From a virus: a stretch of 64,000 nt of DNA. Shown piece by piece: positions 1 through 64,000 of this stretch. Below the pieces are notes generated by a model that was not told where the DNA came from, did not search any database, and was given only the letters and a program-made list of their open reading frames with translations. Made by a program: the position numbers and the translations under genes. The stretch is from IMG/VR virus record IMGVR_UViG_3300045988_158973, positions 36,524-100,523 of that record, one strand, 5' to 3'. The number at the start of each line of letters is the position of its first letter. Position 1 is the stretch's first letter.

Positions 1-828
1 GACGCGGACGCTGACGTGTGTACACCCTTGACACGGCCGGAAACGGCGGTCATTGTTGTACAGCATAACGCGAGCGGCGTGAAAACGCGGATGGTTCCAA
101 AGGTCCTCGATAGGCATATCGTGGATATTGGCGATAGGGTATTCGCCGCGGAAGTCGTCACAGCACAGACACACCTGGCCATTCCAACGCACATCCAGTT
201 CACGGAACGGGAAGGTACAGCGCTTGTTGTTGAACGAATCGTCGAGCGGGAACGCTGCACCGCAGTGATTGGCCAGGCGACGCGTCATCTTGTTGGTATC
301 GTCTTCGGCGATAGGCGGCAGCAGGCAGATACGACGCCCCTGCTTGGGATAGTAGTACGGAACGCCCGGTTCCAGCGTGACGACGTTGTACTTTTCAACG
401 TCGATCTTCTTGACGAAGTTCCAGTCGCCGTTGGCTGTGTAGCAGTCAACCAGTATGTCGTTCATGCCGGCCTCGAACAGGCGGTCGAGGTACTCGGACG
501 TGTCAGCGGCGTGGTTCATGGCGTAGCCGTTGCTGTACATATGAAATACGGCCTTCGGTAAGTGCTTGCGGAACGTAGCCACGATGTCGATGAACGCGGG
601 GTTAAGCGTCGGCTCGCCGTGCATAGCGAACACGAACTTACAGTTCCACCCCACGCGTGCCACCTCCGAAGCAATACGCTCGGCGGTTTCAACGGTCATG
701 AAATTCCACGGTTTAGTCCCTTTTTCGCGCATACCGTGAAGACCACAGAACGAACACCCCAGATTGCACCCCTCGGTCGGCTCGATCTGCATGGTAAACG
801 GGGGGTCTTGTACGATTTTGTTTTTCAT
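1..828 (-). CDS. radical SAM enzyme with C-terminal SPASM/twitch-like Cys-rich domain (partial; 3' end runs off the window)
   Basis: Own minus-strand translation from ATG at 828. It is absent from the ORF track because there is no stop in the window. MKNKIVQDPPFTMQIEPTEGCNLGCSFCG carries CxxxCxxC. Later motifs are HGEPTLNP and the Cys-rich CTFPF..VCLCCDD..CQGC. All 276 codons are open. TAATG overlap with the upstream stop. Confidence 0.75.
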   Translation of the reverse strand, partial: MKNKIVQDPPFTMQIEPTEGCNLGCSFCGLHGMREKGTKPWNFMTVETAERIASEVARVGWNCKFVFAMHGEPTLNPAFIDIVATFRKHLPKAVFHMYSNGYAMNHAADTSEYLDRLFEAGMNDILVDCYTANGDWNFVKKIDVEKYNVVTLEPGVPYYYPKQGRRICLLPPIAEDDTNKMTRRLANHCGAAFPLDDSFNNKRCTFPFRELDVRWNGQVCLCCDDFRGEYPIANIHDMPIEDLWNHPRFHAARVMLYNNDRRFRPCQGCTHVSVRV

Positions 829-1760
829 TATTTGGTAACTTTAATGTTAAGTTTCACGTTCTTTAACTTTGGGTTCTTGAATTGACGCTTAACTGGCTTG
901 GTGAAGGCGCGTGTTGCGGGGTCCCATTCGAAGCCGTCAGGAACGAAGTTGATCGTACACCGACAGTAGGGGTGCGTTGGGTCAATCGTCGGGAGCCATT
1001 CAGCTACTTTGCGTCCAATATTGTTACCGTTGGCAATAAGGTCTGCCAAGCGGAACAGTTTCGGCTTTGAGTTGAGGTCTTCAGGGTCTTCCAAGTACAA
1101 TTCACGACATTTGGCACACGCGCCGGGGTAAACGTCGAAATACACCTTGGCGTCAGGGCCGTGTTGCTTGAAAATACTTTCAGCGCGGCCTACATTGTAG
1201 GCTTCATGGAGAAGGTAATACGCAATACGCAGCCAATCACGCCCCCAGTCTTGGGTAAGGTTCCCCAGTTCGCTGGCTATATACCGCGCTCCCTTACGGA
1301 GTTGAACGGCTTGAATGGCCTTGTCTTTGATTTGCTGGCGTATTGCCGATTGCTGACGAAAGTTCGACTTGAGTACAGCGTTGCGCGTTCCGGTGACGAT
1401 CCGGTTGCCGAGCGACGTGATGTCGGTATAGGCGCGGTTCTTGAGGTAGTTCAGCGCGTTTTCTTCCTGTTCAGTGAGTGGAACGAAGTTTCCCGATTTC
1501 AAGAACTGGAGAAACTGCTTGTAGTTCATCTTCTTGGCGCGTGTGTCACCGATTGCTTCAGCTAAGATTCCAAACAAAAAGGCGTGTTCGATGATACCCT
1601 TTGAGTTCTTGTACTTATCGACGTTGACGCCCGACGCTACCAAGATATCAATTTCAGACTGCGTAAGGTAGTCCAATCCGACGTGTTTGGCAATAAAGAG
1701 ATACTGCCAACGTCGGAGAATACCGACCATGTCGTCTATTTGGCGGTTGTTGAAAATCAT
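828..1760 (-). CDS. head morphogenesis / minor capsid protein (SPP1 gp7 / Mu F-like)
   Basis: The C-terminal region ..LPTIDPTHPYCRCTINFVP.. matches the H-P-x-C-R-C signature of the gp7/Mu-F head morphogenesis family. The size of 310 aa is typical. Confidence 0.6.
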   Translation of the reverse strand: MIFNNRQIDDMVGILRRWQYLFIAKHVGLDYLTQSEIDILVASGVNVDKYKNSKGIIEHAFLFGILAEAIGDTRAKKMNYKQFLQFLKSGNFVPLTEQEENALNYLKNRAYTDITSLGNRIVTGTRNAVLKSNFRQQSAIRQQIKDKAIQAVQLRKGARYIASELGNLTQDWGRDWLRIAYYLLHEAYNVGRAESIFKQHGPDAKVYFDVYPGACAKCRELYLEDPEDLNSKPKLFRLADLIANGNNIGRKVAEWLPTIDPTHPYCRCTINFVPDGFEWDPATRAFTKPVKRQFKNPKLKNVKLNIKVTK

Positions 1761-1772
1761 TGTCGTTAATTT

Positions 1773-2429
1773 TTAATCATCATCCCCATCGTGCTCAGTA
1801 CCCCACGTTCCGTTATTCCTCAACGTGCGGGGAGATGGTAAATCAGCGACACTCACCTTCGCGCCGTAACTGCCACTTTGGGAGTTTTCTTTACTACGCA
1901 CGCGATTCGCTCTTTTAGCTTCTTCCGCGGGTGAAGGGGTCGACACCTTCCTCAGTAGGCGAATATCTCCAACCTTGACTGGATCGACGAACTTCCCACC
2001 TCCTACCTTAGACCTTGAACCGTCAATCTTGACCTCAAACTCATCGCCTTTCAAGTGCTTTATAATAGCACCAACAGAATAGGAATGGCAACCATACCTA
2101 TTCTTCACATGAACGATTATCTTATCGCCATGCCCCAAGTCTGAAACGCTAACCCGGTGTCCCGAATTGAAGTCATCAACCGTATATCCCCACGTTGGTT
2201 TCGACGGCAAAACTATCCGTTCGAAATTGGGTTTTTCATAGGGCATTCCAACACGCCCCTTCTTTCGATTTTCAGGCGTGTTGGCGTAACGACCGCTCTT
2301 AGAACGCGCCTTCTCAAGCGCATCATCGGTCAAAGTGTTTCCTTGAAAACAGCCAATGGCCTTTCGTAAGTGATCGTTGCGGTATTTACTGGCCTCGTGA
2401 AAGGTCCTTGTGATTTCGTCTACTTCCAT
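1773..2429 (-). CDS. hypothetical protein (218 aa, basic/Ser-rich C-terminus)
   Basis: Minus-strand ORF in a tight head-to-tail series. No recognisable motif. Confidence 0.55.
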   Translation of the reverse strand: MEVDEITRTFHEASKYRNDHLRKAIGCFQGNTLTDDALEKARSKSGRYANTPENRKKGRVGMPYEKPNFERIVLPSKPTWGYTVDDFNSGHRVSVSDLGHGDKIIVHVKNRYGCHSYSVGAIIKHLKGDEFEVKIDGSRSKVGGGKFVDPVKVGDIRLLRKVSTPSPAEEAKRANRVRSKENSQSGSYGAKVSVADLPSPRTLRNNGTWGTEHDGDDD

Positions 2430-2638
2430 AATCGTACCTTTGATTCATGGCCGCGCTTAAAGATAACCACGCAGTCGTTGAGGTTGATTTCAGCAGCGGT
2501 GTCGGTGAGTTTAACGACTTTTCCTACTCTGTAACTGAATCCGGCTTCAGTGCGTACCTTGACGATAACGGTACTGCCCTTGAGGAGTTCGGCGAAGTCT
2601 TTAATTTTGACAGCGTCTTCATCAAACATTTTCTTCAA
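2420..2638 (-). CDS. hypothetical small protein (72 aa)
   Basis: Minus-strand ORF overlapping its neighbour by 10 nt. No motif. Confidence 0.45.
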   Translation of the reverse strand: MKKMFDEDAVKIKDFAELLKGSTVIVKVRTEAGFSYRVGKVVKLTDTAAEINLNDCVVIFKRGHESKVRLWK

Positions 2639-2656
2639 AAACCAATCGGCGTCAGG

Positions 2657-2929
2657 CTAAAGGCGGATTTCTTCGTCGGGTTGTAACGACACCGTGATCG
2701 ATACACCAGAGGGGTACACCTGCACTTCACACTTACCGTCGGCAATACGCGATAATGTACCGACGTTGTACTTCGGCCGACCTCTTTCGTCCCTAACGCG
2801 GGTAACAACCCGCACCGGATATGGCGGTTCTTTCTCCAATGCGCTGTTACCAGCGATTATCGTACCGACGTTCCAAATCTTTTCAATCTTCGTTGACGGT
2901 ATGGCCCAAATTGCCTTTCTTTGTTTCAT
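2657..2929 (-). CDS. hypothetical small protein (90 aa)
   Basis: Minus-strand ORF. It overlaps the upstream ORF by 47 nt, so the start is uncertain. Confidence 0.45.
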   Translation of the reverse strand: MKQRKAIWAIPSTKIEKIWNVGTIIAGNSALEKEPPYPVRVVTRVRDERGRPKYNVGTLSRIADGKCEVQVYPSGVSITVSLQPDEEIRL

Positions 2930-3101
2930 CCTCGTTTAGTTCTTTAACCGCCGCAGCCGTAGCGTCGGCGATGTATTTCAAGACATCACCGAGCGCCGCG
3001 GCGTTATTGGCGTTCCATTCCTTAATGAATCGGTTCTCGTATTGAGTAACGGTGGGGAATGGCGACGGAAGGAAGTGTGTATGTTTGGCGTTGTAGGGCA
3101 T
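2883..3101 (-). CDS. hypothetical small protein (72 aa)
   Basis: Minus-strand ORF whose start abuts the stop of the 687-aa gene. Confidence 0.45.
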   Translation of the reverse strand: MPYNAKHTHFLPSPFPTVTQYENRFIKEWNANNAAALGDVLKYIADATAAAVKELNEDETKKGNLGHTVNED

Positions 3102-5164
3102 TACTCTTCGGTGTTACCGCCGTAGATTTCGAGGAACTTGTCGACGAATTCCTTGTTGGTGCGTTTCATTACCTCGATTTGCGCGTCAACCTTCTTGCGG
3201 TATTCTTCCGGATCATACTCCCCGCGAAGCGAATCGCGTGCAGCCTGACGCTCGTCAGCGATTTTCTTCAACTCAGGATGGTTGAGGAGTTCTTGGCCAA
3301 CGCCCTTGTCGCGCGACTGCGGATCGGTAAGCGAATTGAGGCTCAAAGCAGCACGCTGGGCCTCCTTGTCGCCGGATGCGATCCTTGCTTTCAGAGCGCG
3401 GGCAATGCCTTCAGGATTCTTGGCGATCATCTTGGCGTACTCAGCCGGATCAGCCCCTCTGCCGGTTTTCTTGATGAATTTATCGGCTGCAGCGTTATCC
3501 TTCTCAGGCGAAGACTTTGTAGCTTTGTCGGCCTTGGTGCCCTTTTCAGCACTCTTCACTTCAGCCTTGGCGGCAGCATCAGCCTTCTTACCTTGCTTGG
3601 TAGCGCTTTCCTCCTCACCGCCGATCAGCGCGTCGAGTTCCTTCTGGCCGTCCTTCGATACCTTCACGCCAGCCATCTCGAACATATTGGCGATGGTGTC
3701 GGCAATTTCGTCGTCCGTAGCGTCGGACTGAGCACCACCAGTGTCAACCGGATTTGCTTTCATGGCTGCAGCCAGCTCCTTGATGGCCTTGGCGTCGCCT
3801 TTCTGCTTTACGAAGGACTTGAAGCCTTCAGTGTCGAAGTCGGTGTCGTTTTCAGCCATGTCGTCGAAACTTTGAACGAGGCCCTCGGCGCTGCTGACCT
3901 TACCGTCGTCGTTGGCGTCAGCGCGCATCTTGTCGAGCGTGGCTTGGCCTTTCTTCGAAAGTTCGATACCGGCTTCTTCGAAGATGTTGGCGATCTCGTC
4001 AGCGATTTCATCGTCGTTCAAATCGCTCTGAGCCGATTCAGCCTCGTCGGATGCCTTGATGGCGGCGACGAGTTCCTTGATGGCCTTGGCCTCGCCCTTG
4101 TTGTCGATGAGGCTTTCGAGCGCTGCGCCGAAGTCATCGTCTTCACCCGACTCCGAAGTGTAGGCGTCCCACTTGGCCAGAACGCTTTCACCCGACCCGC
4201 GAAGGTTGTCGAGTTCCTTCTTGGCCTCACGCGGTACGCGCGTTCCGGCCTCTTCGAACATATTCTCGATCATGTCGGCGATCTCGTCGTCAGCCAGATC
4301 ACTTTGCCCGGCCTCGCTGGGCATCTTACGGATGGCGTCGGCGATTTCCTTCACGGCCTTACCGCCTTTTTCCTTCACGAACGATTTGAACGACTTGGCG
4401 TCGAAGTCTGCATCGCCCTCAGCCATAGCGTTGAAACTGTCAACGAGCGATGCGGCGTCAGCCTTTCCGCCCTTACCCTTGGCGTCGGGATCGCCAAACT
4501 TAGACGCGGCTCCCTCAACGTCGCCGATCTCCTTCACCGTCACCGACTCGAAATTGTCCACGTCGGCGTAGGGGTATTTGTCCACGCGGTAGCCCTCGCT
4601 GGTCTTGGTGACTACAAGGTCGAAGCCGTCTTCGTCACCGCCGATCTGCTTGATGAAGGCGTGCGAAGCGTCCTCAACTCCGGCGTACTGCTGGAGGTCC
4701 TGATCGTCCATCTGACGGAAGCCCATGCCCTCGAACGTCGATGCCGATTTGGCGTCACCGTCAGCCAGCCCGTTACGCAGCGACGTGTCGCCGTTCTTGT
4801 TCTTGGCGCGAACGCTTACACCGCGGCGTTCCAATTCAGCGGTAGCCACCTTGCGCATTTCGGGGTCAGCCTGCGGATCGTTGGCAACCTTCGTCAGCGC
4901 CTCCTCCGAAGCCTGACGAGCGTGGTTCTGGAGGCTGACATTTCCCTCAGGCATACCACCCTCCTGGCCTTCGCCTTCAGGGTCTTCCTTGGCGGCTTGG
5001 CCGTACTCCTGTCCCACGCGCTGCAGACGACGGTTTTGAGCGTTGTCGGTGTAGACACCGTGACGCGCTTTTTCGATCGGCTCTTCCGCGGCCTCCTCGG
5101 GGTTGGTGAACCCTTTAAGAATTTGCTGGCGACGCGCTTCGCCGTAGTTGATAACTTCTTTCAT
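3101..5164 (-). CDS. acidic repeat-containing protein (687 aa); possible scaffold or internal virion protein
   Basis: D/E/K/A-rich protein with three ~93-aa tandem repeats. It is the first gene after promoter cassette P1. The function is inferred only from composition and position in the morphogenesis region. Confidence 0.6.
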   Translation of the reverse strand: MKEVINYGEARRQQILKGFTNPEEAAEEPIEKARHGVYTDNAQNRRLQRVGQEYGQAAKEDPEGEGQEGGMPEGNVSLQNHARQASEEALTKVANDPQADPEMRKVATAELERRGVSVRAKNKNGDTSLRNGLADGDAKSASTFEGMGFRQMDDQDLQQYAGVEDASHAFIKQIGGDEDGFDLVVTKTSEGYRVDKYPYADVDNFESVTVKEIGDVEGAASKFGDPDAKGKGGKADAASLVDSFNAMAEGDADFDAKSFKSFVKEKGGKAVKEIADAIRKMPSEAGQSDLADDEIADMIENMFEEAGTRVPREAKKELDNLRGSGESVLAKWDAYTSESGEDDDFGAALESLIDNKGEAKAIKELVAAIKASDEAESAQSDLNDDEIADEIANIFEEAGIELSKKGQATLDKMRADANDDGKVSSAEGLVQSFDDMAENDTDFDTEGFKSFVKQKGDAKAIKELAAAMKANPVDTGGAQSDATDDEIADTIANMFEMAGVKVSKDGQKELDALIGGEEESATKQGKKADAAAKAEVKSAEKGTKADKATKSSPEKDNAAADKFIKKTGRGADPAEYAKMIAKNPEGIARALKARIASGDKEAQRAALSLNSLTDPQSRDKGVGQELLNHPELKKIADERQAARDSLRGEYDPEEYRKKVDAQIEVMKRTNKEFVDKFLEIYGGNTEE
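3626..4453 (-). repeat. three in-frame tandem repeats (~280 nt / ~93 aa each) inside the 687-aa gene
   Basis: Repeat cores: KSFVKEKGGKAVKEIADAIRK..QSDLADDEIADMIENMFEEAG, then NKGEAKAIKELVAAIKA..QSDLNDDEIADEIANIFEEAG, then KSFVKQKGDAKAIKELAAAMKA..QSDATDDEIADTIANMFEMAG (aa ~238-513). Confidence 0.85.
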
Positions 5165-5184
5165 GGTGTTATAGGTTTATAAGT

Positions 5185-5236
5185 TTCATTTCCACTACAA
5201 AAGTACTGAATTTTCTCCAAACTACCAAGAGAACCG
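5185..5236 (-). promoter_or_regulatory. promoter cassette P1 (Bacteroidota-type -33/-7)
   Basis: The minus strand reads GGTTCTCTTGG-N20-TACTTTTG(5205..5198)-TAGTGGAAATGAAACT..ATG(5164). TAnnTTTG is a perfect -7 box, with CTTG 20 nt upstream. Confidence 0.6.
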
Positions 5237-5794
5237 TCAAAATTTTATGCCAAAATCCAACGTATATCCCCACTGGTCTTCAACCCTTATAGCTGAAGCG
5301 CCAACCATGAAGCGTTGACGAAAGTCGGCTCCGGCGGAGAACTTTTGCGTACCAAAGTCCACGGACGTTCCTATCTGGGCGTAGCCTTGGATGAAGGGTA
5401 TTCGCTTGTCGATGATGGTGTGTTCTATCTCGTGGATGCGGATCAGCGGCTTGACGTGCGACACGGCCTCCGTAATGGCGTTACGCTGGACAGTGGCGTT
5501 GACGCGGAATTCACCGATACTGTCGTTAGAGAAGTCGAGGTGATACTCCTTGCGCGCCAGATAGTCGGCCAGTAGCGCGGCGGTGTCGATTTCACCCGGT
5601 AGGTAGATGGTGGTGTCGCGGATGATGATTTTCGGGACCGGAACCTTTACCGTATCGCGGTATTCGACCGTGTCGTGCTTTGTACGCCACCTTTCAACGA
5701 CTTTAGGGGGTTCAGGGGTATAAGTACTTCGCCCGAATAAGAACGCGAGAATTAGGGCCACCAAAACGAGGATTATTTGCACTACTGTTTTCAT
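5237..5794 (-). CDS. membrane-anchored protein (185 aa)
   Basis: N-terminal TM helix MKTVVQIILVLVALILAFLF and a beta-rich C-terminal part ending ..YTLDFGIKF. 4-nt overlap with the upstream gene. Confidence 0.6.
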   Translation of the reverse strand: MKTVVQIILVLVALILAFLFGRSTYTPEPPKVVERWRTKHDTVEYRDTVKVPVPKIIIRDTTIYLPGEIDTAALLADYLARKEYHLDFSNDSIGEFRVNATVQRNAITEAVSHVKPLIRIHEIEHTIIDKRIPFIQGYAQIGTSVDFGTQKFSAGADFRQRFMVGASAIRVEDQWGYTLDFGIKF

Positions 5795-6291
5795 GGCCGT
5801 TTTCCGCTTTTGATCATCTCCTCGTAGGCCGTTATGGAGGCTTCGAGTTCGTTGATGCGTCGCTTGTAGTCTTCCGCCGCCTTGTTGGCTTCACGCTCCT
5901 GAGTACGGAACTCTTCCATCAGGCGGTTGTACTTATCACGGTCGGCCTGACGCTGGGCCTCATACTCGTCGCGTATTTTGATGAGTTCGTTACGAAAGTT
6001 CGTCATCATTTCGTTGGATAACTTACGTTCGTTCTGAACCTCTTGGTAGAGGTTGTTGTAGCGTTCCTTCCACCACGACTCCTTTTTGTCCAACTCGGCC
6101 ATCAGCGTATCATAACGGCCTTTCCAGAACTCTTCGCCTTTGAGGTCAGCGTCGGCTTGGCTACAACGTACTTCCTGATCGTATTTCTTACGATCCAGCA
6201 TACGCGCCACAATGGCGTAGCCAATACTGCCCACCCCGAACAGAAGCGAAATTACAGGGAAGATGGTGGTCGTGAAAAGTCCGTCAGCCAT
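5791..6291 (-). CDS. membrane-anchored coiled-coil protein (166 aa); spanin- or holin-accessory-like
   Basis: TM segment IFPVISLLFGVGSIGYAIVA followed by a long E/K/R/Q heptad-like region. Confidence 0.55.
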   Translation of the reverse strand: MADGLFTTTIFPVISLLFGVGSIGYAIVARMLDRKKYDQEVRCSQADADLKGEEFWKGRYDTLMAELDKKESWWKERYNNLYQEVQNERKLSNEMMTNFRNELIKIRDEYEAQRQADRDKYNRLMEEFRTQEREANKAAEDYKRRINELEASITAYEEMIKSGKRP

Positions 6292-6853
6292 TGTGTTTCA
6301 TTCTTTCGTTAATACGTATGCGAGCGGCCTTGGCGGCACGAGCATATGCGTTATAATCGTAATTAGAGCGAAGACACCTCACAATTTCGTCAGCGAATAC
6401 CCGTATAATCCCGTCGCGTGCGCTGAGGTAGGCGTCCATGTCCCCCTCGTTGGTAAGCGTAGCGGGATAGATTATGAGTTTCACCTCCGCGCTAACGCGA
6501 TTGAAGAAACGATACCACTGACGGTCATACGAATCAACGAACAGAAACGACCGCCAACGAATTTGAGGCGTCAAAATATCGTAGTGGTTCGAAAGGTTGT
6601 AGGCAAAGTCCCGCGTTAAAGCCGGGCAAACCCGGTTCAACGTCAAACTGCACCCGTCCTTCTGGTCGGCGAAGAAGTCCACCGCCATGGCTATACCGTA
6701 GGTGCGATGTGGCCGGAAATAATTCCAAACATCGTAAGCGTTGCCGACGACCACTTCGATACGCCGCCGACGCAACTCAGCAGCCAGCGCTTGGATGAAG
6801 CGTCGAGCCTCGGCGTTGAAACGCTTGGATGTTAAATAGACCACCTTGCACAT
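6284..6853 (-). CDS. hypothetical protein with weak MurNAc-LAA (Amidase_3)-like pattern; catalytic residues not evident
   Basis: Segments AVDFFADQ and KLIIYPATLTNEGDMDAYL..IIRVFADEIV resemble the SIHxN and ..E.GF.sN..d...l blocks of Amidase_3. The Zn-ligand His/Glu/His residues are not found. Confidence 0.25.
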   Translation of the reverse strand: MCKVVYLTSKRFNAEARRFIQALAAELRRRRIEVVVGNAYDVWNYFRPHRTYGIAMAVDFFADQKDGCSLTLNRVCPALTRDFAYNLSNHYDILTPQIRWRSFLFVDSYDRQWYRFFNRVSAEVKLIIYPATLTNEGDMDAYLSARDGIIRVFADEIVRCLRSNYDYNAYARAAKAARIRINERMKHNG

Positions 6854-6856
6854 AAC

Positions 6857-8506
6857 TTACGATTGTCGATTGAGAATGTATTTCGTCATCAGCCAATATC
6901 CACGTTCACCTCCATAAAGCGGCATAAAGCGGCAGTTAATGAGGGTCTGATAGCTGGACGCCGACGGCGAACCAATGGTGTTCTGATATACGATAACGGG
7001 CAGCCAAGTGACATAAAGATCTCTGCGAATAATCAACTTGGCAGTATTATTAGGCATACGAACCCAAAAATCCCACATACAATCAGTACGGATATTTTCG
7101 TAGTTTTCAGAAATAGACGGCTCCACGTTTGGTAACGTAACCGTGGCCGCATCATAAAACATACCCGGCTCAATGAACCAATTGGTCGGGTCAGTACCTT
7201 CCCAAACGTTAACGGGATATTGCTTTTCGACTCCGTTGTTTATGAGCGACATAACGTCAACACCTAATTTAGGCTGCGTAACGCTTTGCGGACGAATACT
7301 CTGCGTACGAACCAAGCTATCAGCCACGTAGGGGACGTCATCTACTCCGCCGCCAAACAGCGAGGCCAAGTTGTTGACGATCTTAGCAACAGCCTGATAC
7401 AGATTATCCGTTGGTTTGATCTGGTACGAAGGATTAGGACTGGCCGGGAAGTCGCCTGCGTTACCACCAACAGTAACAGCAGTAGCCTGTCCGTTGAAGT
7501 CTTGGAGGAATTTCTGAAGAATACCGATGGCCTGTTCCACGGTATCACCTGCCTGAGGATAACGCGACTTGTTCGCTGCTGGAGCATACGCAGGCGAAAG
7601 ACTCATGCCGGTACTCAATTTCAGACGGTTGTACCAGCCTTGTATCTTGTTGAGGGCCGTCTTCAAATCATCCTGCGTGGTCAGGTCCTGAGGCGCGGCC
7701 ACCGTAGCTGTTACGGGATTGACCTCGATCAACTTGGCGCCAAAGATCATTGCCGACGAACCGTTCTGCCAGTCGTTGATGATTTTGCTGACGTCAGCAA
7801 AAGCCTTTTCGATGGCCACATAGTCGGCCTTGTATTGCTTGTAGCCGGGGACTTGGGTATCGCCCGTCTGCTCAGAGACGATAACGCCGTTCATCGCTGC
7901 GCTGAAGTCGAAGTACAAGCCGTTGACGAACCCTAACGAGTTCTTACTCGAATTAGACAGCAACGACTTCACCGTTCGCTTCACCAACGTAGGAATGTTG
8001 TTGATGACCCGCATGCCGTACAACACGTCTGCGAGAGCCGGGTTGTCGGTCAGCTGTTGGAACGTGTAGTTGAGTTTCGAGGTCTTTTTGTCAAACGTAG
8101 CGACGATGTTGTCGAAGAAGTAGTTGGTCGATGCCACATACTGAGTCGTCGTACCTTGGCCAGCCAAGTCTTCAACGATGATGTTGTTGAGTTTATCGAC
8201 GTACTGGATGCGCGTTTGCCCCACCACCCAGACCATGGTGTTCCACTGGGCGTCAGCGTCGCGTTTCAGGACATTGTAGAACGCAGCGATAGGTAAGCCG
8301 CCCGGAAGGTTCGCTTTATTGATAAGGTCGTTGAAATCGCCTATTTCGGACACAATCGCCTGCGACATCGGAATCCACTGCCCGAGTGAGGCGTCGTAGT
8401 TCTTGTGGAGTTTGTCGGTGGTGTCGTACCAGATAATCGCCGGATTCGACGGTGGTGTCGTTCCGATGGATATACCTGCTACAGTTCCGACGTCAATAGT
8501 TGCCAT
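6857..8506 (-). CDS. structural protein, possibly tail fibre or receptor-binding (549 aa)
   Basis: The N-terminus TTPPSNPAIIWYDTTDKLHKNYDASLGQWIP resembles phage fibre N-termini. T/S/N/Q-rich. Located downstream of the portal. Confidence 0.3.
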   Translation of the reverse strand: MATIDVGTVAGISIGTTPPSNPAIIWYDTTDKLHKNYDASLGQWIPMSQAIVSEIGDFNDLINKANLPGGLPIAAFYNVLKRDADAQWNTMVWVVGQTRIQYVDKLNNIIVEDLAGQGTTTQYVASTNYFFDNIVATFDKKTSKLNYTFQQLTDNPALADVLYGMRVINNIPTLVKRTVKSLLSNSSKNSLGFVNGLYFDFSAAMNGVIVSEQTGDTQVPGYKQYKADYVAIEKAFADVSKIINDWQNGSSAMIFGAKLIEVNPVTATVAAPQDLTTQDDLKTALNKIQGWYNRLKLSTGMSLSPAYAPAANKSRYPQAGDTVEQAIGILQKFLQDFNGQATAVTVGGNAGDFPASPNPSYQIKPTDNLYQAVAKIVNNLASLFGGGVDDVPYVADSLVRTQSIRPQSVTQPKLGVDVMSLINNGVEKQYPVNVWEGTDPTNWFIEPGMFYDAATVTLPNVEPSISENYENIRTDCMWDFWVRMPNNTAKLIIRRDLYVTWLPVIVYQNTIGSPSASSYQTLINCRFMPLYGGERGYWLMTKYILNRQS

Positions 8507-8519
8507 TGTGCGTTGCGGT

Positions 8520-8777
8520 TTAGCGTGAATATACGTAGGTAGCGCGGTCGGCCCACACGAAATTGTAACTCATGTCGCCAATGGGGTATTCGGTGATGGT
8601 GATTCCGTCGGCGGTAGTCTCACGCTCGATGCGCCACCCGGCTTCGCCTTGGCCCGTACCGATGGGGGCATAGCCGCGGTAGATCACGCTGCCGCCGGAA
8701 GCGTCGATGATAGGCTTGGGCATAGCGTCAGCCAACAGCTGTACGATGGGCGCGGTGTTCTTCTCGTTACTCGTCAT
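8520..8777 (-). CDS. hypothetical small protein (85 aa)
   Basis: Minus-strand ORF overlapping the portal stop by 11 nt. Confidence 0.5.
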   Translation of the reverse strand: MTSNEKNTAPIVQLLADAMPKPIIDASGGSVIYRGYAPIGTGQGEAGWRIERETTADGITITEYPIGDMSYNFVWADRATYVYSR

Positions 8778-10527
8778 GGTTTATTGCTTTTTGTAAGTAT
8801 TCATCGAATGCGGCCACGAGCGGATTTGCCTCACGGGCCTTCATAGTTTCTTCTTCATCGCCTTGGGCGTAGAGATCGAACGGGTTGCCGGCCTGCGCTT
8901 CATCGTCTTCCTCACCTTCGCCGCCAGCCACAGGTTCATCGGCCGGGCCGCCAGCAACCTCCATACCCATACCCGCGGCCTCTTCGAACGGGTTGCCGCC
9001 GCCCATACCACCCATCGCCTGTTGCTGTTGTTGCTTGGCGCTGAGTGCTTGCTGGATGACGGCGTTCTCGATGGTGTCGCCACCCTTTTCTTCGCCGATA
9101 GCCGGGAGGTCCCACTTCTCGCGAATCTCGTCCACGGTCTGGAAGGCTTGAAGGCGTTTGATGTCCATATCCAGCTCTTCGGAAATGGTCATTCCGTTGA
9201 GGCCCATGAATACGAATTCGAAGTCAGGGTTGATTTGCTCGACTATGAATTTGTTGAGTTTACGCTGGATGAACTTCAGCATCGGGTAGAGGCCCTTGTC
9301 CTTGGACTGCTCCATGCGCTGCTTTTGGCCATCGCCGAACGTCAGGCCGCTGCCGTTGGAACGAGAAATGTCCCACCCGATTTCCGTCGGGTCGATACAG
9401 AATACAGCACACGCGATCTTGATCAGGTATTCCATCCACGAGTTGTACTCCATATCGCGGTTGTTCTTCTGGAGATCAACCCAGTCGATATCGCCCTCAA
9501 CGACGGGCGTCTTCCACGACTGCATAACGCCTGATATCATGGCCTGCCACTGCTGCTTGAACTGCTGAAGTGAAGCCTCATTGACGTTACCCTTGATCCG
9601 AAGAAGACCCTTCGGCGCTGATCCTTGAGAGAAGAAGCGGCGGTTGTATTCGTCACCCCAAAGCATCGATGTAACGACGTTAATCAGTTCTTCCAATTCA
9701 GAGTTTCCGTACCCGTTGGCGTAGATCGACGTGGTCGGGTTGCGTATACCGAAGCACAACTCCCACGGATAGAACTGCGCCACCTTGGCTGTTTGGTACA
9801 CCTGAACGTAGGCCGGATAATAGCCATCAACCTTTGGACCCCAGTTTTGGCGGTCATCCATCATAGCGCCGTCAAAATACGGGTTGTTGTATTCACCGTC
9901 GAAGTACGATTCAGCCAACCGGAACGTCGCAGCATCGACGGCTTGAAACCGTACCAGTTTGCCGCGGCGGTTACGAATGCACTCAAACGTCATCTGGTCG
10001 AACGTCAACGAGTCGTCAACGATTTTACGAATAAACTCGTCAAACTCGTCGCCGTCCCAAGTGGCGGTATCACCGCAATTGAGAATGAAGTCGGTGATGG
10101 AGGCCGCAATCTTGCGGTCTTGAGAATCCATCTTCTGCTCTTGGCCGAATTTCGGTTTACGACGAATGACGAATCCCGTAGAATAGCGGTCGGCCTGTGG
10201 TTCGGCAAAGTCGGCTATTTGGTTCTTGCGGGTCTTGAGGATTGAGTTGATGATGGGGGTGCGGCTCATCCGGCGCAGTGTCTCATACGAGAGCGAAAAC
10301 GGCTTATCCTTATACCCCAAAAACGAATTGAACTCCAAAGGATCGATCAAGTACGCCTTCGGGGCAACGTTAGCAGGCTTGGATTGCTGATTGAATATTT
10401 CAGCGGCTTTGAGTATATCGGACGGGTTGTCGCTGCTCAACGCACGCTCTACCAACAGCGACTTGCGTATTGTTAGAGCCTGCATGGCACGTTCCACCGA
10501 TTCCAATCTTTCTTTTACACCGGACAT
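8767..10527 (-). CDS. portal protein
   Basis: 586 aa. The central region ..YANGYGNSELEELINVVTSMLWGDEYNRRFFSQGSAPKGLL.. and ..NSWMEYLIKIACAVFCIDPTEIG.. is typical of phage portals. Acidic Gly-rich C-terminal tail. Confidence 0.75.
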   Translation of the reverse strand: MSGVKERLESVERAMQALTIRKSLLVERALSSDNPSDILKAAEIFNQQSKPANVAPKAYLIDPLEFNSFLGYKDKPFSLSYETLRRMSRTPIINSILKTRKNQIADFAEPQADRYSTGFVIRRKPKFGQEQKMDSQDRKIAASITDFILNCGDTATWDGDEFDEFIRKIVDDSLTFDQMTFECIRNRRGKLVRFQAVDAATFRLAESYFDGEYNNPYFDGAMMDDRQNWGPKVDGYYPAYVQVYQTAKVAQFYPWELCFGIRNPTTSIYANGYGNSELEELINVVTSMLWGDEYNRRFFSQGSAPKGLLRIKGNVNEASLQQFKQQWQAMISGVMQSWKTPVVEGDIDWVDLQKNNRDMEYNSWMEYLIKIACAVFCIDPTEIGWDISRSNGSGLTFGDGQKQRMEQSKDKGLYPMLKFIQRKLNKFIVEQINPDFEFVFMGLNGMTISEELDMDIKRLQAFQTVDEIREKWDLPAIGEEKGGDTIENAVIQQALSAKQQQQQAMGGMGGGNPFEEAAGMGMEVAGGPADEPVAGGEGEEDDEAQAGNPFDLYAQGDEEETMKAREANPLVAAFDEYLQKAINHDE

Positions 10528-10564
10528 AATGTTTTTACGCGATTTGTTAACCTATAATTGGCTG

Positions 10565-10888
10565 TCAACACAACAGTTTCAAAATGTCGTTCCGTGCCGT
10601 TTGCCTGATAATCAGAGCCCGATGGACGATATCGCCCCACACAGCCACCTGATAACCATTCCACGTGAAATAGTCCGTCTGGTCGTCATACGAACCATTC
10701 CATTCACCGTCGTGACGTATATCAACGATCAAACGATCAAACCGCGCTTTTTCTTCCGTGGTGAAGGGTGTTATGAAAGTGCCGACGACTACTAATCGTG
10801 CGGCACTCGTAGACAGGTCATCGGCCATAATCTGAAAGTCGATACCCATAAAATCGCCCGTTTCAAGAGGCGTGTGAAAGGTTATCAT
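10565..10888 (-). CDS. hypothetical protein (107 aa)
   Basis: Minus-strand ORF with a 4-nt overlap with the upstream gene. Confidence 0.5.
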   Translation of the reverse strand: MITFHTPLETGDFMGIDFQIMADDLSTSAARLVVVGTFITPFTTEEKARFDRLIVDIRHDGEWNGSYDDQTDYFTWNGYQVAVWGDIVHRALIIRQTARNDILKLLC

Positions 10889-11895
10889 TGCCCCACTAAT
10901 TTACGAGTTTGAGGTTCAAATGTAGAACGCTGCTTACCTTCGCCAATACGCATTTTCCAATACTTTTGGTACTCACACAGCCACATTTCCACCTGATGAA
11001 GCGTTATTTCTCCCACACGCGATACGCGGTAACGCCACCCGGCGCGGTCCCAGTGTAGGTATGGGAAATTACCTAACTTCGCCAACTCGTCGCGTGATTC
11101 ATCGCGCAGGCGATATATTCCATCCACCTGACGTTTCAACGACGGAAATATCAACCGCAACCCAATCGAGGCGCCAGGCCCTACGTTGGTATAGTCGTCT
11201 TGAGTAAAACGCATGAAACGACGCGTGGTGTAGCGTGATATGTAGGTGAAGTCTTGGTAAAATTCGTGAGCGATGAATGTAGCCGATGAAGGTAAACTGC
11301 GTAAAAACCTGATGATCTGTTCGGGGGTTTCAGCCGCCAATACCGTCCGTATCAACTCACCCAAGCGCTGGTGTAACGTGGGAACCACCAAGTGCGTGTA
11401 GCAGTAGTCGCGCGGTTTACCGGGCGTGGCCATCGAATTGATCAAATACGCCGTGGTGTAAGGGTTGTTTCCCGACGCACGGTACGCAGCTATCATCTCT
11501 GCGAAGCGATCTTCGTCGTATTGGTCGTAATCCGGAATTCCCGCCTTCCAACCATATCGTTCTTGAGCGAATTCGAACGTTGCAGGATTATTGAAGTACC
11601 GAAACACCATCGTCTTCCAAACCAAATTCGTCAACGAAAGTAGCGGATCGAGGATGATGTTTCGTATTTGCCACTGCGAATTGCGGTCCAACTCGCGGTA
11701 TACGTTGGTGAACTTATAGTCCCTTAAGATCGGATCTTCGGTCCACGGACGCGGCGCTCCATCCAAGAAGCGGCGTTTCCATATCATCTGGCGCTCGAAC
11801 ATCGTTCTGAAGAACTCCGAGCGGTGCTCTTCGCTCACGTCCAGCGTTTCATCAGGTAGCTTATCTGCCCACGCATAATTATCAAAGGTCGCCAT
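10885..11895 (-). CDS. alpha-glutamyl/putrescinyl-thymine pyrophosphorylase (aGPT-Pplase)-like DNA base hypermodification protein (candidate)
   Basis: 336 aa and helix-rich. The N-terminal motif RPWTEDPILRDYKFTNVYRELDRNSQW matches my recollection of the [FY]xNxYRxxD signature of aGPT-Pplase families. Not verified by HMM. Confidence 0.45.
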   Translation of the reverse strand: MATFDNYAWADKLPDETLDVSEEHRSEFFRTMFERQMIWKRRFLDGAPRPWTEDPILRDYKFTNVYRELDRNSQWQIRNIILDPLLSLTNLVWKTMVFRYFNNPATFEFAQERYGWKAGIPDYDQYDEDRFAEMIAAYRASGNNPYTTAYLINSMATPGKPRDYCYTHLVVPTLHQRLGELIRTVLAAETPEQIIRFLRSLPSSATFIAHEFYQDFTYISRYTTRRFMRFTQDDYTNVGPGASIGLRLIFPSLKRQVDGIYRLRDESRDELAKLGNFPYLHWDRAGWRYRVSRVGEITLHQVEMWLCEYQKYWKMRIGEGKQRSTFEPQTRKLVGQ

Positions 11896-12196
11896 GCTGT
11901 TTACGATAGCTTCTAATTAACAATTCTCGTCGCGCTTCAACGCTCTTCCCAGTCAACCGCACCAACGTACCATCCGGAACCTTCATCAACGGACGTTTAG
12001 GAGCGTTTACAAGTCGTACCTCCCCGACGCCGAGGTTTACCCTTATGCGGCGACCGCGAATCGGTTTGAGGGACTCGCCAGTGATTAACGGACAGTAGTC
12101 GTTACCGTGAAACGCGCGTATTACAAACGTCGTCCGACCCCAAACTTCAGGGTCTGCAACGACATCACCTATTCTGAAATATTTCCATTGGTCCAT
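11882..12196 (-). CDS. hypothetical protein (104 aa)
   Basis: Minus-strand ORF. No motif. Confidence 0.5.
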   Translation of the reverse strand: MDQWKYFRIGDVVADPEVWGRTTFVIRAFHGNDYCPLITGESLKPIRGRRIRVNLGVGEVRLVNAPKRPLMKVPDGTLVRLTGKSVEARRELLIRSYRKQHGDL

Positions 12197-12201
12197 ACGT
12201 T

Positions 12202-12239
12202 CAAAAACGTTGGCCCCGAAACGTTACCGAATCGAGGCC
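12202..12239 (-). terminator. hairpin terminator (minus strand)
   Basis: The minus strand reads GGCCTCG-loop14-CGGGGCC (12239..12212) followed by AACGTTTTTG. It lies just downstream of the 12272 stop. Confidence 0.5.
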
Positions 12240-12271
12240 GCTGTCCTGACAAAATGGAAACGGAAAAGAAA

Positions 12272-12934
12272 CTAAAACCCGAACACCGTCAACTGACGAG
12301 GTGACAGCTGATAGCGCTCGTTGTCGGAAAGATTGGTTTCAAGGATTTCGCACGCCTTGATGTCGGTAGCCACGTTGGCGTATTCACGCACCTTGTCGTT
12401 GTACTCTTGGCGGCACTTACGCATCTCCGGCGTAACGGGGTTCTCCTGCTCTTCGCCAACGAGCGTACCGGCAATTCGCGGCGCTTCACAGCAGTCCATG
12501 CTTTCCCACGAGAAGATGCGGAACGGGATGTCGACCTTGATGTCGGCCGTCCACCACGGCGGAGTGGTTTCAGTAGGCGCACCGCCGCACTCTTCCAACT
12601 TGCTTTCAAGTTCTGCGGCCAGAACCTGCAATTTAGCGTTCAGCGGCGGAAGAACGTCGGCCTTCAGTTTGGCCTTGATTTCCTTACCGAGTTTGCTGAA
12701 CCTGATGTTGGAATCGTAGCTGATGGCGTTCATGATATCAGCCTTCTGGAGTTCACCTTGGAGAGCCTCCTCGCTGTTGTCGGACTCAGCCTTTTCGATA
12801 GCCTCGGCCATTTTCTCGAAGACGTTGTCGGCCTTTTCAACTTCGTCGCCTTCAGGGATCGGGCCAAAGCCCTTGAGCATGTGCTCCTGACGCTCGGCGC
12901 GAGCGCCTAAAATGATGTCACGAATGTTTTCCAT
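12272..12934 (-). CDS. hypothetical protein (220 aa, acidic N-terminal half)
   Basis: Minus-strand ORF followed by a hairpin terminator. Confidence 0.6.
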   Translation of the reverse strand: MENIRDIILGARAERQEHMLKGFGPIPEGDEVEKADNVFEKMAEAIEKAESDNSEEALQGELQKADIMNAISYDSNIRFSKLGKEIKAKLKADVLPPLNAKLQVLAAELESKLEECGGAPTETTPPWWTADIKVDIPFRIFSWESMDCCEAPRIAGTLVGEEQENPVTPEMRKCRQEYNDKVREYANVATDIKACEILETNLSDNERYQLSPRQLTVFGF

Positions 12935-13118
12935 CGCTGTTCGATTGTTTAGCGGCCTTGGCAGCCAAATACTTCACCCACGCCCAGTGTGCTACCACGC
13001 CCGCCACAAACGAGAAGATAGCCACCAGCGTGTGGATCACCTTCGCCTCATGGGCGTATACCACCGCAGCGATCACCAAGACCACCGCGATAATAAGAAT
13101 CCACATCCACTTTTTCAT
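12918..13118 (-). CDS. small two-TM membrane protein (66 aa)
   Basis: WMWILIIAVVLVIAAVVYA and LVAIFSFVAGVVAHWAWV hydrophobic helices with a basic C-tail. Holin-like topology only. Confidence 0.5.
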   Translation of the reverse strand: MKKWMWILIIAVVLVIAAVVYAHEAKVIHTLVAIFSFVAGVVAHWAWVKYLAAKAAKQSNSDGKHS

Positions 13119-13138
13119 AGTATATTATTTTGGTCAAA

Positions 13139-14131
13139 CTACTTTATTAACATTCCGTAGAAGTCTTCAAGCGTGTATGCCTTCTTATAGTTGTAGCTGT
13201 CCTTCGTGTTGGCCACCTCTTCAGCCATCGCTATGAGTAGTTCTTCCTGCTTGGGGCCGTACACCGACGGTGAAAGCCACGTTAACTGAATATTGGAGAT
13301 GATACGACCTATTTCTTCCGTTGAAAGCGCCGTGCCCAAAAATCGCTCAAACTTGGACTGAATCCAAAGCGCCAGTTTCGTACAGCTGTAGCCTTGGAAT
13401 ACGGTCGGCGACGGCAATCGGCCGTTGAGTTCCGGTTTCAGTGATTCGATAAAACGGTTGAACGCCTTATCGCCAAATCCAGCGCGGACCTTGGGTATAT
13501 TATCCGACTTATCACCCATGAGCACCTTATACAACAACACCTCAAACGCTTCGGTGGTGAGAACCTGAATTTCGGCGTCCAAGCGCTCATTCCACAACGC
13601 CTCCTTGCCTGGAAAGACGTAGAACTTCATGAACTTCGAGTTGTAGTTAAACACCGAAATGGTTGGCGTTATCAGCTGGCGAATATCGCTGTCGGCGGTG
13701 AGAATCACCGTCTCTTCGTCAGGGAGTTCGTCCAACGCAAAGGCCCACATCATAATCAGGTCGTCGCCTTCAGCTCCCGGTACGCGCGTAACAATCAGCC
13801 CGCGTTTACGCAACAGCGCTTCGAATTCACCCAACACTTCAACGAACGCATCACTCCATGGTTCCTTCACGCGCGTGAGAGCGTACTTGTAGTCGTCGTA
13901 AATAGTTCGCCGCCACGAGTGGGAGTCGATGACCACCACAACGCGGTTCACGTCATCGCCAAAGCGCCGCACCGCAGCGCAAAGGTTCATCACGCACTTA
14001 CGAATCAGAACTTGACGCTTTTCGCGGTCTTCCAGGACCTCTGTTAGGTCCTGGCCGCGATAGTATGTCGAGAATACAGAGAACGACAGGTGGTACAGGA
14101 AATTGCCGTCAAATACGAGATTCACTTTCAT
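13139..14131 (-). CDS. 5'-3' exonuclease / flap endonuclease (FEN, RNase H-like)
   Basis: PIN-like motifs in canonical order: LVFDGNFL, VVVIDSHSWRR..Y..YK..R, GAEGDDLIMMWAF and ILTADSDIRQLI. Confidence 0.8.
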   Translation of the reverse strand: MKVNLVFDGNFLYHLSFSVFSTYYRGQDLTEVLEDREKRQVLIRKCVMNLCAAVRRFGDDVNRVVVVIDSHSWRRTIYDDYKYALTRVKEPWSDAFVEVLGEFEALLRKRGLIVTRVPGAEGDDLIMMWAFALDELPDEETVILTADSDIRQLITPTISVFNYNSKFMKFYVFPGKEALWNERLDAEIQVLTTEAFEVLLYKVLMGDKSDNIPKVRAGFGDKAFNRFIESLKPELNGRLPSPTVFQGYSCTKLALWIQSKFERFLGTALSTEEIGRIISNIQLTWLSPSVYGPKQEELLIAMAEEVANTKDSYNYKKAYTLEDFYGMLIK

Positions 14132-14955
14132 TGCGCTATACGGTTAGGGTTGGTATTCGAAGCAGCGATACCGCCTCGCGTTATATTAACCTTGCGGCCG
14201 TCTTCGCGCCCCTGCTGCATGGCCTGATAGCTACCAATGTGACCCGGTTTGGAAGCGCGGAGGTCCTTGTAATTTTCAGCCACATAGTCGTTCAGCTGCT
14301 GGTCGTGGCGGAGCACCAGCGCGTTTACCTGCACTTGGGCTTGGAGTTCGCGTTCACGTTCTTCACGCAATTTGTCCTGAACACCCTTGGCTGCTCCGGC
14401 TAAATACGAGCGGAGGAACGTACCGCGGTGCATTTTCTTTTCACCCATAAAGAGACGCATAACCGCCTGACGGTCATCCTCACGATATTCTTCGTAACGC
14501 TTCAGCGCCAAGCGGTACAACTGCCCTGCCAAGACGTTGAACAGCCATTTCACGACCTCGATATTCTGCGGTTCGCCAATAACGATGTATTTATGGCGCT
14601 TTTCGAAGACCATTTTGCCGTTACGATTAATGCGGTGTGTGTGCTGGCCGCTGACTATCGCGTAGCAGAAGTTGTACTTACAAATTCCGTACAGCAGGAG
14701 TTGGTCCCAAAAACCGCCACACTTACGCTGCCAGCTGTCGTCGAGTTTCTCTTCCGTTACGTTGGTCTTCGGCTCGTCGTCAACGGCTGCTTCCAAATCA
14801 ACCATCGAAAGGTTGTATTGCGTGAGGAGGTTCTGAATTTTGGCAGCGGCGTTCTGGGCTTCTGCTTCAGAGTTGATAGCCTTGGCGCCCTCGTAGAGCC
14901 GCTGCAGTTTCTTCAGTTTCGAGAGGATCGAGTTGATGTCTTGAGTCTTTTCCAT
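14128..14955 (-). CDS. DUF2786-like protein (275 aa)
   Basis: The N-terminus ILSKLKKLQRLYEGAKAINSEAEAQNAAAKIQNLLTQYNL fits the DUF2786 helix pattern. The start is reset to ATG 14955 because the track's 15045 start would read through promoter P2. Confidence 0.5.
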   Translation of the reverse strand: MEKTQDINSILSKLKKLQRLYEGAKAINSEAEAQNAAAKIQNLLTQYNLSMVDLEAAVDDEPKTNVTEEKLDDSWQRKCGGFWDQLLLYGICKYNFCYAIVSGQHTHRINRNGKMVFEKRHKYIVIGEPQNIEVVKWLFNVLAGQLYRLALKRYEEYREDDRQAVMRLFMGEKKMHRGTFLRSYLAGAAKGVQDKLREERERELQAQVQVNALVLRHDQQLNDYVAENYKDLRASKPGHIGSYQAMQQGREDGRKVNITRGGIAASNTNPNRIAQ

Positions 14956-14974
14956 AACCAATTTTGTTTTACGA

Positions 14975-15040
14975 TTTCTTTTCCAAGAGCGAAGGTACGG
15001 CGAAAATGCGAATTCTCCAAGAGAATCACGAAAATTTTTC
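14975..15040 (-). promoter_or_regulatory. promoter cassette P2
   Basis: The minus strand reads TTTTCGTGATTCTCTTGG-N20-TACCTTCG(14997..14990)-CTCTTGGAAAAGAAATCG..ATG(14955). Confidence 0.55.
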
Positions 15041-15326
15041 AACAATCCATCACCAAATTACCTTCACACTCCAAGGCATACAACCGTTCAGCGTCTGGTT
15101 TGGCGTAACAGAATATCAATTTACCGCCGCCAGCGGCTTGTAGTGCCTTACGGTATGCAACCTTGATACGCTGAAAGGTTTCACTCCTGTAAAAGTCGTA
15201 GTCGCTGACGCATATCTCCCACCACCGTTCTTGGCGTGACGCCCAGGAAATTACTCCTGGGCGTTCGGCTTCGATTCGCTTTACAGCGGCCAACATCAAC
15301 GAACCGTGTCGGCGATCTGGTTTCAT
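15039..15326 (-). CDS. hypothetical protein (95 aa)
   Basis: Minus-strand ORF with a 4-nt overlap with the upstream gene. Confidence 0.5.
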   Translation of the reverse strand: MKPDRRHGSLMLAAVKRIEAERPGVISWASRQERWWEICVSDYDFYRSETFQRIKVAYRKALQAAGGGKLIFCYAKPDAERLYALECEGNLVMDC

Positions 15327-15910
15327 AACGTTTCGTCGAGGTTTTGAGCCAGTTCAGCCAACAGTTTCACGTGTACACGCTCGTCAGCAATAATCTTGTT
15401 AATCAACTGAACGGCCAACGTAGAAGTCACGGTCGGCGTAGGGTTGCTGGATTGAATGCGCTGGATGAGTTTCTCGTACGAAGTGATGGTGTCTTGCTCG
15501 GCGCGGAGGTTGATCATCACCGCTTCGATGGGACTTTCGGTCGTAATGTTCACTTTGGCTGCCGAAAACACGGGCTTCGATACGGCGTGACCCAGATGAG
15601 CGATGAAGTCGCCTAAACGATCGTAGTGCTTCATTTCGGTCAGCGCGATTCCCAAGAACGTTTCGCCAATCTGGTCGAAAAGCATTCGCTGCTGCGTGTA
15701 CTGGAGAATGGCCGTGAGTTCCGACGTCTCGTTGATGCCGGCGTATGCCTTGTAGAACCACTCGGCCGGAACGCCATCGTCGGCTTTGGCCTTGGAAATA
15801 TCCGGATAATCGACTACATGGTCGGCGAAGCGCATCGACTCTACCATGGCGTCAGCCATCGCTTCGACGTTATCCTGTTTGGCAGGATTGTGTAAGAGTA
15901 TCGTTTTCAT
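15323..15910 (-). CDS. ferritin-like / Mn-catalase (CotJC)-like di-metal protein
   Basis: Paired helices with metal-ligand-like motifs: ETSELTAILQYTQQ, LTEMKHYDRLGDFIAHLG, LRAEQDTITSYEKL and IADERVHVKLL. Confidence 0.45.
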   Translation of the reverse strand: MKTILLHNPAKQDNVEAMADAMVESMRFADHVVDYPDISKAKADDGVPAEWFYKAYAGINETSELTAILQYTQQRMLFDQIGETFLGIALTEMKHYDRLGDFIAHLGHAVSKPVFSAAKVNITTESPIEAVMINLRAEQDTITSYEKLIQRIQSSNPTPTVTSTLAVQLINKIIADERVHVKLLAELAQNLDETL

Positions 15911-15922
15911 GAGTTACGAGTA

Positions 15923-16603
15923 TTAATATCCACCGTCCGTGGTGTGACCGTCGTTATCGATACGTTTCCAGTAGCCGCAGTCCTCGCACTGGTAAAGAAC
16001 CGTGTCGTCTAAGTCCTTCGTTACCGACATCGGCGAGCCGCAGCGCGGGCACGGTTTCACGTCTTCGTCCCACACGGCACGCGGTGTTTCCTTTTTGACC
16101 GTTGACCCGAAACCACCCGTGTCGCGCTTCGACGGAGTGAGTTCTTCAACCCAACCGGACTCAATTTGGGGCGCAGGCACGATGACCAGCTGGGCTACGA
16201 CATCACCGACGGCGAACGCCTTGGAATGTATCGGGCGGGGATTGACACAGAGTTTTCCGACTCCGTGACTATACGTCTGTAGTTTACCGGCAATCTTCTG
16301 CCACAGCGTCGGTGCGTGGAAGACGTTTTTGTAGCGAGCGCGCATCGTACCACGATACCCCGGATCGATCACCCCCGGCGCGTTACACATCACCAGGTCC
16401 TTTTTCGAACAGCGCGAATTGGGGACCAAAAAGCCGCAGTACCCCTTGGGTATTTCAACGGCCACGCCAGTGTCGTATTCGATGTAGTCTTCGGTTTCCT
16501 CGATCGACACAGCCACGAGGTCCAGTCCGTTGTCTTCGCCGTCGGGGTGAGCGTATGTCGGGAGAACAGCGTTGGGGTGTACTTTCTTGAATTTTACGTT
16601 CAT
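15923..16603 (-). CDS. dut: dUTPase-family enzyme with internal insertion and C-terminal Zn ribbon
   Basis: dUTPase motifs NGLDL, PNSRCS, GVIDPGYRG and RDTGGFGST. There is a ~35-aa insertion between motifs III and IV. The C-terminal CPRCG..CEDCG forms a zinc ribbon. Confidence 0.75.
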   Translation of the reverse strand: MNVKFKKVHPNAVLPTYAHPDGEDNGLDLVAVSIEETEDYIEYDTGVAVEIPKGYCGFLVPNSRCSKKDLVMCNAPGVIDPGYRGTMRARYKNVFHAPTLWQKIAGKLQTYSHGVGKLCVNPRPIHSKAFAVGDVVAQLVIVPAPQIESGWVEELTPSKRDTGGFGSTVKKETPRAVWDEDVKPCPRCGSPMSVTKDLDDTVLYQCEDCGYWKRIDNDGHTTDGGY

Positions 16604-17415
16604 TTCTTGTATCCTTTTAAGTGTATTTTGACTTCGATCATTTCACGATCCTTCATTTCGCCACCCCAGTTGGTGCACCGCTTGGTACGAAGGGTGATAT
16701 ACTCGGGGAACGCTTCTCTTAAACGTTGTGACTCGGCATTGGAGTTCTCGATAGTTCGATACACGGAGCAACCGCCAGCGGCGTTGGCTCCTGTCATTTT
16801 ATCGAACGAATACTGGTACGAAACCACGTTATCCAATCCCGCACGGCGTAAGCCACACGCCACCGCAAAATCTTCCTTGATGGGCCACTCGCTGAATCTC
16901 ACAGGCTGGCTCAGATACTGCTCGATGTTCAGCCCCCAAATGGAGAAGAACCGCCCGTTGATCTGTACGTCGTGTTCCTTATCGCGGTTGAAAGGACGGT
17001 ACGAAAGCGCCGCCACGGCATAGGTGTCCAGCTGTTCAGCCACCCAGTCGAACATCATCGAGTAGATATATTCTTGAGCCTCGACGGTGAAATTGTCGTT
17101 GTTTATGACTACAGGGGTCTTGGCATCGTCTAAACGTAGCGAGAAAGACACGTTATCGTCTAAAAAGAAGACTCCGCCAAATCCCCGATTTTGGGCCTCT
17201 ACAACAATGTAGTCGCGTATATCCCCCACGCCGCGACACGCCGTGCTGTATTCCTCGATGCCGCCAACCTTACCGCCCCAGTTACGGCGATGAACCGCCA
17301 ATTCGCCGGGGTGACAGAATACGGTCACGCGCCGACGCGCTTCAGGAGTGAGACGTTGAAGGGTTTTCTGACGGTCAACACGACCACGAGTGAATAGTGC
17401 TATCAGAGTTTTCAT
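16600..17415 (-). CDS. GT-A-like glycosyltransferase candidate (271 aa)
   Basis: N-terminal beta-alpha start MKTLIALFTRGR..KTLQRL and a DxD-like FFLDDN motif. It resembles DNA-modification-associated GT-A proteins. Weak evidence, read by eye only. Confidence 0.3.
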   Translation of the reverse strand: MKTLIALFTRGRVDRQKTLQRLTPEARRRVTVFCHPGELAVHRRNWGGKVGGIEEYSTACRGVGDIRDYIVVEAQNRGFGGVFFLDDNVSFSLRLDDAKTPVVINNDNFTVEAQEYIYSMMFDWVAEQLDTYAVAALSYRPFNRDKEHDVQINGRFFSIWGLNIEQYLSQPVRFSEWPIKEDFAVACGLRRAGLDNVVSYQYSFDKMTGANAAGGCSVYRTIENSNAESQRLREAFPEYITLRTKRCTNWGGEMKDREMIEVKIHLKGYKK

Positions 17416-17434
17416 ATCACTTAAAACGATGGCG

Positions 17435-20152
17435 CTAACCTAACATATCAAACTTAAAGCCCGTAGTCATACGCGAAGCAGCCAAGTCGGCCAACCAGAA
17501 CGACGACGAAATATCGTCGTGACTGCCCACGCTCTCCAATCCTTTTTCGGTGAAAGCCACTGAACCGAGGTCTTGGAAAATGAGGTCCTTGACCTGTTGT
17601 GAGTATACGTTACCCACGGGGATATGTATCTTACCGCGTTCAAAGAGCGTCGAAAGGTGCGGCCAACCAGTTTTCAGGTCGTATTTATCAATACCCGTAG
17701 TGTGGCCGATAACAGGCATACCTTCAGTGTCGGCGGCTTCAACGAATATCTGTTGGAAGGTGTTATTCTCCATCACGATCAGATCTGGACGGAAACGGGA
17801 ATTGATACGGCGCAGAACGTTCATCTGCTCGAAGAACTTCACGCCCTTTTCACGGTACAGGTGTAACAGCCAACGCTCGTCAGTCAATTCGTCAATTCCC
17901 CACACGCTGAATACGGCGTAGTCGGCGCCGACGTTGGCTGAAATGGCGAAGTCGCACCCAACGACCACCTTGGAGAATTTAACAGGGAACTCTTCACGTG
18001 AATCCACCAACGTGTAGTTCTCCATTCGTAGCAACGCGCGTGTAAGAATTTCCATCGGGAATATAGACGACTCGTTAGTGATCGGGCGGCAAAGGTTCTC
18101 GCGCGAGAAGATGATCGATCCTTGGGTCTCCTTTTTGTCCATCAGGTCCTTAAACGACCACCGTTGAGGCCAAAGAATTCGTCCGTCAGGGAAGATAGCT
18201 GGGTATTCAATCACAAACCAGCCGTTCTTCGTCTTCAAGTCGCCGTAAAGGTCTTCGGCGTGGAACGGCGTACCAACAACGATAATCTGGCCGCCGGGGA
18301 CGAGCATATTCATAATCACCGAGTGGAAATAGTCGGTGGACTTATTTCGTTGGAGACTGGAGTAGATGACGTTGTCCTTCAGGCCGTCGTCAACGATAAT
18401 CCAGTACGGGTGAGCACCGCGCACCGACGATCCAAAGCCCTTACCCGTCAAACGCGCTCCGTTGCGGCACACGATATTGGTAGCTGACCAGTTGTTGGCC
18501 GTTGACTGGGGGAACAGCCGCTCTTTCAGAATCTCGTTTTCTTCGATGGTTCCTTTCAGAATCTCCAAAAGGTCAACGCTCTGCTGTAGCGAGAACGAAA
18601 ATAAGAATCCGCGGTTTGACGACGCCACGGTTGGACGCTTTGAATAACGAGTTGTTGAGGGACGTTTGTAACGGTATAGCTGCCACGCGGCGTAGGCGTT
18701 GGAGAAATAGAACGAGTTGTGAGTCACCGTACCATCACCCAACACGAAGCGGTGGTCGCCGTCGGTGGTGATAGACACATACTCGCCTTCGCCAACGGGC
18801 GTAATTTTCAACGACGATACCACGCTGGGGTGTATACCGTTGATCGTGCCCCATTTTTTGTGTGACGTCTTTGAGGCCCAGTCGGTGACGACTTTCTTAC
18901 GAGCGATCTTTACCGGAATACGGTCCAGTTCGCCAGAAATAGTCACGACCCACGACGCATAGTCACGACCCAACGCTTTACAATACCGCGTTCCGCCACC
19001 TAATCGTGTACAGAAACCGAGGCTATCAGCCAAATTCTTCACATCACGCGCCAGCTGGTGGTTCGTGTTGCTGAAATGATAGCCGCCCTGCCAATAGTTA
19101 CCGTCGGAGTCTATCAACCCTGCCAACACCTGGAGACGAACGTCTTCGCTGTTGACGAGGTATTGGTCGGGAATGTGTTTGTTGAAAAGTAGGTTGTAAC
19201 CCTTTAGCATCCTTTCCAGCGGGTTACGCTTACCGCGTCCACGGGTGTCAATTCCAATCGTCACCGTCATACCCTGCTCGCCATAGTGAAGTCCTAAACG
19301 CTCGGCGTAACCGCGTAAATACTCCGCAACTTCAGGGTCGGCGGTGGTGATCTTTTGGTTGTTGGAATTTCCGTCACCTAACCAGTACCCCAAGAAATAC
19401 GGTTCCAGCCCTACAGGTCGCGCTGGATATTTCACCGCCACCTTGAAGCCGCGATAACGCTCTCTTACCCAGTTTGGGGCTTTACTCAACAGCGTTGGTA
19501 TATCAACGTCAACGATTCGTTTACAGCAGCGCTCAACGCTTCCGTCGCGTCCTTTTTCGATTAGCGTACAAATGTGACGCGAATTGACGGTGTAGCTATC
19601 ACCGCGCGACTGGTCGATACGGTACATAATCGAATCATGACCGCGGTGCGTAGCAACCACGCGACGCGGTTTAGAATCAACACCCATCAACAGGTCTCCA
19701 ACGACAACGTCTTCGACCTTTTTGATAGTTCCATCGTACATTCTTACGGGAGTGCCAACGGCTTCGCATTTTCCGTGGTCACGCGCAGCGTTGATACACA
19801 GTTTCTTGTACTGGTGTACCAACTCACCCCACTCCAAGTGGTGCCACGACAGTTGGAAGTCTGGTATTACAGAGGTGATGAAATACGTCAAATTGGCGCA
19901 CCTCAAGGTGTCTTCCACCACGGCAGCGACGTTCTCTTCATAGCGGGGCTTAAAATCGATCGACACGTCGCCAGTATACATAATCCGGTACGTGTCTTCC
20001 ATCAAGGCGTCGAATATCGTATCAACGTCGTGTATATCGCCGCTCATCATTTCATTCAGACCCCGCTCGTCCATACCCTCGATAATTTCATCAACGAGGT
20101 CCAAACAAGCCAAGCGGTGTGTCACCGAGGGAGCTGTAATTTCAGGCATCAT
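17435..20152 (-). CDS. terL: terminase large subunit, interrupted by an intein
   Basis: The Walker A AARDHGK|S is split by the intein. Downstream are Walker B WIIVDDG, GTPFH and nuclease-domain acidic motifs. 905 aa including the 351-aa intein. Confidence 0.85.
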   Translation of the reverse strand: MMPEITAPSVTHRLACLDLVDEIIEGMDERGLNEMMSGDIHDVDTIFDALMEDTYRIMYTGDVSIDFKPRYEENVAAVVEDTLRCANLTYFITSVIPDFQLSWHHLEWGELVHQYKKLCINAARDHGKCEAVGTPVRMYDGTIKKVEDVVVGDLLMGVDSKPRRVVATHRGHDSIMYRIDQSRGDSYTVNSRHICTLIEKGRDGSVERCCKRIVDVDIPTLLSKAPNWVRERYRGFKVAVKYPARPVGLEPYFLGYWLGDGNSNNQKITTADPEVAEYLRGYAERLGLHYGEQGMTVTIGIDTRGRGKRNPLERMLKGYNLLFNKHIPDQYLVNSEDVRLQVLAGLIDSDGNYWQGGYHFSNTNHQLARDVKNLADSLGFCTRLGGGTRYCKALGRDYASWVVTISGELDRIPVKIARKKVVTDWASKTSHKKWGTINGIHPSVVSSLKITPVGEGEYVSITTDGDHRFVLGDGTVTHNSFYFSNAYAAWQLYRYKRPSTTRYSKRPTVASSNRGFLFSFSLQQSVDLLEILKGTIEENEILKERLFPQSTANNWSATNIVCRNGARLTGKGFGSSVRGAHPYWIIVDDGLKDNVIYSSLQRNKSTDYFHSVIMNMLVPGGQIIVVGTPFHAEDLYGDLKTKNGWFVIEYPAIFPDGRILWPQRWSFKDLMDKKETQGSIIFSRENLCRPITNESSIFPMEILTRALLRMENYTLVDSREEFPVKFSKVVVGCDFAISANVGADYAVFSVWGIDELTDERWLLHLYREKGVKFFEQMNVLRRINSRFRPDLIVMENNTFQQIFVEAADTEGMPVIGHTTGIDKYDLKTGWPHLSTLFERGKIHIPVGNVYSQQVKDLIFQDLGSVAFTEKGLESVGSHDDISSSFWLADLAASRMTTGFKFDMLG
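18716..19768 (-). mobile_element. intein with LAGLIDADG homing endonuclease domain (aa 129-479 of TerL)
   Basis: Starts with Cys (TGC at 19768-19766) immediately after GK of the P-loop. Ends ..GTVTHN (AAC at 18718-18716) followed by Ser. LAGLIDADG blocks are LGYWLGDGN and LAGLIDSDGN. Confidence 0.85.
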
Positions 20153-20172
20153 ACGTCAAGGCATTTTAATAG

Positions 20173-20207
20173 CAACACCCAAAGGGACTGAAAATCCCTC
20201 CGGGTGT
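20173..20207 (-). terminator. long hairpin between 20229 gene and terL (terminator or regulatory)
   Basis: The minus strand reads AACACCCGGAGGGA-TTTTCAG-TCCCTTTGGGTGTT, a ~14-bp stem with two G-T pairs. The trailing sequence is not strongly T-rich. Confidence 0.4.
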
Positions 20208-20228
20208 TACCGCGTCACACAACAAAAC

Positions 20229-20705
20229 TCATCTCTTCAACTTCAGCGCCGTACTCAAATATCGTTCCATTTCCAGTGTCTCACGCTCGTATACGTCCTT
20301 GGGGTAATCCTTCAGGAGCAGGCTGTTGTAGCTTTCGATGGTGCTGCCCAGCAGGGTGGTCAGCTGCATGATTTTGGCCTTATGGACCGCTGCGCGGTCA
20401 TCGGCGTTGAAGGTGAAGCGAAATTTAGTCTTGTTGGTATCGAGAAATGCGACGTAACCGAACGTCGCCAGCGTTTCGAGTAGGTCCAACGCTTTACGGT
20501 GCGACAGCGTTGTCTTTTTAACAACCCCTGTACGAGTGAACTGCCGCTGGGCTATCATCTCGCGCTCCAAGTTGTCGAGGCCCAAAATACGGAGCAATTC
20601 CAACGCTTTAGAAAACGCCAAGCGGCGATTTTCGTCCTGTTCGGTGAACTTCTTTGTCGCTTCTACCTCCTCGGGCGTTTGAGCGACACGTGTGTTATCT
20701 GCCAT
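20229..20705 (-). CDS. hypothetical protein; positional candidate for small terminase subunit
   Basis: 158 aa and helical, immediately upstream of terL. No diagnostic motif. Confidence 0.3.
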   Translation of the reverse strand: MADNTRVAQTPEEVEATKKFTEQDENRRLAFSKALELLRILGLDNLEREMIAQRQFTRTGVVKKTTLSHRKALDLLETLATFGYVAFLDTNKTKFRFTFNADDRAAVHKAKIMQLTTLLGSTIESYNSLLLKDYPKDVYERETLEMERYLSTALKLKR

Positions 20706-21384
20706 TTTGTTTTACGGTTTCTCGTTTTATAGTTGGAAACAACTCGCCGTGAAAGCGAATCATCGTCCGCTGAAGGTGAGCAAATATGTCTTCCGGTTGG
20801 GTGAATAAATCACGCAGCGGAACGTCGTTAGTGTACACCAAGTCGTCTTCATCAGACAGGCGATATGCCAAGTTGAACGTATAGCGGCCGTTGGTAATAT
20901 CACGCATAATGCCGATAATCTTGACCTCCACCACCTGAACCGGCCCGCAGTCGGCGTGAAGTATATATCGTGAATCACCAATATTAGGCAGCAGTTTGCC
21001 CTCAAAACGTTTGACATTTCCGTTCTGGTTGACGTCACGCGGGGGGGTTACACGTTTAGGACGACCGTCGGTACGGCGAGCAGCGTTATACGAGCAAAGG
21101 GCTTCATACACCTTTTCAGCCAACTTATCAAGATCAGGAGTCACACAAGCCCGCGACTGATAACGGTAACGCACCCCTGTTCCAACGCTTTCACGCTCGA
21201 TGAGTCCGTTTTTCGTCAACACGTCGAAAAGCGGCGGTGTGTATTTCTTGTTGACGCCGTTGGCGGCTAATATGGCGCTGAATGACGCGCCGGGTTCCCT
21301 CACACTTACCCACTTATCGCGGGAACGCTCAAAGATTTCAGCGATTGACGCCTTAATGCCTTTAATGAATTGTTGCTTGTCCAT
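20695..21384 (-). CDS. hypothetical protein with possible N-terminal winged-helix
   Basis: ..LFDVLTKNGLIERESVGTGVRYRY.. looks like a wHTH wing. The start is set to ATG 21384 (MDKQQF) downstream of the GCCAACGTTAT motif. Confidence 0.45.
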   Translation of the reverse strand: MDKQQFIKGIKASIAEIFERSRDKWVSVREPGASFSAILAANGVNKKYTPPLFDVLTKNGLIERESVGTGVRYRYQSRACVTPDLDKLAEKVYEALCSYNAARRTDGRPKRVTPPRDVNQNGNVKRFEGKLLPNIGDSRYILHADCGPVQVVEVKIIGIMRDITNGRYTFNLAYRLSDEDDLVYTNDVPLRDLFTQPEDIFAHLQRTMIRFHGELFPTIKRETVKQNGR

Positions 21385-21418
21385 TTTCGTTATACGGTTT
21401 TGTTGTTTGACGTACTGT

Positions 21419-21430
21419 ATAACGTTGGCG
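21419..21430 (-). promoter_or_regulatory. GCCAACGTTAT motif copy
   Basis: The minus strand reads CCGCCAACGTTATACAG, 34 nt upstream of ATG 21384. Confidence 0.4.
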
Positions 21431-21434
21431 GTTG

Positions 21435-22103
21435 TTACTTGGCGCACTTAAATTCGAAGAACTCGTTACCGCGTCGCCGTGTCTTTTTCTCCGCAGTAGG
21501 CAACGCACCGCCCACAGCCCTCAAACGCTGTACGCAGTAGCGGAAGTACCCAGCCGTGGCTTCAACGTCGTTCATCGCTCCGTGAGCGTCCGTAAGGGTG
21601 ATTCCTGCGCGTTCACACGCGGCACCCAACGTCATTTTTTCATCACCCGTCAAGCCGTACATCATTTTCGAGAGATACATCGTGTCCAGCGTCTGGTCTT
21701 GGATGTAGGTGAACAGGCTCTGCTTTTTGGCGTAAGACGAGTAATAGAACGCCGCTTCCAACATCCCGACGTCGAACAACACGTTGTGACCAACGCCAAC
21801 CAAACGCCGCTGGTCCTTATCCTTTACGTCACCGAAGTTCTGGGTACAAAACCGTCCAAATGCCTCAATAAACGCATTCAGTTCCATACCGCGATTCACC
21901 TCGGCCATATTCACCATCGTTTTCTCGATGGCTGTCTTCGTTATTTGGAGACCATTGTACGGCTTTATGTAGGTCTCCCAGCGGTCTACCTCTTTCAGGG
22001 TATTGAAGTCCAGCACAACGGCTGCAAATTGCGTTATGGGGTTTTCTGAGGGGTCAAGGCCTCCGGTTTCGCAGTCGAATACCAAATAGTTACTTTTCTT
22101 CAT
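21435..22103 (-). CDS. DEDD 3'-5' exonuclease (DnaQ / Pol III epsilon-like)
   Basis: Exo I LVFDCETGGL, Exo II VGHNVLFDVGML and Exo III DAHGAMNDVEAT (H-x4-D). Confidence 0.85.
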   Translation of the reverse strand: MKKSNYLVFDCETGGLDPSENPITQFAAVVLDFNTLKEVDRWETYIKPYNGLQITKTAIEKTMVNMAEVNRGMELNAFIEAFGRFCTQNFGDVKDKDQRRLVGVGHNVLFDVGMLEAAFYYSSYAKKQSLFTYIQDQTLDTMYLSKMMYGLTGDEKMTLGAACERAGITLTDAHGAMNDVEATAGYFRYCVQRLRAVGGALPTAEKKTRRRGNEFFEFKCAK

Positions 22104-22115
22104 CTTCGTTTTTAC

Positions 22116-22777
22116 TTTACAAAGAAGAGACCGCCGCGGGAGCGCTTACGCAATCGGTTTAATGCCTTCTCCGACGTGGCGGCGGACATCTTTGATCTCC
22201 CGCGGCGGTTATCCGCGTTTCTCTCTTCTAAAAGAAACACCCAAGTTAACAAGAGCAGCGACCTATTGCGGTTCCCCTTTTGCCGGCCGGGCGTCCACTG
22301 GTAGTTAACCTTGGGTGTTAATTTCGTCAGGGAGTTAACGTGTCCCTGATTCTCACACGGTCTTCGGGACGATCCTCGGAGTTTACTTCAGGTTCATCAC
22401 CCTGTATCACTCCTCTTTCTGGACGACGATCCAGCGAGTGTTCATTTTGCCGTGCTGCCACTCGTCAGCGCTGGTTGAGATGGAAGGATTCGAACCTCCA
22501 ACGCGAGAACCAAAATCTCGTGTGTTACCATTACACCACACCTCAAAATGAGGGATCGGACTGCGGCGTCCGTTATACTCTATCCCTCGGTTCGAGTCTG
22601 TCTCCTCCGCTCCGGCGCTCGCTATGGAGGAAGTCTGCGTTGCTGCCTTGGAGACAATTTGGTTGACCTTTTGGCCCGTTAGAAACTACAGAACGCCAAC
22701 TGGAAAAGAACTACACTAACTGCTAAACCTCATTTCGTCACTTGGCATAAGTCGGCGTATCGCTCGTTTCAGGTAGT
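22116..22777 (-). ncRNA. candidate large structured RNA enclosing tRNA-Gln (class unknown)
   Basis: No minus-strand ORF of 60 aa or more. There are many long perfect helices, for example 22130-22142/22197-22209 (13 bp) and 22236-22250/22304-22319 (15 bp with a bulge). A promoter-like motif lies at the 5' side. Confidence 0.4.
22472..22545 (-). tRNA. tRNA-Gln: tRNA-Gln (anticodon UUG), CCA encoded
   Basis: Manual cloverleaf: TGAGGTG TG GTGT AATGGTA ACAC A CGAGA TTTTGGT TCTCG CGTT GGAGG TTCGAAT CCTTC CATCTCA A CCA. 74 nt, with a U1-A72 pair as in bacterial tRNA-Gln. Confidence 0.85.
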
Positions 22778-22789
22778 ATAACGTTGGCG
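22778..22789 (-). promoter_or_regulatory. GCCAACGTTAT motif copy at 5' edge of the non-coding locus
   Basis: The minus strand reads CACGCCAACGTTATACTACC, directly downstream of the HU terminator. Confidence 0.4.
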
Positions 22790-22800
22790 TGTAAGTAACG

Positions 22801-22836
22801 AAAAATCCGTCAGGGCAAACCACCTCCCCGACGGAC
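22801..22836 (-). terminator. hairpin terminator after HU gene
   Basis: The minus strand reads GTCCGTCGGGG-AGGTGGTTTG-CCCTGACGGAT followed by TTTTT. Confidence 0.65.
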
Positions 22837-22863
22837 TGCGAAAGCAAACGTTGTTAGTTTGGG

Positions 22864-23160
22864 TTATTTCTTACCCTTTTTGGCAGTTTCGCCGTACACC
22901 CTGAAGGCGTGAGCCGCGCGGAACTGAACCGTGCGATACGGTTGAGCCTCGGCGATCTGTCCGGTGATGGGATTGCGTCTTACGTGAGCCGGAACGTCCT
23001 TCAGAGCAAACTTACCTACGCCGTTGAGCGTGATGGATTCACCCTTGTCGCGGACCTCCTCGGCAAGCACGACTTCGAAGGCGCGGACCAGTGCGATGGC
23101 CTGAGCCTTGGTGATGCCGGCTTTGTTGGCCAGCACGTTGTAAAAATCTTGCGTTTTCAT
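22864..23160 (-). CDS. HU/IHF-family DNA-binding protein
   Basis: 98 aa: MKTQDFYNVLANKAGITKAQAIALVRAFE..GVGKFALKDVPAHVRRNPITGQ... The RNPxTG arm motif is present. The start is reset to ATG 23160. Confidence 0.85.
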   Translation of the reverse strand: MKTQDFYNVLANKAGITKAQAIALVRAFEVVLAEEVRDKGESITLNGVGKFALKDVPAHVRRNPITGQIAEAQPYRTVQFRAAHAFRVYGETAKKGKK

Positions 23161-23198
23161 TTTACGATAATTTTGATTGTTGATGATTATGGGGTTGT

Positions 23199-23678
23199 TT
23201 AGACCTTCGCTAAAACGATAGTGATGCCCAGTTCTACGAGTTGTTGACGTAATGAGTTCCACGCTTCGTCACGCGCTGCGGCGTTTACCCACCACTCGCT
23301 GATGTTATCACCTTCGGAGGCCATCGTGTCGTGGTTGATAACGATACCGAACTCGTACTGCATTGACGAGGAATTATAGCGCTCTGCACGCTCTAACGAA
23401 CGCACGGCGTACCACGGGACCACTGCGTCGCCTAACTCGATGAAAATGCCGTTCAAGCGCTTTTTCTGGGTAAAGGATTCAGCCTGAGCCAAAAAGTCAC
23501 TCAACGACAGATCGTAATCCACGCCATCGTCGGCGTTACGCTGGGCGTCGTAGGGGCGGGATTTTTCAGCCGCTGGTTTATCGCCAAACAGCGGTAGACC
23601 GTTGGCACCGCGGGGTATCTTATGAGCCTTGGAAGGCTGCTGTTGTTCGTCAATCTTTGACGTGTGGACCTTTACCAT
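23199..23678 (-). CDS. hypothetical protein (159 aa)
   Basis: Minus-strand ORF. No motif. Confidence 0.55.
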   Translation of the reverse strand: MVKVHTSKIDEQQQPSKAHKIPRGANGLPLFGDKPAAEKSRPYDAQRNADDGVDYDLSLSDFLAQAESFTQKKRLNGIFIELGDAVVPWYAVRSLERAERYNSSSMQYEFGIVINHDTMASEGDNISEWWVNAAARDEAWNSLRQQLVELGITIVLAKV

Positions 23679-24015
23679 CGTGTTTCACCATTTTGATGTA
23701 CCCAGCCTTGGTCAGTTTGCGTATAGCGTTACGGTGATTCAAGGCTTGTAAATAAACGCAATCGGGGTTGTACTGAACCTTCACTGCTCGACGCTGACGT
23801 GGGGCGCCAGTGGTGACGTCTAATTCCAACGTGGTTTCAGTACCAATCTCGCGACATTCTCCGGTCTTATAGTTGAACTCATATAACCACATACCCGGTA
23901 GCCGAATGGCTGATCCAAGATAACGCTGCTCTTGCTTTTGGCGTTCTAACTGCTCGGTGCGAGTACGTTCGGTGTCACGGCCTAAAACGGGGACAACGTG
24001 GAAGAATTCGCTCAT
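23650..24015 (-). CDS. hypothetical protein (121 aa)
   Basis: Minus-strand ORF. No motif. Confidence 0.5.
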   Translation of the reverse strand: MSEFFHVVPVLGRDTERTRTEQLERQKQEQRYLGSAIRLPGMWLYEFNYKTGECREIGTETTLELDVTTGAPRQRRAVKVQYNPDCVYLQALNHRNAIRKLTKAGYIKMVKHDGKGPHVKD

Positions 24016-24557
24016 AACACATCAAGATTTTGGAGTCCTTGTGCCACGCCTTTCAACACTTCAGCCGTGAAGCGATGAATCAACGGCGTGTAAGTACCGT
24101 GTTGGCGCCAATAGGGAATTTCGCCTTCAACACCAACGTTGGCGATACGGCGTTTCTTCAACTGGAACCACAGCCAACACTCTTCGTCGCCAGTCACCTT
24201 CACGTCCAGCAGGTATACCCAACCACCAAAGCATATTCTGGCGTCGTGGTTTGAAAGCACTTTGGCGCGTGAGGCCGTGATTTCGAGTTGAAGTTTCAAG
24301 CCCTCAACGGTGACGGTAAGGGTTCGCAGGTGTAGTTCATTGGCGTCACCCCAGTTGGCGTGAATTACTTCTGCTGGCGAAGGAAGGTTAATCACCGCTG
24401 TGGCGTAAACGTCTTGGTGAATTAAAGGCGCCAAGTCTTCGTCGTCGCGTAATTCAGGCATCCGTCGATGTAGTTCATGTGTCACCGCTGTGCCAATAGC
24501 ATCAGCCACACGGTCGGCGTAAAGCCATTCAACGAAGCGTTGGAAATATCGTTTCAT
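24012..24557 (-). CDS. hypothetical protein (181 aa)
   Basis: First gene after the unusual intergenic region. A GCCAACGTTAT motif lies 28 nt upstream of its ATG. Confidence 0.55.
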   Translation of the reverse strand: MKRYFQRFVEWLYADRVADAIGTAVTHELHRRMPELRDDEDLAPLIHQDVYATAVINLPSPAEVIHANWGDANELHLRTLTVTVEGLKLQLEITASRAKVLSNHDARICFGGWVYLLDVKVTGDEECWLWFQLKKRRIANVGVEGEIPYWRQHGTYTPLIHRFTAEVLKGVAQGLQNLDVL

Positions 24558-24585
24558 TCTGGAGTGTTGTTTGTTTACGGAGTGA

Positions 24586-24612
24586 ATAACGTTGGCTGTG
24601 AATAACGATTGC
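24586..24612 (-). promoter_or_regulatory. GCCAACGTTAT motif plus a degenerate second copy
   Basis: The minus strand reads CAGCAATCGTTATTCACAGCCAACGTTATTCACTCC. CGTTATTCAC is directly repeated. Confidence 0.4.
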
Positions 24613-24627
24613 TGTTGGCGTGTTGGT

Positions 24628-24734
24628 CACGCGCGTATAGGCGCACGCGGGGTGGTACACACGTGTTCTCGCTGGGATGTGTGTCGCGTATGCGTATGAG
24701 CGTGCGTAAGCACGTGAGCGCACATACGTGCGCG
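24628..24734. other. purine/pyrimidine-alternating CG/CA/TG-rich tract with GCGTAT repeats and short palindromes
   Basis: GCGTAT at 24633, 24686 and 24692 (the last two in tandem) and GCGTAA at 24704. Palindromic hairpins at 24701-24714 (cgtgc-gtaa-gcacg) and 24718-24733 (gcgcac-atac-gtgcgc). Confidence 0.6.
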
Positions 24735-24736
24735 AG

Positions 24737-24789
24737 GAGAGACGAAGTCTCTCGAAAGTATAAACACCAGTGTCTTTTGGTGTTTATAC
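24737..24789. other. two strong hairpins
   Basis: gagagac-gaa-gtctctc (24737-24753) has a 7-bp stem. gtataaacacc-N10-ggtgtttatac (24758-24789) has an 11-bp stem. Confidence 0.7.
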
Positions 24790-24804
24790 CGGAAAAGCGG
24801 AGAA

Positions 24805-24871
24805 GGGGGATTATAGGGGGTTAAGGAGTAAAGGGGGTGAGGGGGAAGAGAACCATCGGGGGAAAAGGGGG
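24805..24871 (+). repeat. six G5 runs in 67 nt (G-quadruplex-capable on plus strand, C5 runs on the coding strand)
   Basis: GGGGG at 24805, 24816, 24833, 24841, 24858 and 24867. Confidence 0.8.
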
Positions 24872-24883
24872 AGGAGGCTGCCA

Positions 24884-24920
24884 ACAGAAAAGCCGCCAAG
24901 GACCTAAATCCAAGGCGGCT
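24884..24920 (-). terminator. hairpin terminator after 24945 gene
   Basis: The minus strand reads AGCCGCCTTGGA-TTTAGG-TCCTTGGCGGCT followed by TTTTCTGTT. Confidence 0.65.
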
Positions 24921-24944
24921 AAAAGCGTCAACGCCAAAGCGTCG

Positions 24945-25931
24945 TTACGACACGGGTTTGCCCTTTGTGTCCATCACCACGGCGGCTTCCTCGACCTTCT
25001 CGTCCAGATCGGCCACCGTAGGAGCGCTGCCGTCCTTGGGGATGACGATACGCGCCAGCCCTACCTTCTTCCCGAGCGACTTACCCAGCATCTCTGCCAA
25101 GGCCGCCATCGGGTTGTCTTCAAGGACTTCAGCAGGCTCTTCGTCGATGATACCGTGTTCGCGCTTGTATACCTCCGACATGGCCAAAAAGCGCGTGTGG
25201 TACTCGTTGACGATCTCTTCAGCGTCGTGCTGGAGATAGCCTTCGTCGGCCAACGTGGCCAACACTTCAGGGTTGATAGCCACCAGGCGTTCGACGATGA
25301 ACGTTCCAACGCCAAACACGTTCACCAACAGCAGGCCGTCGGTGCGGCGGTATACAGCACCCATGAGGTCGTTGTCGACCATCACGAACTGGTTCTTCAG
25401 TTCGCGCGGATTCAGCGTGGGGACGTGGCGCATACATTCCTCAACGCCGATACCGCAGTGGCCGTAGCGGTTGTTAACGATTTTCAGGACCGAGCGCTCG
25501 ATCACCAGCCACTCAGCGTCCAACACCGGGCCGTACTTTTCGATGGCCTCAACACCAAGGGCGGTGAAGTGAAGCGTGTCGTCGTCAACGCACAACTCCA
25601 ACAGCCCGGCGTCGCTACACTCGTACGACACGCGCTTGATTTCGCGAACGAAGTCTGCGCCGTCAGGGATAGGCATCACGCGCCGCATCAGCAGGTTGGC
25701 GTCCAGCATCTGGCCAAGCCAGTTACGGACCTCGCTGTAAGGCACGGCCACTTCGTCAACACCCGTGAACGGCAGCGGGCCTTCGTCGACGTTAGGGATG
25801 AAGGGGCGGTCAGCGGCAGCAGCGGCGACGGCGTACAGGAACAGAACCTGCGTCTTGGTGATTGAGGCTTCGGCGTTGATGGCCAGCGGGGCGGTGGCGT
25901 TGAAAACGCTCGTGATAGTTTGATTTTCCAT
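24945..25931 (-). CDS. hypothetical protein (328 aa)
   Basis: Last gene of the P3 unit. No motif. Confidence 0.6.
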   Translation of the reverse strand: MENQTITSVFNATAPLAINAEASITKTQVLFLYAVAAAAADRPFIPNVDEGPLPFTGVDEVAVPYSEVRNWLGQMLDANLLMRRVMPIPDGADFVREIKRVSYECSDAGLLELCVDDDTLHFTALGVEAIEKYGPVLDAEWLVIERSVLKIVNNRYGHCGIGVEECMRHVPTLNPRELKNQFVMVDNDLMGAVYRRTDGLLLVNVFGVGTFIVERLVAINPEVLATLADEGYLQHDAEEIVNEYHTRFLAMSEVYKREHGIIDEEPAEVLEDNPMAALAEMLGKSLGKKVGLARIVIPKDGSAPTVADLDEKVEEAAVVMDTKGKPVS

Positions 25932-25969
25932 TTTCGTTTTGCTATTTGGTGATTAAAAGGTTTGCGTTG

Positions 25970-26197
25970 TTATTTGGCCTCGTTCTCGAATGCCCTCAAA
26001 AGTTCACGGGTGTCGGCTATACGTTCACACAACCGCCTCACTTCTTCGTCGGTGGCGTTTTCCTTGGCGCGATTCAGCGACTTTACCTGCTCACGGTACA
26101 GCGCTACCTGTACACGGAGAGCCTCCTTGGAATGGTTTTTAGCGTAGTCACGGGCCGTAGCCATGGCCGTCGCACGAGTTACTCGATTAGGTGCCAT
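25970..26197 (-). CDS. hypothetical small helical protein (75 aa)
   Basis: Minus-strand ORF with charged helical composition. Confidence 0.5.
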   Translation of the reverse strand: MAPNRVTRATAMATARDYAKNHSKEALRVQVALYREQVKSLNRAKENATDEEVRRLCERIADTRELLRAFENEAK

Positions 26198-26216
26198 AAT
26201 TCACGATATTAGGGGA

Positions 26217-26516
26217 TTAAACTTCGATTTCTATTTTCTCGAACATCACACGGTCGAGGTTGAAGTCACCGAATACAGTCGTCAGGGTGTACCACGCATC
26301 AGCCACTTCACGGCGTGTTAGGCGAGGGACCATGATGGCGGTGTGGAGGTTGGCGTTGATGGTTACGTTGGTCAGGACGTTGGTGCCGGGTAACAACTCG
26401 CGAGCCGTTATCAACCGTCGCTCTTCCGTGCGAGCACGTTCGTAGACGGACATATCACGAAGGTCGCTGTTGGCGGTGGCGTTTACGACGTAGAGGTTGA
26501 TGAAAGTAGGGTTCAT
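26217..26516 (-). CDS. hypothetical protein (99 aa)
   Basis: Minus-strand ORF. Confidence 0.5.
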   Translation of the reverse strand: MNPTFINLYVVNATANSDLRDMSVYERARTEERRLITARELLPGTNVLTNVTINANLHTAIMVPRLTRREVADAWYTLTTVFGDFNLDRVMFEKIEIEV

Positions 26517-26521
26517 CGCTT

Positions 26522-27349
26522 TTACCAGTTTTGGAGTTCGTATTGGTTGAACGCGGCTTCAAAGCCTTCAAGACCGAGTTCTTTTAGTTGAACGTTGGCA
26601 GTGCTGATGGCAGTCGCGATCTTAGCTGCGGCGGACCCGTATACCAGCAAGAGGTCTTTAAGCGATTTAAGACGACCTGCCAACAGCAACACCCCCATCC
26701 ACGCATAGCGCACGACCTGGATATTCACGTCGTCGCACGAAAAACGTCCGTGATTGTCCACCGCTGTTACCAGCGTGGGCTCATCGTTACCACTCACGCC
26801 ACGGTCGATGTAGAACGTCAGCGCCGACTTTTCAACGATTTCGCCTTTAGCGTCGGCCAACCCAAACGTCACGGAGTTCTCGGTGAAACGTGCCACGCGC
26901 CAGTCTTCGCAGTTGCGGTGCTCTTCAACGAACTTATTCAACTGGGCGAGGAACGTTTTGTTTTGGCGGTCCAGTTCGGCGTTGTTGTGATTGATGGTGT
27001 TGAGCAATTCTTCTTGGCGTGCCCTCCCCTCCGGCGACCGGAGATAGGTGTCTTGGAGGTGGAAGCGCAGCCAACGCTCACGCGCTTCGCGGAACAGGCA
27101 CTCCATATTCTTCAGGTAATCGACCATGTAGCGCTTCGTGTGTTGGTACTCGCCGGGCTTGAACGAGTTACCACCCATCGTTTGGAAGGCGAGGTCGTAT
27201 GCCTTTTGAGCCTTGAACGACGGCTCGGGGTTGGTGCCGGTGCGGCGGGCTTCAGCCTCGCACCAATCTTCGCGGCGCTTGAATACGTCGATAATGGCGT
27301 CCATCACCTCTTCCTTGGTCTTGAACTGGTTGATAAGGTACGTTTTCAT
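26522..27349 (-). CDS. hypothetical protein (275 aa)
   Basis: Minus-strand ORF. No motif. Confidence 0.6.
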   Translation of the reverse strand: MKTYLINQFKTKEEVMDAIIDVFKRREDWCEAEARRTGTNPEPSFKAQKAYDLAFQTMGGNSFKPGEYQHTKRYMVDYLKNMECLFREARERWLRFHLQDTYLRSPEGRARQEELLNTINHNNAELDRQNKTFLAQLNKFVEEHRNCEDWRVARFTENSVTFGLADAKGEIVEKSALTFYIDRGVSGNDEPTLVTAVDNHGRFSCDDVNIQVVRYAWMGVLLLAGRLKSLKDLLLVYGSAAAKIATAISTANVQLKELGLEGFEAAFNQYELQNW

Positions 27350-27350
27350 G

Positions 27351-28280
27351 TTATTTCTTATCGTTAAATTGTTTAATTGCTTCTACGACCTTGGCGAACT
27401 CGTCGGCGGTAAAGTAAACACGTTTACAAATCGTGTCACCCGTGCCGTAAATCAGTTCTACATAGCGTTCGTCGTTGACCGACGGTGCGCTAACCGTAGC
27501 GAAGGCGCCGTTGGGGTGTTCTTCGTCCGGAGTTTCTTTTACTACTACCGGATAGTGAGGATTCAATTCACAGAACACTCCAGCGGATTCCCCAGTGAGG
27601 TGTACGACGCGGACGGAATTCGGGAACTGCTGTACGACCTGATACTCACGCTGGTTGATATTTGAATACACGCGACTGCCTACAGCCACCTCGCCGAGCG
27701 GTTGCTCGTGGTCGGTGATGAGCGTAACACCGATGGCTACTGCTGATTTGCCGGCTGACGGGAAATTGGTTCTGAAGGTGTCGAGAGCCTCATCGAGAGC
27801 TGGCTTTTCAACGGCCGCAATCGTTACACGGCCTAAATACTTACCGTTTTTGTCGGCGAACTGGAACGTGTAGAGGTTGAGTTCTTCATCCGTTTCCGGT
27901 TCTTCTGGGGTCTTGGCCCACTCCAGCCACGCTTTATTCCAAGACGAGCGGATGAACAGCATATCACCCGAGCCGTCACCCCACCAGTCGTTGCAGTGCG
28001 ATAACTGAGCGCCGTATCGATTCCGATTAGCCGGGCACAGTTTAGCGTAAATCGAGCGGAACATCGTAGCCACGACACGACCAGCAAAGTGCTTACCCTC
28101 GCGGGCGTCGTTCGTGCAGTAGCCCCAAGCACCAACGGTTTCAATCTTGCCGTGCCCGTCGAGGAACTCGGAGTCGGTATCTCCCCAACCTCCATAGAGG
28201 AAGGTGTCTTTCAGGAGCTGGCGCTCTTCAGCGGTCAATACGCTTACGATAGTGCGGATGTTTTCGATAGAAGGTTTCAT
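27351..28280 (-). CDS. hypothetical protein (309 aa)
   Basis: The start is reset to ATG 28280 (MKPSIENIRT) because the track's 28334 start reads through promoter P3. W/G-rich motifs YGGWGD and CNDWWGDGSGD. Confidence 0.6.
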   Translation of the reverse strand: MKPSIENIRTIVSVLTAEERQLLKDTFLYGGWGDTDSEFLDGHGKIETVGAWGYCTNDAREGKHFAGRVVATMFRSIYAKLCPANRNRYGAQLSHCNDWWGDGSGDMLFIRSSWNKAWLEWAKTPEEPETDEELNLYTFQFADKNGKYLGRVTIAAVEKPALDEALDTFRTNFPSAGKSAVAIGVTLITDHEQPLGEVAVGSRVYSNINQREYQVVQQFPNSVRVVHLTGESAGVFCELNPHYPVVVKETPDEEHPNGAFATVSAPSVNDERYVELIYGTGDTICKRVYFTADEFAKVVEAIKQFNDKK

Positions 28281-28289
28281 AATTCCAAG

Positions 28290-28365
28290 TGTTTTAGTTT
28301 CATTTCCACTACAAAGGTACGGCGAATCTGCCAAACAGCCAAGAGAATTACGAAATATTTTTCAA
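28290..28365 (-). promoter_or_regulatory. promoter cassette P3
   Basis: The minus strand reads ATTTCGTAATTCTCTTGG-N20-TACCTTTG(28319..28312)-TAGTGGAAATGAAACTAAAACAC..ATG(28280). Confidence 0.6.
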
Positions 28366-28450
28366 AGATTTTTCCAAATCGTCGTTTCACTAACACCACA
28401 GCGAATATAGCGTCATCAACAATAACGCCAACACAACACCAAACCCCGCC

Positions 28451-28489
28451 AAATAAACGAGGTTGACGATCACCCGGACCACCAACCTC
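28451..28489 (-). terminator. hairpin terminator after 28512 gene
   Basis: The minus strand reads GAGGTTG-loop17-CAACCTC followed by GTTTATTT. Confidence 0.55.
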
Positions 28490-28511
28490 ACCATCCATAT
28501 CAATACTCGTT

Positions 28512-28937
28512 TCACGGCTTGAAAAGCATTTTGTTACACCGCCGACACCGTAACAGCACACGGGGGAGGTAGCGGTGCTCGTACGCACCGCGCATAAAGA
28601 TTCTCGCCTGTGAGTACGTCAACGCGATTTCTTCGCCACACTCACACGTCAGCGTGATACGCGCAGTGTACTTACCCTCGCCAGCCGTTTCATCCAAATA
28701 CAAGCGGTCAGGATATTCGCTACACTCCAACACTCCGTTGGCGTTACGCTTCCACGCTCTCACGCGCTCTTTTCCAAACCCCATATCCATCGTGATGGCG
28801 TACCCTGACGTGTTGGCCAAGAACTCTGGCGTGAGTATTATCTGCGTGGTGTCGTCGGCTGTTTTGACGGTATAGCACCCCCAACGACGCATTTCGTCAT
28901 TCAGACGCGGGTCGTCATAATTTCGTTCTTCAGTCAT
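28512..28937 (-). CDS. hypothetical protein with C-terminal Zn-ribbon-like Cys pairs (141 aa)
   Basis: ..LTCECGEE..LLRCRRCNK.. A GCCAAC..GTTAT-like motif (28957-28973) lies 19 nt upstream of the ATG. Confidence 0.5.
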   Translation of the reverse strand: MTEERNYDDPRLNDEMRRWGCYTVKTADDTTQIILTPEFLANTSGYAITMDMGFGKERVRAWKRNANGVLECSEYPDRLYLDETAGEGKYTARITLTCECGEEIALTYSQARIFMRGAYEHRYLPRVLLRCRRCNKMLFKP

Positions 28938-28948
28938 ATTTCACGATT

Positions 28949-29509
28949 TTAGTCAAATAACGTTCCGTTGGCGTATTTCATCACCCACACCTTAGATTCC
29001 AGTAGGTAGTCGCCCTCTTTAGCCATATCCACCAACCGCCAATACTGGGTAAATACGCGCCCCGTGGGGTCTTCTCCGGTGGCGGAATTGTAGCGCACCT
29101 CCATCCGTGTACGGCCAAAGTCGCGAAACCCCAACCGCGCAGCACGAAAGTGGTGTTCGTCGTCGGTGCTGGCCAGCGTCACGGCGATAGCATCCACCAG
29201 CGGTGCTACTTTCAACAACCCCTCAACGTCAGGGAACCCGGTGAATAGCTTGACGCGCACGGTGGGGTTTGACGCACGGACTTGCTCTACGACTTCGATA
29301 ACGCGCTGTGGGTAGTTCATCGGTTCGCCACCGATAATCTGTACCACCGGGAACTCACGCCCCAACGCGCGGCCCGTAGTGATACACACCTTGCCTTGTG
29401 CCGTCCACAGTTCACGCGCCGCCGCCAACACCTTCATTCCATAGGCGTCAACAGGCAATTCGTCAACGATCAAACGACATATAGGTCCTCGCAGGTTCAT
29501 AAGCATCAA
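28949..29509 (-). CDS. hypothetical protein with radical-SAM-activase-like GGEP segment but no CxxxCxxC
   Basis: VVQIIGGEPMNYPQRVIEVVEQVRASNPTVRVKLFTG resembles the GGEP..TNG core of NrdG/QueE-type proteins. No cluster-binding Cys triad is present. Confidence 0.25.
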   Translation of the reverse strand: MMLMNLRGPICRLIVDELPVDAYGMKVLAAARELWTAQGKVCITTGRALGREFPVVQIIGGEPMNYPQRVIEVVEQVRASNPTVRVKLFTGFPDVEGLLKVAPLVDAIAVTLASTDDEHHFRAARLGFRDFGRTRMEVRYNSATGEDPTGRVFTQYWRLVDMAKEGDYLLESKVWVMKYANGTLFD

Positions 29510-29994
29510 CGGTTCTTGGTTCGTTTAACAACACGCCCTGTCTCTTCTGGCGTTTCGTCTAATCCGCGGTTGTAAGGTGCGTCGGCTATTTCGCTGAAGG
29601 GGTACGGCACCGGCATCGTATTCAGTTCGCGACGACTTACGAGGTCTTTCCACGAGCGTTTACGATATCCCCGCGTGTGCTTAAGAACGTTGGGGGGTAT
29701 CATATCGGCTGGCGGTTCGTACGCAGGTGCGGGAGGCGGAGGAGGCGTTACGAGCGCTTTTGGTTTACGACCACGGCGTGAGGTGGGCTTCACGATGTTG
29801 GCGGTGTCGTTTTTACGGACTTTCCCCCTCTGACGGAGTAAACCCCTTCGCGACGCTGTACTGCGGACCGTAGCGATCGCCAATCCCCATTTAGCACAAT
29901 ACGCCTTTACATCCATCGTGGCGTAGGTTTCGATGAGTTCTCGTAGCGCAGGGCTGCCTTCGTAAAGCACAGCGCGATTTCCAGGTCGGGACAT
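29506..29994 (-). CDS. hypothetical protein (162 aa, basic, Pro-rich linker)
   Basis: Minus-strand ORF with a PPPPPAPAYEPP linker. Confidence 0.5.
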   Translation of the reverse strand: MSRPGNRAVLYEGSPALRELIETYATMDVKAYCAKWGLAIATVRSTASRRGLLRQRGKVRKNDTANIVKPTSRRGRKPKALVTPPPPPAPAYEPPADMIPPNVLKHTRGYRKRSWKDLVSRRELNTMPVPYPFSEIADAPYNRGLDETPEETGRVVKRTKNR

Positions 29995-29995
29995 A

Positions 29996-30232
29996 TCACA
30001 GGTAAGTTAGGGTGGTGGTGTATTTAGCGCGTTCTTCATTCAACAGGGCCAACAGCCGTTCTTCAGAGCGCGTAGAAGACCCTTCGTGGTGGTATTCATC
30101 CAGCGTGAGGTCCACTTCAGCGTCGTTGTGGACAGGATAACCCTTACCGCTGGTGATGAGTTTGCGTTCAGCCTTCACGCGTTGACGGCGGACGTCTTCG
30201 ATTTGGCGTATAATTTCGTCTTTCGTCATCAC
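29996..30232 (-). CDS. hypothetical small protein (78 aa)
   Basis: Minus-strand ORF. Confidence 0.45.
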   Translation of the reverse strand: MMTKDEIIRQIEDVRRQRVKAERKLITSGKGYPVHNDAEVDLTLDEYHHEGSSTRSEERLLALLNEERAKYTTTLTYL

Positions 30233-30558
30233 CGCGTTAGTTTCAACATCCAGTCGCGGAAGTGGTACGGCGCTCCGGGTGTGTATTCAATCATTTCACC
30301 AGTACGCAAGTTACGCAGGTGATAGGTAGGGAAAATTGCTTCAGGTTCGCCGCCAACGATTAGACACGTGTCTTCACCGCGGCCAGCGCCAGTGTACATT
30401 TCTTCCAACAGCCCAATAGGGTCGTCGTTGGCGTCATCGTACACCACACCTTCTAATTCCATGAACGTGGCTTCGTCGTACTCGACGCCAACGTGTTCTG
30501 CTATTTCGGGCCACGTCTTAACCTTTACGCGGGTGCCGATACGGTACAGGGGATTCAT
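30229..30558 (-). CDS. hypothetical protein (109 aa)
   Basis: Minus-strand ORF with a 4-nt overlap. Confidence 0.5.
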   Translation of the reverse strand: MNPLYRIGTRVKVKTWPEIAEHVGVEYDEATFMELEGVVYDDANDDPIGLLEEMYTGAGRGEDTCLIVGGEPEAIFPTYHLRNLRTGEMIEYTPGAPYHFRDWMLKLTR

Positions 30559-30893
30559 TTCTGGGGTTGTTTAGGACGTTCAGGGTCGTAGGTATTGATA
30601 GTGTTCTGTATTTTACGGAGGTTGTACGCAACGTGGACCTCTTTAGCCATCAGCGTCTGGCGATACGCTTCAACGAGATGAGGCCGGAGTGCGTCGAGCA
30701 TTTCACCGTTGATGGCGGCATCGGTCAACACCTTACCTTCAAGGTCGGTGATGTTGATAATGACGGCAGAACCAAAATACGTGCCGTCGTTCACGTGTGC
30801 CAGCGTGTCCACCGCTTTCATCACAGCGTCAGCTGTTTGGACTTCGCTTTTGCGTCGCTCGGCGAGAAATTGTTTGAGGGTTTTGGATTTCAT
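30555..30893 (-). CDS. hypothetical protein (112 aa)
   Basis: Minus-strand ORF. Confidence 0.5.
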   Translation of the reverse strand: MKSKTLKQFLAERRKSEVQTADAVMKAVDTLAHVNDGTYFGSAVIINITDLEGKVLTDAAINGEMLDALRPHLVEAYRQTLMAKEVHVAYNLRKIQNTINTYDPERPKQPQK

Positions 30894-31025
30894 AACGAAT
30901 ATACGATTTAGTTCTACAATCTTACAACGGCGTCTAAATAGGCTTCAGCGCCTTCAACGCTGGGCGTTTCAGCCTCCCAGCCAGCAGCGTAGGCCGCAGC
31001 GATAATCATTTCACGTGTCATAGGG

Positions 31026-31214
31026 CTACCGATTTAAGCGTTCTACTATACGGGCCATCACATACAAGCCATACCCACCAACGCAAACTCCAAGGAGTTT
31101 CATCAGCCCGTCACCGTACCATACCAAGTTCACGCCAACAAACGCTATTACGACGACGATTATAACCAGCGCCCACGCAGCGCGTTCTTCCAGCTGTTTA
31201 CGATTCTTATCCAT
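31026..31214 (-). CDS. small two-TM membrane protein (62 aa)
   Basis: Hydrophobic helices AAWALVIIVVVIAFVGVNLVWY and LLGVCVGGYGLYVMARIV. Confidence 0.5.
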   Translation of the reverse strand: MDKNRKQLEERAAWALVIIVVVIAFVGVNLVWYGDGLMKLLGVCVGGYGLYVMARIVERLNR

Positions 31215-31228
31215 TTCGCCAAGTGTTT

Positions 31229-31342
31229 TTAGAACATCGAAACCATCAATCCGACCACAGCCAGCGTTCCGGCCATCAATCCAACGAACATCAGTACACG
31301 AGCCGTAACTTCAAGAGCGGAGATAAGATTAAAGCGTTTCAT
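31229..31342 (-). CDS. very small hydrophobic protein (37 aa), not in ORF track
   Basis: Own translation: MKRFNLISALEVTARVLMFVGLMAGTLAVVGLMVSMF. The ATG lies 32 nt downstream of the P4 -7 box, in the same position as in the other cassettes. Confidence 0.45.
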   Translation of the reverse strand: MKRFNLISALEVTARVLMFVGLMAGTLAVVGLMVSMF

Positions 31343-31349
31343 AGTTCAA

Positions 31350-31425
31350 GTATTTTAGTTTCATTTTCCAAGAGCGAAGGTAGTGTAAATCTCCAAGAGT
31401 TCAAAGAGAATTACGAAAAATCTTC
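31350..31425 (-). promoter_or_regulatory. promoter cassette P4
   Basis: The minus strand reads TTTTTCGTAATTCTCTTTG-N19-TACCTTCG(31382..31375)-CTCTTGGAAAATGAAACTAAAATAC..ATG(31342). Confidence 0.55.
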
Positions 31426-31457
31426 CAAGAAATGAAAACTTTTTTCGTAAACCGCCA

Positions 31458-31497
31458 ACAAAAGACCCCAGCCGACGGGGGTGGTGTCAGGCTGGGG
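31458..31497 (-). terminator. hairpin terminator after 31552 gene
   Basis: The minus strand reads CCCCAGCC-loop16-GGCTGGGG followed by TCTTTTGTT. Confidence 0.65.
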
Positions 31498-31551
31498 CTT
31501 ACAGAAAAGAAGTGTTGTTACCGCCTCGCGGCGTCACGTGATATAACGTTG

Positions 31552-32100
31552 TTAGATGAACCGCCGCGCGATCCACGAAATGTATTCAGCGCGTACCGCT
31601 GCGCGTTCGTTATCGCCGCGTTCACCACGCTGCTCACAGATATACGCTCGGCGTGCTATTTCGTAACACGGTAAGTCGCCCACCTGCTCCATCATCCACT
31701 GGTAGGGGTCGGTGTGGGGTGCAGCGCCAACGCCAGTCACCTCGCCATACCTGGTGTCAACGTTGATAGTTACAACGATCGGGAAGTCCATCATGTCTTG
31801 GCGTTTCAACGTCAGCATCACCTCACGCAGGTGGTCGCCGTTAGCGTATACAGCGTCGTAATATTCTGCGTACACACCATTGCTTAACGCCTTGGCTTCA
31901 GGGTCACGTCGGTAAGCCTTAAGCGCTCGGCGAGCGATACGGTCAACCACCTCGTCCCACGGCATCGTGTCGGAGTCGTGTTCGTCGAACCCAAACAGAT
32001 ACCTCACCCAAGAAAACGACGGGCGGTGCTCCCACCACATCACTATCAGAATCGCTACCGCACACGCCAACGCGGCGAAGAGTGTGAATTTATCCTCCAT
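31552..32100 (-). CDS. membrane-anchored hypothetical protein (182 aa)
   Basis: N-terminal TM FTLFAALACAVAILIVMWW. Confidence 0.55.
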   Translation of the reverse strand: MEDKFTLFAALACAVAILIVMWWEHRPSFSWVRYLFGFDEHDSDTMPWDEVVDRIARRALKAYRRDPEAKALSNGVYAEYYDAVYANGDHLREVMLTLKRQDMMDFPIVVTINVDTRYGEVTGVGAAPHTDPYQWMMEQVGDLPCYEIARRAYICEQRGERGDNERAAVRAEYISWIARRFI

Positions 32101-32118
32101 TTTGGTCTTGAATTTTGA

Positions 32119-32667
32119 TTATCTTCCGTGAAACGTCACTTTGTACCACCCAGCCCCTGCGACGGCCACAAATCGTATTTCACGATATCCCGGCTGGAGG
32201 CTGATGTACACCGCTGCTGACGTGTTGGCGAACGCGGCGATGACGTCAGTTTCGGCTTCAGGCGCGGTGATCTTCTCTACCACGGTGTCAGGACGCACGT
32301 CAAAGCCCAACGACCGAATAGCGCCCATAACATAGTCCGACGTTTCAACGCGACGCTGGAGCGTGGCGAACAACGCTTCGAAGTCGGTGCGGAATTCGCT
32401 GAACGAGCGTGCAACGGCGGCTTCGTTGGTGGCGGGAGTAGTGTTGTCGCCAACCACTACCACATATCGTTGACGTGTGTATACGTCGTTGGGGAGGCTG
32501 ATTTCTTGTGATACGCGCCAACCGATCTCAGCGGTCTTTTCAGCGAGGTAGTGAATACGCTCTTCGCGTTCACGATCCAGATTCACCAACACGTCAGCCT
32601 CAGCAGCGGTGATAAGTTCCACAGGCTGGCCATTCCAGCGCGATTTGAAGTCTTGAATTTCCATCAC
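32119..32667 (-). CDS. hypothetical protein (182 aa)
   Basis: Minus-strand ORF. Confidence 0.55.
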   Translation of the reverse strand: MMEIQDFKSRWNGQPVELITAAEADVLVNLDREREERIHYLAEKTAEIGWRVSQEISLPNDVYTRQRYVVVVGDNTTPATNEAAVARSFSEFRTDFEALFATLQRRVETSDYVMGAIRSLGFDVRPDTVVEKITAPEAETDVIAAFANTSAAVYISLQPGYREIRFVAVAGAGWYKVTFHGR

Positions 32668-33902
32668 TTCTTGAATTTTGATTTTTGCTTTTTGTTGAAT
32701 TTGTGTTGCGGTACGCGTCCTTCCTCACGTGTGAGTTCGTGTTCGTCGTCCGGTGTTTTATTAAACTTTGAACGCCAAAAGTCAACTTCAGCGTCAGCAC
32801 GCTGTTTAGGGCCTTCCAACACTTCACGCTGCCGAGCGATACGCTGTAAGAACAGCTGCTTTATAGCCTCGCTTGAGGTACGCTCTTCAGGGGTGAGAGG
32901 TTCGGCCTTGACGTCTTCCACTTCGTCGATACCGTTGACAGCGTGGTTGTGTTGAATACGGTTGAAGTCGTAGTTCATCGACGATGGGTACTCCATTTCG
33001 GCTTGGGGATCGTATTCTTCGCTGGTAGGCATAAAGCGGGCGTAATACGAGTTGTGCAGTCCGGCGACGAGTTTCGGTAGACTCCAGTTCATACGCGCAG
33101 CCACACGGCCAAGGATTATCTCCTTGAGGTTGACCGACTTGTATATGGTTTGTTGGATGTGAAGGCGTATTTCGGTTTCGACGTTGACGTCGATGGCGCC
33201 GTTAACGAATATCTGGTCCCCCTCGGCCTCTTTACGAATCTGTTCCAAGGTGCGTAACATCGAGTTATACGCATCGTTAGAACGAAGAGCCTTGTAGCGA
33301 GTTTTCATCTGGGTGTACATCCAACTCAACTCTTCCAACCGCGGTCGTTTTGAGTATAGGCGCACGTCTTGTACGCGGTTACGGAATTCGTCACGACGTT
33401 TTTCAATATCGTTTATAAACCGCTTCAAGACGTCTTGAACGTACGACAGTTCTACCTCTATTTCACGGCTTTCAGCCAGAATGCGTACTACCTCACGCGG
33501 AGTGAACATTTTCCCCAAAAGTTCCTTGACGTCTTCTACCAGCGACACGTCACTCAAATGGAGCGCTGCGTGTTCGGCTTTTTCAGCCTGTTTACGCTTA
33601 CGCGCCAAATCGAACGATCCGCGTGCGACGGCCAAAAGGCGGTTGGCGGTGATTTGGGCCTTGCGGCGTGCGCTGTATAGTTCCAATATCTCTTCTCGTT
33701 CGCTGGTAGAGAGGTGCTTAATGGTTTCGTTGAGTTTACGGGGGAACCACAGTAAGTTGATTTCCGTACCGTCCGACGCTAACACATGAATGCGTTTCAA
33801 CGTCGCCGACTCTTTCATCACCAAATACTTCTTCCACGCCACTGAATCAACGATTTCCGGTGGCACAGGGGCGTTTAATATGTCCTTGAAGTCTTTGTCC
33901 AT
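32664..33902 (-). CDS. hypothetical protein (412 aa, helical/coiled-coil)
   Basis: Minus-strand ORF. A GCCAAC-A-GTTAT motif lies 33 nt upstream of the ATG. Confidence 0.6.
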   Translation of the reverse strand: MDKDFKDILNAPVPPEIVDSVAWKKYLVMKESATLKRIHVLASDGTEINLLWFPRKLNETIKHLSTSEREEILELYSARRKAQITANRLLAVARGSFDLARKRKQAEKAEHAALHLSDVSLVEDVKELLGKMFTPREVVRILAESREIEVELSYVQDVLKRFINDIEKRRDEFRNRVQDVRLYSKRPRLEELSWMYTQMKTRYKALRSNDAYNSMLRTLEQIRKEAEGDQIFVNGAIDVNVETEIRLHIQQTIYKSVNLKEIILGRVAARMNWSLPKLVAGLHNSYYARFMPTSEEYDPQAEMEYPSSMNYDFNRIQHNHAVNGIDEVEDVKAEPLTPEERTSSEAIKQLFLQRIARQREVLEGPKQRADAEVDFWRSKFNKTPDDEHELTREEGRVPQHKFNKKQKSKFKK

Positions 33903-33934
33903 CTTCGTTTTGCTATATTGTTCTCTTGTTGATA

Positions 33935-33948
33935 ATAACTGTTGGCGC
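33935..33948 (-). promoter_or_regulatory. GCCAAC(A)GTTAT motif copy
   Basis: The minus strand reads GCGCCAACAGTTATTATC. Confidence 0.35.
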
Positions 33949-34289
33949 TAATCTTCTACTATTGACGACGGCGGTTGAGGGTTGTTGGCGTCGCGTTTGT
34001 ATAGCGACGGCGCCACTTCGTTACGATAGTCCATGAACGCCCAACGGTTGTGGTCACCACTCAACGCGCCCAACAATTCACGATCGCGCCAAATGTTATT
34101 ACGAACTGGAAAGGGCTGGCGTCGCATACGCGTGGGGACGATGCCGTAGTTTATCGTGTTACGCGCCGTGCCTTCACTGACCTTTACGGCGTCAGCAACC
34201 GTTAAACGAAACGCCTGACCCGCATCCTCTGGGTAGAGTATCGGAATCAGGAGTCCGTCGCGTGTTTTATAGATTTCGTATTTCATCAC
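33948..34289 (-). CDS. hypothetical protein (113 aa)
   Basis: Minus-strand ORF. Confidence 0.5.
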   Translation of the reverse strand: MMKYEIYKTRDGLLIPILYPEDAGQAFRLTVADAVKVSEGTARNTINYGIVPTRMRRQPFPVRNNIWRDRELLGALSGDHNRWAFMDYRNEVAPSLYKRDANNPQPPSSIVED

Positions 34290-34561
34290 TCATACTTTTT
34301 GGCGTAGAATAACCGCCAACGCCAATACGGTATCTTACCCTCGTCGAAGAACAACACAACATTAATATCATTTTGACACACCACGCAGTGAACAACGTCT
34401 GGTTCGTGAAGACGTGATGAGCGGATGATTTCGTTTTGACGAAATAAGACCTTCGTCCCGCATATTTTACAACGCTTCAAATAAGCCGGGTTTTCGTTGT
34501 AGGCTTTACGTCTCATATTTCGCTCACGGCGGCTTTCAGTACCTTGTTTCAAGATTATCAT
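34286..34561 (-). CDS. small Zn-ribbon protein (91 aa)
   Basis: CKICGTKV...HCVVCQND Cys pairs. Confidence 0.5.
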   Translation of the reverse strand: MIILKQGTESRRERNMRRKAYNENPAYLKRCKICGTKVLFRQNEIIRSSRLHEPDVVHCVVCQNDINVVLFFDEGKIPYWRWRLFYAKKYE

Positions 34562-34752
34562 CGTTTGGCGTTTTTAGTGCGTTTTTCGCGTTCCTTGAAG
34601 AGCAACCAACGTAGACGGTTGGCGATAGCTGTTAGCTGTTGGTCGTCGAAGACTACTGCTTCACGCTGGTCGAGGTGTACGTCTATTATTCCAACCAGCG
34701 TTTCAAGTTCTTCAACTTCCAAGCGGATATTATTTCGCGGTGTGTTGTTCAT
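34558..34752 (-). CDS. hypothetical small protein (64 aa)
   Basis: Minus-strand ORF with 4-nt overlaps on both sides. Confidence 0.45.
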   Translation of the reverse strand: MNNTPRNNIRLEVEELETLVGIIDVHLDQREAVVFDDQQLTAIANRLRWLLFKEREKRTKNAKR

Positions 34753-34970
34753 TTGCGGTTCTTTATTTTACGTCTCAAGGCATCAATTCGTTGACGCGGT
34801 GAAACGCTTATGGCTGTAAGGTGAAACACGCCTTTACTCATATATCCCTCAACGGTGGTCTGCAGGTCACCAGTTTCAAGACCGTCGTCTACTCCAATCA
34901 CCAGTTCTGCGTCACACGGCGCTGGAGATGGCGTTCCAAATTTCAATTCCTTGAATACTCGATCATCCAT
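34749..34970 (-). CDS. hypothetical small protein (73 aa)
   Basis: Minus-strand ORF. Confidence 0.45.
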   Translation of the reverse strand: MDDRVFKELKFGTPSPAPCDAELVIGVDDGLETGDLQTTVEGYMSKGVFHLTAISVSPRQRIDALRRKIKNRK

Positions 34971-34982
34971 TGTTACGCGATA

Positions 34983-35528
34983 TTAGATTTTACGTTGCTT
35001 TTTCTTGCGCTGATACGCCAAGCGGATATTTTGGCCCGTGAGTTGTGCGTATTCCGCTTTTGTTACTTCGCGACAGTCGGCGGGTATTACAGCACGTCCC
35101 GTTGTTACCATCCACTCTGATACAGCGAAGCCGAACTCCACGCCAACGATCTTGATGTTGGCCTCAACATCCACGCGACAACCTGCGAAGTAGTCCGTGT
35201 AACCCACCAACGCATTTACTTCGTTGCGGCCAACACGCGGAAGACGCTGTATACACTCTTGCGCACGTTTACCTTCTGGCGTGGAGGTGTCGGGACGATA
35301 TTGGTTATACAACGGCGATCCGTCGCGTTTCCACCCCGTGGGTGCGTCGTGAGGGAATTCAACGGTACTTATACCGCCAGCCCAAAGCAACTTCGCTGGA
35401 CGATAACCCACACCACCAACACCTTTTACAAACGAGCGCGCAGCGTTTAAGGCTTGGATTCTTCGCCACGCCAACGCGAATATAACGTCGTAAGTCTTGG
35501 TGCCTGATGGCGTAACGTAGTATTTCAT
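34983..35528 (-). CDS. hypothetical protein (181 aa)
   Basis: The start is set to ATG 35528 (MKYYV), which forms an ATGA overlap with the upstream stop. Confidence 0.5.
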   Translation of the reverse strand: MKYYVTPSGTKTYDVIFALAWRRIQALNAARSFVKGVGGVGYRPAKLLWAGGISTVEFPHDAPTGWKRDGSPLYNQYRPDTSTPEGKRAQECIQRLPRVGRNEVNALVGYTDYFAGCRVDVEANIKIVGVEFGFAVSEWMVTTGRAVIPADCREVTKAEYAQLTGQNIRLAYQRKKKQRKI

Positions 35529-36313
35529 CGTTTCTTTTTCCATATTTCACTTTCCTTTTGTAACATCGCGTCAGCGTACAGTAGGGCACCGAATAACGCC
35601 GCAGCGATATTACGATCGATGTATAAGTTCTTCGACTGGTCGATTTCTACCAACACGCGGTTGTCGTCCAAAAGTTCGAGACGCACACGCCCATACGCCA
35701 ACAGTTCCATCATTATGTCCTCAAGTGTAAACGCTGGCTGATAGCGGTGGGTGTGTAGGCCATCAAACGCTCGCGGTGGTGAGGTGGTGAGCAGCGTGCC
35801 TGACTGGTGTCCACGACGCAGTAAGTACCCCAGCTGTTTACGGGGTTTTAAGCCCCTTTTCAAGAGTTCTGCTGATGCTGGGGCCGGTAATACGTCAGCG
35901 CCGATCAACGACTCTGTATAGGCTTGTTTAGGGCCATACTGCGAGGGGTATTGGTCGTCGGGCGTGGGGATGTGCGGTAGGCGTCCTTCCAGTACGCGCT
36001 TATCGACTTTTTCTGAGCGGCCGTCAGTAGCATACCATTGGCCGTCGTAGTGTGACGGACGACGTTCAAACCAGTGAAACGTGCCATCAGCGTCAGCCGT
36101 GTAATATCCCGGTTTAATAGCTACCATCGACGAAGAACGCAGTGGGACGTATTCACCGGGAAGTAACGTAGCGCCATCAAGAAGGATTCGAGCCTGTTCT
36201 TCGGTGACAGCCTCGGTCTTGGCTTCGCTGAAGAACAGCCGATGGTCACCTACCTTCATAGGGTGCTGCGCGGCAACGGCATAACCGTCAGCGGTTCTAA
36301 TCAACCACGCCAT
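35525..36313 (-). CDS. hypothetical protein (262 aa)
   Basis: Minus-strand ORF. Confidence 0.55.
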   Translation of the reverse strand: MAWLIRTADGYAVAAQHPMKVGDHRLFFSEAKTEAVTEEQARILLDGATLLPGEYVPLRSSSMVAIKPGYYTADADGTFHWFERRPSHYDGQWYATDGRSEKVDKRVLEGRLPHIPTPDDQYPSQYGPKQAYTESLIGADVLPAPASAELLKRGLKPRKQLGYLLRRGHQSGTLLTTSPPRAFDGLHTHRYQPAFTLEDIMMELLAYGRVRLELLDDNRVLVEIDQSKNLYIDRNIAAALFGALLYADAMLQKESEIWKKKR

Positions 36314-36776
36314 ACTCTTCCTTCAGTATTTCGTAGAACTCACGCGGCCAAATGATATTATCAGGCAGCGGCACCAAGAACGACGCCAACGCCATAGCAA
36401 AAGCCCACGCCACCTCCTCAACGAGCCAACCTGCAATTCCGCAACCGATCTTAGTGACGTAGAAGGTCAATTCGGGGTGTTGGGAGGTGTAAAGGATGAA
36501 GCGATCACACGCTTCCACCAATTGCTGTTCCGGAATGCGTATTTTCTGCCACGAGGGGAGAACTGACATATCGTCTTCGTCCGTCCACTTGACGTATTCC
36601 ATCGTCGGGATGGCGTAGCTTTGTCCTTGAGGACCTTCGGCGACACCGTTCACAGCGCCAAAACGCTTCAACGCAGTAAGGGCTGCGCCACCGCAGTGGT
36701 CGCCGTCGGTATTAGAACCAAAGACGAACACACCATAATCAGGCAGGTGGCCAATATTTTCAGGTGTGAATTTCAT
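36297..36776 (-). CDS. conserved phage-type protein with FGSN..GGAA..SYAIPT motifs (possible Rossmann/SLOG-like nucleotide-binding fold)
   Basis: GVFVFGSNTDGDHCGGAALTALKRFGAVNGVAEGPQGQSYAIPT and FYVTKIGCGIAG resemble a widespread uncharacterised phage/bacterial family, as I recall it. Confidence 0.3.
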   Translation of the reverse strand: MKFTPENIGHLPDYGVFVFGSNTDGDHCGGAALTALKRFGAVNGVAEGPQGQSYAIPTMEYVKWTDEDDMSVLPSWQKIRIPEQQLVEACDRFILYTSQHPELTFYVTKIGCGIAGWLVEEVAWAFAMALASFLVPLPDNIIWPREFYEILKEEYGVVD

Positions 36777-36781
36777 AGTGA

Positions 36782-36991
36782 TTAGATTTCTTCAATTTCT
36801 CCACGTTGGAGCATTTTCTTGTGTTTTACCAAGTCGATCGACGTTGTAGAACGCGATCCGTCGGCGCCGATAAACTGAACGCCAAGTTGCTTTTCGTTAG
36901 GACGTATCTTCAGTACCTGAAAAGGAACGCCTGTAGGGTGGGTGTACGTACCGCCAACGCGGAAGAACCGTGCTTTGCTTTTATTGGCCAT
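36782..36991 (-). CDS. hypothetical small protein (69 aa)
   Basis: The start is reset to ATG 36991 (MANKSKARFF). The longer track ORF would overlap the upstream gene by 86 nt. Confidence 0.45.
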   Translation of the reverse strand: MANKSKARFFRVGGTYTHPTGVPFQVLKIRPNEKQLGVQFIGADGSRSTTSIDLVKHKKMLQRGEIEEI

Positions 36992-37637
36992 CGGTGAGGG
37001 TGTTGAGGCGGTTGATGATACGGTTGAAGTCGGCTTCGAGGTCGATGAGGGTTTTTTGGCCTTCATCGCTGGCGTAGGTGCATTTCTCGGAGATGAGGTT
37101 GCTGATATTGTGGGCGAGCATCCTCACGTTGTTACGCCGAGCCTCGTAGAACAGGGCTTCAATCTTGCGCGGTGAAGCGTATCGGAAGGTCGAATGCCCG
37201 GTTTGGTGATGTTCGGAGGGAACCATCACTTCTTCCTCATCGCGGCGTATACGACGATGAGCCGTGAACGGTTCGACTTGGGCGTTTACCGTCCCCGATA
37301 TAGGGTCCATACGAACCAACCGCACGTAATCTTCACTTTCGTGCAGCGAAACGCGGAAAATACCCAATACCTTCCCGCAGTACTCTTCGTACACCAAGTC
37401 ACCTTCGAAAAGGTACTGCGGGTGTACCGGAGCGACGCGGAACTGCTCGTGGGTGATGATGTCGGGGTAGCAGTTTTCCTTACCTTCGTACACGATCATC
37501 AACGCCGCCTCTCCTCCTTCGTCTTCGCCAAATGACTTACGCACGCTGGCTTGACCAACGATGGTGAACGCCTTGGTCTGCTCACCGCGGTAATACCACA
37601 TACCGCTGAATTTCTGAATACGATCTATGCAGCTCAT
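36981..37637 (-). CDS. hypothetical protein (218 aa)
   Basis: The start is reset to ATG 37637 (MSCIDRIQKF), 1 nt after the upstream stop. Confidence 0.5.
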   Translation of the reverse strand: MSCIDRIQKFSGMWYYRGEQTKAFTIVGQASVRKSFGEDEGGEAALMIVYEGKENCYPDIITHEQFRVAPVHPQYLFEGDLVYEEYCGKVLGIFRVSLHESEDYVRLVRMDPISGTVNAQVEPFTAHRRIRRDEEEVMVPSEHHQTGHSTFRYASPRKIEALFYEARRNNVRMLAHNISNLISEKCTYASDEGQKTLIDLEADFNRIINRLNTLTDGQ

Positions 37638-37638
37638 A

Positions 37639-38031
37639 CTATTGGTAGTTTTCCGAAAGTTCTTGAAATTTGTGGTGATACTCGTTTTGGCGGCTGGCAT
37701 TGCCAATACGTTCACGCCAAGCGGTGATGCCTTCGCCCACCGGCAGCACGTTTTCGTACTGGGAAACTTGGCGCTGATCAGCCCACGAACGCTGAGCCGT
37801 GGGCATCATATAGGCCACCACCTCCCACTCGTAGGGCGAATGGAGGACGTTCTTCAGATAATCGTAGTGGACCACCATTTCGATGGGGTCCTGAGTCCGG
37901 AACGCGAAGTCCGGGTCGGCCGTTTCGGAGAAGCCACGGCCACGGCCAATCAACCCCGACCGCAACCACTGGTGATAGGAGGGCTTGCCGGAGTCGTTAG
38001 TTCGCTTCAAAAGGTAATAAAGAGTCTTCAT
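37639..38031 (-). CDS. hypothetical protein (130 aa)
   Basis: The start is reset to ATG 38031 (MKTLYYLLKR), 26 nt downstream of a GCCAACGTTAT motif. Confidence 0.5.
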   Translation of the reverse strand: MKTLYYLLKRTNDSGKPSYHQWLRSGLIGRGRGFSETADPDFAFRTQDPIEMVVHYDYLKNVLHSPYEWEVVAYMMPTAQRSWADQRQVSQYENVLPVGEGITAWRERIGNASRQNEYHHKFQELSENYQ

Positions 38032-38057
38032 TGTAGTGTTTTTGTAATCACTTCTTG

Positions 38058-38069
38058 ATAACGTTGGCG
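38058..38069 (-). promoter_or_regulatory. GCCAACGTTAT motif copy
   Basis: The minus strand reads AAATCGCCAACGTTATCAAG. A second CGCCAAC lies 35 nt further upstream. Confidence 0.4.
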
Positions 38070-38162
38070 ATTTCACGCGGTGACGGAACGCCGCGTTGTT
38101 GGCGTGACGGGTGGGGACGCTTGATGGGTTCGTCGTCGTGATCCTCAATGCGGTCTTCAGCC

Positions 38163-39707
38163 TTATTGAGTTCGTCGTCGTAAGCCTTGGACTGGATATC
38201 GTCCTCGGAAGGGTTGGCTGATGTCATGGGTCGATTGGTTTAATGGTACGTATATTAATGAGTTCTTAGCGCGGGTGATAGCCACGTATTTGAGGTTGAG
38301 TTCTTGCTCTTGCTGCCACGGTTGAGTAGCCCAACGTGAGGGTATCAACTCTGGCGCCAAGAAGAACACGTTGTCGTTTTCCAACCCTTTCGATTTGTGG
38401 ATGGTCATCAGCAGTATACCTTCCAAGTCGTCGGTGAAAATTCCCTCGATTGTTTCACGTAATTCCATCACCGTATCGGCTTCAACGGCCAAGGCGCGTA
38501 TCACTTCGATCTTCTCGTAGAGTTCGTCCATTTTAGGCGACGCGCTGGGGTTTTTCCAACCTTTAGTGCGTAATTTCTGCTCCAGTTTGTCGGCTTCCTT
38601 CCAAAGCAGTTTTTCCAACTGGTCGATGGTACGCGCTCCGGTCTTGTTGATTAGGTCGATAAGGCTGTGGCCAATGTCCTTACCTCGAACGCGCGATTTG
38701 ATCTTGTTCTTCAACAGCCAAAGGTACACCTCTACCAACGGCCGCAGGTTACGGCAGATTATCCAATCGCCGTCCTCGATGTCGTTCAACGAACCGAGCA
38801 CGACTTCGCCTTCGTGAGCGCGTTCGTAGGGGCGTATATAGGGGACTATCTTCTCAGCCTCTTCGACAATACGCCGTCCGCAGCGATAGCACACCGAAAG
38901 CGGCATTTCAACACTCGTGCCGTTCAGTTCTGCCAATCGGGCGTAACTGTTAGCGTCGGCTCCGGCGAATCCGTATATAGCCTGACGTGGATCGCCAACG
39001 GTTATCAACCGCGAACGGCGGTCCAGTGCGCGTTTTATGAGTTCGTGTTGGAGGAGGCTCATGTCTTGGCTTTCATCGACCAACACCACCTCATACTTAC
39101 GGAACCGCAACGTGGGGTCCGTCACGGGAATATACAACATGTCGGTAAAATCAAACTGCGTACAGTCCTTGACGCTTAATAGGAAGGTCTCCAAGGCCAG
39201 TTGCTTTTCCAGCAGGCCGCAGTCGATGTCGTGATAGTCACACAACGACTCAATTTCGCCGATTTCAGGACGGCAAAGTGCCGTGCGCATCAGGTCTACT
39301 ATCTTCGGAATTAAATAGATCAAATACCCCTTTTTGCGACGCATCAACAGTTCTTGAACCGCTTCGTCGTGAGAGTGGCGTTTCAACACCACTTCCAATT
39401 TGGCGATCGACTTATTTGGATTCATTTTGGCCGCATTACCGTAACGGCGCAACAGCAACCGCCACCCGTACGAGTGAAGTGTCATTATATCCACATTGGG
39501 GCGGCGGTTACGAGCCTGCAACTCCTTGACGATGGAGTTGTTGAAGGCCATGAATATTATGGATTTGCCTCGGGGAATACGTTCCAAACACCCCAACAAG
39601 GTCGTGGTCTTACCGCTGCCAGCCACGGCGTTTACGTTGATATTGTGGTCGGTAGTAGCTACTTCGTTGTATATTGCCTGTTGATAGGGTGAAGGCTCAA
39701 AGCCCAT
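38163..39707 (-). CDS. UvrD/PcrA-like SF1 DNA helicase
   Basis: Walker A AVAGSGKTTTL, Walker B VLVDESQD, VGDPRQAIYGFAGA, TIHKSKGLE and YVAITRAK. Confidence 0.85.
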   Translation of the reverse strand: MGFEPSPYQQAIYNEVATTDHNINVNAVAGSGKTTTLLGCLERIPRGKSIIFMAFNNSIVKELQARNRRPNVDIMTLHSYGWRLLLRRYGNAAKMNPNKSIAKLEVVLKRHSHDEAVQELLMRRKKGYLIYLIPKIVDLMRTALCRPEIGEIESLCDYHDIDCGLLEKQLALETFLLSVKDCTQFDFTDMLYIPVTDPTLRFRKYEVVLVDESQDMSLLQHELIKRALDRRSRLITVGDPRQAIYGFAGADANSYARLAELNGTSVEMPLSVCYRCGRRIVEEAEKIVPYIRPYERAHEGEVVLGSLNDIEDGDWIICRNLRPLVEVYLWLLKNKIKSRVRGKDIGHSLIDLINKTGARTIDQLEKLLWKEADKLEQKLRTKGWKNPSASPKMDELYEKIEVIRALAVEADTVMELRETIEGIFTDDLEGILLMTIHKSKGLENDNVFFLAPELIPSRWATQPWQQEQELNLKYVAITRAKNSLIYVPLNQSTHDISQPFRGRYPVQGLRRRTQ

Positions 39708-39737
39708 GACGATTTAGTTTTACGATTTTTACTGATA

Positions 39738-40061
39738 CTATCCGCGAGTCGATGTCCAGTAAATCCATTTGACGCTTTTGTGAAACTGGAAATTCAGCGC
39801 TTTCTGGTTCTGTACGATAGATTCGAGTTTCGACAGTACAGCTGCCCGGCCTCGGTTCATCTCTACCGACTCTGAACGTATAAACGCTGTAATGTCGTAG
39901 CCCGACACCTCGCAATAGTCGATTGACGCCACGTTGGACTCAACCGACGGCGTAAACTTATTCACCAAGAACACCAGCGGTTCGTTGGCGTACATCCAAA
40001 CCTCCAAAACGGCAAACCCGCTTTCAAGGATGGTGGTGATGGTTTCAATCTTTCTTTCCAT
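39738..40061 (-). CDS. hypothetical protein (107 aa)
   Basis: Minus-strand ORF between the sigma-like gene and the helicase. Confidence 0.45.
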   Translation of the reverse strand: MERKIETITTILESGFAVLEVWMYANEPLVFLVNKFTPSVESNVASIDYCEVSGYDITAFIRSESVEMNRGRAAVLSKLESIVQNQKALNFQFHKSVKWIYWTSTRG

Positions 40062-40683
40062 TATGATAATCTTTTTTGACGTTTTCTAACAGTTTTTTCA
40101 TTCTTACCAACGCGCGGCTGTATAGGTTTTCGGTCACGTCGGGATTTTCCGCCAAGAACTCTGATTTACGCTGGCCGGCTAAACGCGACAGCGTGATACG
40201 CCGCTCAAGGAGCGTGAACCCAAACGTGTCAAACGTTATTTCCATGTCGTTGACGTGGTCGGGAGTACGCATATCAGGGTGCGACGATTCAATGGCTTCT
40301 GAAATATCGCCATGACGCGCCTTGATATTCTTCTTGTAAAGCGTGTAGAAGTTACGCGCGATGGACTTGTTGAAATAGAAATAGAAGTTGGCGCCGGGAA
40401 GAATATTGAACTTCTCCAAGCATTTATCAAACATCGCGTAGCAATCCGCAATGGCTTCGTCGCGTGAAGGTATTTCAGGAGCGTTTGAGCCGTTAAGCAG
40501 GTTGATGTAGTTGGTGATGTTCTTCAACACAATATTCCCCATCATCCTGAATACCAAGTTCCGATACGCTGACGCACGGCATGGGTCGCCGCAGTGGCGG
40601 ATGATTAGAATATATTTATTCACCAGCCCAATTCGGTACTTGAACAGCTGGCGAAACATTTGACCCTCGACCGTTCTGCGCAT
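40045..40683 (-). CDS. sigma-70-family-like transcription factor (candidate)
   Basis: FYFYFNKSIARNFYTLYKK looks like region 2. LLERRITLSRLAGQRKSEFLAENPDVTENLYSRALVRMKKLL looks like a region 4 HTH. Pattern match by eye only. Confidence 0.4.
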   Translation of the reverse strand: MRRTVEGQMFRQLFKYRIGLVNKYILIIRHCGDPCRASAYRNLVFRMMGNIVLKNITNYINLLNGSNAPEIPSRDEAIADCYAMFDKCLEKFNILPGANFYFYFNKSIARNFYTLYKKNIKARHGDISEAIESSHPDMRTPDHVNDMEITFDTFGFTLLERRITLSRLAGQRKSEFLAENPDVTENLYSRALVRMKKLLENVKKDYHNGKKD

Positions 40684-40690
40684 AATGCCT

Positions 40691-41020
40691 TTATTTTTTC
40701 ATCATCGACTTTGCTTCAGCGCGTACCGCAGCCAGTTTGGCGCGACGTTCTGGGGCGATCTGCTTCTTGTAGTGCTCGTGCGAGCGCCGCTTTAGGGACT
40801 CTTGCTTTTGCTCCTTGGACATGGCTCTAAAGCGTCCAAAATACACACCCTTCAAGTCTGCAGGCGTTTCCTTCTTGATCTCTTCGCGCTCACGGCCGCA
40901 AGCCGGACACGGCGATTGCTTACAAAACGCGTGGCCGTCGCGTAATACAAGACTCACTGATGAATAGTAGTCGCGCTGATCGAAGCGCGGGCACTCGGGG
41001 TTCTTACATACAAATTCCAT
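40691..41020 (-). CDS. Zn-ribbon protein with basic C-terminus (109 aa)
   Basis: CKNPECPRF...CPACGRE Cys pairs. Confidence 0.5.
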   Translation of the reverse strand: MEFVCKNPECPRFDQRDYYSSVSLVLRDGHAFCKQSPCPACGREREEIKKETPADLKGVYFGRFRAMSKEQKQESLKRRSHEHYKKQIAPERRAKLAAVRAEAKSMMKK

Positions 41021-41029
41021 AAGGCGTAT

Positions 41030-41503
41030 TTATTGGCGGCTACCATACAACGCAATCAGCATCGCGTCGCAAGTGGCCAAAGTTACGTTGAATTGGGGAA
41101 ATAGCTGTTGCGCCTTGGCTTTGAGTTTGTTCTTCCACTCCACCTTGGTCATTTTACCACGAACCCCTAATTGAAACTCTTTCTGCCATTTCTGGGGAGT
41201 GACGGTTTCGGTAGGAATACGACACGCCAACAGCGCCATTTCCAAGTGCCCATATCCACGTCCAAAATTGAACATGGCGTTGGCGCCATTACCGGGTATT
41301 CCGCCAACCTTTTCAAGGTAACATTTGGAGTTCAGCGAATGAAGTTTCAGAAACGCCAAAAGGTCAGTTGGTGTTTCAGGCATTTTTACTGCCGCCACCA
41401 GCCGACCTTTGTCGATGGAATATATGCCTATGCCGCCTGCGGCACCGGGGTCTATACCGATTATTAATCGGTCTTTGTAGTAGGTTGCGACGGATTGTTT
41501 CAT
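41030..41503 (-). CDS. ruvC: RuvC-like Holliday junction resolvase
   Basis: LIIGIDPGAAGGIG (first catalytic Asp), YLEKVGG (Glu) and TCDAMLIALYG (C-terminal Asp), in RuvC order. Confidence 0.65.
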   Translation of the reverse strand: MKQSVATYYKDRLIIGIDPGAAGGIGIYSIDKGRLVAAVKMPETPTDLLAFLKLHSLNSKCYLEKVGGIPGNGANAMFNFGRGYGHLEMALLACRIPTETVTPQKWQKEFQLGVRGKMTKVEWKNKLKAKAQQLFPQFNVTLATCDAMLIALYGSRQ

Positions 41504-41532
41504 CGTTATATCTTATTTGGAACTATAAGATA

Positions 41533-41542
41533 ATAACGTTGG
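41533..41542 (-). promoter_or_regulatory. CCAACGTTAT motif copy
   Basis: The minus strand reads GATTCCAACGTTATTATC, 29 nt upstream of ATG 41503. Confidence 0.35.
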
Positions 41543-41544
41543 AA

Positions 41545-43416
41545 TCAATCATACCTTGATACTTTGTCTATCTTCCTCACTATGAGTTTGTTCTTCGCTG
41601 CGAAGTCAGCCGATACGTTCTGGGTGATCATCATCGACGTTATACCCACGTTTTCCAGTGTTCGAATGATGTGTTCCTGCCCCAAAGAGTCGATTCCGTG
41701 GAACGCTTCATCCAGCAGTATCATATCCAACCCGCGACCGTCGGTAGCCATATTGATCAGGCGATTCAACCCTATCAACGAGGCCAACGCTACACGACCG
41801 CGTTCTGCTCCCGAGTGGATTCCGTACACGTCGGCGTTCAAGCCGTCAGACTGAATATACACATCGATCTTATCGCGCACGTTACCGTCCTTGGTGGTGG
41901 TGAAGCCGTTAATCAGCACCGTTACATCCATACCGAATTTCTCCAAATACAGATTCGTCATGCCTTCAAGGACCTTGAGCGACTTATTCGCCAAAAACGT
42001 CAAGAAGCCGTTTTTACCCATGTGAAAGTCCCAGAACGCCATCGACTCGGCCAAGTACCGGAAGTCGGCTAATTCAGCCTTGGCGGTTTTGAGTTCTGCC
42101 TTGGTGGCCTTAATCTTGGCTTCAGCGGTTTTTATCGACGCGTCTTCGTCAGCAGCACGCCGGGCTTCTTCAATACGTTTCTGGAGATCGTTCTTCCGGC
42201 GTTCGACGTCATCCATTTGGCGCTTCAAACGGTCAGCGCGTTCACGAATAGCCATCATCGAACGTTTCACACGGCTCAATTCCGACTGGAGTTGATCGTA
42301 GTCGCGCTGCTTGTCTTCCAAGGCTTCCAACGCCTCTTCAGCCGTCTTAACGGCAGCAGCCAACTTCACGTCATCAGCCTCGCGTTGCGTGATTATCTTA
42401 CGAATCTGGTCCGGTGTGAGATCGAACTCGGCGTTGGGTATGAAGCGTTCGTGACATTTGGGACATTCGATGGCTCCCTCCAGCGCCAACGCCAATTCCT
42501 CCTTGGCGCGACGGTTCTTCTTGCGCTCCTTCTGGGCTGCGGTGATCTTACCTTCCGCTGCGGCGATATCGTCCACGAAGTTAGGCGCAGTTTCCAACTG
42601 TTGTTCCAGCGCGGTACGCTTCGTCTTTTCTGTTTCAAACTCATTGCGGATTGCCTGAGCCTGAAGCCCAAGTGCCGCGGCGTCGTTAATATAGCCTTCC
42701 AAAAGGCCAATCAACCCTTCGATGTTAGCTTCGGCGGAGTGGTTAGCCTTCAACTCCTTGAGGTTTTCTTCGAGGGTTTCAAGCCTCGTTTCCAACATCA
42801 GAACCTGCGTATCGTATTCAGCCACGCGGTCGTCAGCGGCCTTGTGGTCGGCCTTTATGGCGTCCAAAACGGGCTGAAGCATATCGGCGTTGGTGATACG
42901 GTTCAATATTTCCTTCTTGGTAGTGTCGGGAGCGGTCAAGAAGTTGTACTGACGGTCTTGGCTGATTATGTAGTACCGGAGCAGGTCCTCGCGGCTCAGC
43001 CCCAGCAACTCCAGTATTCGCTTATCAACTTCGGCTACCGACGTCAACTGGGTGTTCTCACGATCGTTTTCGAACAGTACGGCCTTGGCGCTACGCTTAC
43101 GATAGAAACGGCGCCGAATTTCCATAGTCTGGTGAAGAACGTCGTTCGCCAACGACATAACGACCCATCCTTCATCGCTATCGCGGTTGATAGCCTTATC
43201 GCGCGTTATAGGCGTATCGCGTGGTAACAGGTCACCAGTCAACGCCAACGCGATAGCCTCAAACAGCGTCGATTTACCTGACCCGTTGTTCAGCGATCCG
43301 CGGTCGGTTTGGTTGTCGCCAAAGATCACCGTACACTCACCGCGGTTGAACACCACTTCAGCTCGGTCACGGAACGCAAACAAGCCGCCAAACTCTATTT
43401 TTACAGGATACCACAT
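41545..43416 (-). CDS. sbcC: SbcC/Rad50-like ATPase (T4 gp46-like)
   Basis: Walker A NNGSGKSTLFEAIALALTG, a long coiled coil with Zn-hook-like CPKCHERF, and Walker B LDMILLDEAFHGID. Confidence 0.85.
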   Translation of the reverse strand: MWYPVKIEFGGLFAFRDRAEVVFNRGECTVIFGDNQTDRGSLNNGSGKSTLFEAIALALTGDLLPRDTPITRDKAINRDSDEGWVVMSLANDVLHQTMEIRRRFYRKRSAKAVLFENDRENTQLTSVAEVDKRILELLGLSREDLLRYYIISQDRQYNFLTAPDTTKKEILNRITNADMLQPVLDAIKADHKAADDRVAEYDTQVLMLETRLETLEENLKELKANHSAEANIEGLIGLLEGYINDAAALGLQAQAIRNEFETEKTKRTALEQQLETAPNFVDDIAAAEGKITAAQKERKKNRRAKEELALALEGAIECPKCHERFIPNAEFDLTPDQIRKIITQREADDVKLAAAVKTAEEALEALEDKQRDYDQLQSELSRVKRSMMAIRERADRLKRQMDDVERRKNDLQKRIEEARRAADEDASIKTAEAKIKATKAELKTAKAELADFRYLAESMAFWDFHMGKNGFLTFLANKSLKVLEGMTNLYLEKFGMDVTVLINGFTTTKDGNVRDKIDVYIQSDGLNADVYGIHSGAERGRVALASLIGLNRLINMATDGRGLDMILLDEAFHGIDSLGQEHIIRTLENVGITSMMITQNVSADFAAKNKLIVRKIDKVSRYD

Positions 43417-43417
43417 A

Positions 43418-44476
43418 TCACAATTCTTTTAACATCGTTAAGCCTTCTTTCATGCGTTCGCCGCGTATTTCACGCTCCTTGCAGAACTCCATGAAGTTCT
43501 TAACGATGGTAGATTTACGGAATGTAACGATCTTCTCCGGGTCAGCCGCTGTAGCCATCGCCGCGGCGGTTTCATCGGCTTGAAACTTGATTTCAATACC
43601 AGCGGCCGAAAACTCCGAGGCGTTCAGTTTCTCACAATCGGCTTTAGAGCCAGTTACAACGATTCTGACGCGATCAAACGTTTCGCCCGAGTATTTATCC
43701 ATCAAGTTCCGTAAAGTCGTTGTGTCGGTCGCTACAACAGTTTCACGGATATACCGCGGAAAGCGCAGCGGGCGGTGCTCCCACGAACCGTCGTCGTAAA
43801 CCACGGTCACACCCTTATCGTCGGCCGTTTCGCCGAAATTATTCTGGCACATCGAACCCAGATAGTGAACCTTTTCGCCAACGCGCGAAGCGTTGTGATA
43901 ATGGCCCACAAACACCGCGTCGTAGTTACGAAACATATCCGGACGAATATCGCTTTCCACCTGTGTGCCGTCGTTGTTACGAACGCCCTCCACTGCCACG
44001 TGCGTTATCATAAAACGCGGTCCTGTGAACGTTTCCCGTTCAAGGCCGTTATCCACAGCCAATTTCTCTTCAAGCCACTTGGCGTCTCCGTAATAGGGGA
44101 TCAACACGAACGATACGCCGTCCCATTCAAACTCTGATGCCTGACTCACAACCGTAGCTGCTCCGGGGCACACACTCAAATAGCTGCGGTCCGAGTTGGG
44201 GTCTGTCTTGTCGTGGTTGCCGGGAATAACGACAATTTCCAGTCCACGTGCTTCAGCGTCTTCGGTGATTTCGCGCCAAGCATCAAGGACTTCCAAAGGT
44301 TGCGCCGAGCGGGACGTAAATACGTCACCGCCCAGAATCACAATATTACAACCTATTTCTTCAGCCAGCGCAAAAGTCTGACTGAATAAATCCCGTACCA
44401 CCATCACGTTGTCTTTCGACAAGTGCGGGTCGAAACCTAAGATGGCCACGGGACTTTTTTGCGTTTTCTTTTTCAT
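43418..44476 (-). CDS. sbcD: SbcD/Mre11-like nuclease (T4 gp47-like)
   Basis: Calcineurin-like phosphoesterase motifs GFDPH, GGDVF, IPGNHD, THVAVEG and GHYH. Confidence 0.85.
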   Translation of the reverse strand: MKKKTQKSPVAILGFDPHLSKDNVMVVRDLFSQTFALAEEIGCNIVILGGDVFTSRSAQPLEVLDAWREITEDAEARGLEIVVIPGNHDKTDPNSDRSYLSVCPGAATVVSQASEFEWDGVSFVLIPYYGDAKWLEEKLAVDNGLERETFTGPRFMITHVAVEGVRNNDGTQVESDIRPDMFRNYDAVFVGHYHNASRVGEKVHYLGSMCQNNFGETADDKGVTVVYDDGSWEHRPLRFPRYIRETVVATDTTTLRNLMDKYSGETFDRVRIVVTGSKADCEKLNASEFSAAGIEIKFQADETAAAMATAADPEKIVTFRKSTIVKNFMEFCKEREIRGERMKEGLTMLKEL

Positions 44477-44494
44477 AAAGACGATTTTACCAAG

Positions 44495-44505
44495 GTAACG
44501 TTGAC
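44495..44505 (-). promoter_or_regulatory. CAACGTTAC motif copy (variant)
   Basis: The minus strand reads AGTCAACGTTACCTTGG, 18 nt upstream of ATG 44476. Confidence 0.3.
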
Positions 44506-45635
44506 TATTCGTCAGCCAACTCCGCTTCCTCCATCATCTTCTCACGCCAAGCCTTCAGGTCTTTGTTACGAGCAGTGCAAATGACCTTTTCCAGCGTGGC
44601 CAACAGAGGATTTTGGTCATAGTAGAGCTGGTAGAGTTCGCGGTCGGACTTCCACTTCAGTTTGCCGTTCATGAAGGCGTAAACGGTCTTGGAGGGCTTT
44701 TGAATGATACCTCGCTCAACAGCGTATTCGATGTCTTCTTCGGACAGAATAATGCCGTACCCCAACAGAATACGGATGTACGTCTTTTGGCGCGAACCAA
44801 AGTCGTTCTTGATAACCTTGACTTCAGAAATTTGTGCCACTTCGACGTCATCGATTTTTTTCATCTCCGTTACGCGCATTTGTAAGCGCAACGTCGGCAT
44901 TAACTCCACCCATTCTCCGCCTGTGCTTTTGCGTGACGTTACGCCCATAACGTTCTGTTCGTACTGGTGATTAAGGATAACGAAGTGGATCGCGTTGGTA
45001 TAGCACAACCCAACCAGTCCTTTGGCGAACATCTTTGCTGACTTGGCGAACGCCATCATCTTTGGCTCTTGTAGCTTTTCGAGTTCCTCACCCTTGGCTG
45101 CGGCCTTATCCATGTTTTCGACGTTGGCACGCAAAGCATCGTATTCCGCCTTCGAAAGCGTAGCGCCAAGCGAGTCCCACAAGAAGAAGAACCGCGGTTT
45201 CTCCTTGATATCGGCTTCTTCGAACAGCGCGTGAGCGTCCTTGACGAACTTGCTTACGCGCACGAACATTTGCTCGACGTAGCGAATCTTGATGATAACC
45301 ACGCGCGAAATATCAACCCCCAGCTGGATGGCGTAGTCCTTGTTGTCACGATTTTCAGACGAAAGTATACACGCCAACCCGGTTTCAGGGTTCTCGGCCA
45401 GAAAATACTTCATAGCCTCCAAACCCTCGGTGGTCTTACCGCTGCGGCTGCGCCCGGCGATCTCGATAATACCCGTTGGAAGACCGAACGTGCGCAGGTT
45501 CCAGTTCAGTTCCGCGCTGCCGGTATGGGCCCACGACTTGATCTCCGAAAAACCGTCCTTCTTCCTGAACGTTATGACATCATCGGAGTTGAACTTCGCC
45601 GTGAGTTTATTCAGTACATTTGAAATTTTCGACAT
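44505..45635 (-). CDS. RecA/UvsX-family recombinase
   Basis: HTGSAELNWNLRTFGLPTGIIEIAGRSRSGKTTEGLEAM (Walker A) and FFFLWDSLGAT (Walker B). The start is reset to ATG 45635. Confidence 0.75.
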   Translation of the reverse strand: MSKISNVLNKLTAKFNSDDVITFRKKDGFSEIKSWAHTGSAELNWNLRTFGLPTGIIEIAGRSRSGKTTEGLEAMKYFLAENPETGLACILSSENRDNKDYAIQLGVDISRVVIIKIRYVEQMFVRVSKFVKDAHALFEEADIKEKPRFFFLWDSLGATLSKAEYDALRANVENMDKAAAKGEELEKLQEPKMMAFAKSAKMFAKGLVGLCYTNAIHFVILNHQYEQNVMGVTSRKSTGGEWVELMPTLRLQMRVTEMKKIDDVEVAQISEVKVIKNDFGSRQKTYIRILLGYGIILSEEDIEYAVERGIIQKPSKTVYAFMNGKLKWKSDRELYQLYYDQNPLLATLEKVICTARNKDLKAWREKMMEEAELADE

Positions 45636-45648
45636 AATGTTGATAGTT

Positions 45649-45684
45649 AAAAACGGCTGGCCAACCACGAAAGCCAGCCAGCCG
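45649..45684 (-). terminator. hairpin terminator after 45705 gene
   Basis: The minus strand reads CGGCTGGC-loop-GCCAGCCG followed by TTTTT. Confidence 0.6.
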
Positions 45685-45704
45685 CGGGAAAGTTATCACG
45701 GGGG

Positions 45705-46985
45705 TTATTTCTTGCCCAATTTGGCGCGAATCATAGCCAGTGAACGCGCTGCGCCGCCTGTAGCGGCCGGAGCCTCGTCTTCTTCCTCTTCGGGTTCAGG
45801 TTCTTCCTCCTCTTCTTCGCCGTCCAGTCCAAGCGCGGCACGGATAGCCGCACGAATCTGGTCGTCGGTCGTTGATTTGTGGACCTTCACCGTGTCACCA
45901 AGGTCGTTATCGCGGATGAATGCCCTGAGTTCGACACGGTCCATGTCGTCGAGGCCGTCGTCGTTGCCTGCCGGCGCTTCTTCCTCTTCGAGTTCAGGTG
46001 CAGCCTCTTCCTCCTCTTCAGGCTCTTCTTCGGGTTCGGGGTCAGGAACGCGAACGCCGGGGCGGTTCTTCTTCGTACGAACAGGCGGAACGTCATCCTC
46101 CTCGTCGTCGGTGCGACGCTTGGCGGCCTTCTTGGTGACTTTCTTCTTGGGTTCGTCGTCGCCTTCAGCGTACTGGGCGCGTACCTTCTCCACGATCTCC
46201 AGCCACTCGTCGTCACCGAACAAGTCGATACCGTGCTGCTCGTCGAAATTCTGGAGACCTTCCAGTGCGCGTTCGAACACTTCCATGGTGTACGTTCCAG
46301 CGACCTCCTCGATCGGTTTGAGTTTCATGAACTTCTCGATGGATTCGTCGGTCAGCGGGCATGCCTTGGGCTTCTTGCCGAGCGACACGTCGTAGTAGTT
46401 CTCACCCTTCTTCTTGTTGGGGTTCTTGATGTACTTGACGAACAGCGGCAGGCCTTCGTCGGGGTCGGTGAAGGGATCGGTCTCGATGGGTTCGTCCTCG
46501 TCTTCGGTGATTGCCAGACGGTTCATGGCGTCGCGGACGCTCTTCTTGAACTCCCACAGTTTAGGCTCCATGCCGTCTTCCCGGACTTCGGCGGCGTAGC
46601 ACAGCCACGACAGCGACGGCAACAGGCCATCACGCTGGGCAGTTACAGCCGCAACTGCGGTTTCCGACCCGTGGGTCTTCACATAGGCTACATACTCCTG
46701 AACGATGTCCATGGCGGTCTTGCCGTGGAAGATCGAATCCAGTACCGTGCCGCGGCGCTCGTCGCCGGAGTCGGTAGTGAACGGCAGCCAGTAGCACTTG
46801 CGCGGAACGTAGAAGTTGTCGTGATCGGGGTGAGCCGGGAACACGCGAATCTTCATCAGTTTACCGTCCTCAAGCGTCAGGAACTCGGCGTTGCCGTTGT
46901 TCAGCATCGAGTTGTCCTCGTCGATGCGGGCTTTGAGTTTTTTGATCGGCGTCGCCTTCAGGCGGCTCCTCAAATCGTTTGCCAT
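45705..46985 (-). CDS. putative ssDNA-binding protein with long acidic C-terminal region
   Basis: The call is positional (next to the recombinase) and from composition (EEEPEEEEE.. tail, as in gp32-type SSBs). No diagnostic OB/Zn motif was recognised. Confidence 0.3.
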   Translation of the reverse strand: MANDLRSRLKATPIKKLKARIDEDNSMLNNGNAEFLTLEDGKLMKIRVFPAHPDHDNFYVPRKCYWLPFTTDSGDERRGTVLDSIFHGKTAMDIVQEYVAYVKTHGSETAVAAVTAQRDGLLPSLSWLCYAAEVREDGMEPKLWEFKKSVRDAMNRLAITEDEDEPIETDPFTDPDEGLPLFVKYIKNPNKKKGENYYDVSLGKKPKACPLTDESIEKFMKLKPIEEVAGTYTMEVFERALEGLQNFDEQHGIDLFGDDEWLEIVEKVRAQYAEGDDEPKKKVTKKAAKRRTDDEEDDVPPVRTKKNRPGVRVPDPEPEEEPEEEEEAAPELEEEEAPAGNDDGLDDMDRVELRAFIRDNDLGDTVKVHKSTTDDQIRAAIRAALGLDGEEEEEEPEPEEEEDEAPAATGGAARSLAMIRAKLGKK

Positions 46986-47023
46986 AATACTTTGATTTTG
47001 TTAAGGTGTTAATATAAACTTTG

Positions 47024-47560
47024 TTAATCTTCCACGTCGGGGATCAGTTTCGGGCGTTTACGAACTTTCACAACCGAATTTGCCTTACTCTGAAGCAGGT
47101 GCTCTTCGATATCGCCCGTGGGTATAGACAGCGATAGCTTATCCAGTTTGGCCGATTTGTCTTTGGCCGAAAACAGCAGCGACGCAACATAGTCCCGTGT
47201 CTTTTGAGCCTCAAAAAGCCTTATTTGGTTAGCCTTATAAACGGGATTCTGATAGGTAGCCGTGTTCACCTCGTCAATCGTAGGGGGCTTGCGGCGGTCC
47301 TCTTCAGTATTGAGTAAAACACGAATTTCTTCACGCAACTTTGCCTCTACAATGGCGCAGTTGAGTTTCGTTTCAGCCAGCGAGCGTTCAGCGTCAGCCA
47401 GCAGCAGACCTAATCGGTTTACAACAACCGGAAAGGTGATAATTTCCCCAACCAGATTGTCATAGTGAATAGCCATCAGGTCGTCGACGTCGATTTCTTC
47501 TTCGAATTCTTGAAATTCGATTTCGTAGACGTCTTTTCCAATCAGCAGTTTCCGTTTCAT
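47024..47560 (-). CDS. hypothetical coiled-coil protein (178 aa); weak positional candidate for recombination mediator
   Basis: Helical, adjacent to the SSB-like and recombinase genes. No motif. Confidence 0.45.
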   Translation of the reverse strand: MKRKLLIGKDVYEIEFQEFEEEIDVDDLMAIHYDNLVGEIITFPVVVNRLGLLLADAERSLAETKLNCAIVEAKLREEIRVLLNTEEDRRKPPTIDEVNTATYQNPVYKANQIRLFEAQKTRDYVASLLFSAKDKSAKLDKLSLSIPTGDIEEHLLQSKANSVVKVRKRPKLIPDVED

Positions 47561-47922
47561 TCTTTAGGTTCTTGTTGGTTAATGTCCCCGGCGCGTACAC
47601 GGCGCGTGATTTCGATAATGAGGTAATGAACCGCTTTCTCCAGATCGCGAATCAGACGACTCTTTTTATGGCCAACGGTGATGTACCGCTGAAGATAGCG
47701 CGTCACCTGATAAATGTTGATGGCTGCGCCGTGATCTGCGCCATACAGCATTTTCTTGGTGTCAATTACCTTTTGACCATCGGCGTACTTATCAGAGTAC
47801 GTTCCGGCGATATGGTCAATAGTCATGGCCAAGGCTTCAGCAGCCTCCGGTTCGGCGACGCAGATACGCTCAATGTTGTAAGCGACCTGCGAAATAAGTT
47901 CTTGATGTCGTTTGTTATCCAT
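47557..47922 (-). CDS. hypothetical protein (121 aa)
   Basis: Minus-strand ORF with a 4-nt overlap. Confidence 0.5.
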   Translation of the reverse strand: MDNKRHQELISQVAYNIERICVAEPEAAEALAMTIDHIAGTYSDKYADGQKVIDTKKMLYGADHGAAINIYQVTRYLQRYITVGHKKSRLIRDLEKAVHYLIIEITRRVRAGDINQQEPKE

Positions 47923-47923
47923 G

Positions 47924-48574
47924 TTAAATTATGTTATTTTGTAAAGCGTTTACGGCTTCGCGCGGTACATAAAGCGTGTGTACAGTATCAAATACATCAG
48001 CCACTTCACACGCATTTTGTAACGTTGTCACTGCTTTCCGGAAATTGTCGTTACAGTACGGAAGCAGATTCAACGGCCATGAACGGTTCCCCATGGAGAG
48101 TTCGCGGTTCAGGAAATACAACAGCGCCATCCAGTCTGCCACCTTCACCACCGCATGAGTGATATCGTAATACTCACCCGTCTTGGAGAGAGTTTGAAGT
48201 ACCTCTGAATCCGCGCCAAAGTCATCCGCCATCTGGTGTTCGACGAACTTATCGAGTGCGTATCGTATTTCCATGCCATTGTAGGCGTTGTATTTCACCT
48301 CGTGAGTGATGTCACGACGCAAAATGGCTTCATCGAAGTCGTGCATCAGCGCCACTTTCAACGTTCGGTACTTGAAAGCCAATACGGCGTTAGTTTCAGT
48401 CCCCGTAGGCCAAAAGTAGTCCAGTAGGCTCATTGTGAAGACCGACACCTTGAACGAGTGCTGCGAAACACTCTCCTGCTGATGGCGGTCGTATTCCAGC
48501 CACTGCTTGATGTTGTCCAGCCGCGCCAAATAATCGCGATTGAACAGTTTTGTTAAATCCCCTTTGATTCCCAT
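47924..48574 (-). CDS. HD-domain 5'-deoxynucleotidase (YfbR-like)
   Basis: ESVSQHSFKVSVF, ALMHDFDEAILRRDITHEVKY and VKVADWMALLYFLNRELSMGN align block by block with E. coli YfbR ([54 protein letters not shown]). Confidence 0.75.
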   Translation of the reverse strand: MGIKGDLTKLFNRDYLARLDNIKQWLEYDRHQQESVSQHSFKVSVFTMSLLDYFWPTGTETNAVLAFKYRTLKVALMHDFDEAILRRDITHEVKYNAYNGMEIRYALDKFVEHQMADDFGADSEVLQTLSKTGEYYDITHAVVKVADWMALLYFLNRELSMGNRSWPLNLLPYCNDNFRKAVTTLQNACEVADVFDTVHTLYVPREAVNALQNNII

Positions 48575-48589
48575 AACGATATTGTTTAA

Positions 48590-50635
48590 CTATTGCAGTA
48601 TTTCTAACCTTGTAGATGGTGAAGACTGCACGGTTTTCTTTCCAGCGAAGTAATTCACACGCCCCGTAACAGCCACAACGCGGTTCAGCAGCGTGGCTTC
48701 AGTTTCTGACTGGTGAAGCCAAAAATCGGACCACAACGTGACCTGTATGATAAGGTCGTTCACCTCCAACTGAAGAACGCCATATGCGTCACCTCGCTTG
48801 GTTTGGCGCTCAAATACGTTGTTCACTCGCCCCACAATACACACTTCGTCGCCTTCGTTCTTGCGTTCGAATTCCGGCGCGGTAACATACAGTCGAACCA
48901 TTCGTTTTCCGAGCCCATATTCGTTCATCATACGCTCGTAGTCTACTTCTCCGTACCCGGTTAATTCACGCTGTTTGAAGACCCACCAAGCGTTGGTATG
49001 GGCATCTGGCGTATCGTACTCTTCGGGGAGTGGTTCGCCGCGGCGGTCGAGATACTGTTTAACGATATCCAGCCGTTGGCGTGGATTGCGTATACCCTCT
49101 ACGAGGTCAAACGCTCCGGCGGTTATGAGCCGCAGCACCACGGTACGATTAATACCCTTTGGTGCAGATGTTATGAAGTCTTCAAACGAAAACACTTCGC
49201 CGTGTTCTTGCTTCATAGCCTTCAAAAACGAAAGAGCACGTTCGCCAATTCCCTTCACCTTCCCCAAGGAGAAGAATATACGGTTCGTCGTTGGGTCACA
49301 CGTGAAGGTTTCATCTGAGAAGTTGATGTCTGGTGGACGAACTTCAATGCCAGCTCCAGTCTTCTTCATTTCCACCAACCGATACGGAATATCTGATTCT
49401 TTTGAAGCGTACTGGAGTGACGTTGTCCAAAACTCCAACGGATAATTGACCTTGAACCACTGCGACCAATACGACATCATGGTATAGGCTACGGCATGAC
49501 TCTTGTTAAATCCATAGCCTGAAAAGGCCAGCAGTTTGGACCAAACCTCATCGGCTTTTTCTTCCGTTCGCTCTTTTATTCCCGATTCGCGCAACAAGGC
49601 TGAATACCCTTCACGGAACTTACCATGGAACGATTCGATAAGGTCCATATTTTTCTTCTTGATAGCCGTACGAAGTATATCGGACTCTACAGGACTTAAA
49701 CCTCCAACGACCACGGCTTTCATGATTTGCTCTTGGTAGGTATACAACGAGTATGTATCACGCGTGATTTCCTCCATGCCGGGGTCGAATTTAGGCTTCT
49801 TGCGTCCGTTCTTGATTTCAACAAACGTTTCGTGTGCCTTAACATCCATAGGACCTGGACGGAACAGCGCCGTCATAGCGATCAGGTCGTCAAGCGTATG
49901 CGGCTTGGCTTCGCGGCAGTAGTTCATAAGTCCCATAGCGCCAAACTGGAATACATCCTCGCACCATCCACGCTGGAAATACCGGAACACCTCTTCGTCG
50001 CCGAACGGAATAGTGTTGACGTCAATATGCTGTTTACGGTTCTTGGCTATCAACTTTATGATCGACGAGAATTTATCCAACTGGTTAAGCCCCAGAATAT
50101 CCTCTTTCAAGAAGCCTGACTTGTCGATGTACTTACCTTCCCACTCCGACACCAACGTGTCTCCCATGCGCTTTATAGGCATCCAGCTGTAAAGGTCCAT
50201 AGGGTTTCCGTTTTCATCTTCCTTTGGTACGATGATAACAGCCGACGGGTGAACCGAGCCTGTCTTACATTGCGTAAGAGCGTATTTCGTCATATGTACC
50301 AACTCCGGATGATCTTGAACGAAACGGAACAATTCCCGCGACGTAGCGGCGTAATTGAACAGGTCGCCCCATGTGTATTCGATTTGGTCGTCGATGTCCT
50401 TGGTGAGTTTATTCATCACCGCAAACGGTACGCCCATGACCTTGCCGAAGTCCTTCAGACATGTCTTCAGTTTCATGCGCGTATAGGTACCAACCGAGCA
50501 CACATGATTAGCGCCATAACGTCGCGACATGTATTCTTTCACCGTATCGCGAAACGCTACAGGGAAGTCGCAATCCACGTCCGGCATGCTGTCCTGACGG
50601 GCAATTTCAACCTTTTCTATCTTTAGAATTTTCAT
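48590..50635 (-). CDS. dnaE: DNA polymerase III alpha (DnaE) C-terminal fragment: palm catalytic motif, fingers, OB domain
   Basis: Begins MKILKIEKVEIARQDSMPDVDCDF.., where PDxDxDF is the Pol III alpha catalytic motif. Also ..FRPGPMD.. and ..FNKSHAVAYT... The first in-frame ATG at 50635 forms an ATGA overlap with the HEG stop. The track's 50662 start is a TTG. Confidence 0.8.
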   Translation of the reverse strand: MKILKIEKVEIARQDSMPDVDCDFPVAFRDTVKEYMSRRYGANHVCSVGTYTRMKLKTCLKDFGKVMGVPFAVMNKLTKDIDDQIEYTWGDLFNYAATSRELFRFVQDHPELVHMTKYALTQCKTGSVHPSAVIIVPKEDENGNPMDLYSWMPIKRMGDTLVSEWEGKYIDKSGFLKEDILGLNQLDKFSSIIKLIAKNRKQHIDVNTIPFGDEEVFRYFQRGWCEDVFQFGAMGLMNYCREAKPHTLDDLIAMTALFRPGPMDVKAHETFVEIKNGRKKPKFDPGMEEITRDTYSLYTYQEQIMKAVVVGGLSPVESDILRTAIKKKNMDLIESFHGKFREGYSALLRESGIKERTEEKADEVWSKLLAFSGYGFNKSHAVAYTMMSYWSQWFKVNYPLEFWTTSLQYASKESDIPYRLVEMKKTGAGIEVRPPDINFSDETFTCDPTTNRIFFSLGKVKGIGERALSFLKAMKQEHGEVFSFEDFITSAPKGINRTVVLRLITAGAFDLVEGIRNPRQRLDIVKQYLDRRGEPLPEEYDTPDAHTNAWWVFKQRELTGYGEVDYERMMNEYGLGKRMVRLYVTAPEFERKNEGDEVCIVGRVNNVFERQTKRGDAYGVLQLEVNDLIIQVTLWSDFWLHQSETEATLLNRVVAVTGRVNYFAGKKTVQSSPSTRLEILQ

Positions 50636-51542
50636 TTCTTTCTTGGTTTCATGCCATACCAAAATCCATCAGGGAGCGGAGCGCCCTTTGGGATAGTAGT
50701 GTTTATTTCGCCGTTAGTTATCCTAACTTTGCCTTGCATGGGATTCGTGTACCCGTGCTCGTATCTATCGCGTATTTTCTTACCAAAATCCCTGCGCCGT
50801 TCCTCGGGCCAACGGTTATTCCAGTTAGGGTTATTTTCACCATTATAACGACCTCTCATTTTAGCCGACAAGTTCGCTTTTTGTTCGGCTGTCCATCGGT
50901 TGCCGTAGTTTGGATTCTTTTCGCCTACATATCTGCCTTTCAAGGACTTCGAAATTCTTTCCTTGTAGTCAGTATTGTCCAAAGTAATTTGGCGTTTTTG
51001 GTGAATTCGCTTCATTAACTCTGGACGATTCTTGAACGTCTTTTTAAGCGACCTTGAAACCTTAACAGCGACCTCTGGAATCAACATCGGCGAACCGCTT
51101 CCAAACTGGTTAGCCGTACCCGGTAGGATGTTATATCCTATACCCTTTTCAGTAGAACGTAGCTTCTTGATGTAAAGCATCTCCCAAGCGTCGAGTTGTA
51201 GCTGGGTATCACACACGCGGAGCGTTTCACGTTTGAAATTCTCAGGGCCGTAATACCTAACAGCATTCGTCAAGGATACGCCGCTACCCAAATACCCATC
51301 AAACTCGTCTGTTTTGCAGTGGTGTTGGCCGATGTAAATCTTACCGTTGACGAGGTTCGTAGTTTTGTAAATTATACCTTGCATAAAGTCCGTAATTTAT
51401 CAATATCTATGTCCAGGTCTATATTTGATAAATCACAGTCTATGTCTATTTCTTTACCGTTTCGAAGAGGAATCTTGACATTTTCAGGTAATCTAAATTT
51501 ACCATATCCCTCTATTTCCAAATCCCAATACTTAGGAACGGT
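50594..51542 (-). mobile_element. ~950-nt insertion splitting dnaE (HEG cassette; free-standing HEG favoured over group I intron)
   Basis: It lies exactly between the codons for FERFLNETRV (ending at 51543) and DSMPDVDCDF (from 50593). Those residues are contiguous in unsplit Pol III alpha (FERFLNPERVSMPDFDVDF in E. coli). Confidence 0.7.
50632..51384 (-). CDS. GIY-YIG homing endonuclease with NUMOD3-type repeats
   Basis: GIIYKTTNLVNGKIYIGQ...YLGSG (GIY-YIG). Repeated GEKNPNYGNRWT and GENNPNWNNRWP modules. Visibly more AT-rich than the neighbouring genes. Confidence 0.85.
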   Translation of the reverse strand: MQGIIYKTTNLVNGKIYIGQHHCKTDEFDGYLGSGVSLTNAVRYYGPENFKRETLRVCDTQLQLDAWEMLYIKKLRSTEKGIGYNILPGTANQFGSGSPMLIPEVAVKVSRSLKKTFKNRPELMKRIHQKRQITLDNTDYKERISKSLKGRYVGEKNPNYGNRWTAEQKANLSAKMRGRYNGENNPNWNNRWPEERRRDFGKKIRDRYEHGYTNPMQGKVRITNGEINTTIPKGAPLPDGFWYGMKPRKK

Positions 51543-53075
51543 AACGCGCGTTTCATTCAAGAAACGTTCGAACATCAGGTGGTATTTCAGCGGGTCCACG
51601 TCCGTGATGTACAGGCAATACGCAATCAACGAACCGCACACTGAACCACGGCCCGATCCAGTCATGATACCTTGTTCGCGACACCAGTTCATGATATCCC
51701 AAAGGATCATGAAATAATCACACAACCCGTTAGGGACGATAATGGCACATTCCTTCTCCAACTCGTTTAGATAGCGATCAAGGTCATCGACCTTACCTAC
51801 CAGCCGTTCCTGAACGCCCGCTTCCAGTTTCTCAAAGAAAGCGTCTTCAACCGTAGTTTTTACAAACTCATATTTCGGAAGATGACGTATGCCGGTGGGT
51901 ATCTTAAAGTCAATACTGTCCGTCAACGTCGTGGAATTGGTCATTCCATCAATTATCTTTTCGTAAAGGGGCGCGGCTCCGTCCATCCACTCTTCGTAGG
52001 CTAAAATCGTCTCTTTTGAGTTTTTGAAGTATTGCGTCGCACTTTCAGCATTTACAACCCCTGCCACCTTATTCAACAACGACTTCAGAGGCGCTTCTTC
52101 AGCGTCCAAGTAGTACGAATCGTTGATGACCAACGGCAGCGCGTCACGGTATAGCTTCATCTTGCGGCACCGTAAGACGTAGGTGTCCAAGTTTTCGAGG
52201 TGGTCACGGAAAAGACTTTCCGACGCATATTCGACGGTATCGATCTGGTAATATACTCGATCGAACGCTGCATGGTATGCCGTCAGCAGGCGCTTACACC
52301 GATCTAAATCACCCTTGAAATAATTCAGTTCCGAATCCGACGGTATGACACACGCCAGTCCGTCGCCCAGTTTGTAAAGTTCTTCCGCAGGGATGAATCC
52401 TTGATAATCGACGTTGATGGCCTTATTTACCAACAACAAGTTACGCCATCCGGCGGCGTTCATGACGTATAGTTTCAGCGAGAACGTTTCCTGAATTTCC
52501 ACCGCCGGGTCGTAGTTACACGCCACCGTAATGGTCTCGCCGATGATAGGTTTAACACCTTTAGCCAAGCACGCAGTCTGGAAAGCCAGCGTTCCGGCCA
52601 GCGTGTTGCGGTCACATATACCCAACGCCGTCATACGGTTGAACCGAGCCTTCGTAGCCCACTCATCGCAATTCGAAGAGCCGTTCAAGAACTCGTACTC
52701 GCTGTGGACACCGAGGTGTACAAACGGCACCAGTTCTTCAGCCGTACTCGTACCAAGGTACTTGAAGTCGCGGAATTCAGGGCGAAATACCACGGTTTTA
52801 TCCAACCGCAGGTGATCCTTTTTGATGTTCGAGTAGTAGAACTTTCCACCAAACTCGAATAGGATATATTTTACAACGCCGTCATACAAGGCGTCAAATT
52901 CGTCGGCCGTTACCGCAAACGAGAAGCGTTCGTCGATTATCTTTCCCTTATCGTCGGGGTGTAGGTACAAAAAGTCCCCCACACCTTCAATTGAAATTAC
53001 GTTCAGTTCGTCGTCGCGCTTTTCTTCAATAGCCAAATAATTATCATCAGCCCAACGGCGTAGTGCGTCAGTCAT
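51372..53075 (-). CDS. dnaE: DNA polymerase III alpha (DnaE) N-terminal fragment: PHP domain and start of palm
   Basis: ALGICDRNTLAGTLAFQTACLAKGVKPIIGE (PHP) and GSGRGSVCGSLIAYCLYITDVDPLKYHLMFERFLNETR. A 56-aa non-homologous AT-rich tail follows before the stop. Confidence 0.8.
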   Translation of the reverse strand: MTDALRRWADDNYLAIEEKRDDELNVISIEGVGDFLYLHPDDKGKIIDERFSFAVTADEFDALYDGVVKYILFEFGGKFYYSNIKKDHLRLDKTVVFRPEFRDFKYLGTSTAEELVPFVHLGVHSEYEFLNGSSNCDEWATKARFNRMTALGICDRNTLAGTLAFQTACLAKGVKPIIGETITVACNYDPAVEIQETFSLKLYVMNAAGWRNLLLVNKAINVDYQGFIPAEELYKLGDGLACVIPSDSELNYFKGDLDRCKRLLTAYHAAFDRVYYQIDTVEYASESLFRDHLENLDTYVLRCRKMKLYRDALPLVINDSYYLDAEEAPLKSLLNKVAGVVNAESATQYFKNSKETILAYEEWMDGAAPLYEKIIDGMTNSTTLTDSIDFKIPTGIRHLPKYEFVKTTVEDAFFEKLEAGVQERLVGKVDDLDRYLNELEKECAIIVPNGLCDYFMILWDIMNWCREQGIMTGSGRGSVCGSLIAYCLYITDVDPLKYHLMFERFLNETRVTVPKYWDLEIEGYGKFRLPENVKIPLRNGKEIDIDCDLSNIDLDIDIDKLRTLCKV

Positions 53076-53076
53076 T

Positions 53077-54303
53077 TTACAACAATTTACTGGGTTCTGC
53101 GTTAGATAACCTTGCTTCGAAGAAGTTTCTCGCCAGCATCATGTAGTCCCACTTTTCGTCGGCTTCACAGCTGGTGTTGATAAGGCCTAACAGCCCGTGA
53201 CATTCGTTCAACAGCTGATCGCGGTCTTCGCCGAGACACGCATGGCGGTTACGCTTGTAAAAGACGTACAGTTTCAGCAACTCGTACACACCCCAAAAGT
53301 AAGTCGACTTCTCCAGCACATACTGCTCAAACCCCGCTTCGTCGTCGGGGTCAGTACCGTTAGTGTTACGATGAAGCAGCCGGGAGATCAGTTCGTCCAT
53401 GAAGGCCGTTATTTCACGCAAACGGTTTACCGCCACTTCAGATTCGAACTTGAAGTCCATCATATAGGCAACGCCGCCTTCGCGAACGTTGTAAATACTG
53501 CTCCGCGCTTCGTCAGCCATGAATAATTTCGCCATTTGTTCAGCGGTTTTATTCCACTCGTAGATGTGTAACGACTGCGAGTTATGGGTCTGAACACCCA
53601 ACTCAATTCCTAAACAAAGGGACATTATCTCCGTCAGGAACGAGAACTGAAAGATGTTCGTAGGAAGGCCCCAGTGGAGGTCATTCGAGCGATTCTGAAT
53701 AGTGGTAACGAGTTTGCCGTTGCGTATCTTGAGCATCACCATGTCGTTACAGGGCAAGTCTTTCGACTTCACGCCCAAATCGAAGCGGGGGTTCCAAATC
53801 GACATCACCACCTGTCGCGTTTCGGGATCAGCCGACAACAGCCGCACAGCCTCGCTCACCTGGTCAAAGCCGGGGTCCATCGACTCGCTCTCAGAAGCTA
53901 TTCCCCAATGACGCAAACGCCATCCATAAGGGGCGTGAAACGTTTCGCCATTGTCAGAAAAATCAGCCATCTTGCTGTTGAAGATCGTCAAAAATTCAAC
54001 ATCCTTGCGGCCTGTAGCTATCCACATGGCTTCAGCCAGCAGGAAGAATATATTGATGTTGCGGCCATACCCTCCCACACACCGACGGTACGGGTTGTTG
54101 ACGATGGTCTTAACGTCTAAAAGTTCACGAACGTTACCACCGCGCGAAGGGTTCAGCGGGAGATTATTCATCATCAATTTGTTGATGTAGGGATATACCT
54201 CCGCAAACGACCCCCATGTATCAGTAAACGCGACGCGTCTTTCGAAGTTAAAATCAAAGCGACTCAAGCCCACAGCGTCTTGGGAAATAGACTCTTGTTT
54301 CAT
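53077..54303 (-). CDS. thymidylate synthase-superfamily enzyme (ThyA homologue or dUMP hydroxymethylase) with ~130-aa C-terminal extension
   Basis: DLPCNDMVMLKIRNGKLVTTIQNRSNDLHWGLPTNIFQFSFL..SLHIYEWN aligns with E. coli [49 protein letters not shown]. The catalytic Cys and the dUMP-specifying Asn are present. The start is set to ATG 54303. Confidence 0.8.
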   Translation of the reverse strand: MKQESISQDAVGLSRFDFNFERRVAFTDTWGSFAEVYPYINKLMMNNLPLNPSRGGNVRELLDVKTIVNNPYRRCVGGYGRNINIFFLLAEAMWIATGRKDVEFLTIFNSKMADFSDNGETFHAPYGWRLRHWGIASESESMDPGFDQVSEAVRLLSADPETRQVVMSIWNPRFDLGVKSKDLPCNDMVMLKIRNGKLVTTIQNRSNDLHWGLPTNIFQFSFLTEIMSLCLGIELGVQTHNSQSLHIYEWNKTAEQMAKLFMADEARSSIYNVREGGVAYMMDFKFESEVAVNRLREITAFMDELISRLLHRNTNGTDPDDEAGFEQYVLEKSTYFWGVYELLKLYVFYKRNRHACLGEDRDQLLNECHGLLGLINTSCEADEKWDYMMLARNFFEARLSNAEPSKLL

Positions 54304-54330
54304 ATCTGGAATCAATTTTATACGCCCTTA

Positions 54331-54342
54331 ATAACGCTGGCG
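54331..54342 (-). promoter_or_regulatory. GCCAGCGTTAT motif copy (one mismatch)
   Basis: The minus strand reads GCGCCAGCGTTATTAAGG, 28 nt upstream of ATG 54303. Confidence 0.35.
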
Positions 54343-54353
54343 CGTGTGATACT

Positions 54354-54379
54354 AAAAACCCCAGCCACAAGGGCTGGGG
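54354..54379 (-). terminator. hairpin terminator after 54408 gene
   Basis: The minus strand reads CCCCAGCC-CTTGT-GGCTGGGG followed by TTTTTAG. Confidence 0.75.
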
Positions 54380-54407
54380 CGGGAAAGAAACTGACAATGA
54401 AAGGCGT

Positions 54408-55448
54408 CTATTTCTTGGCGGCTTTGGCTTTTTTAGCGGCAGCGGCTTTGGCCAGCGCAGCACGGGCCTTGGCTTTGGGGTCGTCGGCAGGTTCAGCCTT
54501 GGCGGGCGCCTTCTTCGGGGTGGGAGCAGCCTTCTTGCCGGTAGCCTTCAGGTCGGCCTCCATCTTCTCCCGGTTCTTGCCGAGGCGGTTGTCGGCAGTC
54601 GAAACGGCAGACTTGATGTCGGGGAGGTAGGTCTTGACGATCTCCATGGCCTCGCTCCACGCGATACCCTTAAGCCACGGCAGGTTGTTCCACGTCGGAA
54701 CGAAGTCCACGCCGTCGTCGGCCAGTTTGTCCTGCGAAGCCTGACTGCGGAACGTGTTCAGGACGACGTTGGTCGTGGCGAAGTCACCGTCCTTCGAGTA
54801 TACGTTCTCGAACATGATAGCCACGGGGTGCGAGTTGGCGCCGCCGAACTTGATCGAGATACCATGCGACACGGCAACGTACTGGAACTCCTTCTCAGGG
54901 AAGAACTTGCTCAGCGCCTTGCGGAGCAGATCGAGGTGCTCAGGGTTGGTCTGGGGCTTCAGGCGAATACCCTTGTCGTTGCGTTTGGACGGCTTCTTCT
55001 CGGCCTTCTTGGTCTTCTTGGCGGGCTTTTCAGCGGCCTCGGATTCCTTCTTGGCGGGAGCGGGTTTTTTCTTGGGGGCAGCAGCGGTCTTCTTCGGTTT
55101 GGGCGCCGGAGCCGCCTCGGTTTCAGACTCCTCTTCTTCGCTGGACTCCGATTCAGGTTCCTCGGCGGCGGCCTCCTCTTCTTCCTCGGCGGCCTCCTCA
55201 GCCAGTTCGTCAGCCTGCTTTTCGGCGGGAGTAGGTTCCTCGGCGGCGGCCTCGGATTCCTCACCTTCAAGTTCGGCGAACGACCCCACGATGTCAATCA
55301 GGTTGTCGAGCGTTTCCTCGTCCATACCGGGGATGCCGGCCTGCTCAAGGCGCTGGAGAAGAACCTCCTTTGCCTCTTCTTCGCTTTTGGCGACAATACC
55401 GAGTTTCTTCAGGCGCTCGGCGTTTACTTTCGAAATTTTAGTTGCCAT
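54408..55448 (-). CDS. low-complexity acidic / Lys-Ala-rich protein with histone H1-like tails (346 aa)
   Basis: An acidic block (EEAAEEEEEAAAEEPESESSEEEESE), then KPKKTAAAPKKKPAPAKK, a globular ~150-aa core, and the C-terminal KAKARAALAKAAAAKKAKAAKK. Confidence 0.6.
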   Translation of the reverse strand: MATKISKVNAERLKKLGIVAKSEEEAKEVLLQRLEQAGIPGMDEETLDNLIDIVGSFAELEGEESEAAAEEPTPAEKQADELAEEAAEEEEEAAAEEPESESSEEEESETEAAPAPKPKKTAAAPKKKPAPAKKESEAAEKPAKKTKKAEKKPSKRNDKGIRLKPQTNPEHLDLLRKALSKFFPEKEFQYVAVSHGISIKFGGANSHPVAIMFENVYSKDGDFATTNVVLNTFRSQASQDKLADDGVDFVPTWNNLPWLKGIAWSEAMEIVKTYLPDIKSAVSTADNRLGKNREKMEADLKATGKKAAPTPKKAPAKAEPADDPKAKARAALAKAAAAKKAKAAKK

Positions 55449-55484
55449 GATTCTTGTACGTTTTAGTGAAACAATTTGTATGAA

Positions 55485-56117
55485 TTATTCGTCGTTGAGT
55501 CGGTAGTAGTCATAACGTGTTGGCGTATAATATAACGCTGACTTGTGATTGGCCAACAAATAGGCCTGCTGATCGGCGATTATTTTATCAACGATTGCGC
55601 AAGCGTCAGTGAACATCATGTTGGGGTCGTAACCTTCAGCCGCAGCACGCGGTGTACGCAGCATACGCGCCATCATAGCCTTTCCGCGACCGCGAATATG
55701 AAGCGAAAATATAACACGCTTCAAGCCTTTGAGGTTGGCTAATACATCAACACCGTTGATAACAAAGCGATTGAGTTCCGGTTCAGTCGTAACAACATCT
55801 TCTATGCCACAATCGTAAGCCGTTTGATCGATACGCAGTTTGTGATTTTCCTTACGAATAGCCCTCATCAGGTCAGTACACTTATTCGAACAAGCGCACT
55901 CAACATAGTACCGCAACGGAACAGGCCGCGCTGCCGTACCTCGGCGATACGCCAACCAGCGGCGTCCGTATGCCTTTATAGAAGTGAAGATTTTGAGGCG
56001 AAATTCCTGTAACAGATCATCGCGTTCCAACGATAATTCCCCGTAAGAGTAGAGTTTGTTGGCGTATTTAACTGCCAAGAACTCTAATTCCTTGTAGGCT
56101 TTTTCAGACGCTTTCAT
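55485..56117 (-). CDS. sigma-70-family-like transcription factor (candidate)
   Basis: ERDDLLQEFRLKIFTSIKAYG looks like region 2.1-2.2. PLRYYVECACSNKCTDLMRAIRKE looks like region 2.3-2.4. LKGLKRVIFSLHIRGRGKAMMARML looks like a region 4 HTH. Pattern match by eye only. Confidence 0.4.
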   Translation of the reverse strand: MKASEKAYKELEFLAVKYANKLYSYGELSLERDDLLQEFRLKIFTSIKAYGRRWLAYRRGTAARPVPLRYYVECACSNKCTDLMRAIRKENHKLRIDQTAYDCGIEDVVTTEPELNRFVINGVDVLANLKGLKRVIFSLHIRGRGKAMMARMLRTPRAAAEGYDPNMMFTDACAIVDKIIADQQAYLLANHKSALYYTPTRYDYYRLNDE

Positions 56118-56129
56118 GCCGATTTTGTT

Positions 56130-56215
56130 TTACAATTTAAGATGTTTTTCATACATCCACAGCACGAAGGTAGGTGAAAATTTCCATTGTACAAAGAACT
56201 TTTCAAGAAATTTTC
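56130..56215 (-). promoter_or_regulatory. promoter cassette P5
   Basis: The minus strand reads GTTCTTTG-N19-TACCTTCG(56172..56165)-TGCTGTGG..AAAACAAAATCGGC ATG(56117). Confidence 0.5.
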
Positions 56216-56222
56216 AAAATTT

Positions 56223-56654
56223 TTACAACACTCGTATAACTTCACTCTTCGGTATGCCATCGGCGTAAACCTGAGTACGCTCGTTGTAAAGTGTAACGTA
56301 GTCACCCTTTACGGCGTCTAATTTCCATACTTCGCCTTGGTAGGAAAAATCGCTGTTCACTGAATAGTAGTTCGCCAAATCTTTAGCGTTTAACGCAAAC
56401 AACGGACGGTTCAGCGCGTCGAACAGTTCCGCACGCACATCACGCATTTTATCAGGCGAAGAAAATATAGAAGTTAACCTGTTACGGTTGGCGATGTCTT
56501 CGATCTTTTCGCGCTTGAACTCCATAACACGCGAAAAATAGCGCTTATCTTTGGGGGAGAAATATATCTTGCGCCTAAATTCAGCCATGAGGTATTCACG
56601 CTGAATAACATGAAAATATTCTGCCACCGAAAGGCTATGTGAATTATTGTTCAT
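56223..56654 (-). CDS. hypothetical protein (143 aa)
   Basis: Minus-strand ORF. Confidence 0.55.
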   Translation of the reverse strand: MNNNSHSLSVAEYFHVIQREYLMAEFRRKIYFSPKDKRYFSRVMEFKREKIEDIANRNRLTSIFSSPDKMRDVRAELFDALNRPLFALNAKDLANYYSVNSDFSYQGEVWKLDAVKGDYVTLYNERTQVYADGIPKSEVIRVL

Positions 56655-56658
56655 GGCT

Positions 56659-57621
56659 CTACCTTTTAAGTTTTCCTATTACGTTCCAAGCAAAATCGCG
56701 AGGACGCTGCAAGTGTTCAAAAACCTCCAGCGTTTCGGCTTCGTTACATTCGTCAATATCCTTCTTGGTCGTGAAAACTATATTTGTAGAAAAGTATTTG
56801 TCCAATTCGAATGCGTACTTTTTGATCTCCTTGATAGCGTCAAAGTCGTACAACAACACCACCGAGCGAACACCTTTAGACTGTAACATGGCGCGTTGAT
56901 AATCGCTTATCTTCTTTCCAAACGTGGCGCAGCACTTAACATCATCGCACTCGTCAAGCCTCAAGCGCCGATCAACAGCTATTTTATCAAACACCCCTTC
57001 AACCAATATCACCGTAGCGCCACGCGCTGTTATGTCGTCATACCCATACAACATCTTGGCGAAGTCTGCCCCCGTGTCGTTACGCCAACGCAAAGCCTCT
57101 GGCGGTACGCGCTTCGAAGCGTAACGCCCTTGAAAGGCTGTTATGACGCCGTTCGTAGTAACCGGAATCAGGATATAATCAGCATAGCGTTTTACAAGAT
57201 TAGTACGTCCAATGGCGTATCGTTTCATGACAGCTGGAGTAAGCCCGCGGTCGTGTTCGAGGTAACGGTCGTGAGAACACACTTTGTAGCCCACTGGCAT
57301 CTTCCGCGGCGGGAGGGCTTCCAGTTTAACGTCTTCGGCAGCAGCGACAGTCAAATCTCGTATTTTGGGTATTACATCGCGTTGTTCGATAGTGGCGCCG
57401 TCTAACAGATACAGTTTATCGAAATGCGACAACAGTTTATAGACCCCGCCCTCTTCCCAGCACTTCTTACACGAAAAGCGCAGCGTGGAAAGATTAACGT
57501 AGAAATGAGATTCTTTGCCACAAAAAGGACACGTGGTGATATACTCGGTACGGCGCGAATTGAAACGCCCATTAGTACCCAACAACTCGCGAACGTCTAT
57601 GCCCCACTTATTCGTCATCAT
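56659..57621 (-). CDS. dnaG: DnaG-type DNA primase (Zn finger + TOPRIM)
   Basis: CPFCGKESHFYVNLSTLRFSCKKC zinc finger, YLEHDRGLTP..ILIPV..GVITAFQGR, and TOPRIM VILVEGVFDKIA..VVLLYDFD. Confidence 0.85.
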   Translation of the reverse strand: MMTNKWGIDVRELLGTNGRFNSRRTEYITTCPFCGKESHFYVNLSTLRFSCKKCWEEGGVYKLLSHFDKLYLLDGATIEQRDVIPKIRDLTVAAAEDVKLEALPPRKMPVGYKVCSHDRYLEHDRGLTPAVMKRYAIGRTNLVKRYADYILIPVTTNGVITAFQGRYASKRVPPEALRWRNDTGADFAKMLYGYDDITARGATVILVEGVFDKIAVDRRLRLDECDDVKCCATFGKKISDYQRAMLQSKGVRSVVLLYDFDAIKEIKKYAFELDKYFSTNIVFTTKKDIDECNEAETLEVFEHLQRPRDFAWNVIGKLKR

Positions 57622-59044
57622 CTACCGACGTATTACGCCGACCGCGTTTCGATTTAGTGGCGTGTTGCTCTTCAGCTATTTCCTCCCACGGCATTTCCAG
57701 CGTGCGCTTGCGGTCATAGAACCGTGAGTAGATCATATTATTACAAATACGGATAATGTCCCCTGCCTTGTGCTCGCGTGCCTTATCCAAGTACAACCGC
57801 ATGATTTCTTCCTTACGTTCGTCGGAGGTGAAGTTCATCGTCACAAAACCGTCCATCGGGTTCACCTTACCTTTGGCCTCTGAAAGATTGTAGCGCGTTA
57901 TGACGAAGTCGGGGTCGTTTTGTAATTCGGGTGGAATACCGTTGGCCTGCGTAGCGACGTGAACCACGGCGTTGAACTCCATAGCCATCATCTTGGCCTG
58001 TTGAGCCAGTTTCGTCTGGCGAAACCGTTCCTCGTTCATCGAATAGCTGTGACCGTCGCCCAATTCAGCCAGTTCAAGGTAGTCCCAAATAATCATATCC
58101 ACCTTACCGTAGGCACGTTCGATATCTTGAAGTTCTTGACGCATCTGGGTAACGGTCATGCCGCCGAAACTTTCCACGGCAATGACTATGATGTCGGTCT
58201 TTCCTAATTTGGCTACAACGCGCTGTGCCATTTTCAGTTTATTGTCTGAGATGTTGCCGACTTTAACGTCTTGGTAGACGCCACCCAGCCACGCTGAATC
58301 GTATCGCGCCATGGCCTGCTCGCGAGTACCTTCCAACTGAAAATGCACCACGCGATACCCCTGACGTGCAGCGGCTATGCCTAAATGGACCATCGCGAAC
58401 GATTTACCAGCCCCCGATATCCCCATCCACAGCCACGCCTCTCCGGTTTCAGGGCCACCGTTAGAACCGCCCAACTTGTAATCCAACTCGTCGATACACG
58501 TCGGAATGCGGAATCGGTAGTTCCAATCGTTGCTGCGGCGCTCCAGCTGGCGGCGGTTGAAGTCGCTGAACACGCGATCGTATTTGGCATTCTGGATAGT
58601 GAAGTGTGATATTTCCTCGGCTGAATTGATGAGTATGTTGTATGCCTTTTCCTTGTTGCCGGAATTGTAGGCATCAGCGATACGGTCGTTAGCGTCCAAG
58701 AACTTCATTTGACGAATATACGCTTCCAAAGAAGTTATCAACGACGGTACGTCTTCATCCGTCACGTCAACGTCGCGAATATTCTCGATTAACTCCAGTA
58801 CACCTTCATCGTCCAAGAACGCCTGCTGCAACTGACCCACTGTCGGTACACGCCCGGTTTTTGAATGACGTTCGGTCATCAGTTTCCAAACCTTCTTTTC
58901 GGCCTCAACCTGAAGATACGAAAAGCGCAAATATTGCTTCAATATATCGAACACCGAGCGTTTACGCATAGCCACTGAAAACAGTTCGGTAATAAGGCTT
59001 GACGATAGTCTATCTTTCAGCATATCCTCGTATTTTGTATACAA
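57608..59044 (-). CDS. dnaB: DnaB-like replicative helicase
   Basis: WLWMGISGAGKSFAMVHLGIAAARQGYRVVHFQLEGT (Walker A and the DnaB C-domain pattern) and MIIWDYLELAE (Walker B). The start is uncertain (59044 or 59023). Confidence 0.75.
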   Translation of the reverse strand: MYTKYEDMLKDRLSSSLITELFSVAMRKRSVFDILKQYLRFSYLQVEAEKKVWKLMTERHSKTGRVPTVGQLQQAFLDDEGVLELIENIRDVDVTDEDVPSLITSLEAYIRQMKFLDANDRIADAYNSGNKEKAYNILINSAEEISHFTIQNAKYDRVFSDFNRRQLERRSNDWNYRFRIPTCIDELDYKLGGSNGGPETGEAWLWMGISGAGKSFAMVHLGIAAARQGYRVVHFQLEGTREQAMARYDSAWLGGVYQDVKVGNISDNKLKMAQRVVAKLGKTDIIVIAVESFGGMTVTQMRQELQDIERAYGKVDMIIWDYLELAELGDGHSYSMNEERFRQTKLAQQAKMMAMEFNAVVHVATQANGIPPELQNDPDFVITRYNLSEAKGKVNPMDGFVTMNFTSDERKEEIMRLYLDKAREHKAGDIIRICNNMIYSRFYDRKRTLEMPWEEIAEEQHATKSKRGRRNTSVDDDE

Positions 59045-59639
59045 GCGGGTAATTCACACCCAGTAATTTTTTACATTGTTGTTTGAACCTACACGTCGCA
59101 CACCACGGACTTCGATGATGGTAGAGTGTAGTGTTTATGATACACCACGCAAAGCCCTTATTCACTCCGTAGAAGGCTGCCTTGGCCTTTTCTTCGCGAT
59201 CGATAAGCCTAATAAGTAACGCTGGCAACTCGGTTTCGTTCTTGAGCGTAGAAACGTCAAAACGACTCTTCAAGCCTGCAGCAGTGTAGCGCGTGGCAGT
59301 AGTGGGATAAACCTTCTCCCAAGACTTTATGGCGACCTTGCTCACCATCCACGTCAACCGCGTCCGGCTTAACGCCTTACGGCTCACGCTGGAGCGGTCG
59401 CCGTACCGACATTGTAATTGAAACAGAATGAACCGTCGTACGAAGTCCTCTCCGGCTGCGGGATAGCGTTCCGTGAAGTGGTTCCATGTGTGGATGTCAG
59501 TATCATTCACGCGAAACGTTTGACGCATATCGCACCCCATCTGGTACAACACATCCACCAACAACCTCACGGCGTATCGGTAGAGTGCAGGTTTACGGAT
59601 AACCAAATCGTCAGCCATCGTTCTAACGTTTTTAACCAA
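59010..59639 (-). CDS. hypothetical protein (up to 209 aa; start uncertain)
   Basis: Minus-strand ORF. The longest form overlaps the upstream helicase by 73 nt. Alternative ATGs are at 59618 and 59540. Confidence 0.45.
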   Translation of the reverse strand: MVKNVRTMADDLVIRKPALYRYAVRLLVDVLYQMGCDMRQTFRVNDTDIHTWNHFTERYPAAGEDFVRRFILFQLQCRYGDRSSVSRKALSRTRLTWMVSKVAIKSWEKVYPTTATRYTAAGLKSRFDVSTLKNETELPALLIRLIDREEKAKAAFYGVNKGFAWCIINTTLYHHRSPWCATCRFKQQCKKLLGVNYPLVYKIRGYAER

Positions 59640-61114
59640 TCATCAACCGCTGTGTCGAGTATTCCAATTCCTTCTTCACCAACAGCCTTAACGTAGGTAT
59701 TTAACCGTGTCGATGAGTGTTCGGAGAAATACGCATCGTCAATATCAATGAAGTCTATTATGGCAGAGCGCGTTTTAGCCTCTGTTGCGCCAAGAACACG
59801 ACCTTTGCGCTGGATAGTGTTGGCGTTCTCCAACCCGCCATCGACATTGAACAGTATCTCCACTTCAGGCAGCGTAACGCCTTTCTTGAAGATATTCGAC
59901 GCCATCAGTACGCCGCCATCAGTACGCGCCAGAAATTCGTTCTTTACGCGCCCACGCTCTTCGTTATCGGTATCGCCGTGAATGAACGTATGACCCGTAA
60001 GTTCGCTGATGTGACGACCATGATCAACGGATTGAAACATCACCAGCGTCTTGAACCCGCGCTCACGACACATGGCAATGACCTTAACGACTATGGCGTC
60101 GCGTATTTGAGAGTTGAATATCAACGCCTTTTGGTACGCTGCATAGGTAGCTGCACGCAAGGCGCGAGCGTCTTGCTCCAAAGCCAGTAGGAACACTTTG
60201 TATTCAGTCAATACACCGCGTTCGCGCAGCGTTTCTTCTTGAATACGATAAACGACATCACCGCTCCAAGCCTTCAGATGTAAGTTCTCCACAAACGCTT
60301 CTGCGCGATACGGCGTGGCCGAAAGGCTCAGCTGATGTGTGAGGCGCTTACAACTTCGATATATCTTCAACTTGGGCGCTGATGCGTTATCGTGTACTTC
60401 GTCAACGATCAAGAACCGCAAACTCTTCAAGAAGTTTTTCAACTGGTTCTTCTTGCCTGTTTCCTTACACCGTTTCGACAACGTAGACTGGACGGTCTGA
60501 ATCATGCCAACAGTCACACGCTTTTCGGTGTCGATACGCCCGGCGCGTATTTCGCCAATTTCGATGCCGCCATACGGTTCAAAATAGCGCTTAAAATCAT
60601 CGATCGCCTGCTGGAATAGGGTTTTACTGTCTACCAGAAAAAGAGCCTTGCTTGATACGGCTTCGGTCTTCAAGAAGATTCGTATGCACTCTCCGGCGAT
60701 GTAGGTCTTGCCGCCACGCGTGGGGACGACTATGATTCCAATTCGGCGCCTGAAGAATGCCTCAACAGCTCGTCGCTGGTGGATGTACTTTCCCGACAAA
60801 CGTTCGTCGATCTTCACCGAACGCGGTAATTTGAAGTCATAGTCCGTCAAGCGATACTCCCGCCCCGCAGACGATAGCTTCTTTACCAACGTAGGTAGCA
60901 TACCAACCTTGAACGTGAACGCACGACGATCAAACATTTGAATCTGGTCTGAATACGCAAATGGGCTTGGGTTGCGGTACGTTAGCGCCTTCGCCACGAT
61001 ACTTTTACCCAAGCTATCAGACCCGACAAACGAGTACTCAAAAAAGTTTACGCGAACTATTTCTATCCTGTACGCTGCCATAAGCATATCCACGCCGCTG
61101 CGGGCGATTTTCAT
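59567..61114 (-). CDS. SF2 DEAD/DEAH-box helicase (ResIII-like)
   Basis: Motif I VVPTRGGKTYIAG, motif II LIVDEVHDN, motif III SATPYR and motif VI QRKGRVLG. The start may be 61087 or 61081. Confidence 0.8.
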   Translation of the reverse strand: MKIARSGVDMLMAAYRIEIVRVNFFEYSFVGSDSLGKSIVAKALTYRNPSPFAYSDQIQMFDRRAFTFKVGMLPTLVKKLSSAGREYRLTDYDFKLPRSVKIDERLSGKYIHQRRAVEAFFRRRIGIIVVPTRGGKTYIAGECIRIFLKTEAVSSKALFLVDSKTLFQQAIDDFKRYFEPYGGIEIGEIRAGRIDTEKRVTVGMIQTVQSTLSKRCKETGKKNQLKNFLKSLRFLIVDEVHDNASAPKLKIYRSCKRLTHQLSLSATPYRAEAFVENLHLKAWSGDVVYRIQEETLRERGVLTEYKVFLLALEQDARALRAATYAAYQKALIFNSQIRDAIVVKVIAMCRERGFKTLVMFQSVDHGRHISELTGHTFIHGDTDNEERGRVKNEFLARTDGGVLMASNIFKKGVTLPEVEILFNVDGGLENANTIQRKGRVLGATEAKTRSAIIDFIDIDDAYFSEHSSTRLNTYVKAVGEEGIGILDTAVDDWLKTLERWLTIWLSVNLHSTDTP

Positions 61115-61397
61115 ACTCTTTCTTTAACTTTGAAGCCGTCAGATCGCTTGGCATAGGCTTCACCACCACCCAAACGCCATATTGCGGCGAATGACGTATG
61201 TAACCTGCGCCCGCCATCAGGTTGAAGTATGAGTTCATTGTCGTCAACGAACCATACTTGCGATAATTTTCAGCGCGTTCTTCCAATATGGCGCGTATAG
61301 CCTTTTGAGTCACCAAACTGCCATACGAACACTTGGACATATACTCACGAATAACGCTCCAAGCGGTAACGCTGGTCTTTGTTCTGCGAAATACCAT
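61038..61397 (-). CDS. hypothetical protein, possible winged-helix (119 aa)
   Basis: Minus-strand ORF. ..MNSYFNLMAGAGYIRHSPQYGVWVV.. looks like a wHTH wing. Confidence 0.45.
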   Translation of the reverse strand: MVFRRTKTSVTAWSVIREYMSKCSYGSLVTQKAIRAILEERAENYRKYGSLTTMNSYFNLMAGAGYIRHSPQYGVWVVVKPMPSDLTASKLKKEYENRPQRRGYAYGSVQDRNSSRKLF

Positions 61398-61399
61398 GA

Positions 61400-61759
61400 T
61401 TAATTCTCCTTGTCGATTAAGTTAGCATAGATATTCACCAGCTCATTCAAGAACTCCAACCGCACGTACTTTTTACCCTCTGGCCACCAAAACGCCGTTC
61501 GTTGATTAGCTTCAGGAGGACGACGAAATGCTGGGATGAGTTTCTTCACAGGAAAACCGCTAACGGTATCGTCGCATCGGCAACACCAGAAGAAATAGTT
61601 GATTTCACTGTTTAAGTTTTCGTCATCAGTTACCTTACGCCCATTATCAAAGATCACCTTTCGGAACAGATGGCACAAGCCCGGATATTCATCGAAGTTC
61701 TTACGCCATTCGTCACGCGCTCTCACGCATATCTTGAATCGCCATTCATTTGCGGTCAT
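61400..61759 (-). CDS. hypothetical protein (119 aa)
   Basis: First gene after the 61760-62111 intergenic region. Confidence 0.5.
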   Translation of the reverse strand: MTANEWRFKICVRARDEWRKNFDEYPGLCHLFRKVIFDNGRKVTDDENLNSEINYFFWCCRCDDTVSGFPVKKLIPAFRRPPEANQRTAFWWPEGKKYVRLEFLNELVNIYANLIDKEN

Positions 61760-61794
61760 TTTCTTTCAATATTTTTTGTTTCACAATCACAGCC

Positions 61795-61864
61795 TCACGC
61801 ACGCACACAAGAATCATTCTTGCTGGTGGGGGATATAGCGAAGGAGGTTTACCCCCTTTCCCCC
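61795..61864. other. RY-alternating tract + hairpin + G5/C5 runs (same layout as 24628-24871)
   Basis: ctcacgcacgcacac (61795-61808), caagaa-tca-ttcttg (61808-61822), GGGGGATATAG (61828-) and CCCCC at 61852 and 61860. Confidence 0.55.
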
Positions 61865-62064
61865 TACTGCCAATAGGAAGTCTTGCTGTATGGGTCGCGT
61901 GTCGTTGAAGTGGTTTACCCCTGTTTATCCCGAACACCGTTGCACGCTTTGGTAACCACATAAACGTTGTAAGCCATTAGGCGACGCAAAACGTTCCGGC
62001 GAGGTACGTGTATAGGCTCGTAAAGGAAAACTCGCTGCCAATGAGATTTTCAGCCCTACAACGC

Positions 62065-62089
62065 GAAAAGCCCCGGCGTGAACCGGGGC
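62065..62089 (-). terminator. hairpin terminator after 62112 gene
   Basis: The minus strand reads GCCCCGG-TTCACG-CCGGGGC followed by TTTTCG. Confidence 0.7.
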
Positions 62090-62111
62090 CTCTCTTTACG
62101 AACTGCTGTCG

Positions 62112-62549
62112 TTACCGCTTGGGTGGGTATTTCTTATTCGAAATATACTTAAACCACCCAAACCAATGATTCCAGAAGTGACGCGAATAATCGGGGTCGT
62201 CCTGGGTATATTGGCATTCGGTTTCGAAACAGATGTTCTTGTACGCCATGTTATACGGCGGAAGCAGGATTTCAATCAACCAGCATGCCACGTACATGGC
62301 ATAATACGACGCCACCCAAAGCAACCACCACCAAGGGTTGTAATCGTAGATGAGCCACGTTGCAAGGAACAACGCAAAGGAGGTGATCATGATTTGAAGA
62401 ACCTGGTGCCAGTGACGACGCTCGTGACGGTAAACAGTTGCCGGGATATTACGTCCGTGTGCCGTATCTTCGCGAACGAAAATCATGAACCACAGGGTCA
62501 TCATCCAGAACCCCTTGACGGGAATTAGCTTGTTGAAGATAATCCACAT
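62112..62549 (-). CDS. polytopic membrane protein with HExxH motif (putative zincin-like peptidase)
   Basis: YRHERRHWHQ (HERRH = HExxH) flanked by several hydrophobic helices (FWMMTLWFMIFV, IMITSFALFLATWLIY, WWLLWVASYYAMYVACWLIEILL). Confidence 0.35.
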   Translation of the reverse strand: MWIIFNKLIPVKGFWMMTLWFMIFVREDTAHGRNIPATVYRHERRHWHQVLQIMITSFALFLATWLIYDYNPWWWLLWVASYYAMYVACWLIEILLPPYNMAYKNICFETECQYTQDDPDYSRHFWNHWFGWFKYISNKKYPPKR

Positions 62550-62562
62550 ATCCTACCGTAGT

Positions 62563-62865
62563 TTAGGCGCCAGCCGTGGTGTTGATGGTGCAGGTGTTAC
62601 CCTCGACCGTTCCGCTACCCTGAGCCGTACCCGTGAGGGTGATGGTCTGCAGGAGGTCGGTCTTCTTGGCGTACTCCTCCATGTTGGGCTTGCCCTGAAC
62701 GTCATCCCAGTTAACCTGGGCGCTGCCGCCCTGACCAGCATCGGCCAGTTTCAGGTCAACAATCTCGAGCAGGTCGTTGACCGTCTCCATCGTGGCGTAG
62801 GGAGTAATCTGCAGGCTTTCGCGAATCTTGGCGACGAGGGCCTTAATCTTCTCTGTGTTGCTCAT
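62563..62865 (-). CDS. hypothetical structural-region protein (100 aa)
   Basis: The start is reset to ATG 62865 (MSNTEKIKAL). The C-terminal part is G/T/S-rich. Confidence 0.5.
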   Translation of the reverse strand: MSNTEKIKALVAKIRESLQITPYATMETVNDLLEIVDLKLADAGQGGSAQVNWDDVQGKPNMEEYAKKTDLLQTITLTGTAQGSGTVEGNTCTINTTAGA

Positions 62866-62899
62866 AATTTTGATTATTAAAGTGTTAATGAAAAGGTTT

Positions 62900-63211
62900 C
62901 TAACTCTTGGGGAATCCGGCCTTGGTGGTATTGTCGTAAAGACCAACGGTCTGGGCCGTATCCCATGTAGCAATAACCAGGTTGTCGGTAAGTTGTATGA
63001 CCTTCAATTGCCGCGAACTTTGAGAGCCAGTAGGCACGCCCGGTGTGTCGGTGGTGAAGGTCACGGTCTTTTGACGTTGAACTCCTGTGTAGTTTGGGTC
63101 CGACGTCACTTCAACCGAGGTTGTTCCAGGTAGCTTAGCCGGGTCGAACGACACATAGAAACTGTCGCCAGAACCGTCTCCCCAAGCAATTGTTGTTTTC
63201 TGAATAGCCAT
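62900..63211 (-). CDS. Ig-like / BACON-like domain protein (103 aa)
   Basis: Beta-strand-rich: TIAWGDGSGDSFYVSFDP..TSVEVTSDPNYTGVQRQKTVTFTT... Confidence 0.4.
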   Translation of the reverse strand: MAIQKTTIAWGDGSGDSFYVSFDPAKLPGTTSVEVTSDPNYTGVQRQKTVTFTTDTPGVPTGSQSSRQLKVIQLTDNLVIATWDTAQTVGLYDNTTKAGFPKS

Positions 63212-63226
63212 ACTCGTTTAATTGTT

Positions 63227-63254
63227 CCCGGAGGAAGGTCGCCCCGCCTCCGGG
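63227..63254 (-). terminator. intergenic hairpin between two structural genes (partial terminator or processing site)
   Basis: The minus strand reads CCCGGAGG-loop12-CCTCCGGG, an 8-bp GC stem. The trailing sequence is not T-rich. Confidence 0.35.
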
Positions 63255-63272
63255 ATGATGGGGTTTGAAACG

Positions 63273-63899
63273 TTACGATACCGTGAACGTGGTGTTGGTC
63301 GTTACAGCGATCGTCACGCCCGAACCGTCCTGCGGTACATTGACCGAAGCCTTGTCGATGTTCAGGTACGGATCGCCGGCAGCCTGCTTCAGCGTAATGG
63401 TAGCGGTCTTGGTGCCCTTGGTGGTCGCCGTGATCTGCTGGGTACGCTCCGAGATAGTGGTGTTGGCGGCGGCTTCGAGCGTCAGCGCGAATGCGAACTT
63501 CTTCGTTGCGCCGGGGTCGCTGGGAATAGCCGTTCCCGACGTAGCGGCAGCGCCGTTGGCCTGATACGAAATTGCTGCGATGTCTTCCGTGATAATGGCG
63601 CCGGCAGCCTTCGAGAACGTGATGGTATCGGTATTGGACATACCGTCCAGCACTACCGATCCACCCTCCTTGGGCACAGCGGCTTCGGCGCCGTCATCGA
63701 ACGAGATGAACTCGGCAGCAGCCTGAAGGATTGCAGCGAACTGCTTGTTGGGGGAAACACCGGGAGCGGTGATTGTGAAGTTGTCCGTCTGGTTCAGACG
63801 GTTGCCCAGATTAGCGGTTTTCGCCTTGAGCGTGAGCTGGGTGTCACCCGACCCCGAACCGGGGGTACAGATAACGTAGCTTTTTGTTACATCAGCCAT
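63273..63899 (-). CDS. Ig-like repeat structural protein (208 aa), probably highly expressed
   Basis: T/A/S-rich beta pattern with two Ig-like halves (..GDTQLTLKAKTANLG.. and ..ATITLKQAAGDPYLNIDKASVNVPQDGSGVTIAVTTNTTFTVS). An A11 leader precedes it and a hairpin follows it. Confidence 0.5.
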   Translation of the reverse strand: MADVTKSYVICTPGSGSGDTQLTLKAKTANLGNRLNQTDNFTITAPGVSPNKQFAAILQAAAEFISFDDGAEAAVPKEGGSVVLDGMSNTDTITFSKAAGAIITEDIAAISYQANGAAATSGTAIPSDPGATKKFAFALTLEAAANTTISERTQQITATTKGTKTATITLKQAAGDPYLNIDKASVNVPQDGSGVTIAVTTNTTFTVS

Positions 63900-63902
63900 A
63901 GC

Positions 63903-63913
63903 TTTTTTTTTTT
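63903..63913 (-). repeat. A11 homopolymer (T11 on plus strand) in the 5' leader, ending 3 nt before the ATG
   Basis: The minus strand reads CTCAAAAAAAAAAAGCT ATG(63899). Confidence 0.9.
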
Positions 63914-64000
63914 GAGATGGAAGTTATTCTACAGTAAAATCTGTATTCGTAAATACCATGTTCTTGCTCTCTTCCAAGGGGTCTTGACTTACATAGACAA

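What the first reader, a model, noticed from the sequence alone, without database searches (positions are those of the whole stretch)
10885..11895. aGPT-pyrophosphorylase-like gene: the phage may carry hypermodified thymidine
The 336-aa helical protein has RPWTEDPILRDYKFTNVYRELDRNSQW near its N-terminus. I recognise this, from memory and not from an HMM, as the signature region of the alpha-glutamyl/putrescinyl-thymine pyrophosphorylase families. Those enzymes decorate 5-hydroxymethyl-dU in phage DNA, as in the ViI, M6, SP10 and PhiW-14-type pathways.

Other components expected for such a pathway are also in this window:
- A divergent dUMP-specific thymidylate synthase homologue (53077-54303).
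- A dNMP nucleotidase (47924-48574).
- An atypical dUTPase (15923-16603).
- A radical SAM enzyme (1-828).
- A GT-A-like protein (16600-17415).

I could not find a P-loop 5-hmdU DNA kinase here. Either it lies outside the window or the chemistry differs from the described pathways.
Basis: partly seen in the sequence, partly recalled or inferred. Interest (0 to 1): 0.75.

Follow-up and report, generated by a model that had tools for sequence, protein, structure and literature searches.

The report
Thymine-hypermodification gene without its usual kinase
This gene in a roughly 100-kb phage (apparently from the human gut) belongs to a known family tied to chemically decorated thymine in phage DNA, but the phage lacks the kinase and transferase that normally accompany it and carries DNA sugar-transferases instead, which points to an undescribed, probably sugar-based, branch of the pathway.

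Summary
The ORF is real: 10885-11895, minus strand, 336 aa, with the quoted motif. It matches Pfam PF18723 at E 1.8e-51. PF18723 is now called HMUDK_hel and was formerly aGPT-Pplase clade 1. The ORF is a homologue of M6 gp55, PaMx11 gp50 and the C-terminal half of SP10 gp186.

The claimed chemistry, however, is proven only for clade 2 (AADT, PF18724). Clade 1 was dispensable in vitro and has no assigned activity.

All the listed companion genes check out: a dUMP-type TS homologue, an HD nucleotidase, a dUTPase/DCD-like protein, a radical SAM-SPASM enzyme and a TAGT glycosyltransferase.

I rebuilt the genome of a near-identical ~101-kb relative. It has no 5-hmdU DNA kinase, no AADT and no small P-loop ORF. 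It does have a second TAGT.

PF18723 keeps an invariant Cys and Phe, and a mostly conserved Glu. These align with the catalytic Cys247, base-clamping Trp146 and metal-binding Glu243 of AADT.

In Brevibacterium phage LuckyBarnes, and in 50 of 76 sampled non-gut viral contigs, PF18723 sits in a TS-like/TAGT/PF18723 cassette without a kinase.

Best reading: a kinase-independent, glycosyltransferase-linked variant of 5-hmdU hypermodification. The family is known; the pathway context is a new variant. The chemistry is untested.

The parts
10885..11895 (-). Stand-alone PF18723 protein (aGPT-Pplase clade 1 / HMUDK_hel), 336 aa. Carries E303-x3-C307-E308-x2-K311 and F207.
   Evidence: Pfam E 1.8e-51. 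Homologue of PaMx11 gp50, M6 gp55 and the C-terminal half of SP10 gp186. AF2 pLDDT 89.6. BFVD matches at TM 0.60-0.75. Family invariants.
11882..12196 (-). 104-aa ORF of unknown function. Its stop overlaps the PF18723 start by 14 nt. Conserved upstream partner.
   Evidence: Present beside PF18723 in 70 of 80 related ~100-kb contigs. No Pfam or PHROG hit.
10565..10888 (-). 107-aa ORF of unknown function. Its start overlaps the PF18723 stop (ATGA).
   Evidence: A ~104-113-aa ORF lies downstream of PF18723 in most of the 12 related loci mapped, directly after it in about half. No family hit.
12272..12934 (-). 220-aa ORF of unknown function. Part of the conserved block FEN-p220-p104-PF18723-p107-portal.
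   Evidence: Found in 71 of 80 related loci. No family hit.
16600..17415 (-). TAGT-family GT-A glycosyltransferase (TAGT1), 4.7 kb from PF18723. Motif is DDN where relatives have DDD.
   Evidence: Pfam PF20691 E 6.7e-13. PHROG 842 E 7e-28. Homologous to LuckyBarnes gp39 and gp40. Motif.
15923..16603 (-). dUTPase / dCTP-deaminase-like protein with a C-terminal zinc ribbon. Inferred to supply dUMP and exclude dUTP.
   Evidence: Pfam dUTPase E 2.2e-8 and DCD 5.3e-5. PHROG 135 E 7.5e-31.
53077..54315 (-). Divergent thymidylate-synthase homologue, candidate dUMP hydroxymethylase.
   Evidence: Pfam PF00303 E 9.4e-23. Keeps the catalytic Cys and the Asn177 equivalent, and shares motifs with PaMx11 gp51.
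47924..48574 (-). HD-domain YfbR-like 5'-deoxynucleotidase. Inferred to remove dTMP or another dNMP. Counterpart of PaMx11 gp52.
   Evidence: Pfam PF12917 E 7e-12. PaMx11 gp52 hits the same family.
1..828 (-). Radical SAM + SPASM enzyme, 319 aa in full and cut by the window start. A 226-aa ORF and a second TAGT follow it just outside the window.
   Evidence: Pfam hits. Context in L008 and L009. Not similar to the M6 gp53 radical SAM enzyme. Membership in the pathway is uncertain.

Best explanation
**What it is**
- The ORF encodes a stand-alone PF18723 protein (aGPT-Pplase clade 1 = 'HMUDK_hel').
- It is an almost entirely helical DNA-base-flipping protein, paralogous to the amino-acid:DNA transferases (AADT, clade 2).

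**Proposed pathway**
1. Inferred from gene content: the phage makes 5-hydroxymethyl-dUMP with its dUMP-type TS homologue. The dUTPase/DCD-like and HD nucleotidase genes support this. 5-hmdU is then incorporated into DNA in place of some or all T.
2. Inferred from conserved residues: after replication, the PF18723 protein flips a 5-hmdU-derived base out of the duplex. It clamps the base between the invariant Phe207 and Cys307. Glu303 and Cys307 are placed as the metal-binding Glu and the C6-attacking Cys are in AADT.
3. Inferred from genomic context: in this phage the protein works with TAGT-type DNA glycosyltransferases, not with the 5-hmdU DNA kinase and AADT of the M6, ViI, SP10 and PhiW-14 pathways.
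4. Expected product: an O-glycosylated, base-J-like or further elaborated 5-hmdU that shields the genome from host nucleases.

**Shown versus inferred**
- Shown: family membership, residue conservation, absence of kinase and AADT from the genome, and the recurrent TS-TAGT-PF18723 cassette elsewhere.
- Inferred: the substrate, the chemistry of this protein, the partnership with the glycosyltransferases, and the existence of the modification itself.
For: **Family**
- Pfam PF18723 E 1.8e-51.
- Homologues in T-hypermodifying phages. PaMx11 gp50 lies next to kinase gp49 and TS-like gp51. M6 gp55 scores HMM E 5e-61. SP10 gp186 is a kinase-PF18723 fusion.
- BFVD structural matches at TM 0.60-0.75 to proteins named 'Pplase1 clade 1' or 'HMUDK helical domain'.

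**Catalytic-type residues**
- Across 100 diverse members, R35, N64, R67, D70, F207, G241, C307 and K311 are invariant. E308 is 99% conserved. Position 303 is Glu in 89% and Gln in 11%.
- Profile-profile alignment with an AADT profile puts E303/C307 on Glu243/Cys247 and F207 on Trp146 of PaMx11 gp46. Those are the metal ligand, the nucleophile and the base clamp in structure 8Z2N (PMC11472151).
- AADT-domain proteins are the next structural neighbours (probability ~1, TM 0.45-0.50).

**5-hmdU supply**
- The TS homologue keeps the Cys146 and Asn177 equivalents.
- The HD and dUTPase/DCD-like genes are present.
- PF18723 is absent from phages that carry plain hmU: only 6 SP10-like Bacillus phage records match it, against 244 Bacillus records matching the portal.

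**No kinase or AADT**
- Searches covered the window plus the remaining 37 kb of a near-identical 100,969-bp contig.
- There were no phmmer or HMM hits to PaMx11, M6 or SP10 kinases or to AADT.
- No small ORF has an N-terminal P-loop.

**Glycosyltransferase link**
- The genome has two TAGT genes.
- LuckyBarnes has the operon TS-like / GT / GT / PF18723 and no kinase or AADT in the 50 of 50.8 kb of its genome that I scanned.
- Of 76 sampled non-gut viral contigs, 50 carry TS-like + TAGT + PF18723 without kinase or AADT. TAGT usually abuts PF18723. The pattern occurs in 6 of 12 clusters at 50% identity.
- Only 1 of 51 TAGT-linked loci has a real small kinase.
Against: - No activity has ever been shown for any clade-1 protein. 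M6 gp55 was dispensable for the kinase + AADT reaction in vitro.
- The alignment to AADT is weak statistically: hhalign E 0.012, probability 3.7%. Foldseek against the solved gp46 structure gives E 0.95 and TM 0.34-0.38. The metal-ligand Thr244 is not conserved; it is Met304 here.
- In this genome the genes are dispersed. TAGT1 is 4.7 kb away, TAGT2 about 11 kb away and TS about 42 kb away.
- In the wider ~100-kb clade only 18 of 80 loci have a TAGT within 10 kb, while PF18723 is always in the FEN-p220-p104-PF18723-portal block. The glycosyltransferase link is therefore not obligatory in this lineage.
- TAGT1 has DDN where relatives have DDD.
- The sample of 76 loci was chosen by similarity to LuckyBarnes gp38, so it is biased towards the GT-linked branch.
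- No chemical data exist for this phage's DNA.
Confidence: 0.55

Rival explanations
1. PF18723 is a non-catalytic specificity or DNA-binding subunit. It recognises and flips 5-hmdU and presents it to whichever enzyme modifies the hydroxyl group: the kinase in classical phages, or the TAGT glycosyltransferase here. This is what the current Pfam name ('helical domain of the kinase') implies.
For: - It is fused to the kinase in SP10 gp186 and in P0220.
- It lies directly downstream of the kinase in PaMx11, M6, L180 and L218, and abuts TAGT in most cassette loci.
- The kinase works without it in vitro, as expected for an accessory factor.
Against: - A Cys invariant in 100 of 100 diverse members, plus Glu/Gln303, Glu308 and Lys311, is more than a binding module usually needs. 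These residues map onto the AADT catalytic site.
- No TAGT-PF18723 fusions were found among 16 long members.
Confidence: 0.25
2. This is the classical pathway after all. A 5-hmdU DNA kinase and an AADT exist but are too divergent to recognise, or the host provides them. The protein then acts as in M6 or ViI.
For: - Validated kinases score poorly against Pfam. PaMx11 gp49 hits HMUDK_HMUD1 at only E 0.002.
- My kinase HMM missed the small AAA_33 kinase in L221.
- An unassigned 583-aa P-loop protein sits beside TAGT2.
Against: - No small ORF with an N-terminal Walker A occurs anywhere in the ~101-kb genome.
- The 583-aa protein has its Walker A at residue ~218-232, and its motifs look AAA+-like to me by eye. 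It has no Pfam hit and no similarity to known kinases.
- The AADT HMM finds nothing, although AADT is well conserved.
- 49-50 of 51 GT-linked loci also lack any candidate kinase within 6 kb.
Confidence: 0.08
3. The gene has a packaging role, as a small terminase or DNA-recognition factor. This is suggested by its position between TerL and portal and by a PHROG label.
For: - A weak hit to phrog_800 'terminase small subunit' (E 2.8e-7).
- The gene lies in a conserved block immediately upstream of the portal in 76 of 80 related contigs.
- No TerS has been identified in this genome.
Against: - The 'terminase small subunit' label is also attached to PaMx11 gp49, M6 gp54 and SP10 gp186. These are experimentally proven 5-hmdU DNA kinases (PMC8989533), so the label is propagated error.
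- In LuckyBarnes the homologue sits in the replication module with TS and the glycosyltransferases, far from that phage's own annotated TerS, TerL and portal.
- The TerL-portal interval here also holds nucleotide-metabolism genes.
Confidence: 0.03
4. The DNA carries only unmodified T or plain 5-hmdU. The PF18723 gene then does something unrelated to hypermodification, for example repair-like processing of hmU, or it is a relic.
For: - Clade-1 function is unknown.
- Most of the wider ~100-kb clade lacks a nearby TAGT.
- The portal is related to those of SPO1-like phages, which carry plain hmU.
Against: - The gene is highly conserved: 98% identical clusters with over 100 member sequences, and 48-99% identity across the clade with all family invariants kept.
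- Plain-hmU SPO1-type phages lack the family.
- Every cultured phage I checked that has a homologue also carries hypermodification genes or glycosyltransferases.
Confidence: 0.09

Closest known systems
aGPT-Pplase clade 1 / HMUDK_hel proteins of known T-hypermodifying phages (M6 gp55, PaMx11 gp50, SN1_020, ViI gp160-type, PhiW-14 C9DG43, C-terminal half of SP10 gp186)
   Same: Same Pfam family (PF18723), full-length match and same invariant residues. 27-29% identity. Predicted fold matches at TM 0.60-0.75. Like them, it occurs in a genome with a dUMP-type TS homologue and an HD nucleotidase.
   Different: Those proteins lie beside, or are fused to, a P-loop 5-hmdU DNA kinase and co-occur with a clade-2 AADT. 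Here both are missing from the whole genome and TAGT glycosyltransferases are present instead. The gene sits next to the portal gene rather than beside TS.
Amino-acid:DNA transferases (AADT / aGPT-Pplase clade 2 / PUGT; PaMx11 gp46, PDB 8Z2M/8Z2N; M6 gp51; ViI gp247; 15599 Pplase2)
   Same: Helical HhH-like fold. It is the nearest solved structure and the next-nearest predicted viral fold. The invariant Cys, the preceding Glu and the aromatic clamp align with Cys247, Glu243 and Trp146.
   Different: No PF18724 HMM hit. About 10-15% identity. The N-terminal half and its invariant N-x2-R-x2-D motif differ from the AADT pocket. Thr244 is not conserved. No transferase activity has been shown for clade 1.
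TS-like / GT / GT / PF18723 operon of Brevibacterium phage LuckyBarnes (gp41-gp38) and the TS-TAGT-PF18723 cassette in viral metagenome contigs
   Same: Same three families (dUMP-type TS homologue, TAGT-type GT-A glycosyltransferase, PF18723) with no kinase and no AADT. TAGT1 is homologous to gp39 and gp40 (E 1e-14 to 1e-20).
   Different: In those phages the genes are contiguous. Here they are scattered over the genome. PF18723 identity to gp38 is only 28%. As far as the searchable literature shows, none of these cassettes has been characterised chemically.
Glycosylated hydroxymethyl-pyrimidines: base J (JBP + JGT) in kinetoplastids, glucosyl-hmC of T-even phages, TET/5mYOX + GT-A pathways of phages
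   Same: A hydroxymethyl-pyrimidine in DNA serves as acceptor for a DNA glycosyltransferase. TAGT-type GT-A enzymes resemble JGT structurally and are often found near ThyS genes (bioRxiv 10.1101/2023.12.21.572611).
   Different: None of those systems is described with a PF18723 partner (no mention in that paper). Here the hydroxymethyl base would be made before replication by a TS homologue, and would be hmU rather than hmC.

Membership tests
PF18723 (aGPT-Pplase clade 1 = HMUDK_hel) | Profile HMM score above the curated cut-off over the whole domain | tested here: met
   175.6 bits against a cut-off of 25, E 1.8e-51, profile positions 4-279 of 281. A local HMM of 100 diverse members scores E 2e-109.
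PF18723 (aGPT-Pplase clade 1 = HMUDK_hel) | Family-invariant residues (R35, N64, R67, D70, F207, G241, C307, K311; E308 at 99%) | tested here: met
   All are present in the window protein. Invariance was measured on 100 sequences of 24-64% identity.
PF18723 (aGPT-Pplase clade 1 = HMUDK_hel) | Predicted fold shared with named members | tested here: met
   The AF2 model (pLDDT 89.6) matches SP10 gp186, phiRSL1 and PhiW-14 proteins and two 'Pplase1 clade 1' entries, at E 4.5e-14 to 1.5e-4 and TM 0.60-0.75.
PF18723 (aGPT-Pplase clade 1 = HMUDK_hel) | Adjacent to or fused with a P-loop 5-hmdU DNA kinase (the basis of the current Pfam name) | tested here: not met
   No kinase homologue and no small P-loop ORF in the window or in the rest of the ~101-kb genome. 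This is a feature of context, not of the domain itself.
AADT / aGPT-Pplase clade 2 (PF18724) | Profile HMM match | tested here: not met
   No PF18724 hit at E <= 1. A local AADT HMM gives no hit to this ORF.
AADT / aGPT-Pplase clade 2 (PF18724) | Catalytic Cys with the metal-binding Glu-Thr four residues upstream (E243-T244-x2-C247 in PaMx11 gp46) | tested here: inconclusive
   hhalign aligns E303...C307 with E243...C247 and F207 with W146, but only at E 0.012 and probability 3.7%. Thr is replaced by Met304. MAFFT gives the same Cys column.
AADT / aGPT-Pplase clade 2 (PF18724) | Transfer of an amine or hydroxyl nucleophile onto 5-phosphomethyl-dU in DNA | not testable with these tools
   Needs enzymology. 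For clade 1 the only published datum is that M6 gp55 is dispensable in vitro.
Classical thymidine hypermodification pathway (M6, ViI, SP10, PhiW-14, PaMx11, 15599) | 5-HMUDK and AADT both encoded | tested here: not met
   Neither was found in the complete relative genome.
Classical thymidine hypermodification pathway (M6, ViI, SP10, PhiW-14, PaMx11, 15599) | dUMP hydroxymethylase-type TS homologue with supporting nucleotide enzymes | tested here: met
   The TS homologue has the Cys146 and Asn177 equivalents and resembles PaMx11 gp51. HD nucleotidase and dUTPase/DCD-like genes are present. Hydroxymethylase rather than methylase activity is inferred, not tested.
Classical thymidine hypermodification pathway (M6, ViI, SP10, PhiW-14, PaMx11, 15599) | Tailoring enzymes (PLP decarboxylase, M6-type radical SAM isomerase, FAD lyase, acetyltransferase) | tested here: not met
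   No homologues of M6 gp52 or gp53 or of PaMx11 gp47 or gp48. The radical SAM enzyme present is a SPASM type unrelated at phmmer level.
TS-TAGT-PF18723 cassette (LuckyBarnes type) | All three families in one genome, without kinase or AADT | tested here: met
   TAGT1 is homologous to LuckyBarnes gp39 and gp40.
TS-TAGT-PF18723 cassette (LuckyBarnes type) | Genes contiguous, with TAGT abutting PF18723 | tested here: not met
   TAGT1 is 4.7 kb away and TS is 42 kb away. The immediate neighbours are two small unknown ORFs and the portal gene.
HhH DNA glycosylase superfamily | Significant structural similarity to solved HhH glycosylases | tested here: inconclusive
   AGOG-type glycosylases appear only at E 4.5-6.6 and TM 0.19-0.40. 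The link rests on published profile analyses cited.
Small terminase | Homology to validated TerS, or position in a TerS-TerL pair | tested here: not met
   The only hit is a weak one to phrog_800, whose members include proven kinases. LuckyBarnes encodes a separate TerS.

The most novel reading that the evidence does not exclude
PF18723 proteins may be the shared core of a second, kinase-independent branch of thymidine hypermodification: dUMP hydroxymethylase + TAGT glycosyltransferase + PF18723. In that branch a Cys-dependent, AADT-like enzyme would act on 5-hmdU or glycosyl-hmdU in DNA. The product would be a glycosylated, phage 'base J'-type thymidine or a still unknown derivative. The branch would be common in environmental viromes and present in a recurrent ~100-kb phage lineage seen in what appear to be human gut metagenomes.
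Probability: 0.3. Interest if true: 0.8.

Novelty: new variant of a known kind. Interest (0 to 1): 0.6.

Why it matters
Clade 1 of this family has been present in every classical thymidine-hypermodifying phage since it was first predicted. It still has no assigned activity, and its Pfam name now treats it as an appendage of the kinase.

Three results argue that it has its own role at the 5-hmdU base:
- It persists without any kinase.
- It keeps an invariant AADT-like Cys.
- It is tightly linked to DNA glycosylransferases in many phages.

If confirmed, several things would follow:
- A new class of modified thymidine in phage DNA.
- A function for an orphan enzyme family.
- An explanation for how a recurrent lineage of ~100-kb phages (apparently from the human gut) could evade restriction and CRISPR.
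- A warning that sequencing-based or restriction-based gut virome methods may misread such genomes.

Enzymes that write sugars onto thymine in DNA would also be useful tools.

Tried and rejected
- Megablast of 12 kb around the gene against 50,697 phage records gave no match, so no annotated close relative could be used.
- Sequence search of the PDB found nothing, with either the single protein or a 100-sequence profile.
- hhalign of family profiles against the single gp46 sequence was uninformative. Only profile against profile gave a co-linear alignment, and that was still weak.
- Foldseek against the PDB was not significant (best 8z2m, E 0.95).
- Pfam scanning of concatenated ORFs to save calls worked for strong domains but is less sensitive. 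I therefore backed the 'no kinase / no AADT' conclusion with phmmer or HMM searches and Walker-A scans.
- One script ran phmmer with the wrong query file and was repeated.
- The small-terminase reading was considered and rejected. The PHROG/RefSeq label also sits on experimentally proven kinases, and LuckyBarnes has a separate TerS.
- I looked for TAGT-PF18723 fusion proteins among 16 long family members. I found only a kinase fusion and unassigned extensions.
- The Iyer et al. 2013 paper that defined the clades is not in the library. What it says about clade 1 and glycosyltransferases could not be checked, which limits the novelty claim.
Full report
**1. Observation**

The ORF at 10885-11895 lies on the minus strand, starts with ATG and encodes 336 aa. 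It contains the quoted motif. It is translationally coupled to two small ORFs. The stop of a 104-aa ORF (11882-12196) overlaps its start by 14 nt. Its own stop overlaps the start of a 107-aa ORF (10565-10888) in an ATGA. Nearly all genes in the window are on the minus strand.

**2. Family**

- Pfam gives one strong hit: PF18723 'HMUDK_hel, 5-hmdU DNA kinase helical domain'. The score is E 1.8e-51 and 175.6 bits, covering the whole profile. No aGPT-Pplase or ADDT model hits at E <= 1.
  - PaMx11 gp46, called aGPT-Pplase2 in Lee et al. 2021 (PMC8989533), now hits PF18724 'ADDT'. PaMx11 gp50, the gene next to the kinase, hits PF18723.
  - The SN1 announcement calls the equivalent M6-type gene 'aGPT-Pplase1' (PMC9476957).
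  - Structural neighbours of my AF2 model in BFVD are named either 'Pplase1 alpha-glutamyl/putrescinyl thymine pyrophosphorylase clade 1' or '5-hmdU DNA kinase helical domain-containing protein'.
- tblastn finds homologues in 459 phage records. Most are ViI-like, M6/PaMx11-like and SP10-like phages.
- M6 gp55 is a direct homologue. SP10 gp186 is a kinase-PF18723 fusion.

**3. What is known about this clade**

- The experimentally established steps are phosphorylation of 5-hmdU in DNA by the P-loop kinase, then displacement of the phosphate by an amino acid or polyamine, catalysed by the clade-2 enzyme.
- M6 gp55 (clade 1) could be left out of the in vitro reaction.
- The 2024 structural paper and the 2026 dapT paper do not assign it a function.
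- The statement that 'those enzymes decorate 5-hmdU' therefore does not yet apply to this clade.

**4. Companion genes**

All the listed genes verify.
- 53077-54315 is a TS homologue. It keeps the catalytic Cys and the Asn that specifies dUMP rather than dCMP, and it shares motifs with PaMx11 gp51. The Asn/Asp rule comes from established work on T4 dCMP hydroxymethylase, which I cite from my own knowledge.
- 47924-48574 is a YfbR-like HD nucleotidase, as is PaMx11 gp52.
- 15923-16603 is dUTPase/DCD-like with a zinc ribbon.
- 16600-17415 is a TET-associated glycosyltransferase (TAGT, PF20691). It also matches PHROG 842 'beta-glucosyl-HMC-alpha-glucosyltransferase'.
- 1-828 is a radical SAM-SPASM enzyme. 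It shows no detectable similarity to the M6 radical SAM isomerase, so its role in this pathway is doubtful.

**5. The rest of the genome**

- The exact protein occurs on ~100-kb metagenomic contigs. From the sample names these appear to be human gut datasets; that is my inference.
- I walked outward from both window ends. By overlapping loci from one 100,969-bp IMG/VR contig that is 97-99% identical where it overlaps the window, I covered the ~37 kb outside the window.
- That region holds head, tail and baseplate genes. It also holds the full radical SAM-SPASM gene, a 226-aa ORF, a second TAGT, a 583-aa P-loop protein that looks AAA+-like, and a 794-aa protein.
- No homologue of the PaMx11, M6 or SP10 kinases, of AADT, or of the PLP, FAD or acetyltransferase tailoring enzymes exists anywhere.
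- No small ORF has an N-terminal P-loop.

**6. Structure and conserved residues**

- AF2 gives a confident model (pLDDT 89.6, pTM 0.87). It is almost entirely helical with one beta hairpin.
- In BFVD it matches family members at TM 0.60-0.75. AADT-domain proteins follow at probability ~1 and TM 0.45-0.50.
- In the PDB the best hit is PaMx11 gp46 (8z2m), but it is not significant.
- The family is large: 3,268 cluster representatives at E <= 1e-3.
- Across 100 diverse members, R35, N64, R67, D70, F207, G241, C307 and K311 are invariant. E308 is 99% conserved. Position 303 is Glu in 89% and Gln in 11%.
- A profile-profile alignment with 27 AADTs is co-linear over 125 columns (E 0.012). It aligns:
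  - E303 with Glu243, the metal ligand;
  - C307 with Cys247, the C6 nucleophile;
  - F207 with Trp146, which together with Cys247 clamps the flipped base in the gp46-DNA crystal structure.
- The statistics are weak, but the residues that align are exactly the invariant ones.
- I infer that PF18723 proteins flip out a C5-substituted uracil and probably use, or at least retain, thiol chemistry at C6.

**7. Genomic context elsewhere**

- Brevibacterium phage LuckyBarnes encodes the operon TS-like gp41 / GT gp40 / GT gp39 / PF18723 gp38 in its replication module. I found no kinase and no AADT in the 50 of 50.8 kb I scanned. Its TerS, TerL and portal lie elsewhere. The window's TAGT1 is homologous to gp39 and gp40.
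- I sampled 80 viral contigs nearest to gp38 and annotated them with locally built HMMs. Of 76 loci outside the gut clade:

| Content near PF18723 | Loci |
|---|---|
| TS-like + TAGT, no kinase or AADT (TAGT usually directly abutting) | 50 |
| With a kinase | 5 |
| TS-like only | 6 |
| TAGT only | 3 |
| None of these | 12 |

- At 50% identity, the cassette occurs in 6 of 12 clusters.
- All 72 TS homologues in this set are dUMP-type.
- Only one GT-linked locus (L221) also has a genuine small kinase.
- The sample is biased towards LuckyBarnes-like sequences. It still shows that a kinase-free TS-TAGT-PF18723 module is recurrent and phylogenetically spread.
- Pyle et al. report that GT-A DNA glycosyltransferases are often near ThyS genes, but they do not mention this family.

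**8. Context in the phage's own clade**

- In 80 related ~100-kb contigs (48-99% identity), PF18723 sits in the conserved block FEN - 220-aa - 104-aa - PF18723 - ~110-aa - portal. This block lies downstream of an intein-containing TerL.
- A TAGT lies within 10 kb in only 18 of the 80, mainly the closest relatives.
- One distant member (L150) has a kinase-like ORF nearby.
- So the glycosyltransferase link is supported for this phage and by analogy, but it is not universal in the lineage.
- The portal is most similar to those of Chryseobacterium phage MA9V-3 and SPO1-like Herelleviridae. Several of the latter are known to carry 5-hmU DNA (my knowledge). SPO1-type phages with plain hmU lack PF18723, which ties the family to further modification rather than to hmU synthesis.

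**9. Verdict**

The family is right and hypermodified thymidine is plausible. The proven chemistry belongs to the sister clade, and the classical pathway is incomplete here.
- Best explanation (confidence about 0.55): a kinase-independent, glycosyltransferase-linked variant of 5-hmdU hypermodification. In it, the PF18723 protein engages the flipped base through Phe207 and Cys307.
- Main rival (0.25): the protein is a non-catalytic targeting subunit for whichever enzyme modifies the hydroxyl group.
- Minor rivals: a hidden classical pathway (0.08), a packaging role (0.03), and no hypermodification at all (0.09).
- The family is known. The context is a new variant. Chemistry has to decide.

Noticed in passing
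Outside the window: L008 19825-20933 versus L025 11479-12587: A ~1.1-kb segment just after the tail-fibre gene is inverted between two near-identical contigs (98% identity). This gives the fibre alternative C-termini: 706 aa, versus 586 aa plus an opposite-strand 269-aa ORF that shares 'FSGSTNGTTAQWTELGGGG'. It looks like an invertible host-range switch.
   Followed up: partly
window 48590-53075 (-): The DnaE-type DNA polymerase III alpha appears to be split into two ORFs (51372-53075 and 48590-50662) by what looks like a GIY-YIG homing-endonuclease ORF (50632-51384). Both calls rest on reading the translations by eye; no profile search was run on these three ORFs.
   Followed up: no
window 17435-20152 (-): The large terminase (905 aa) carries an intein with Hint and LAGLIDADG domains.
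   Followed up: partly
Outside the window start: L008 10933-17540: The radical SAM-SPASM gene is followed by a 226-aa ORF, a second TAGT (267 aa, DDD motif), a 583-aa P-loop protein that looks AAA+-like (no Pfam hit) and a 794-aa protein (no precomputed Pfam hit). All are embedded among virion genes. This may be a second modification or ejected-protein module.
   Followed up: partly
window 16600-17415 (-): TAGT1 and its gut-clade orthologues have DDN where TAGT2, LuckyBarnes gp39/gp40 and most cassette glycosyltransferases have DDD in the GT-A metal-binding motif. This suggests altered metal or donor binding.
   Followed up: partly
L167 2700-3188 and equivalent ORFs in L172, L185 and others: In many TS-TAGT-PF18723 cassette contigs, a 162-169-aa Pyr_excise (pyrimidine-dimer DNA glycosylase family) ORF lies directly upstream of PF18723. 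The window genome has no homologue.
   Followed up: partly
L001 5420-5989, L238 7686-8249, L070 3053-4966: RefSeq annotates the experimentally validated 5-hmdU DNA kinases PaMx11 gp49, M6 gp54 and SP10 gp186 as 'terminase small subunit'. PHROG 800 carries the same label. This is a propagated mis-annotation.
   Followed up: yes
window 3059-5182 (+) / 3101-5164 (-), and 24837-25865 (+) / 24945-25931 (-): Two pairs of long mirror ORFs are open on both strands (707/687 aa and 342/328 aa). Gene calls in related contigs use the minus-strand versions. Neither has a Pfam hit.
   Followed up: no
window 15323-15910 (-): A ferritin/rubrerythrin-like protein is encoded between the dUTPase-like gene and the FEN gene. 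It is conserved in 42 of 80 related contigs. It might supply or sequester iron for the radical SAM enzyme or other iron enzymes.
   Followed up: no
window 8767-10527 (-): The portal protein is closest (38-41% identity) to those of Chryseobacterium phage MA9V-3 (103 kb) and SPO1-like Herelleviridae. This places the uncultured phage near a lineage known for 5-hmU DNA.
   Followed up: partly

What the first reader, a model, noticed from the sequence alone, without database searches (positions are those of the whole stretch)
48590..53075. Pol III alpha (DnaE) gene split into two translationally coupled ORFs by a GIY-YIG homing endonuclease gene
The N fragment (567 aa, PHP domain) ends its homology at FERFLNETRV. 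The C fragment resumes at DSMPDVDCDF. In unsplit DnaE these residues are contiguous (FERFLNPERVSMPDFDVDF), so the cut lies a few residues before the catalytic Asp pair.

The 250-aa GIY-YIG/NUMOD3 gene sits in between. Its ATG overlaps the N-fragment stop region by 13 nt. Its TGA overlaps the first in-frame ATG of the C fragment (ATGA at 50635-50632). This three-ORF coupling argues for a free-standing HEG and a two-piece polymerase.

An in-frame splice is formally possible, with a 5' splice site after ..GTT (51543) and a 3' splice site after ..CAG (50594). However, I see no internal guide sequence, and only ~40 nt follow the HEG.

Either outcome is interesting. One is a replicative polymerase assembled from two polypeptides across its active site. 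The other is an unusual HEG-dominated intron.
Basis: partly seen in the sequence, partly recalled or inferred. Interest (0 to 1): 0.7.

Follow-up and report, generated by a model that had tools for sequence, protein, structure and literature searches.

The report
Phage polymerase gene split by mobile cassette
A phage replicative DNA polymerase gene is cut in two, just before its catalytic aspartates, by a mobile cassette holding a homing endonuclease gene and two short, strongly conserved peptide extensions that look like leftovers of a split intein and probably hold the two halves together without splicing.

Summary
On the minus strand there are three overlapping ORFs: DnaE-N (567 aa), a GIY-YIG endonuclease (250 aa) and DnaE-C (681 aa from ATG 50635).

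It is not an intron.
- Rfam finds nothing.
- The 56-aa "tail" of DnaE-N and the 14-aa "head" of DnaE-C evolve as protein (dN/dS about 0.01).
- Relatives keep the same split with no endonuclease and 0-61 nt between the halves.

It is not a working intein. Cys1, TxxH, the terminal Asn and the +1 nucleophile are all absent, and tail plus head total only about 70 aa.

Near-identical phages (97-100% DNA identity in the flanks) carry an unsplit 1186-aa dnaE. The roughly 930-nt cassette (tail, endonuclease, head) is 98-100% identical to one sitting in a dnaE background only about 80% identical. So it moved as a unit.

The tail resembles the block-B half of split inteins:
- hhalign P about 1e-5 to 1e-6, with 0 of 200 shuffles reaching the real score;
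- PDB profile hits to the Npu DnaE and gp41-1 inteins;
- the best Foldseek TM-score is to Npu IntN.

Tails are acidic and heads basic in every variant.

Best reading: a two-piece polymerase held together by a degenerate, non-splicing split-intein remnant. This is a new variant of the Aeh1 NrdA/mobE and "fractured gene" arrangements.

The parts
51543..53075 (-). DnaE N fragment, polymerase part (aa 1-511): PHP domain plus the first part of the palm/NTPase domain, ending ...FERFLNETRV
   Evidence: Pfam PF02811 and PF07733 positions 5-109. It is 98% identical to aa 1-512 of the unsplit 1186-aa DnaE of L018. dN/dS is 0.036 against split allele L007.
51375..51542 (-). Tail: 56-aa C-terminal extension of the N fragment (TVPKYWDLEIEGYGKFRLPENVKIPLRNGKEIDIDCDLSNIDLDIDIDKLRTLCKV). 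The stop codon is at 51374..51372. Net acidic, beta-rich, resembles intein block B.
   Evidence: Absent from unsplit alleles. GC is 32.9% against 49% for the gene. There are 21-25 synonymous against 3 non-synonymous differences to L007, dN/dS 0.014. AF2 gives pLDDT 76.5 with four strands and a helix. hhalign to split inteins gives P 2e-6 to 3e-5, and 0 of 200 shuffles reach the real score. PDB profile hits to the Npu DnaE and gp41-1 inteins. Best Foldseek TM-score 0.56 to Npu IntN 4qfq_A.
51382..51444 (-). RNA hairpin within the tail-coding sequence. Its base pairs with the endonuclease AUG (51384..51382).
   Evidence: MFE -18.2 kcal/mol, z -2.7, 2 of 200 shuffles fold as well. In L007 a U:A pair is replaced by C:G and an A:U by G:U. 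L020 has a different hairpin that also covers its AUG.
50632..51384 (-). Free-standing GIY-YIG/NUMOD3 homing endonuclease gene, 250 aa
   Evidence: PHROG 314 E 4e-29. Pfam SegE_GIY-YIG, NUMOD3 and GIY-YIG just below cutoffs. tblastn hits Seg-like endonucleases of T4-like phages. 99.6% identical in L005, L009 and L010 despite about 80% identical flanks. dN/dS 0.063.
50594..50635 (-). Head: 14-aa N-terminal extension of the C fragment (MKILKIEKVEIARQ), net basic. Its ATG overlaps the endonuclease TGA.
   Evidence: A conserved MK(I/V).K(I/V).(V/I)K.. head is present in every split allele, with or without an endonuclease. 0 non-synonymous against 4 synonymous changes to L007. Charge is +1 to +5 in all 10 variants. 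KILKIE is identical to residues 5-10 of gp41-1 IntC; that intein sequence was checked against 6qaz_A.
48590..50593 (-). DnaE C fragment, polymerase part (aa 15-681): the catalytic strand DSMPDVDCDF (Asp equivalents D19 and D21), the rest of the palm, fingers and HhH
   Evidence: Pfam PF07733 positions 98-260, PF17657 and PF14579. 99% identical to the unsplit L018. dN/dS 0.052 against L007.

Best explanation
The phage's replicative polymerase gene dnaE has been invaded by a mobile cassette of about 930 nt. The invasion site is four homologous residues before the catalytic Asp pair. The cassette has three parts:
1. a 56-codon tail fused to the upstream half;
2. a free-standing GIY-YIG homing endonuclease gene;
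3. a 14-codon head fused to the downstream half.

The two halves are translated as separate polypeptides of about 65 and 78 kDa. They are not joined by RNA splicing or by protein splicing.

The tail and head are the 'antidote' carried by the cassette. They descend from the part of a split intein that flanks the canonical endonuclease-insertion and split site: the block-B half of IntN and the first strand of IntC. They have lost every catalytic residue and the other half of the HINT fold.

The acidic tail and the basic head most likely pair with each other. The model for this is the charge-zipper 'capture' step of split inteins. This would dock the two halves and rebuild the palm active site non-covalently.

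The endonuclease presumably cuts unsplit dnaE alleles in co-infecting relatives. Repair then copies the whole cassette into them. Its own translation is probably damped by a hairpin that buries its AUG.

Shown here:
- the gene layout;
- coding constraint on tail and head;
- movement of the cassette as a unit;
- survival of the split after endonuclease loss;
- sequence and model similarity of the tail to inteins;
- absence of splicing residues.

Inferred: physical tail-head pairing, activity of the two-piece enzyme, and the endonuclease's target.
For: Layout and overlaps.

Unsplit alleles. An 1186-aa dnaE reading ...NETRV-SGERAKSA-DSLPDIDCDF occurs in L014, L015, L018, L019 and L023 at 88-98% aa identity, and in six relatives at about 55%.

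Mobility.
- Window flanks are 97-100% DNA-identical to the unsplit L018.
- The cassette is 98-100% identical to that of L009, whose flanks are only about 80% identical.
- Switch-over tracts are about 100 nt upstream and about 30-60 nt downstream.
- Tail GC is 33% against 49% for the gene.

Function as protein.
- Tail dN/dS 0.014.
- Head: 0 non-synonymous against 4 synonymous changes.
- N core 0.036 and C core 0.052, between two split alleles.

At least three diverged tail/head families share one pattern (alignment A1). Tails are acidic (-1 to -8) and heads basic (+1 to +5) in 10 of 10 variants.

The split persists without an endonuclease in L012, L013, L024, L029, L033, L034 and in the cultured Cellulophaga phages phi13:1, phiST and phi19:2. 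L012 still holds the last ~50 nt of an L020-type endonuclease ORF. In phi13:1 the two pieces are the only annotated DNA polymerase.

Intein ancestry.
- The PDB profile search lists the Npu DnaE and gp41-1 split inteins in 9 of 26 hits, at intein residues about 47-98.
- hhalign gives 73-90% probability, P 2e-6 to 3e-5. The real score is 30.8 against 8.8 +/- 2.2 for column shuffles (maximum 20.2, 0 of 200).
- The AF2 tail model has pLDDT 76.5. Its best TM-scores (0.56 and 0.55, rmsd 2.8-2.9 A) are to Npu IntN.
- The intein sequences used were verified against PDB chains.

A tail-profile search of 1.84 billion representative proteins finds the tail only at the C-termini of split DnaE N fragments.

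Precedents.
- Essential charged tails in Aeh1 NrdA-a/NrdA-b (PMC3045599).
- The charge zipper at the split site of gp41-1 and Npu inteins (bioRxiv 10.1101/546465).
Against:
- The intein similarity covers only about 30 tail residues. It is individually weak (PDB E 0.05-0.8). No Foldseek hit is statistically significant (all E > 1).
- The head-IntC resemblance rests on a short motif.
- AF2 predicts a helix, not a strand, for the tail's last residues when modelled in isolation.
- In the Aeh1 precedent the tails were not needed for heterodimer formation but for higher-order assembly. The tails here could act differently too.
- Synonymous sites are near saturation (pS about 0.65), so the dN/dS values are rough.
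- The endonuclease's target and activity are untested.
Confidence: 0.7

Rival explanations
1. The tail and head are functional but do not bind each other. Each would contact the polymerase body or another replisome partner, or stabilise its own half. The Aeh1 NrdA tails are a model: they promote higher-order assembly rather than heterodimer formation.
For: In the Aeh1 precedent the tails are dispensable for the a/b heterodimer. AF2 folds the tail on its own with the same strands in two runs. No data here show direct tail-head contact.
Against: Opposite charges occur in all 10 variants. Tail and head flank exactly the canonical intein split site, where the IntN and IntC strands pair. Tail and head types are always inherited together.
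Confidence: 0.18
2. The extensions are a minimal, non-canonical split intein that still ligates the two halves by protein trans-splicing, giving a single DnaE.
For: The tail is similar to inteins. The arrangement matches 'fractured genes', which include DnaE loci with true split inteins. A true intein occurs elsewhere in the same gene in relatives.
Against: - Position 1 of the tail is T, E, K, S, G or A in different variants.
- TxxH is replaced (PENV, RDGD, KKGE).
- Heads end in Q, V, L or T followed by an invariant Asp. There is no Asn and no Cys/Ser/Thr at +1.
- Tail plus head are about 60-70 aa, against 125 aa or more for the smallest known inteins.
Confidence: 0.04
3. A self-splicing intron dominated by the endonuclease ORF (group I or other) is removed from the mRNA, restoring one dnaE reading frame.
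For: An in-frame junction after ..GTT (51543) and after ..CAG (50594) is formally possible, with a U before the 5' site and a G before the 3' site.
Against: - No Rfam match at E<=10 in 50300-51800 and none at gathering score in the whole window.
- The putative 5' intron part is under protein-level purifying selection: 21-25 synonymous against 3 non-synonymous changes.
- Endonuclease-free split alleles have overlapping or abutting ORFs with no room for an intron.
- The C fragment has its own conserved ATG and head in all variants.
Confidence: 0.02
4. The endonuclease insertion simply killed dnaE. The pieces are decaying pseudogenes and the phage replicates with another polymerase.
For: None specific. 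No activity data exist for the two-piece enzyme.
Against: Both halves, the tail and the head are under strong purifying selection between two split alleles. The split is kept in lineages as far apart as cultured Cellulophaga phages (about 32-35% aa identity), where the two pieces are the only annotated DNA polymerase.
Confidence: 0.02

Closest known systems
Aeromonas phage Aeh1 nrdA-a / mobE / nrdA-b: 'genes in pieces' with essential tails (Friedrich et al. 2007; Crona et al. 2011, PMC3045599)
   Same: - An essential replication-related enzyme is split next to active-site residues by a free-standing homing endonuclease gene.
- Each half carries a short, unique, oppositely charged extension absent from unsplit homologues.
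- The insert has low GC.
- The endonuclease ORF overlaps the downstream half.
- Endonuclease translation is probably limited by RNA structure.
- There is no RNA or protein splicing.
   Different: - The host gene is DnaE (Pol III alpha) rather than NrdA, and the endonuclease is GIY-YIG rather than HNH.
- Charge polarity is reversed: the tail is acidic and the head basic.
- The tails here form a conserved family with at least three diverged types across distant phages.
- They are shown to travel with the endonuclease as one cassette between alleles.
- They show detectable similarity to split inteins. Crona et al. only raised intein ancestry as a possibility.
'Fractured genes': split inteins with a free-standing endonuclease gene between the halves (Dassa et al. 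2009, PMC2677866), including three DnaE loci
   Same: - The gene order is host-N plus IntN-like extension, free-standing endonuclease, then IntC-like extension plus host-C.
- The origin is phage or metagenomic.
- The two extensions have complementary charge.
- The tail aligns to the block-B region of these inteins (gp41-1, Npu DnaE).
   Different: - All catalytic residues are missing here: Cys1, Thr/His of block B, the terminal Asn and the +1 nucleophile.
- About half of the HINT fold is missing (about 70 aa against 125-160 aa).
- The product must therefore stay in two pieces.
[quoted passage not shown] I could not check whether one of them equals this site.
Cyanobacterial split DnaE intein (Ssp/Npu DnaE)
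   Same: Pol III alpha is encoded as two polypeptides with intein-type extensions. The N part is acidic and the C part basic. The tail model superposes best on Npu IntN.
   Different: - The cyanobacterial halves are at separate loci.
- Their insertion site is different, at about residue 774 by my own recollection.
- They are covalently ligated by a fully active 138-aa intein.
Phage T4 gene 39 / mobA / gene 60 and split gp43 polymerases of T4-like Aeromonas phages
   Same: Replication enzymes are split by free-standing endonuclease insertions and work as multi-chain enzymes. Crona et al. noted tail-like extensions on gp39 and gp60.
   Different: The enzymes are different (topoisomerase II, family B polymerase). 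T4 gene 60 adds ribosomal bypassing. No intein-like tails have been reported; the gp43 case rests on my own knowledge and was not checked here.

Membership tests
Group I intron carrying a homing endonuclease ORF | Conserved catalytic RNA core recognisable by covariance models | tested here: not met
   Rfam 15: no match at E<=10 in 50300-51800 and none at gathering score in the window.
Group I intron carrying a homing endonuclease ORF | Sequence outside the endonuclease ORF is non-coding RNA, and the host frame is restored only by splicing | tested here: not met
   The 5' flank is a 56-codon in-frame tail with dN/dS 0.014. The C fragment has its own conserved ATG. Endonuclease-less alleles leave 0-61 nt between the ORFs.
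Canonical (split) intein / 'fractured gene' sensu Dassa et al. 2009 | Nucleophile (Cys/Ser) at intein position 1 | tested here: not met
   The first tail residue is T, E, K, S, G or A in different variants.
Canonical (split) intein / 'fractured gene' sensu Dassa et al. 2009 | Block B TxxH motif | tested here: not met
   In the hhalign alignment Npu ATKDHKF faces LPENVKI in the window tail. Aligning the other tail types by eye with A1 puts FRDGDKI (type c) and KKGENIK (type b) at the same place. Neither T nor H is conserved.
Canonical (split) intein / 'fractured gene' sensu Dassa et al. 2009 | C-terminal (His-)Asn followed by Cys/Ser/Thr at +1 | tested here: not met
   Heads end ...ARQ|D...YFV|D...FFL|D or ...FYT|D. 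The next residue is an invariant Asp of the host.
Canonical (split) intein / 'fractured gene' sensu Dassa et al. 2009 | Complete HINT fold (two C2-related units, at least ~125 aa) | tested here: not met
   Tail plus head are 59-70 aa. The similarity covers only intein residues about 47-98. The smallest known intein, gp41-1, has 125 aa.
Canonical (split) intein / 'fractured gene' sensu Dassa et al. 2009 | Free-standing endonuclease gene between IntN- and IntC-bearing halves, with charge complementarity of the halves | tested here: met
Genes-in-pieces by a free-standing endonuclease with tail 'antidote' (Aeh1 NrdA type) | Essential gene split into adjacent ORFs by a free-standing endonuclease gene, while close relatives have the intact gene | tested here: met
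Genes-in-pieces by a free-standing endonuclease with tail 'antidote' (Aeh1 NrdA type) | Unique, oppositely charged terminal extensions that came in with the insert | tested here: met
   The extensions are absent from unsplit alleles. They were co-transferred with the endonuclease. GC is 33%. Charges are opposite.
Genes-in-pieces by a free-standing endonuclease with tail 'antidote' (Aeh1 NrdA type) | Tails required for activity of the reassembled enzyme | not testable with these tools
   There is only indirect support: dN/dS 0.014 for the tail, and no non-synonymous change in the head.
GIY-YIG homing endonuclease | GIY-(10-11 aa)-YIG catalytic module plus a NUMOD-type DNA-binding region | tested here: met
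   GIIYKTTNLVNGKIYIGQ at aa 3-20. PHROG 314 E 4e-29. Pfam PF19835 scores 23.6 bits against a 25 cutoff, and NUMOD3 19.8 against 20.4.
GIY-YIG homing endonuclease | Site-specific cleavage of the endonuclease-less allele and homing | not testable with these tools
   Population evidence only: transfer of the cassette with short co-conversion tracts.

The most novel reading that the evidence does not exclude
The tail and head together form a 'half-HINT'. This would be one of the two symmetry-related units of an intein, still split at the canonical endonuclease-insertion site. It would have been stripped of all splicing chemistry and kept solely as a high-affinity, charge-zippered heterodimerisation module. 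It would travel with a homing endonuclease as a self-contained 'cut the gene and glue the protein' cassette. That would be direct evidence that split inteins can decay into non-covalent assembly domains. It would also be a natural minimal protein-association tag.
Probability: 0.5. Interest if true: 0.72.

Novelty: new variant of a known kind. Interest (0 to 1): 0.6.

Why it matters
Replicative polymerases are normally single chains through the palm active site. Here a Pol III alpha is cut four residues before its catalytic aspartates and still appears to be under strong selection in both halves.

The case links two known but separate phenomena:
- endonuclease-made 'genes in pieces' with tail antidotes (Aeh1 NrdA);
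- 'fractured genes' with split inteins.

The tails look like an intein that has lost splicing and half its fold. Crona et al. proposed this origin without sequence evidence.

The population data give an unusually complete picture of the element's life cycle:
- empty alleles;
- three cassette types;
- different endonucleases in the same slot;
- endonuclease-deleted fossils;
- a true intein and a second endonuclease split in the same gene.

The split also exists in cultured Cellulophaga phages, so the two-chain polymerase and the tail-head interaction can be tested directly. If the ~70-residue module binds tightly without reacting, it could be used as a small orthogonal heterodimerisation tag.

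Tried and rejected
- **Group I intron.** Rfam in 'evalue' mode on 50300-51800 gave nothing. Rejected, also on coding-constraint grounds.
- **Megablast of the locus against GenBank phages.** No match. The phage is only distantly related (about 32% aa) to Chryseobacterium, Cellulophaga and Bacteroides phages.
- **Pfam on eight tail+head constructs.** Only noise, with weak SH3-like hints at E>0.03.
- **The search for homologous proteins with a fused junction query.** It returned only fragments under 400 aa and no cis (unsplit, tail-containing) form.
- **1.84-billion-protein profile search.** It also found no cis form. The long repetitive proteins among its hits are spurious LTLSNG-type repeats.
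- **Foldseek of the tail model.** No significant hit. Only the TM ranking points to Npu IntN.
- **AF2 of N aa 395-567.** The polymerase part was poor (pLDDT below 60). It only confirmed the tail's strands.
- **L003 (MT835494) Cys-starting tail against the intein profile.** Weak, P 0.002. Left open.
- **First C-core dN/dS.** It was wrong because of an indel and was redone on a protein-guided alignment.
- **Promoter and terminator scan.** Nothing informative.
- **Hairpin at the endonuclease/C-fragment junction.** Not significant, z -1.6.

Full report
**1. The observation**

The minus strand of 48590-53075 holds three ORFs exactly as described.
- A 567-aa ORF (53075..51372) carries a PHP domain and profile positions 5-109 of the Pol III alpha NTPase/palm domain.
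- A 250-aa ORF (51384..50632) lies between the two polymerase pieces.
- A downstream ORF carries positions 98-260 of the same palm domain, the finger domain and HhH.

The middle ORF reads GIIYKTTNLVNGKIYIGQ. It hits PHROG 314 'homing endonuclease' at E 4e-29. It sits just under the Pfam cutoffs for SegE_GIY-YIG, NUMOD3 and GIY-YIG.

Its ATG overlaps the last 13 nt of the upstream ORF. Its TGA overlaps the ATG at 50635. The ORF listing offers a longer C ORF from TTG 50662. Every relative, including those without an endonuclease, begins at the conserved MK(I/V).K ATG, so 50635 is the start.

Homology to intact DnaE stops at ...FERFLNETRV (aa 511) and resumes at D15 SMPDVDCDF. D19 and D21 correspond to the two catalytic aspartates of the PD.D.DF strand. 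That residue assignment comes from established knowledge of E. coli Pol III alpha (D401, D403).

**2. Relatives define what was inserted**

A scan of IMG/VR with the N fragment returned 37 loci.
- Five loci at 88-98% aa identity (L014, L015, L018, L019, L023) and six at about 55% have an uninterrupted dnaE (1186 aa in the four complete close copies). It reads ...NETRV-SGERAKSA-DSLPDIDCDF.
- The others are split at exactly this point.

In the window the eight codons SGERAKSA are replaced by three things: 56 tail codons, the endonuclease gene and 14 head codons.

Along the gene, the window is 97-100% DNA-identical to the unsplit L018 on both sides. From gene position about 1552 to 2483 it is 98-100% identical to L009, whose flanks are only about 80% identical to the window. 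The switch happens within about 100 nt upstream and about 30-60 nt downstream.

So the tail, endonuclease and head moved together into an L018-like gene with short co-conversion tracts. This is the footprint expected of endonuclease-driven homing. The tail is also compositionally foreign, at 33% GC against 49% for the gene.

**3. Not an intron**

- Rfam finds nothing at E<=10 in 50300-51800.
- Between the window and L007 the tail has 21-25 synonymous but only 3 non-synonymous differences (dN/dS 0.014).
- The head has 4 synonymous and no non-synonymous differences.
- This is tighter than the polymerase cores (0.036 and 0.052) and the endonuclease (0.063).
- Several split alleles have no endonuclease. 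Their two ORFs overlap, abut or lie 61 nt apart: L029, L033, L034, L012, L013, L024 and Cellulophaga phage phi13:1.
- L012 still contains the last ~50 nt of an L020-type endonuclease ORF, so it is a deletion derivative.

The split therefore outlives the endonuclease, and an RNA-splicing model has nothing to splice.

**4. Not a working intein, but intein-derived**

At least three diverged tail/head families exist:
- TVPK[YF]W... with head MKILKIEKVEIARQ;
- EPETIFTVELENGD... with head MKIKKVEKISVARQ;
- SA[HR]H.Y.LT[LM].DG... with head MKVK.V.VK.F..

They share one pattern (alignment A1; more tails).

None of the splicing residues is conserved.
- The first tail residue varies (T, E, K, S, G, A).
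- TxxH is gone.
- Heads run straight into an invariant host Asp, with no Asn and no +1 nucleophile.
- Tail plus head total 59-70 aa. The smallest known intein, gp41-1, has 125.

Several independent lines nevertheless tie the tail to split inteins.
- A profile of A1 searched against PDB sequences returns the Npu DnaE and gp41-1 split inteins in 9 of its 26 hits. All align to intein residues about 47-98 (E 0.05-0.8).
- hhalign against six split inteins gives 73% probability, P 3e-5.
- hhalign against a set trimmed to the block-B/split-site region, plus the true intein found in L005, gives 83-90%, P 2e-6 to 9e-6.
- The real score is 30.8. For 200 column-shuffled controls it is 8.8 +/- 2.2, with a maximum of 20.2.
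- The Npu and gp41-1 sequences I supplied were verified as identical to PDB chains 2keq_A and 6qaz_A.
- An AF2 model of the tail (pLDDT 76.5) has four short strands and a terminal helix. The pattern is reproduced in a longer construct.
- Foldseek finds nothing statistically significant. The best superpositions in the list are the IntN chains 4qfq_A and 4lx3_A of the Npu DnaE split intein (TM 0.56 and 0.55, rmsd 2.8-2.9 A over 43-46 columns).
- The head's KILKIE is identical to residues 5-10 of gp41-1 IntC.

[quoted passage not shown] The natural split and endonuclease-insertion site lies inside the second unit. Oppositely charged strands there form a 'charge zipper', which is thought to start split-intein assembly (bioRxiv 10.1101/546465).

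The tail/head pair corresponds to that region. Tails are net acidic (-1 to -8) and heads net basic (+1 to +5) in all ten variants examined.

**5. Mechanism proposed**

The polymerase is made as two chains. The tail and head are a degenerate split-intein remnant retained for association only. They most likely pair with each other and dock the halves so that the palm re-forms.

This step is inferred. In the Aeh1 precedent the tails act at a different assembly step.

Two observations support function of the two-piece enzyme.
- Both halves are under strong purifying selection between split alleles.
- In the cultured Cellulophaga phage phi13:1 the homologous two pieces are the only annotated DNA polymerase.

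The endonuclease AUG is paired at the base of a hairpin (51382-51444; z -2.7). L007 shows one compensatory U:A to C:G change and one A:U to G:U change in it. L020 has a different hairpin that also covers its AUG. Known phage endonuclease genes are regulated in a similar way, as noted by Dassa et al. and Crona et al..

**6. Comparison and novelty**

The closest known system is Aeh1 nrdA-a/mobE/nrdA-b. There, short charged tails that came in with the endonuclease are essential. The authors speculated that they might be degenerate intein remnants (PMC3045599).

The gene order equals the 'fractured genes' of Dassa et al., which include three DnaE loci. Those carry complete, catalytically competent split inteins (PMC2677866).

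Literature searches found no description of this DnaE split or of non-splicing intein-derived tails.

A tail-profile search of 1.84 billion representative proteins finds the tail only at the C-termini of split DnaE N fragments, about a dozen clusters. It never occurs in cis.

I rate it a new variant of a known kind.

**7. Context**

The same gene in relatives is a hot spot for mobile elements.
- A true 265-aa HNH-containing intein sits at GYGFNK|SHA.
- A second GIY-YIG endonuclease splits the gene near aa 863.

Neither is in the window.

Noticed in passing
L005 ~9578-10372 (also L004, L016, L022, L024); not in the window: Relatives carry a bona fide 265-aa intein with an HNH domain in the C half of dnaE, at GYGFNK|SHA. 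It starts CLSGDE, has block B CTANH and ends VVTCN|S. It hits PDB DnaB inteins at E 3e-9.
   Followed up: partly
L016 and L021, 8564-9490: A second free-standing GIY-YIG endonuclease (308-aa open frame; 62% identical to the window's over aa 1-177) splits dnaE near aa 863. These alleles are unsplit at the first site. Their extensions are short and different (...MNLDKKKEQV* and MGLSRKEAEK...).
   Followed up: partly
L003 = MT835494.1 (human gut phage), 3824-9400: dnaE is split at the same site, but the ~100-aa tail begins with Cys (CGLSWKDELTV...). A DNA methylase gene and an HNH/NUMOD4-like gene lie between the halves. No IntC-like ending is visible on the C fragment. This may be a less reduced or independent intein remnant.
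   Followed up: partly
L012 7696-7759 versus L020: The 61-nt spacer of the endonuclease-less allele consists of the first 10-11 nt after the N-fragment stop plus the last ~50 nt of the L020-type endonuclease ORF. It is an internal deletion fossil.
   Followed up: yes
L034 3400-3405: The N-fragment stop codon is followed directly, and in the same frame, by the C-fragment ATG. Stop-codon read-through would give a fused protein.
   Followed up: no
window 51382-51470 (minus): The tail contains D-I-D-x-D runs (EIDIDCDL, IDLDIDIDKL) that resemble the catalytic strand PDVDCDF. The self-complementary GAT/ATC-type codons of these runs form the hairpin over the endonuclease AUG. It is unclear whether the motif is kept for the protein, the RNA or both.
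   Followed up: partly
window 53077-54315 and 47924-48574 (minus): dnaE is flanked by a 412-aa thymidylate-synthase-family ORF (Pfam E 9e-23, unusually long) and a YfbR-like HD 5'-deoxynucleotidase. This hints at a nucleotide-modification or salvage module.
   Followed up: no
window 22472-22545 (minus): A single tRNA-Gln (anticodon TTG). It is the only Rfam or ARAGORN hit in the window.
   Followed up: no
Foldseek list for model m46a9a28cda8c: The T4 topoisomerase II central domain (8yo3_C) appears with TMq 0.46. That enzyme is itself split by the mobA endonuclease in T4. This is probably coincidence.
   Followed up: no
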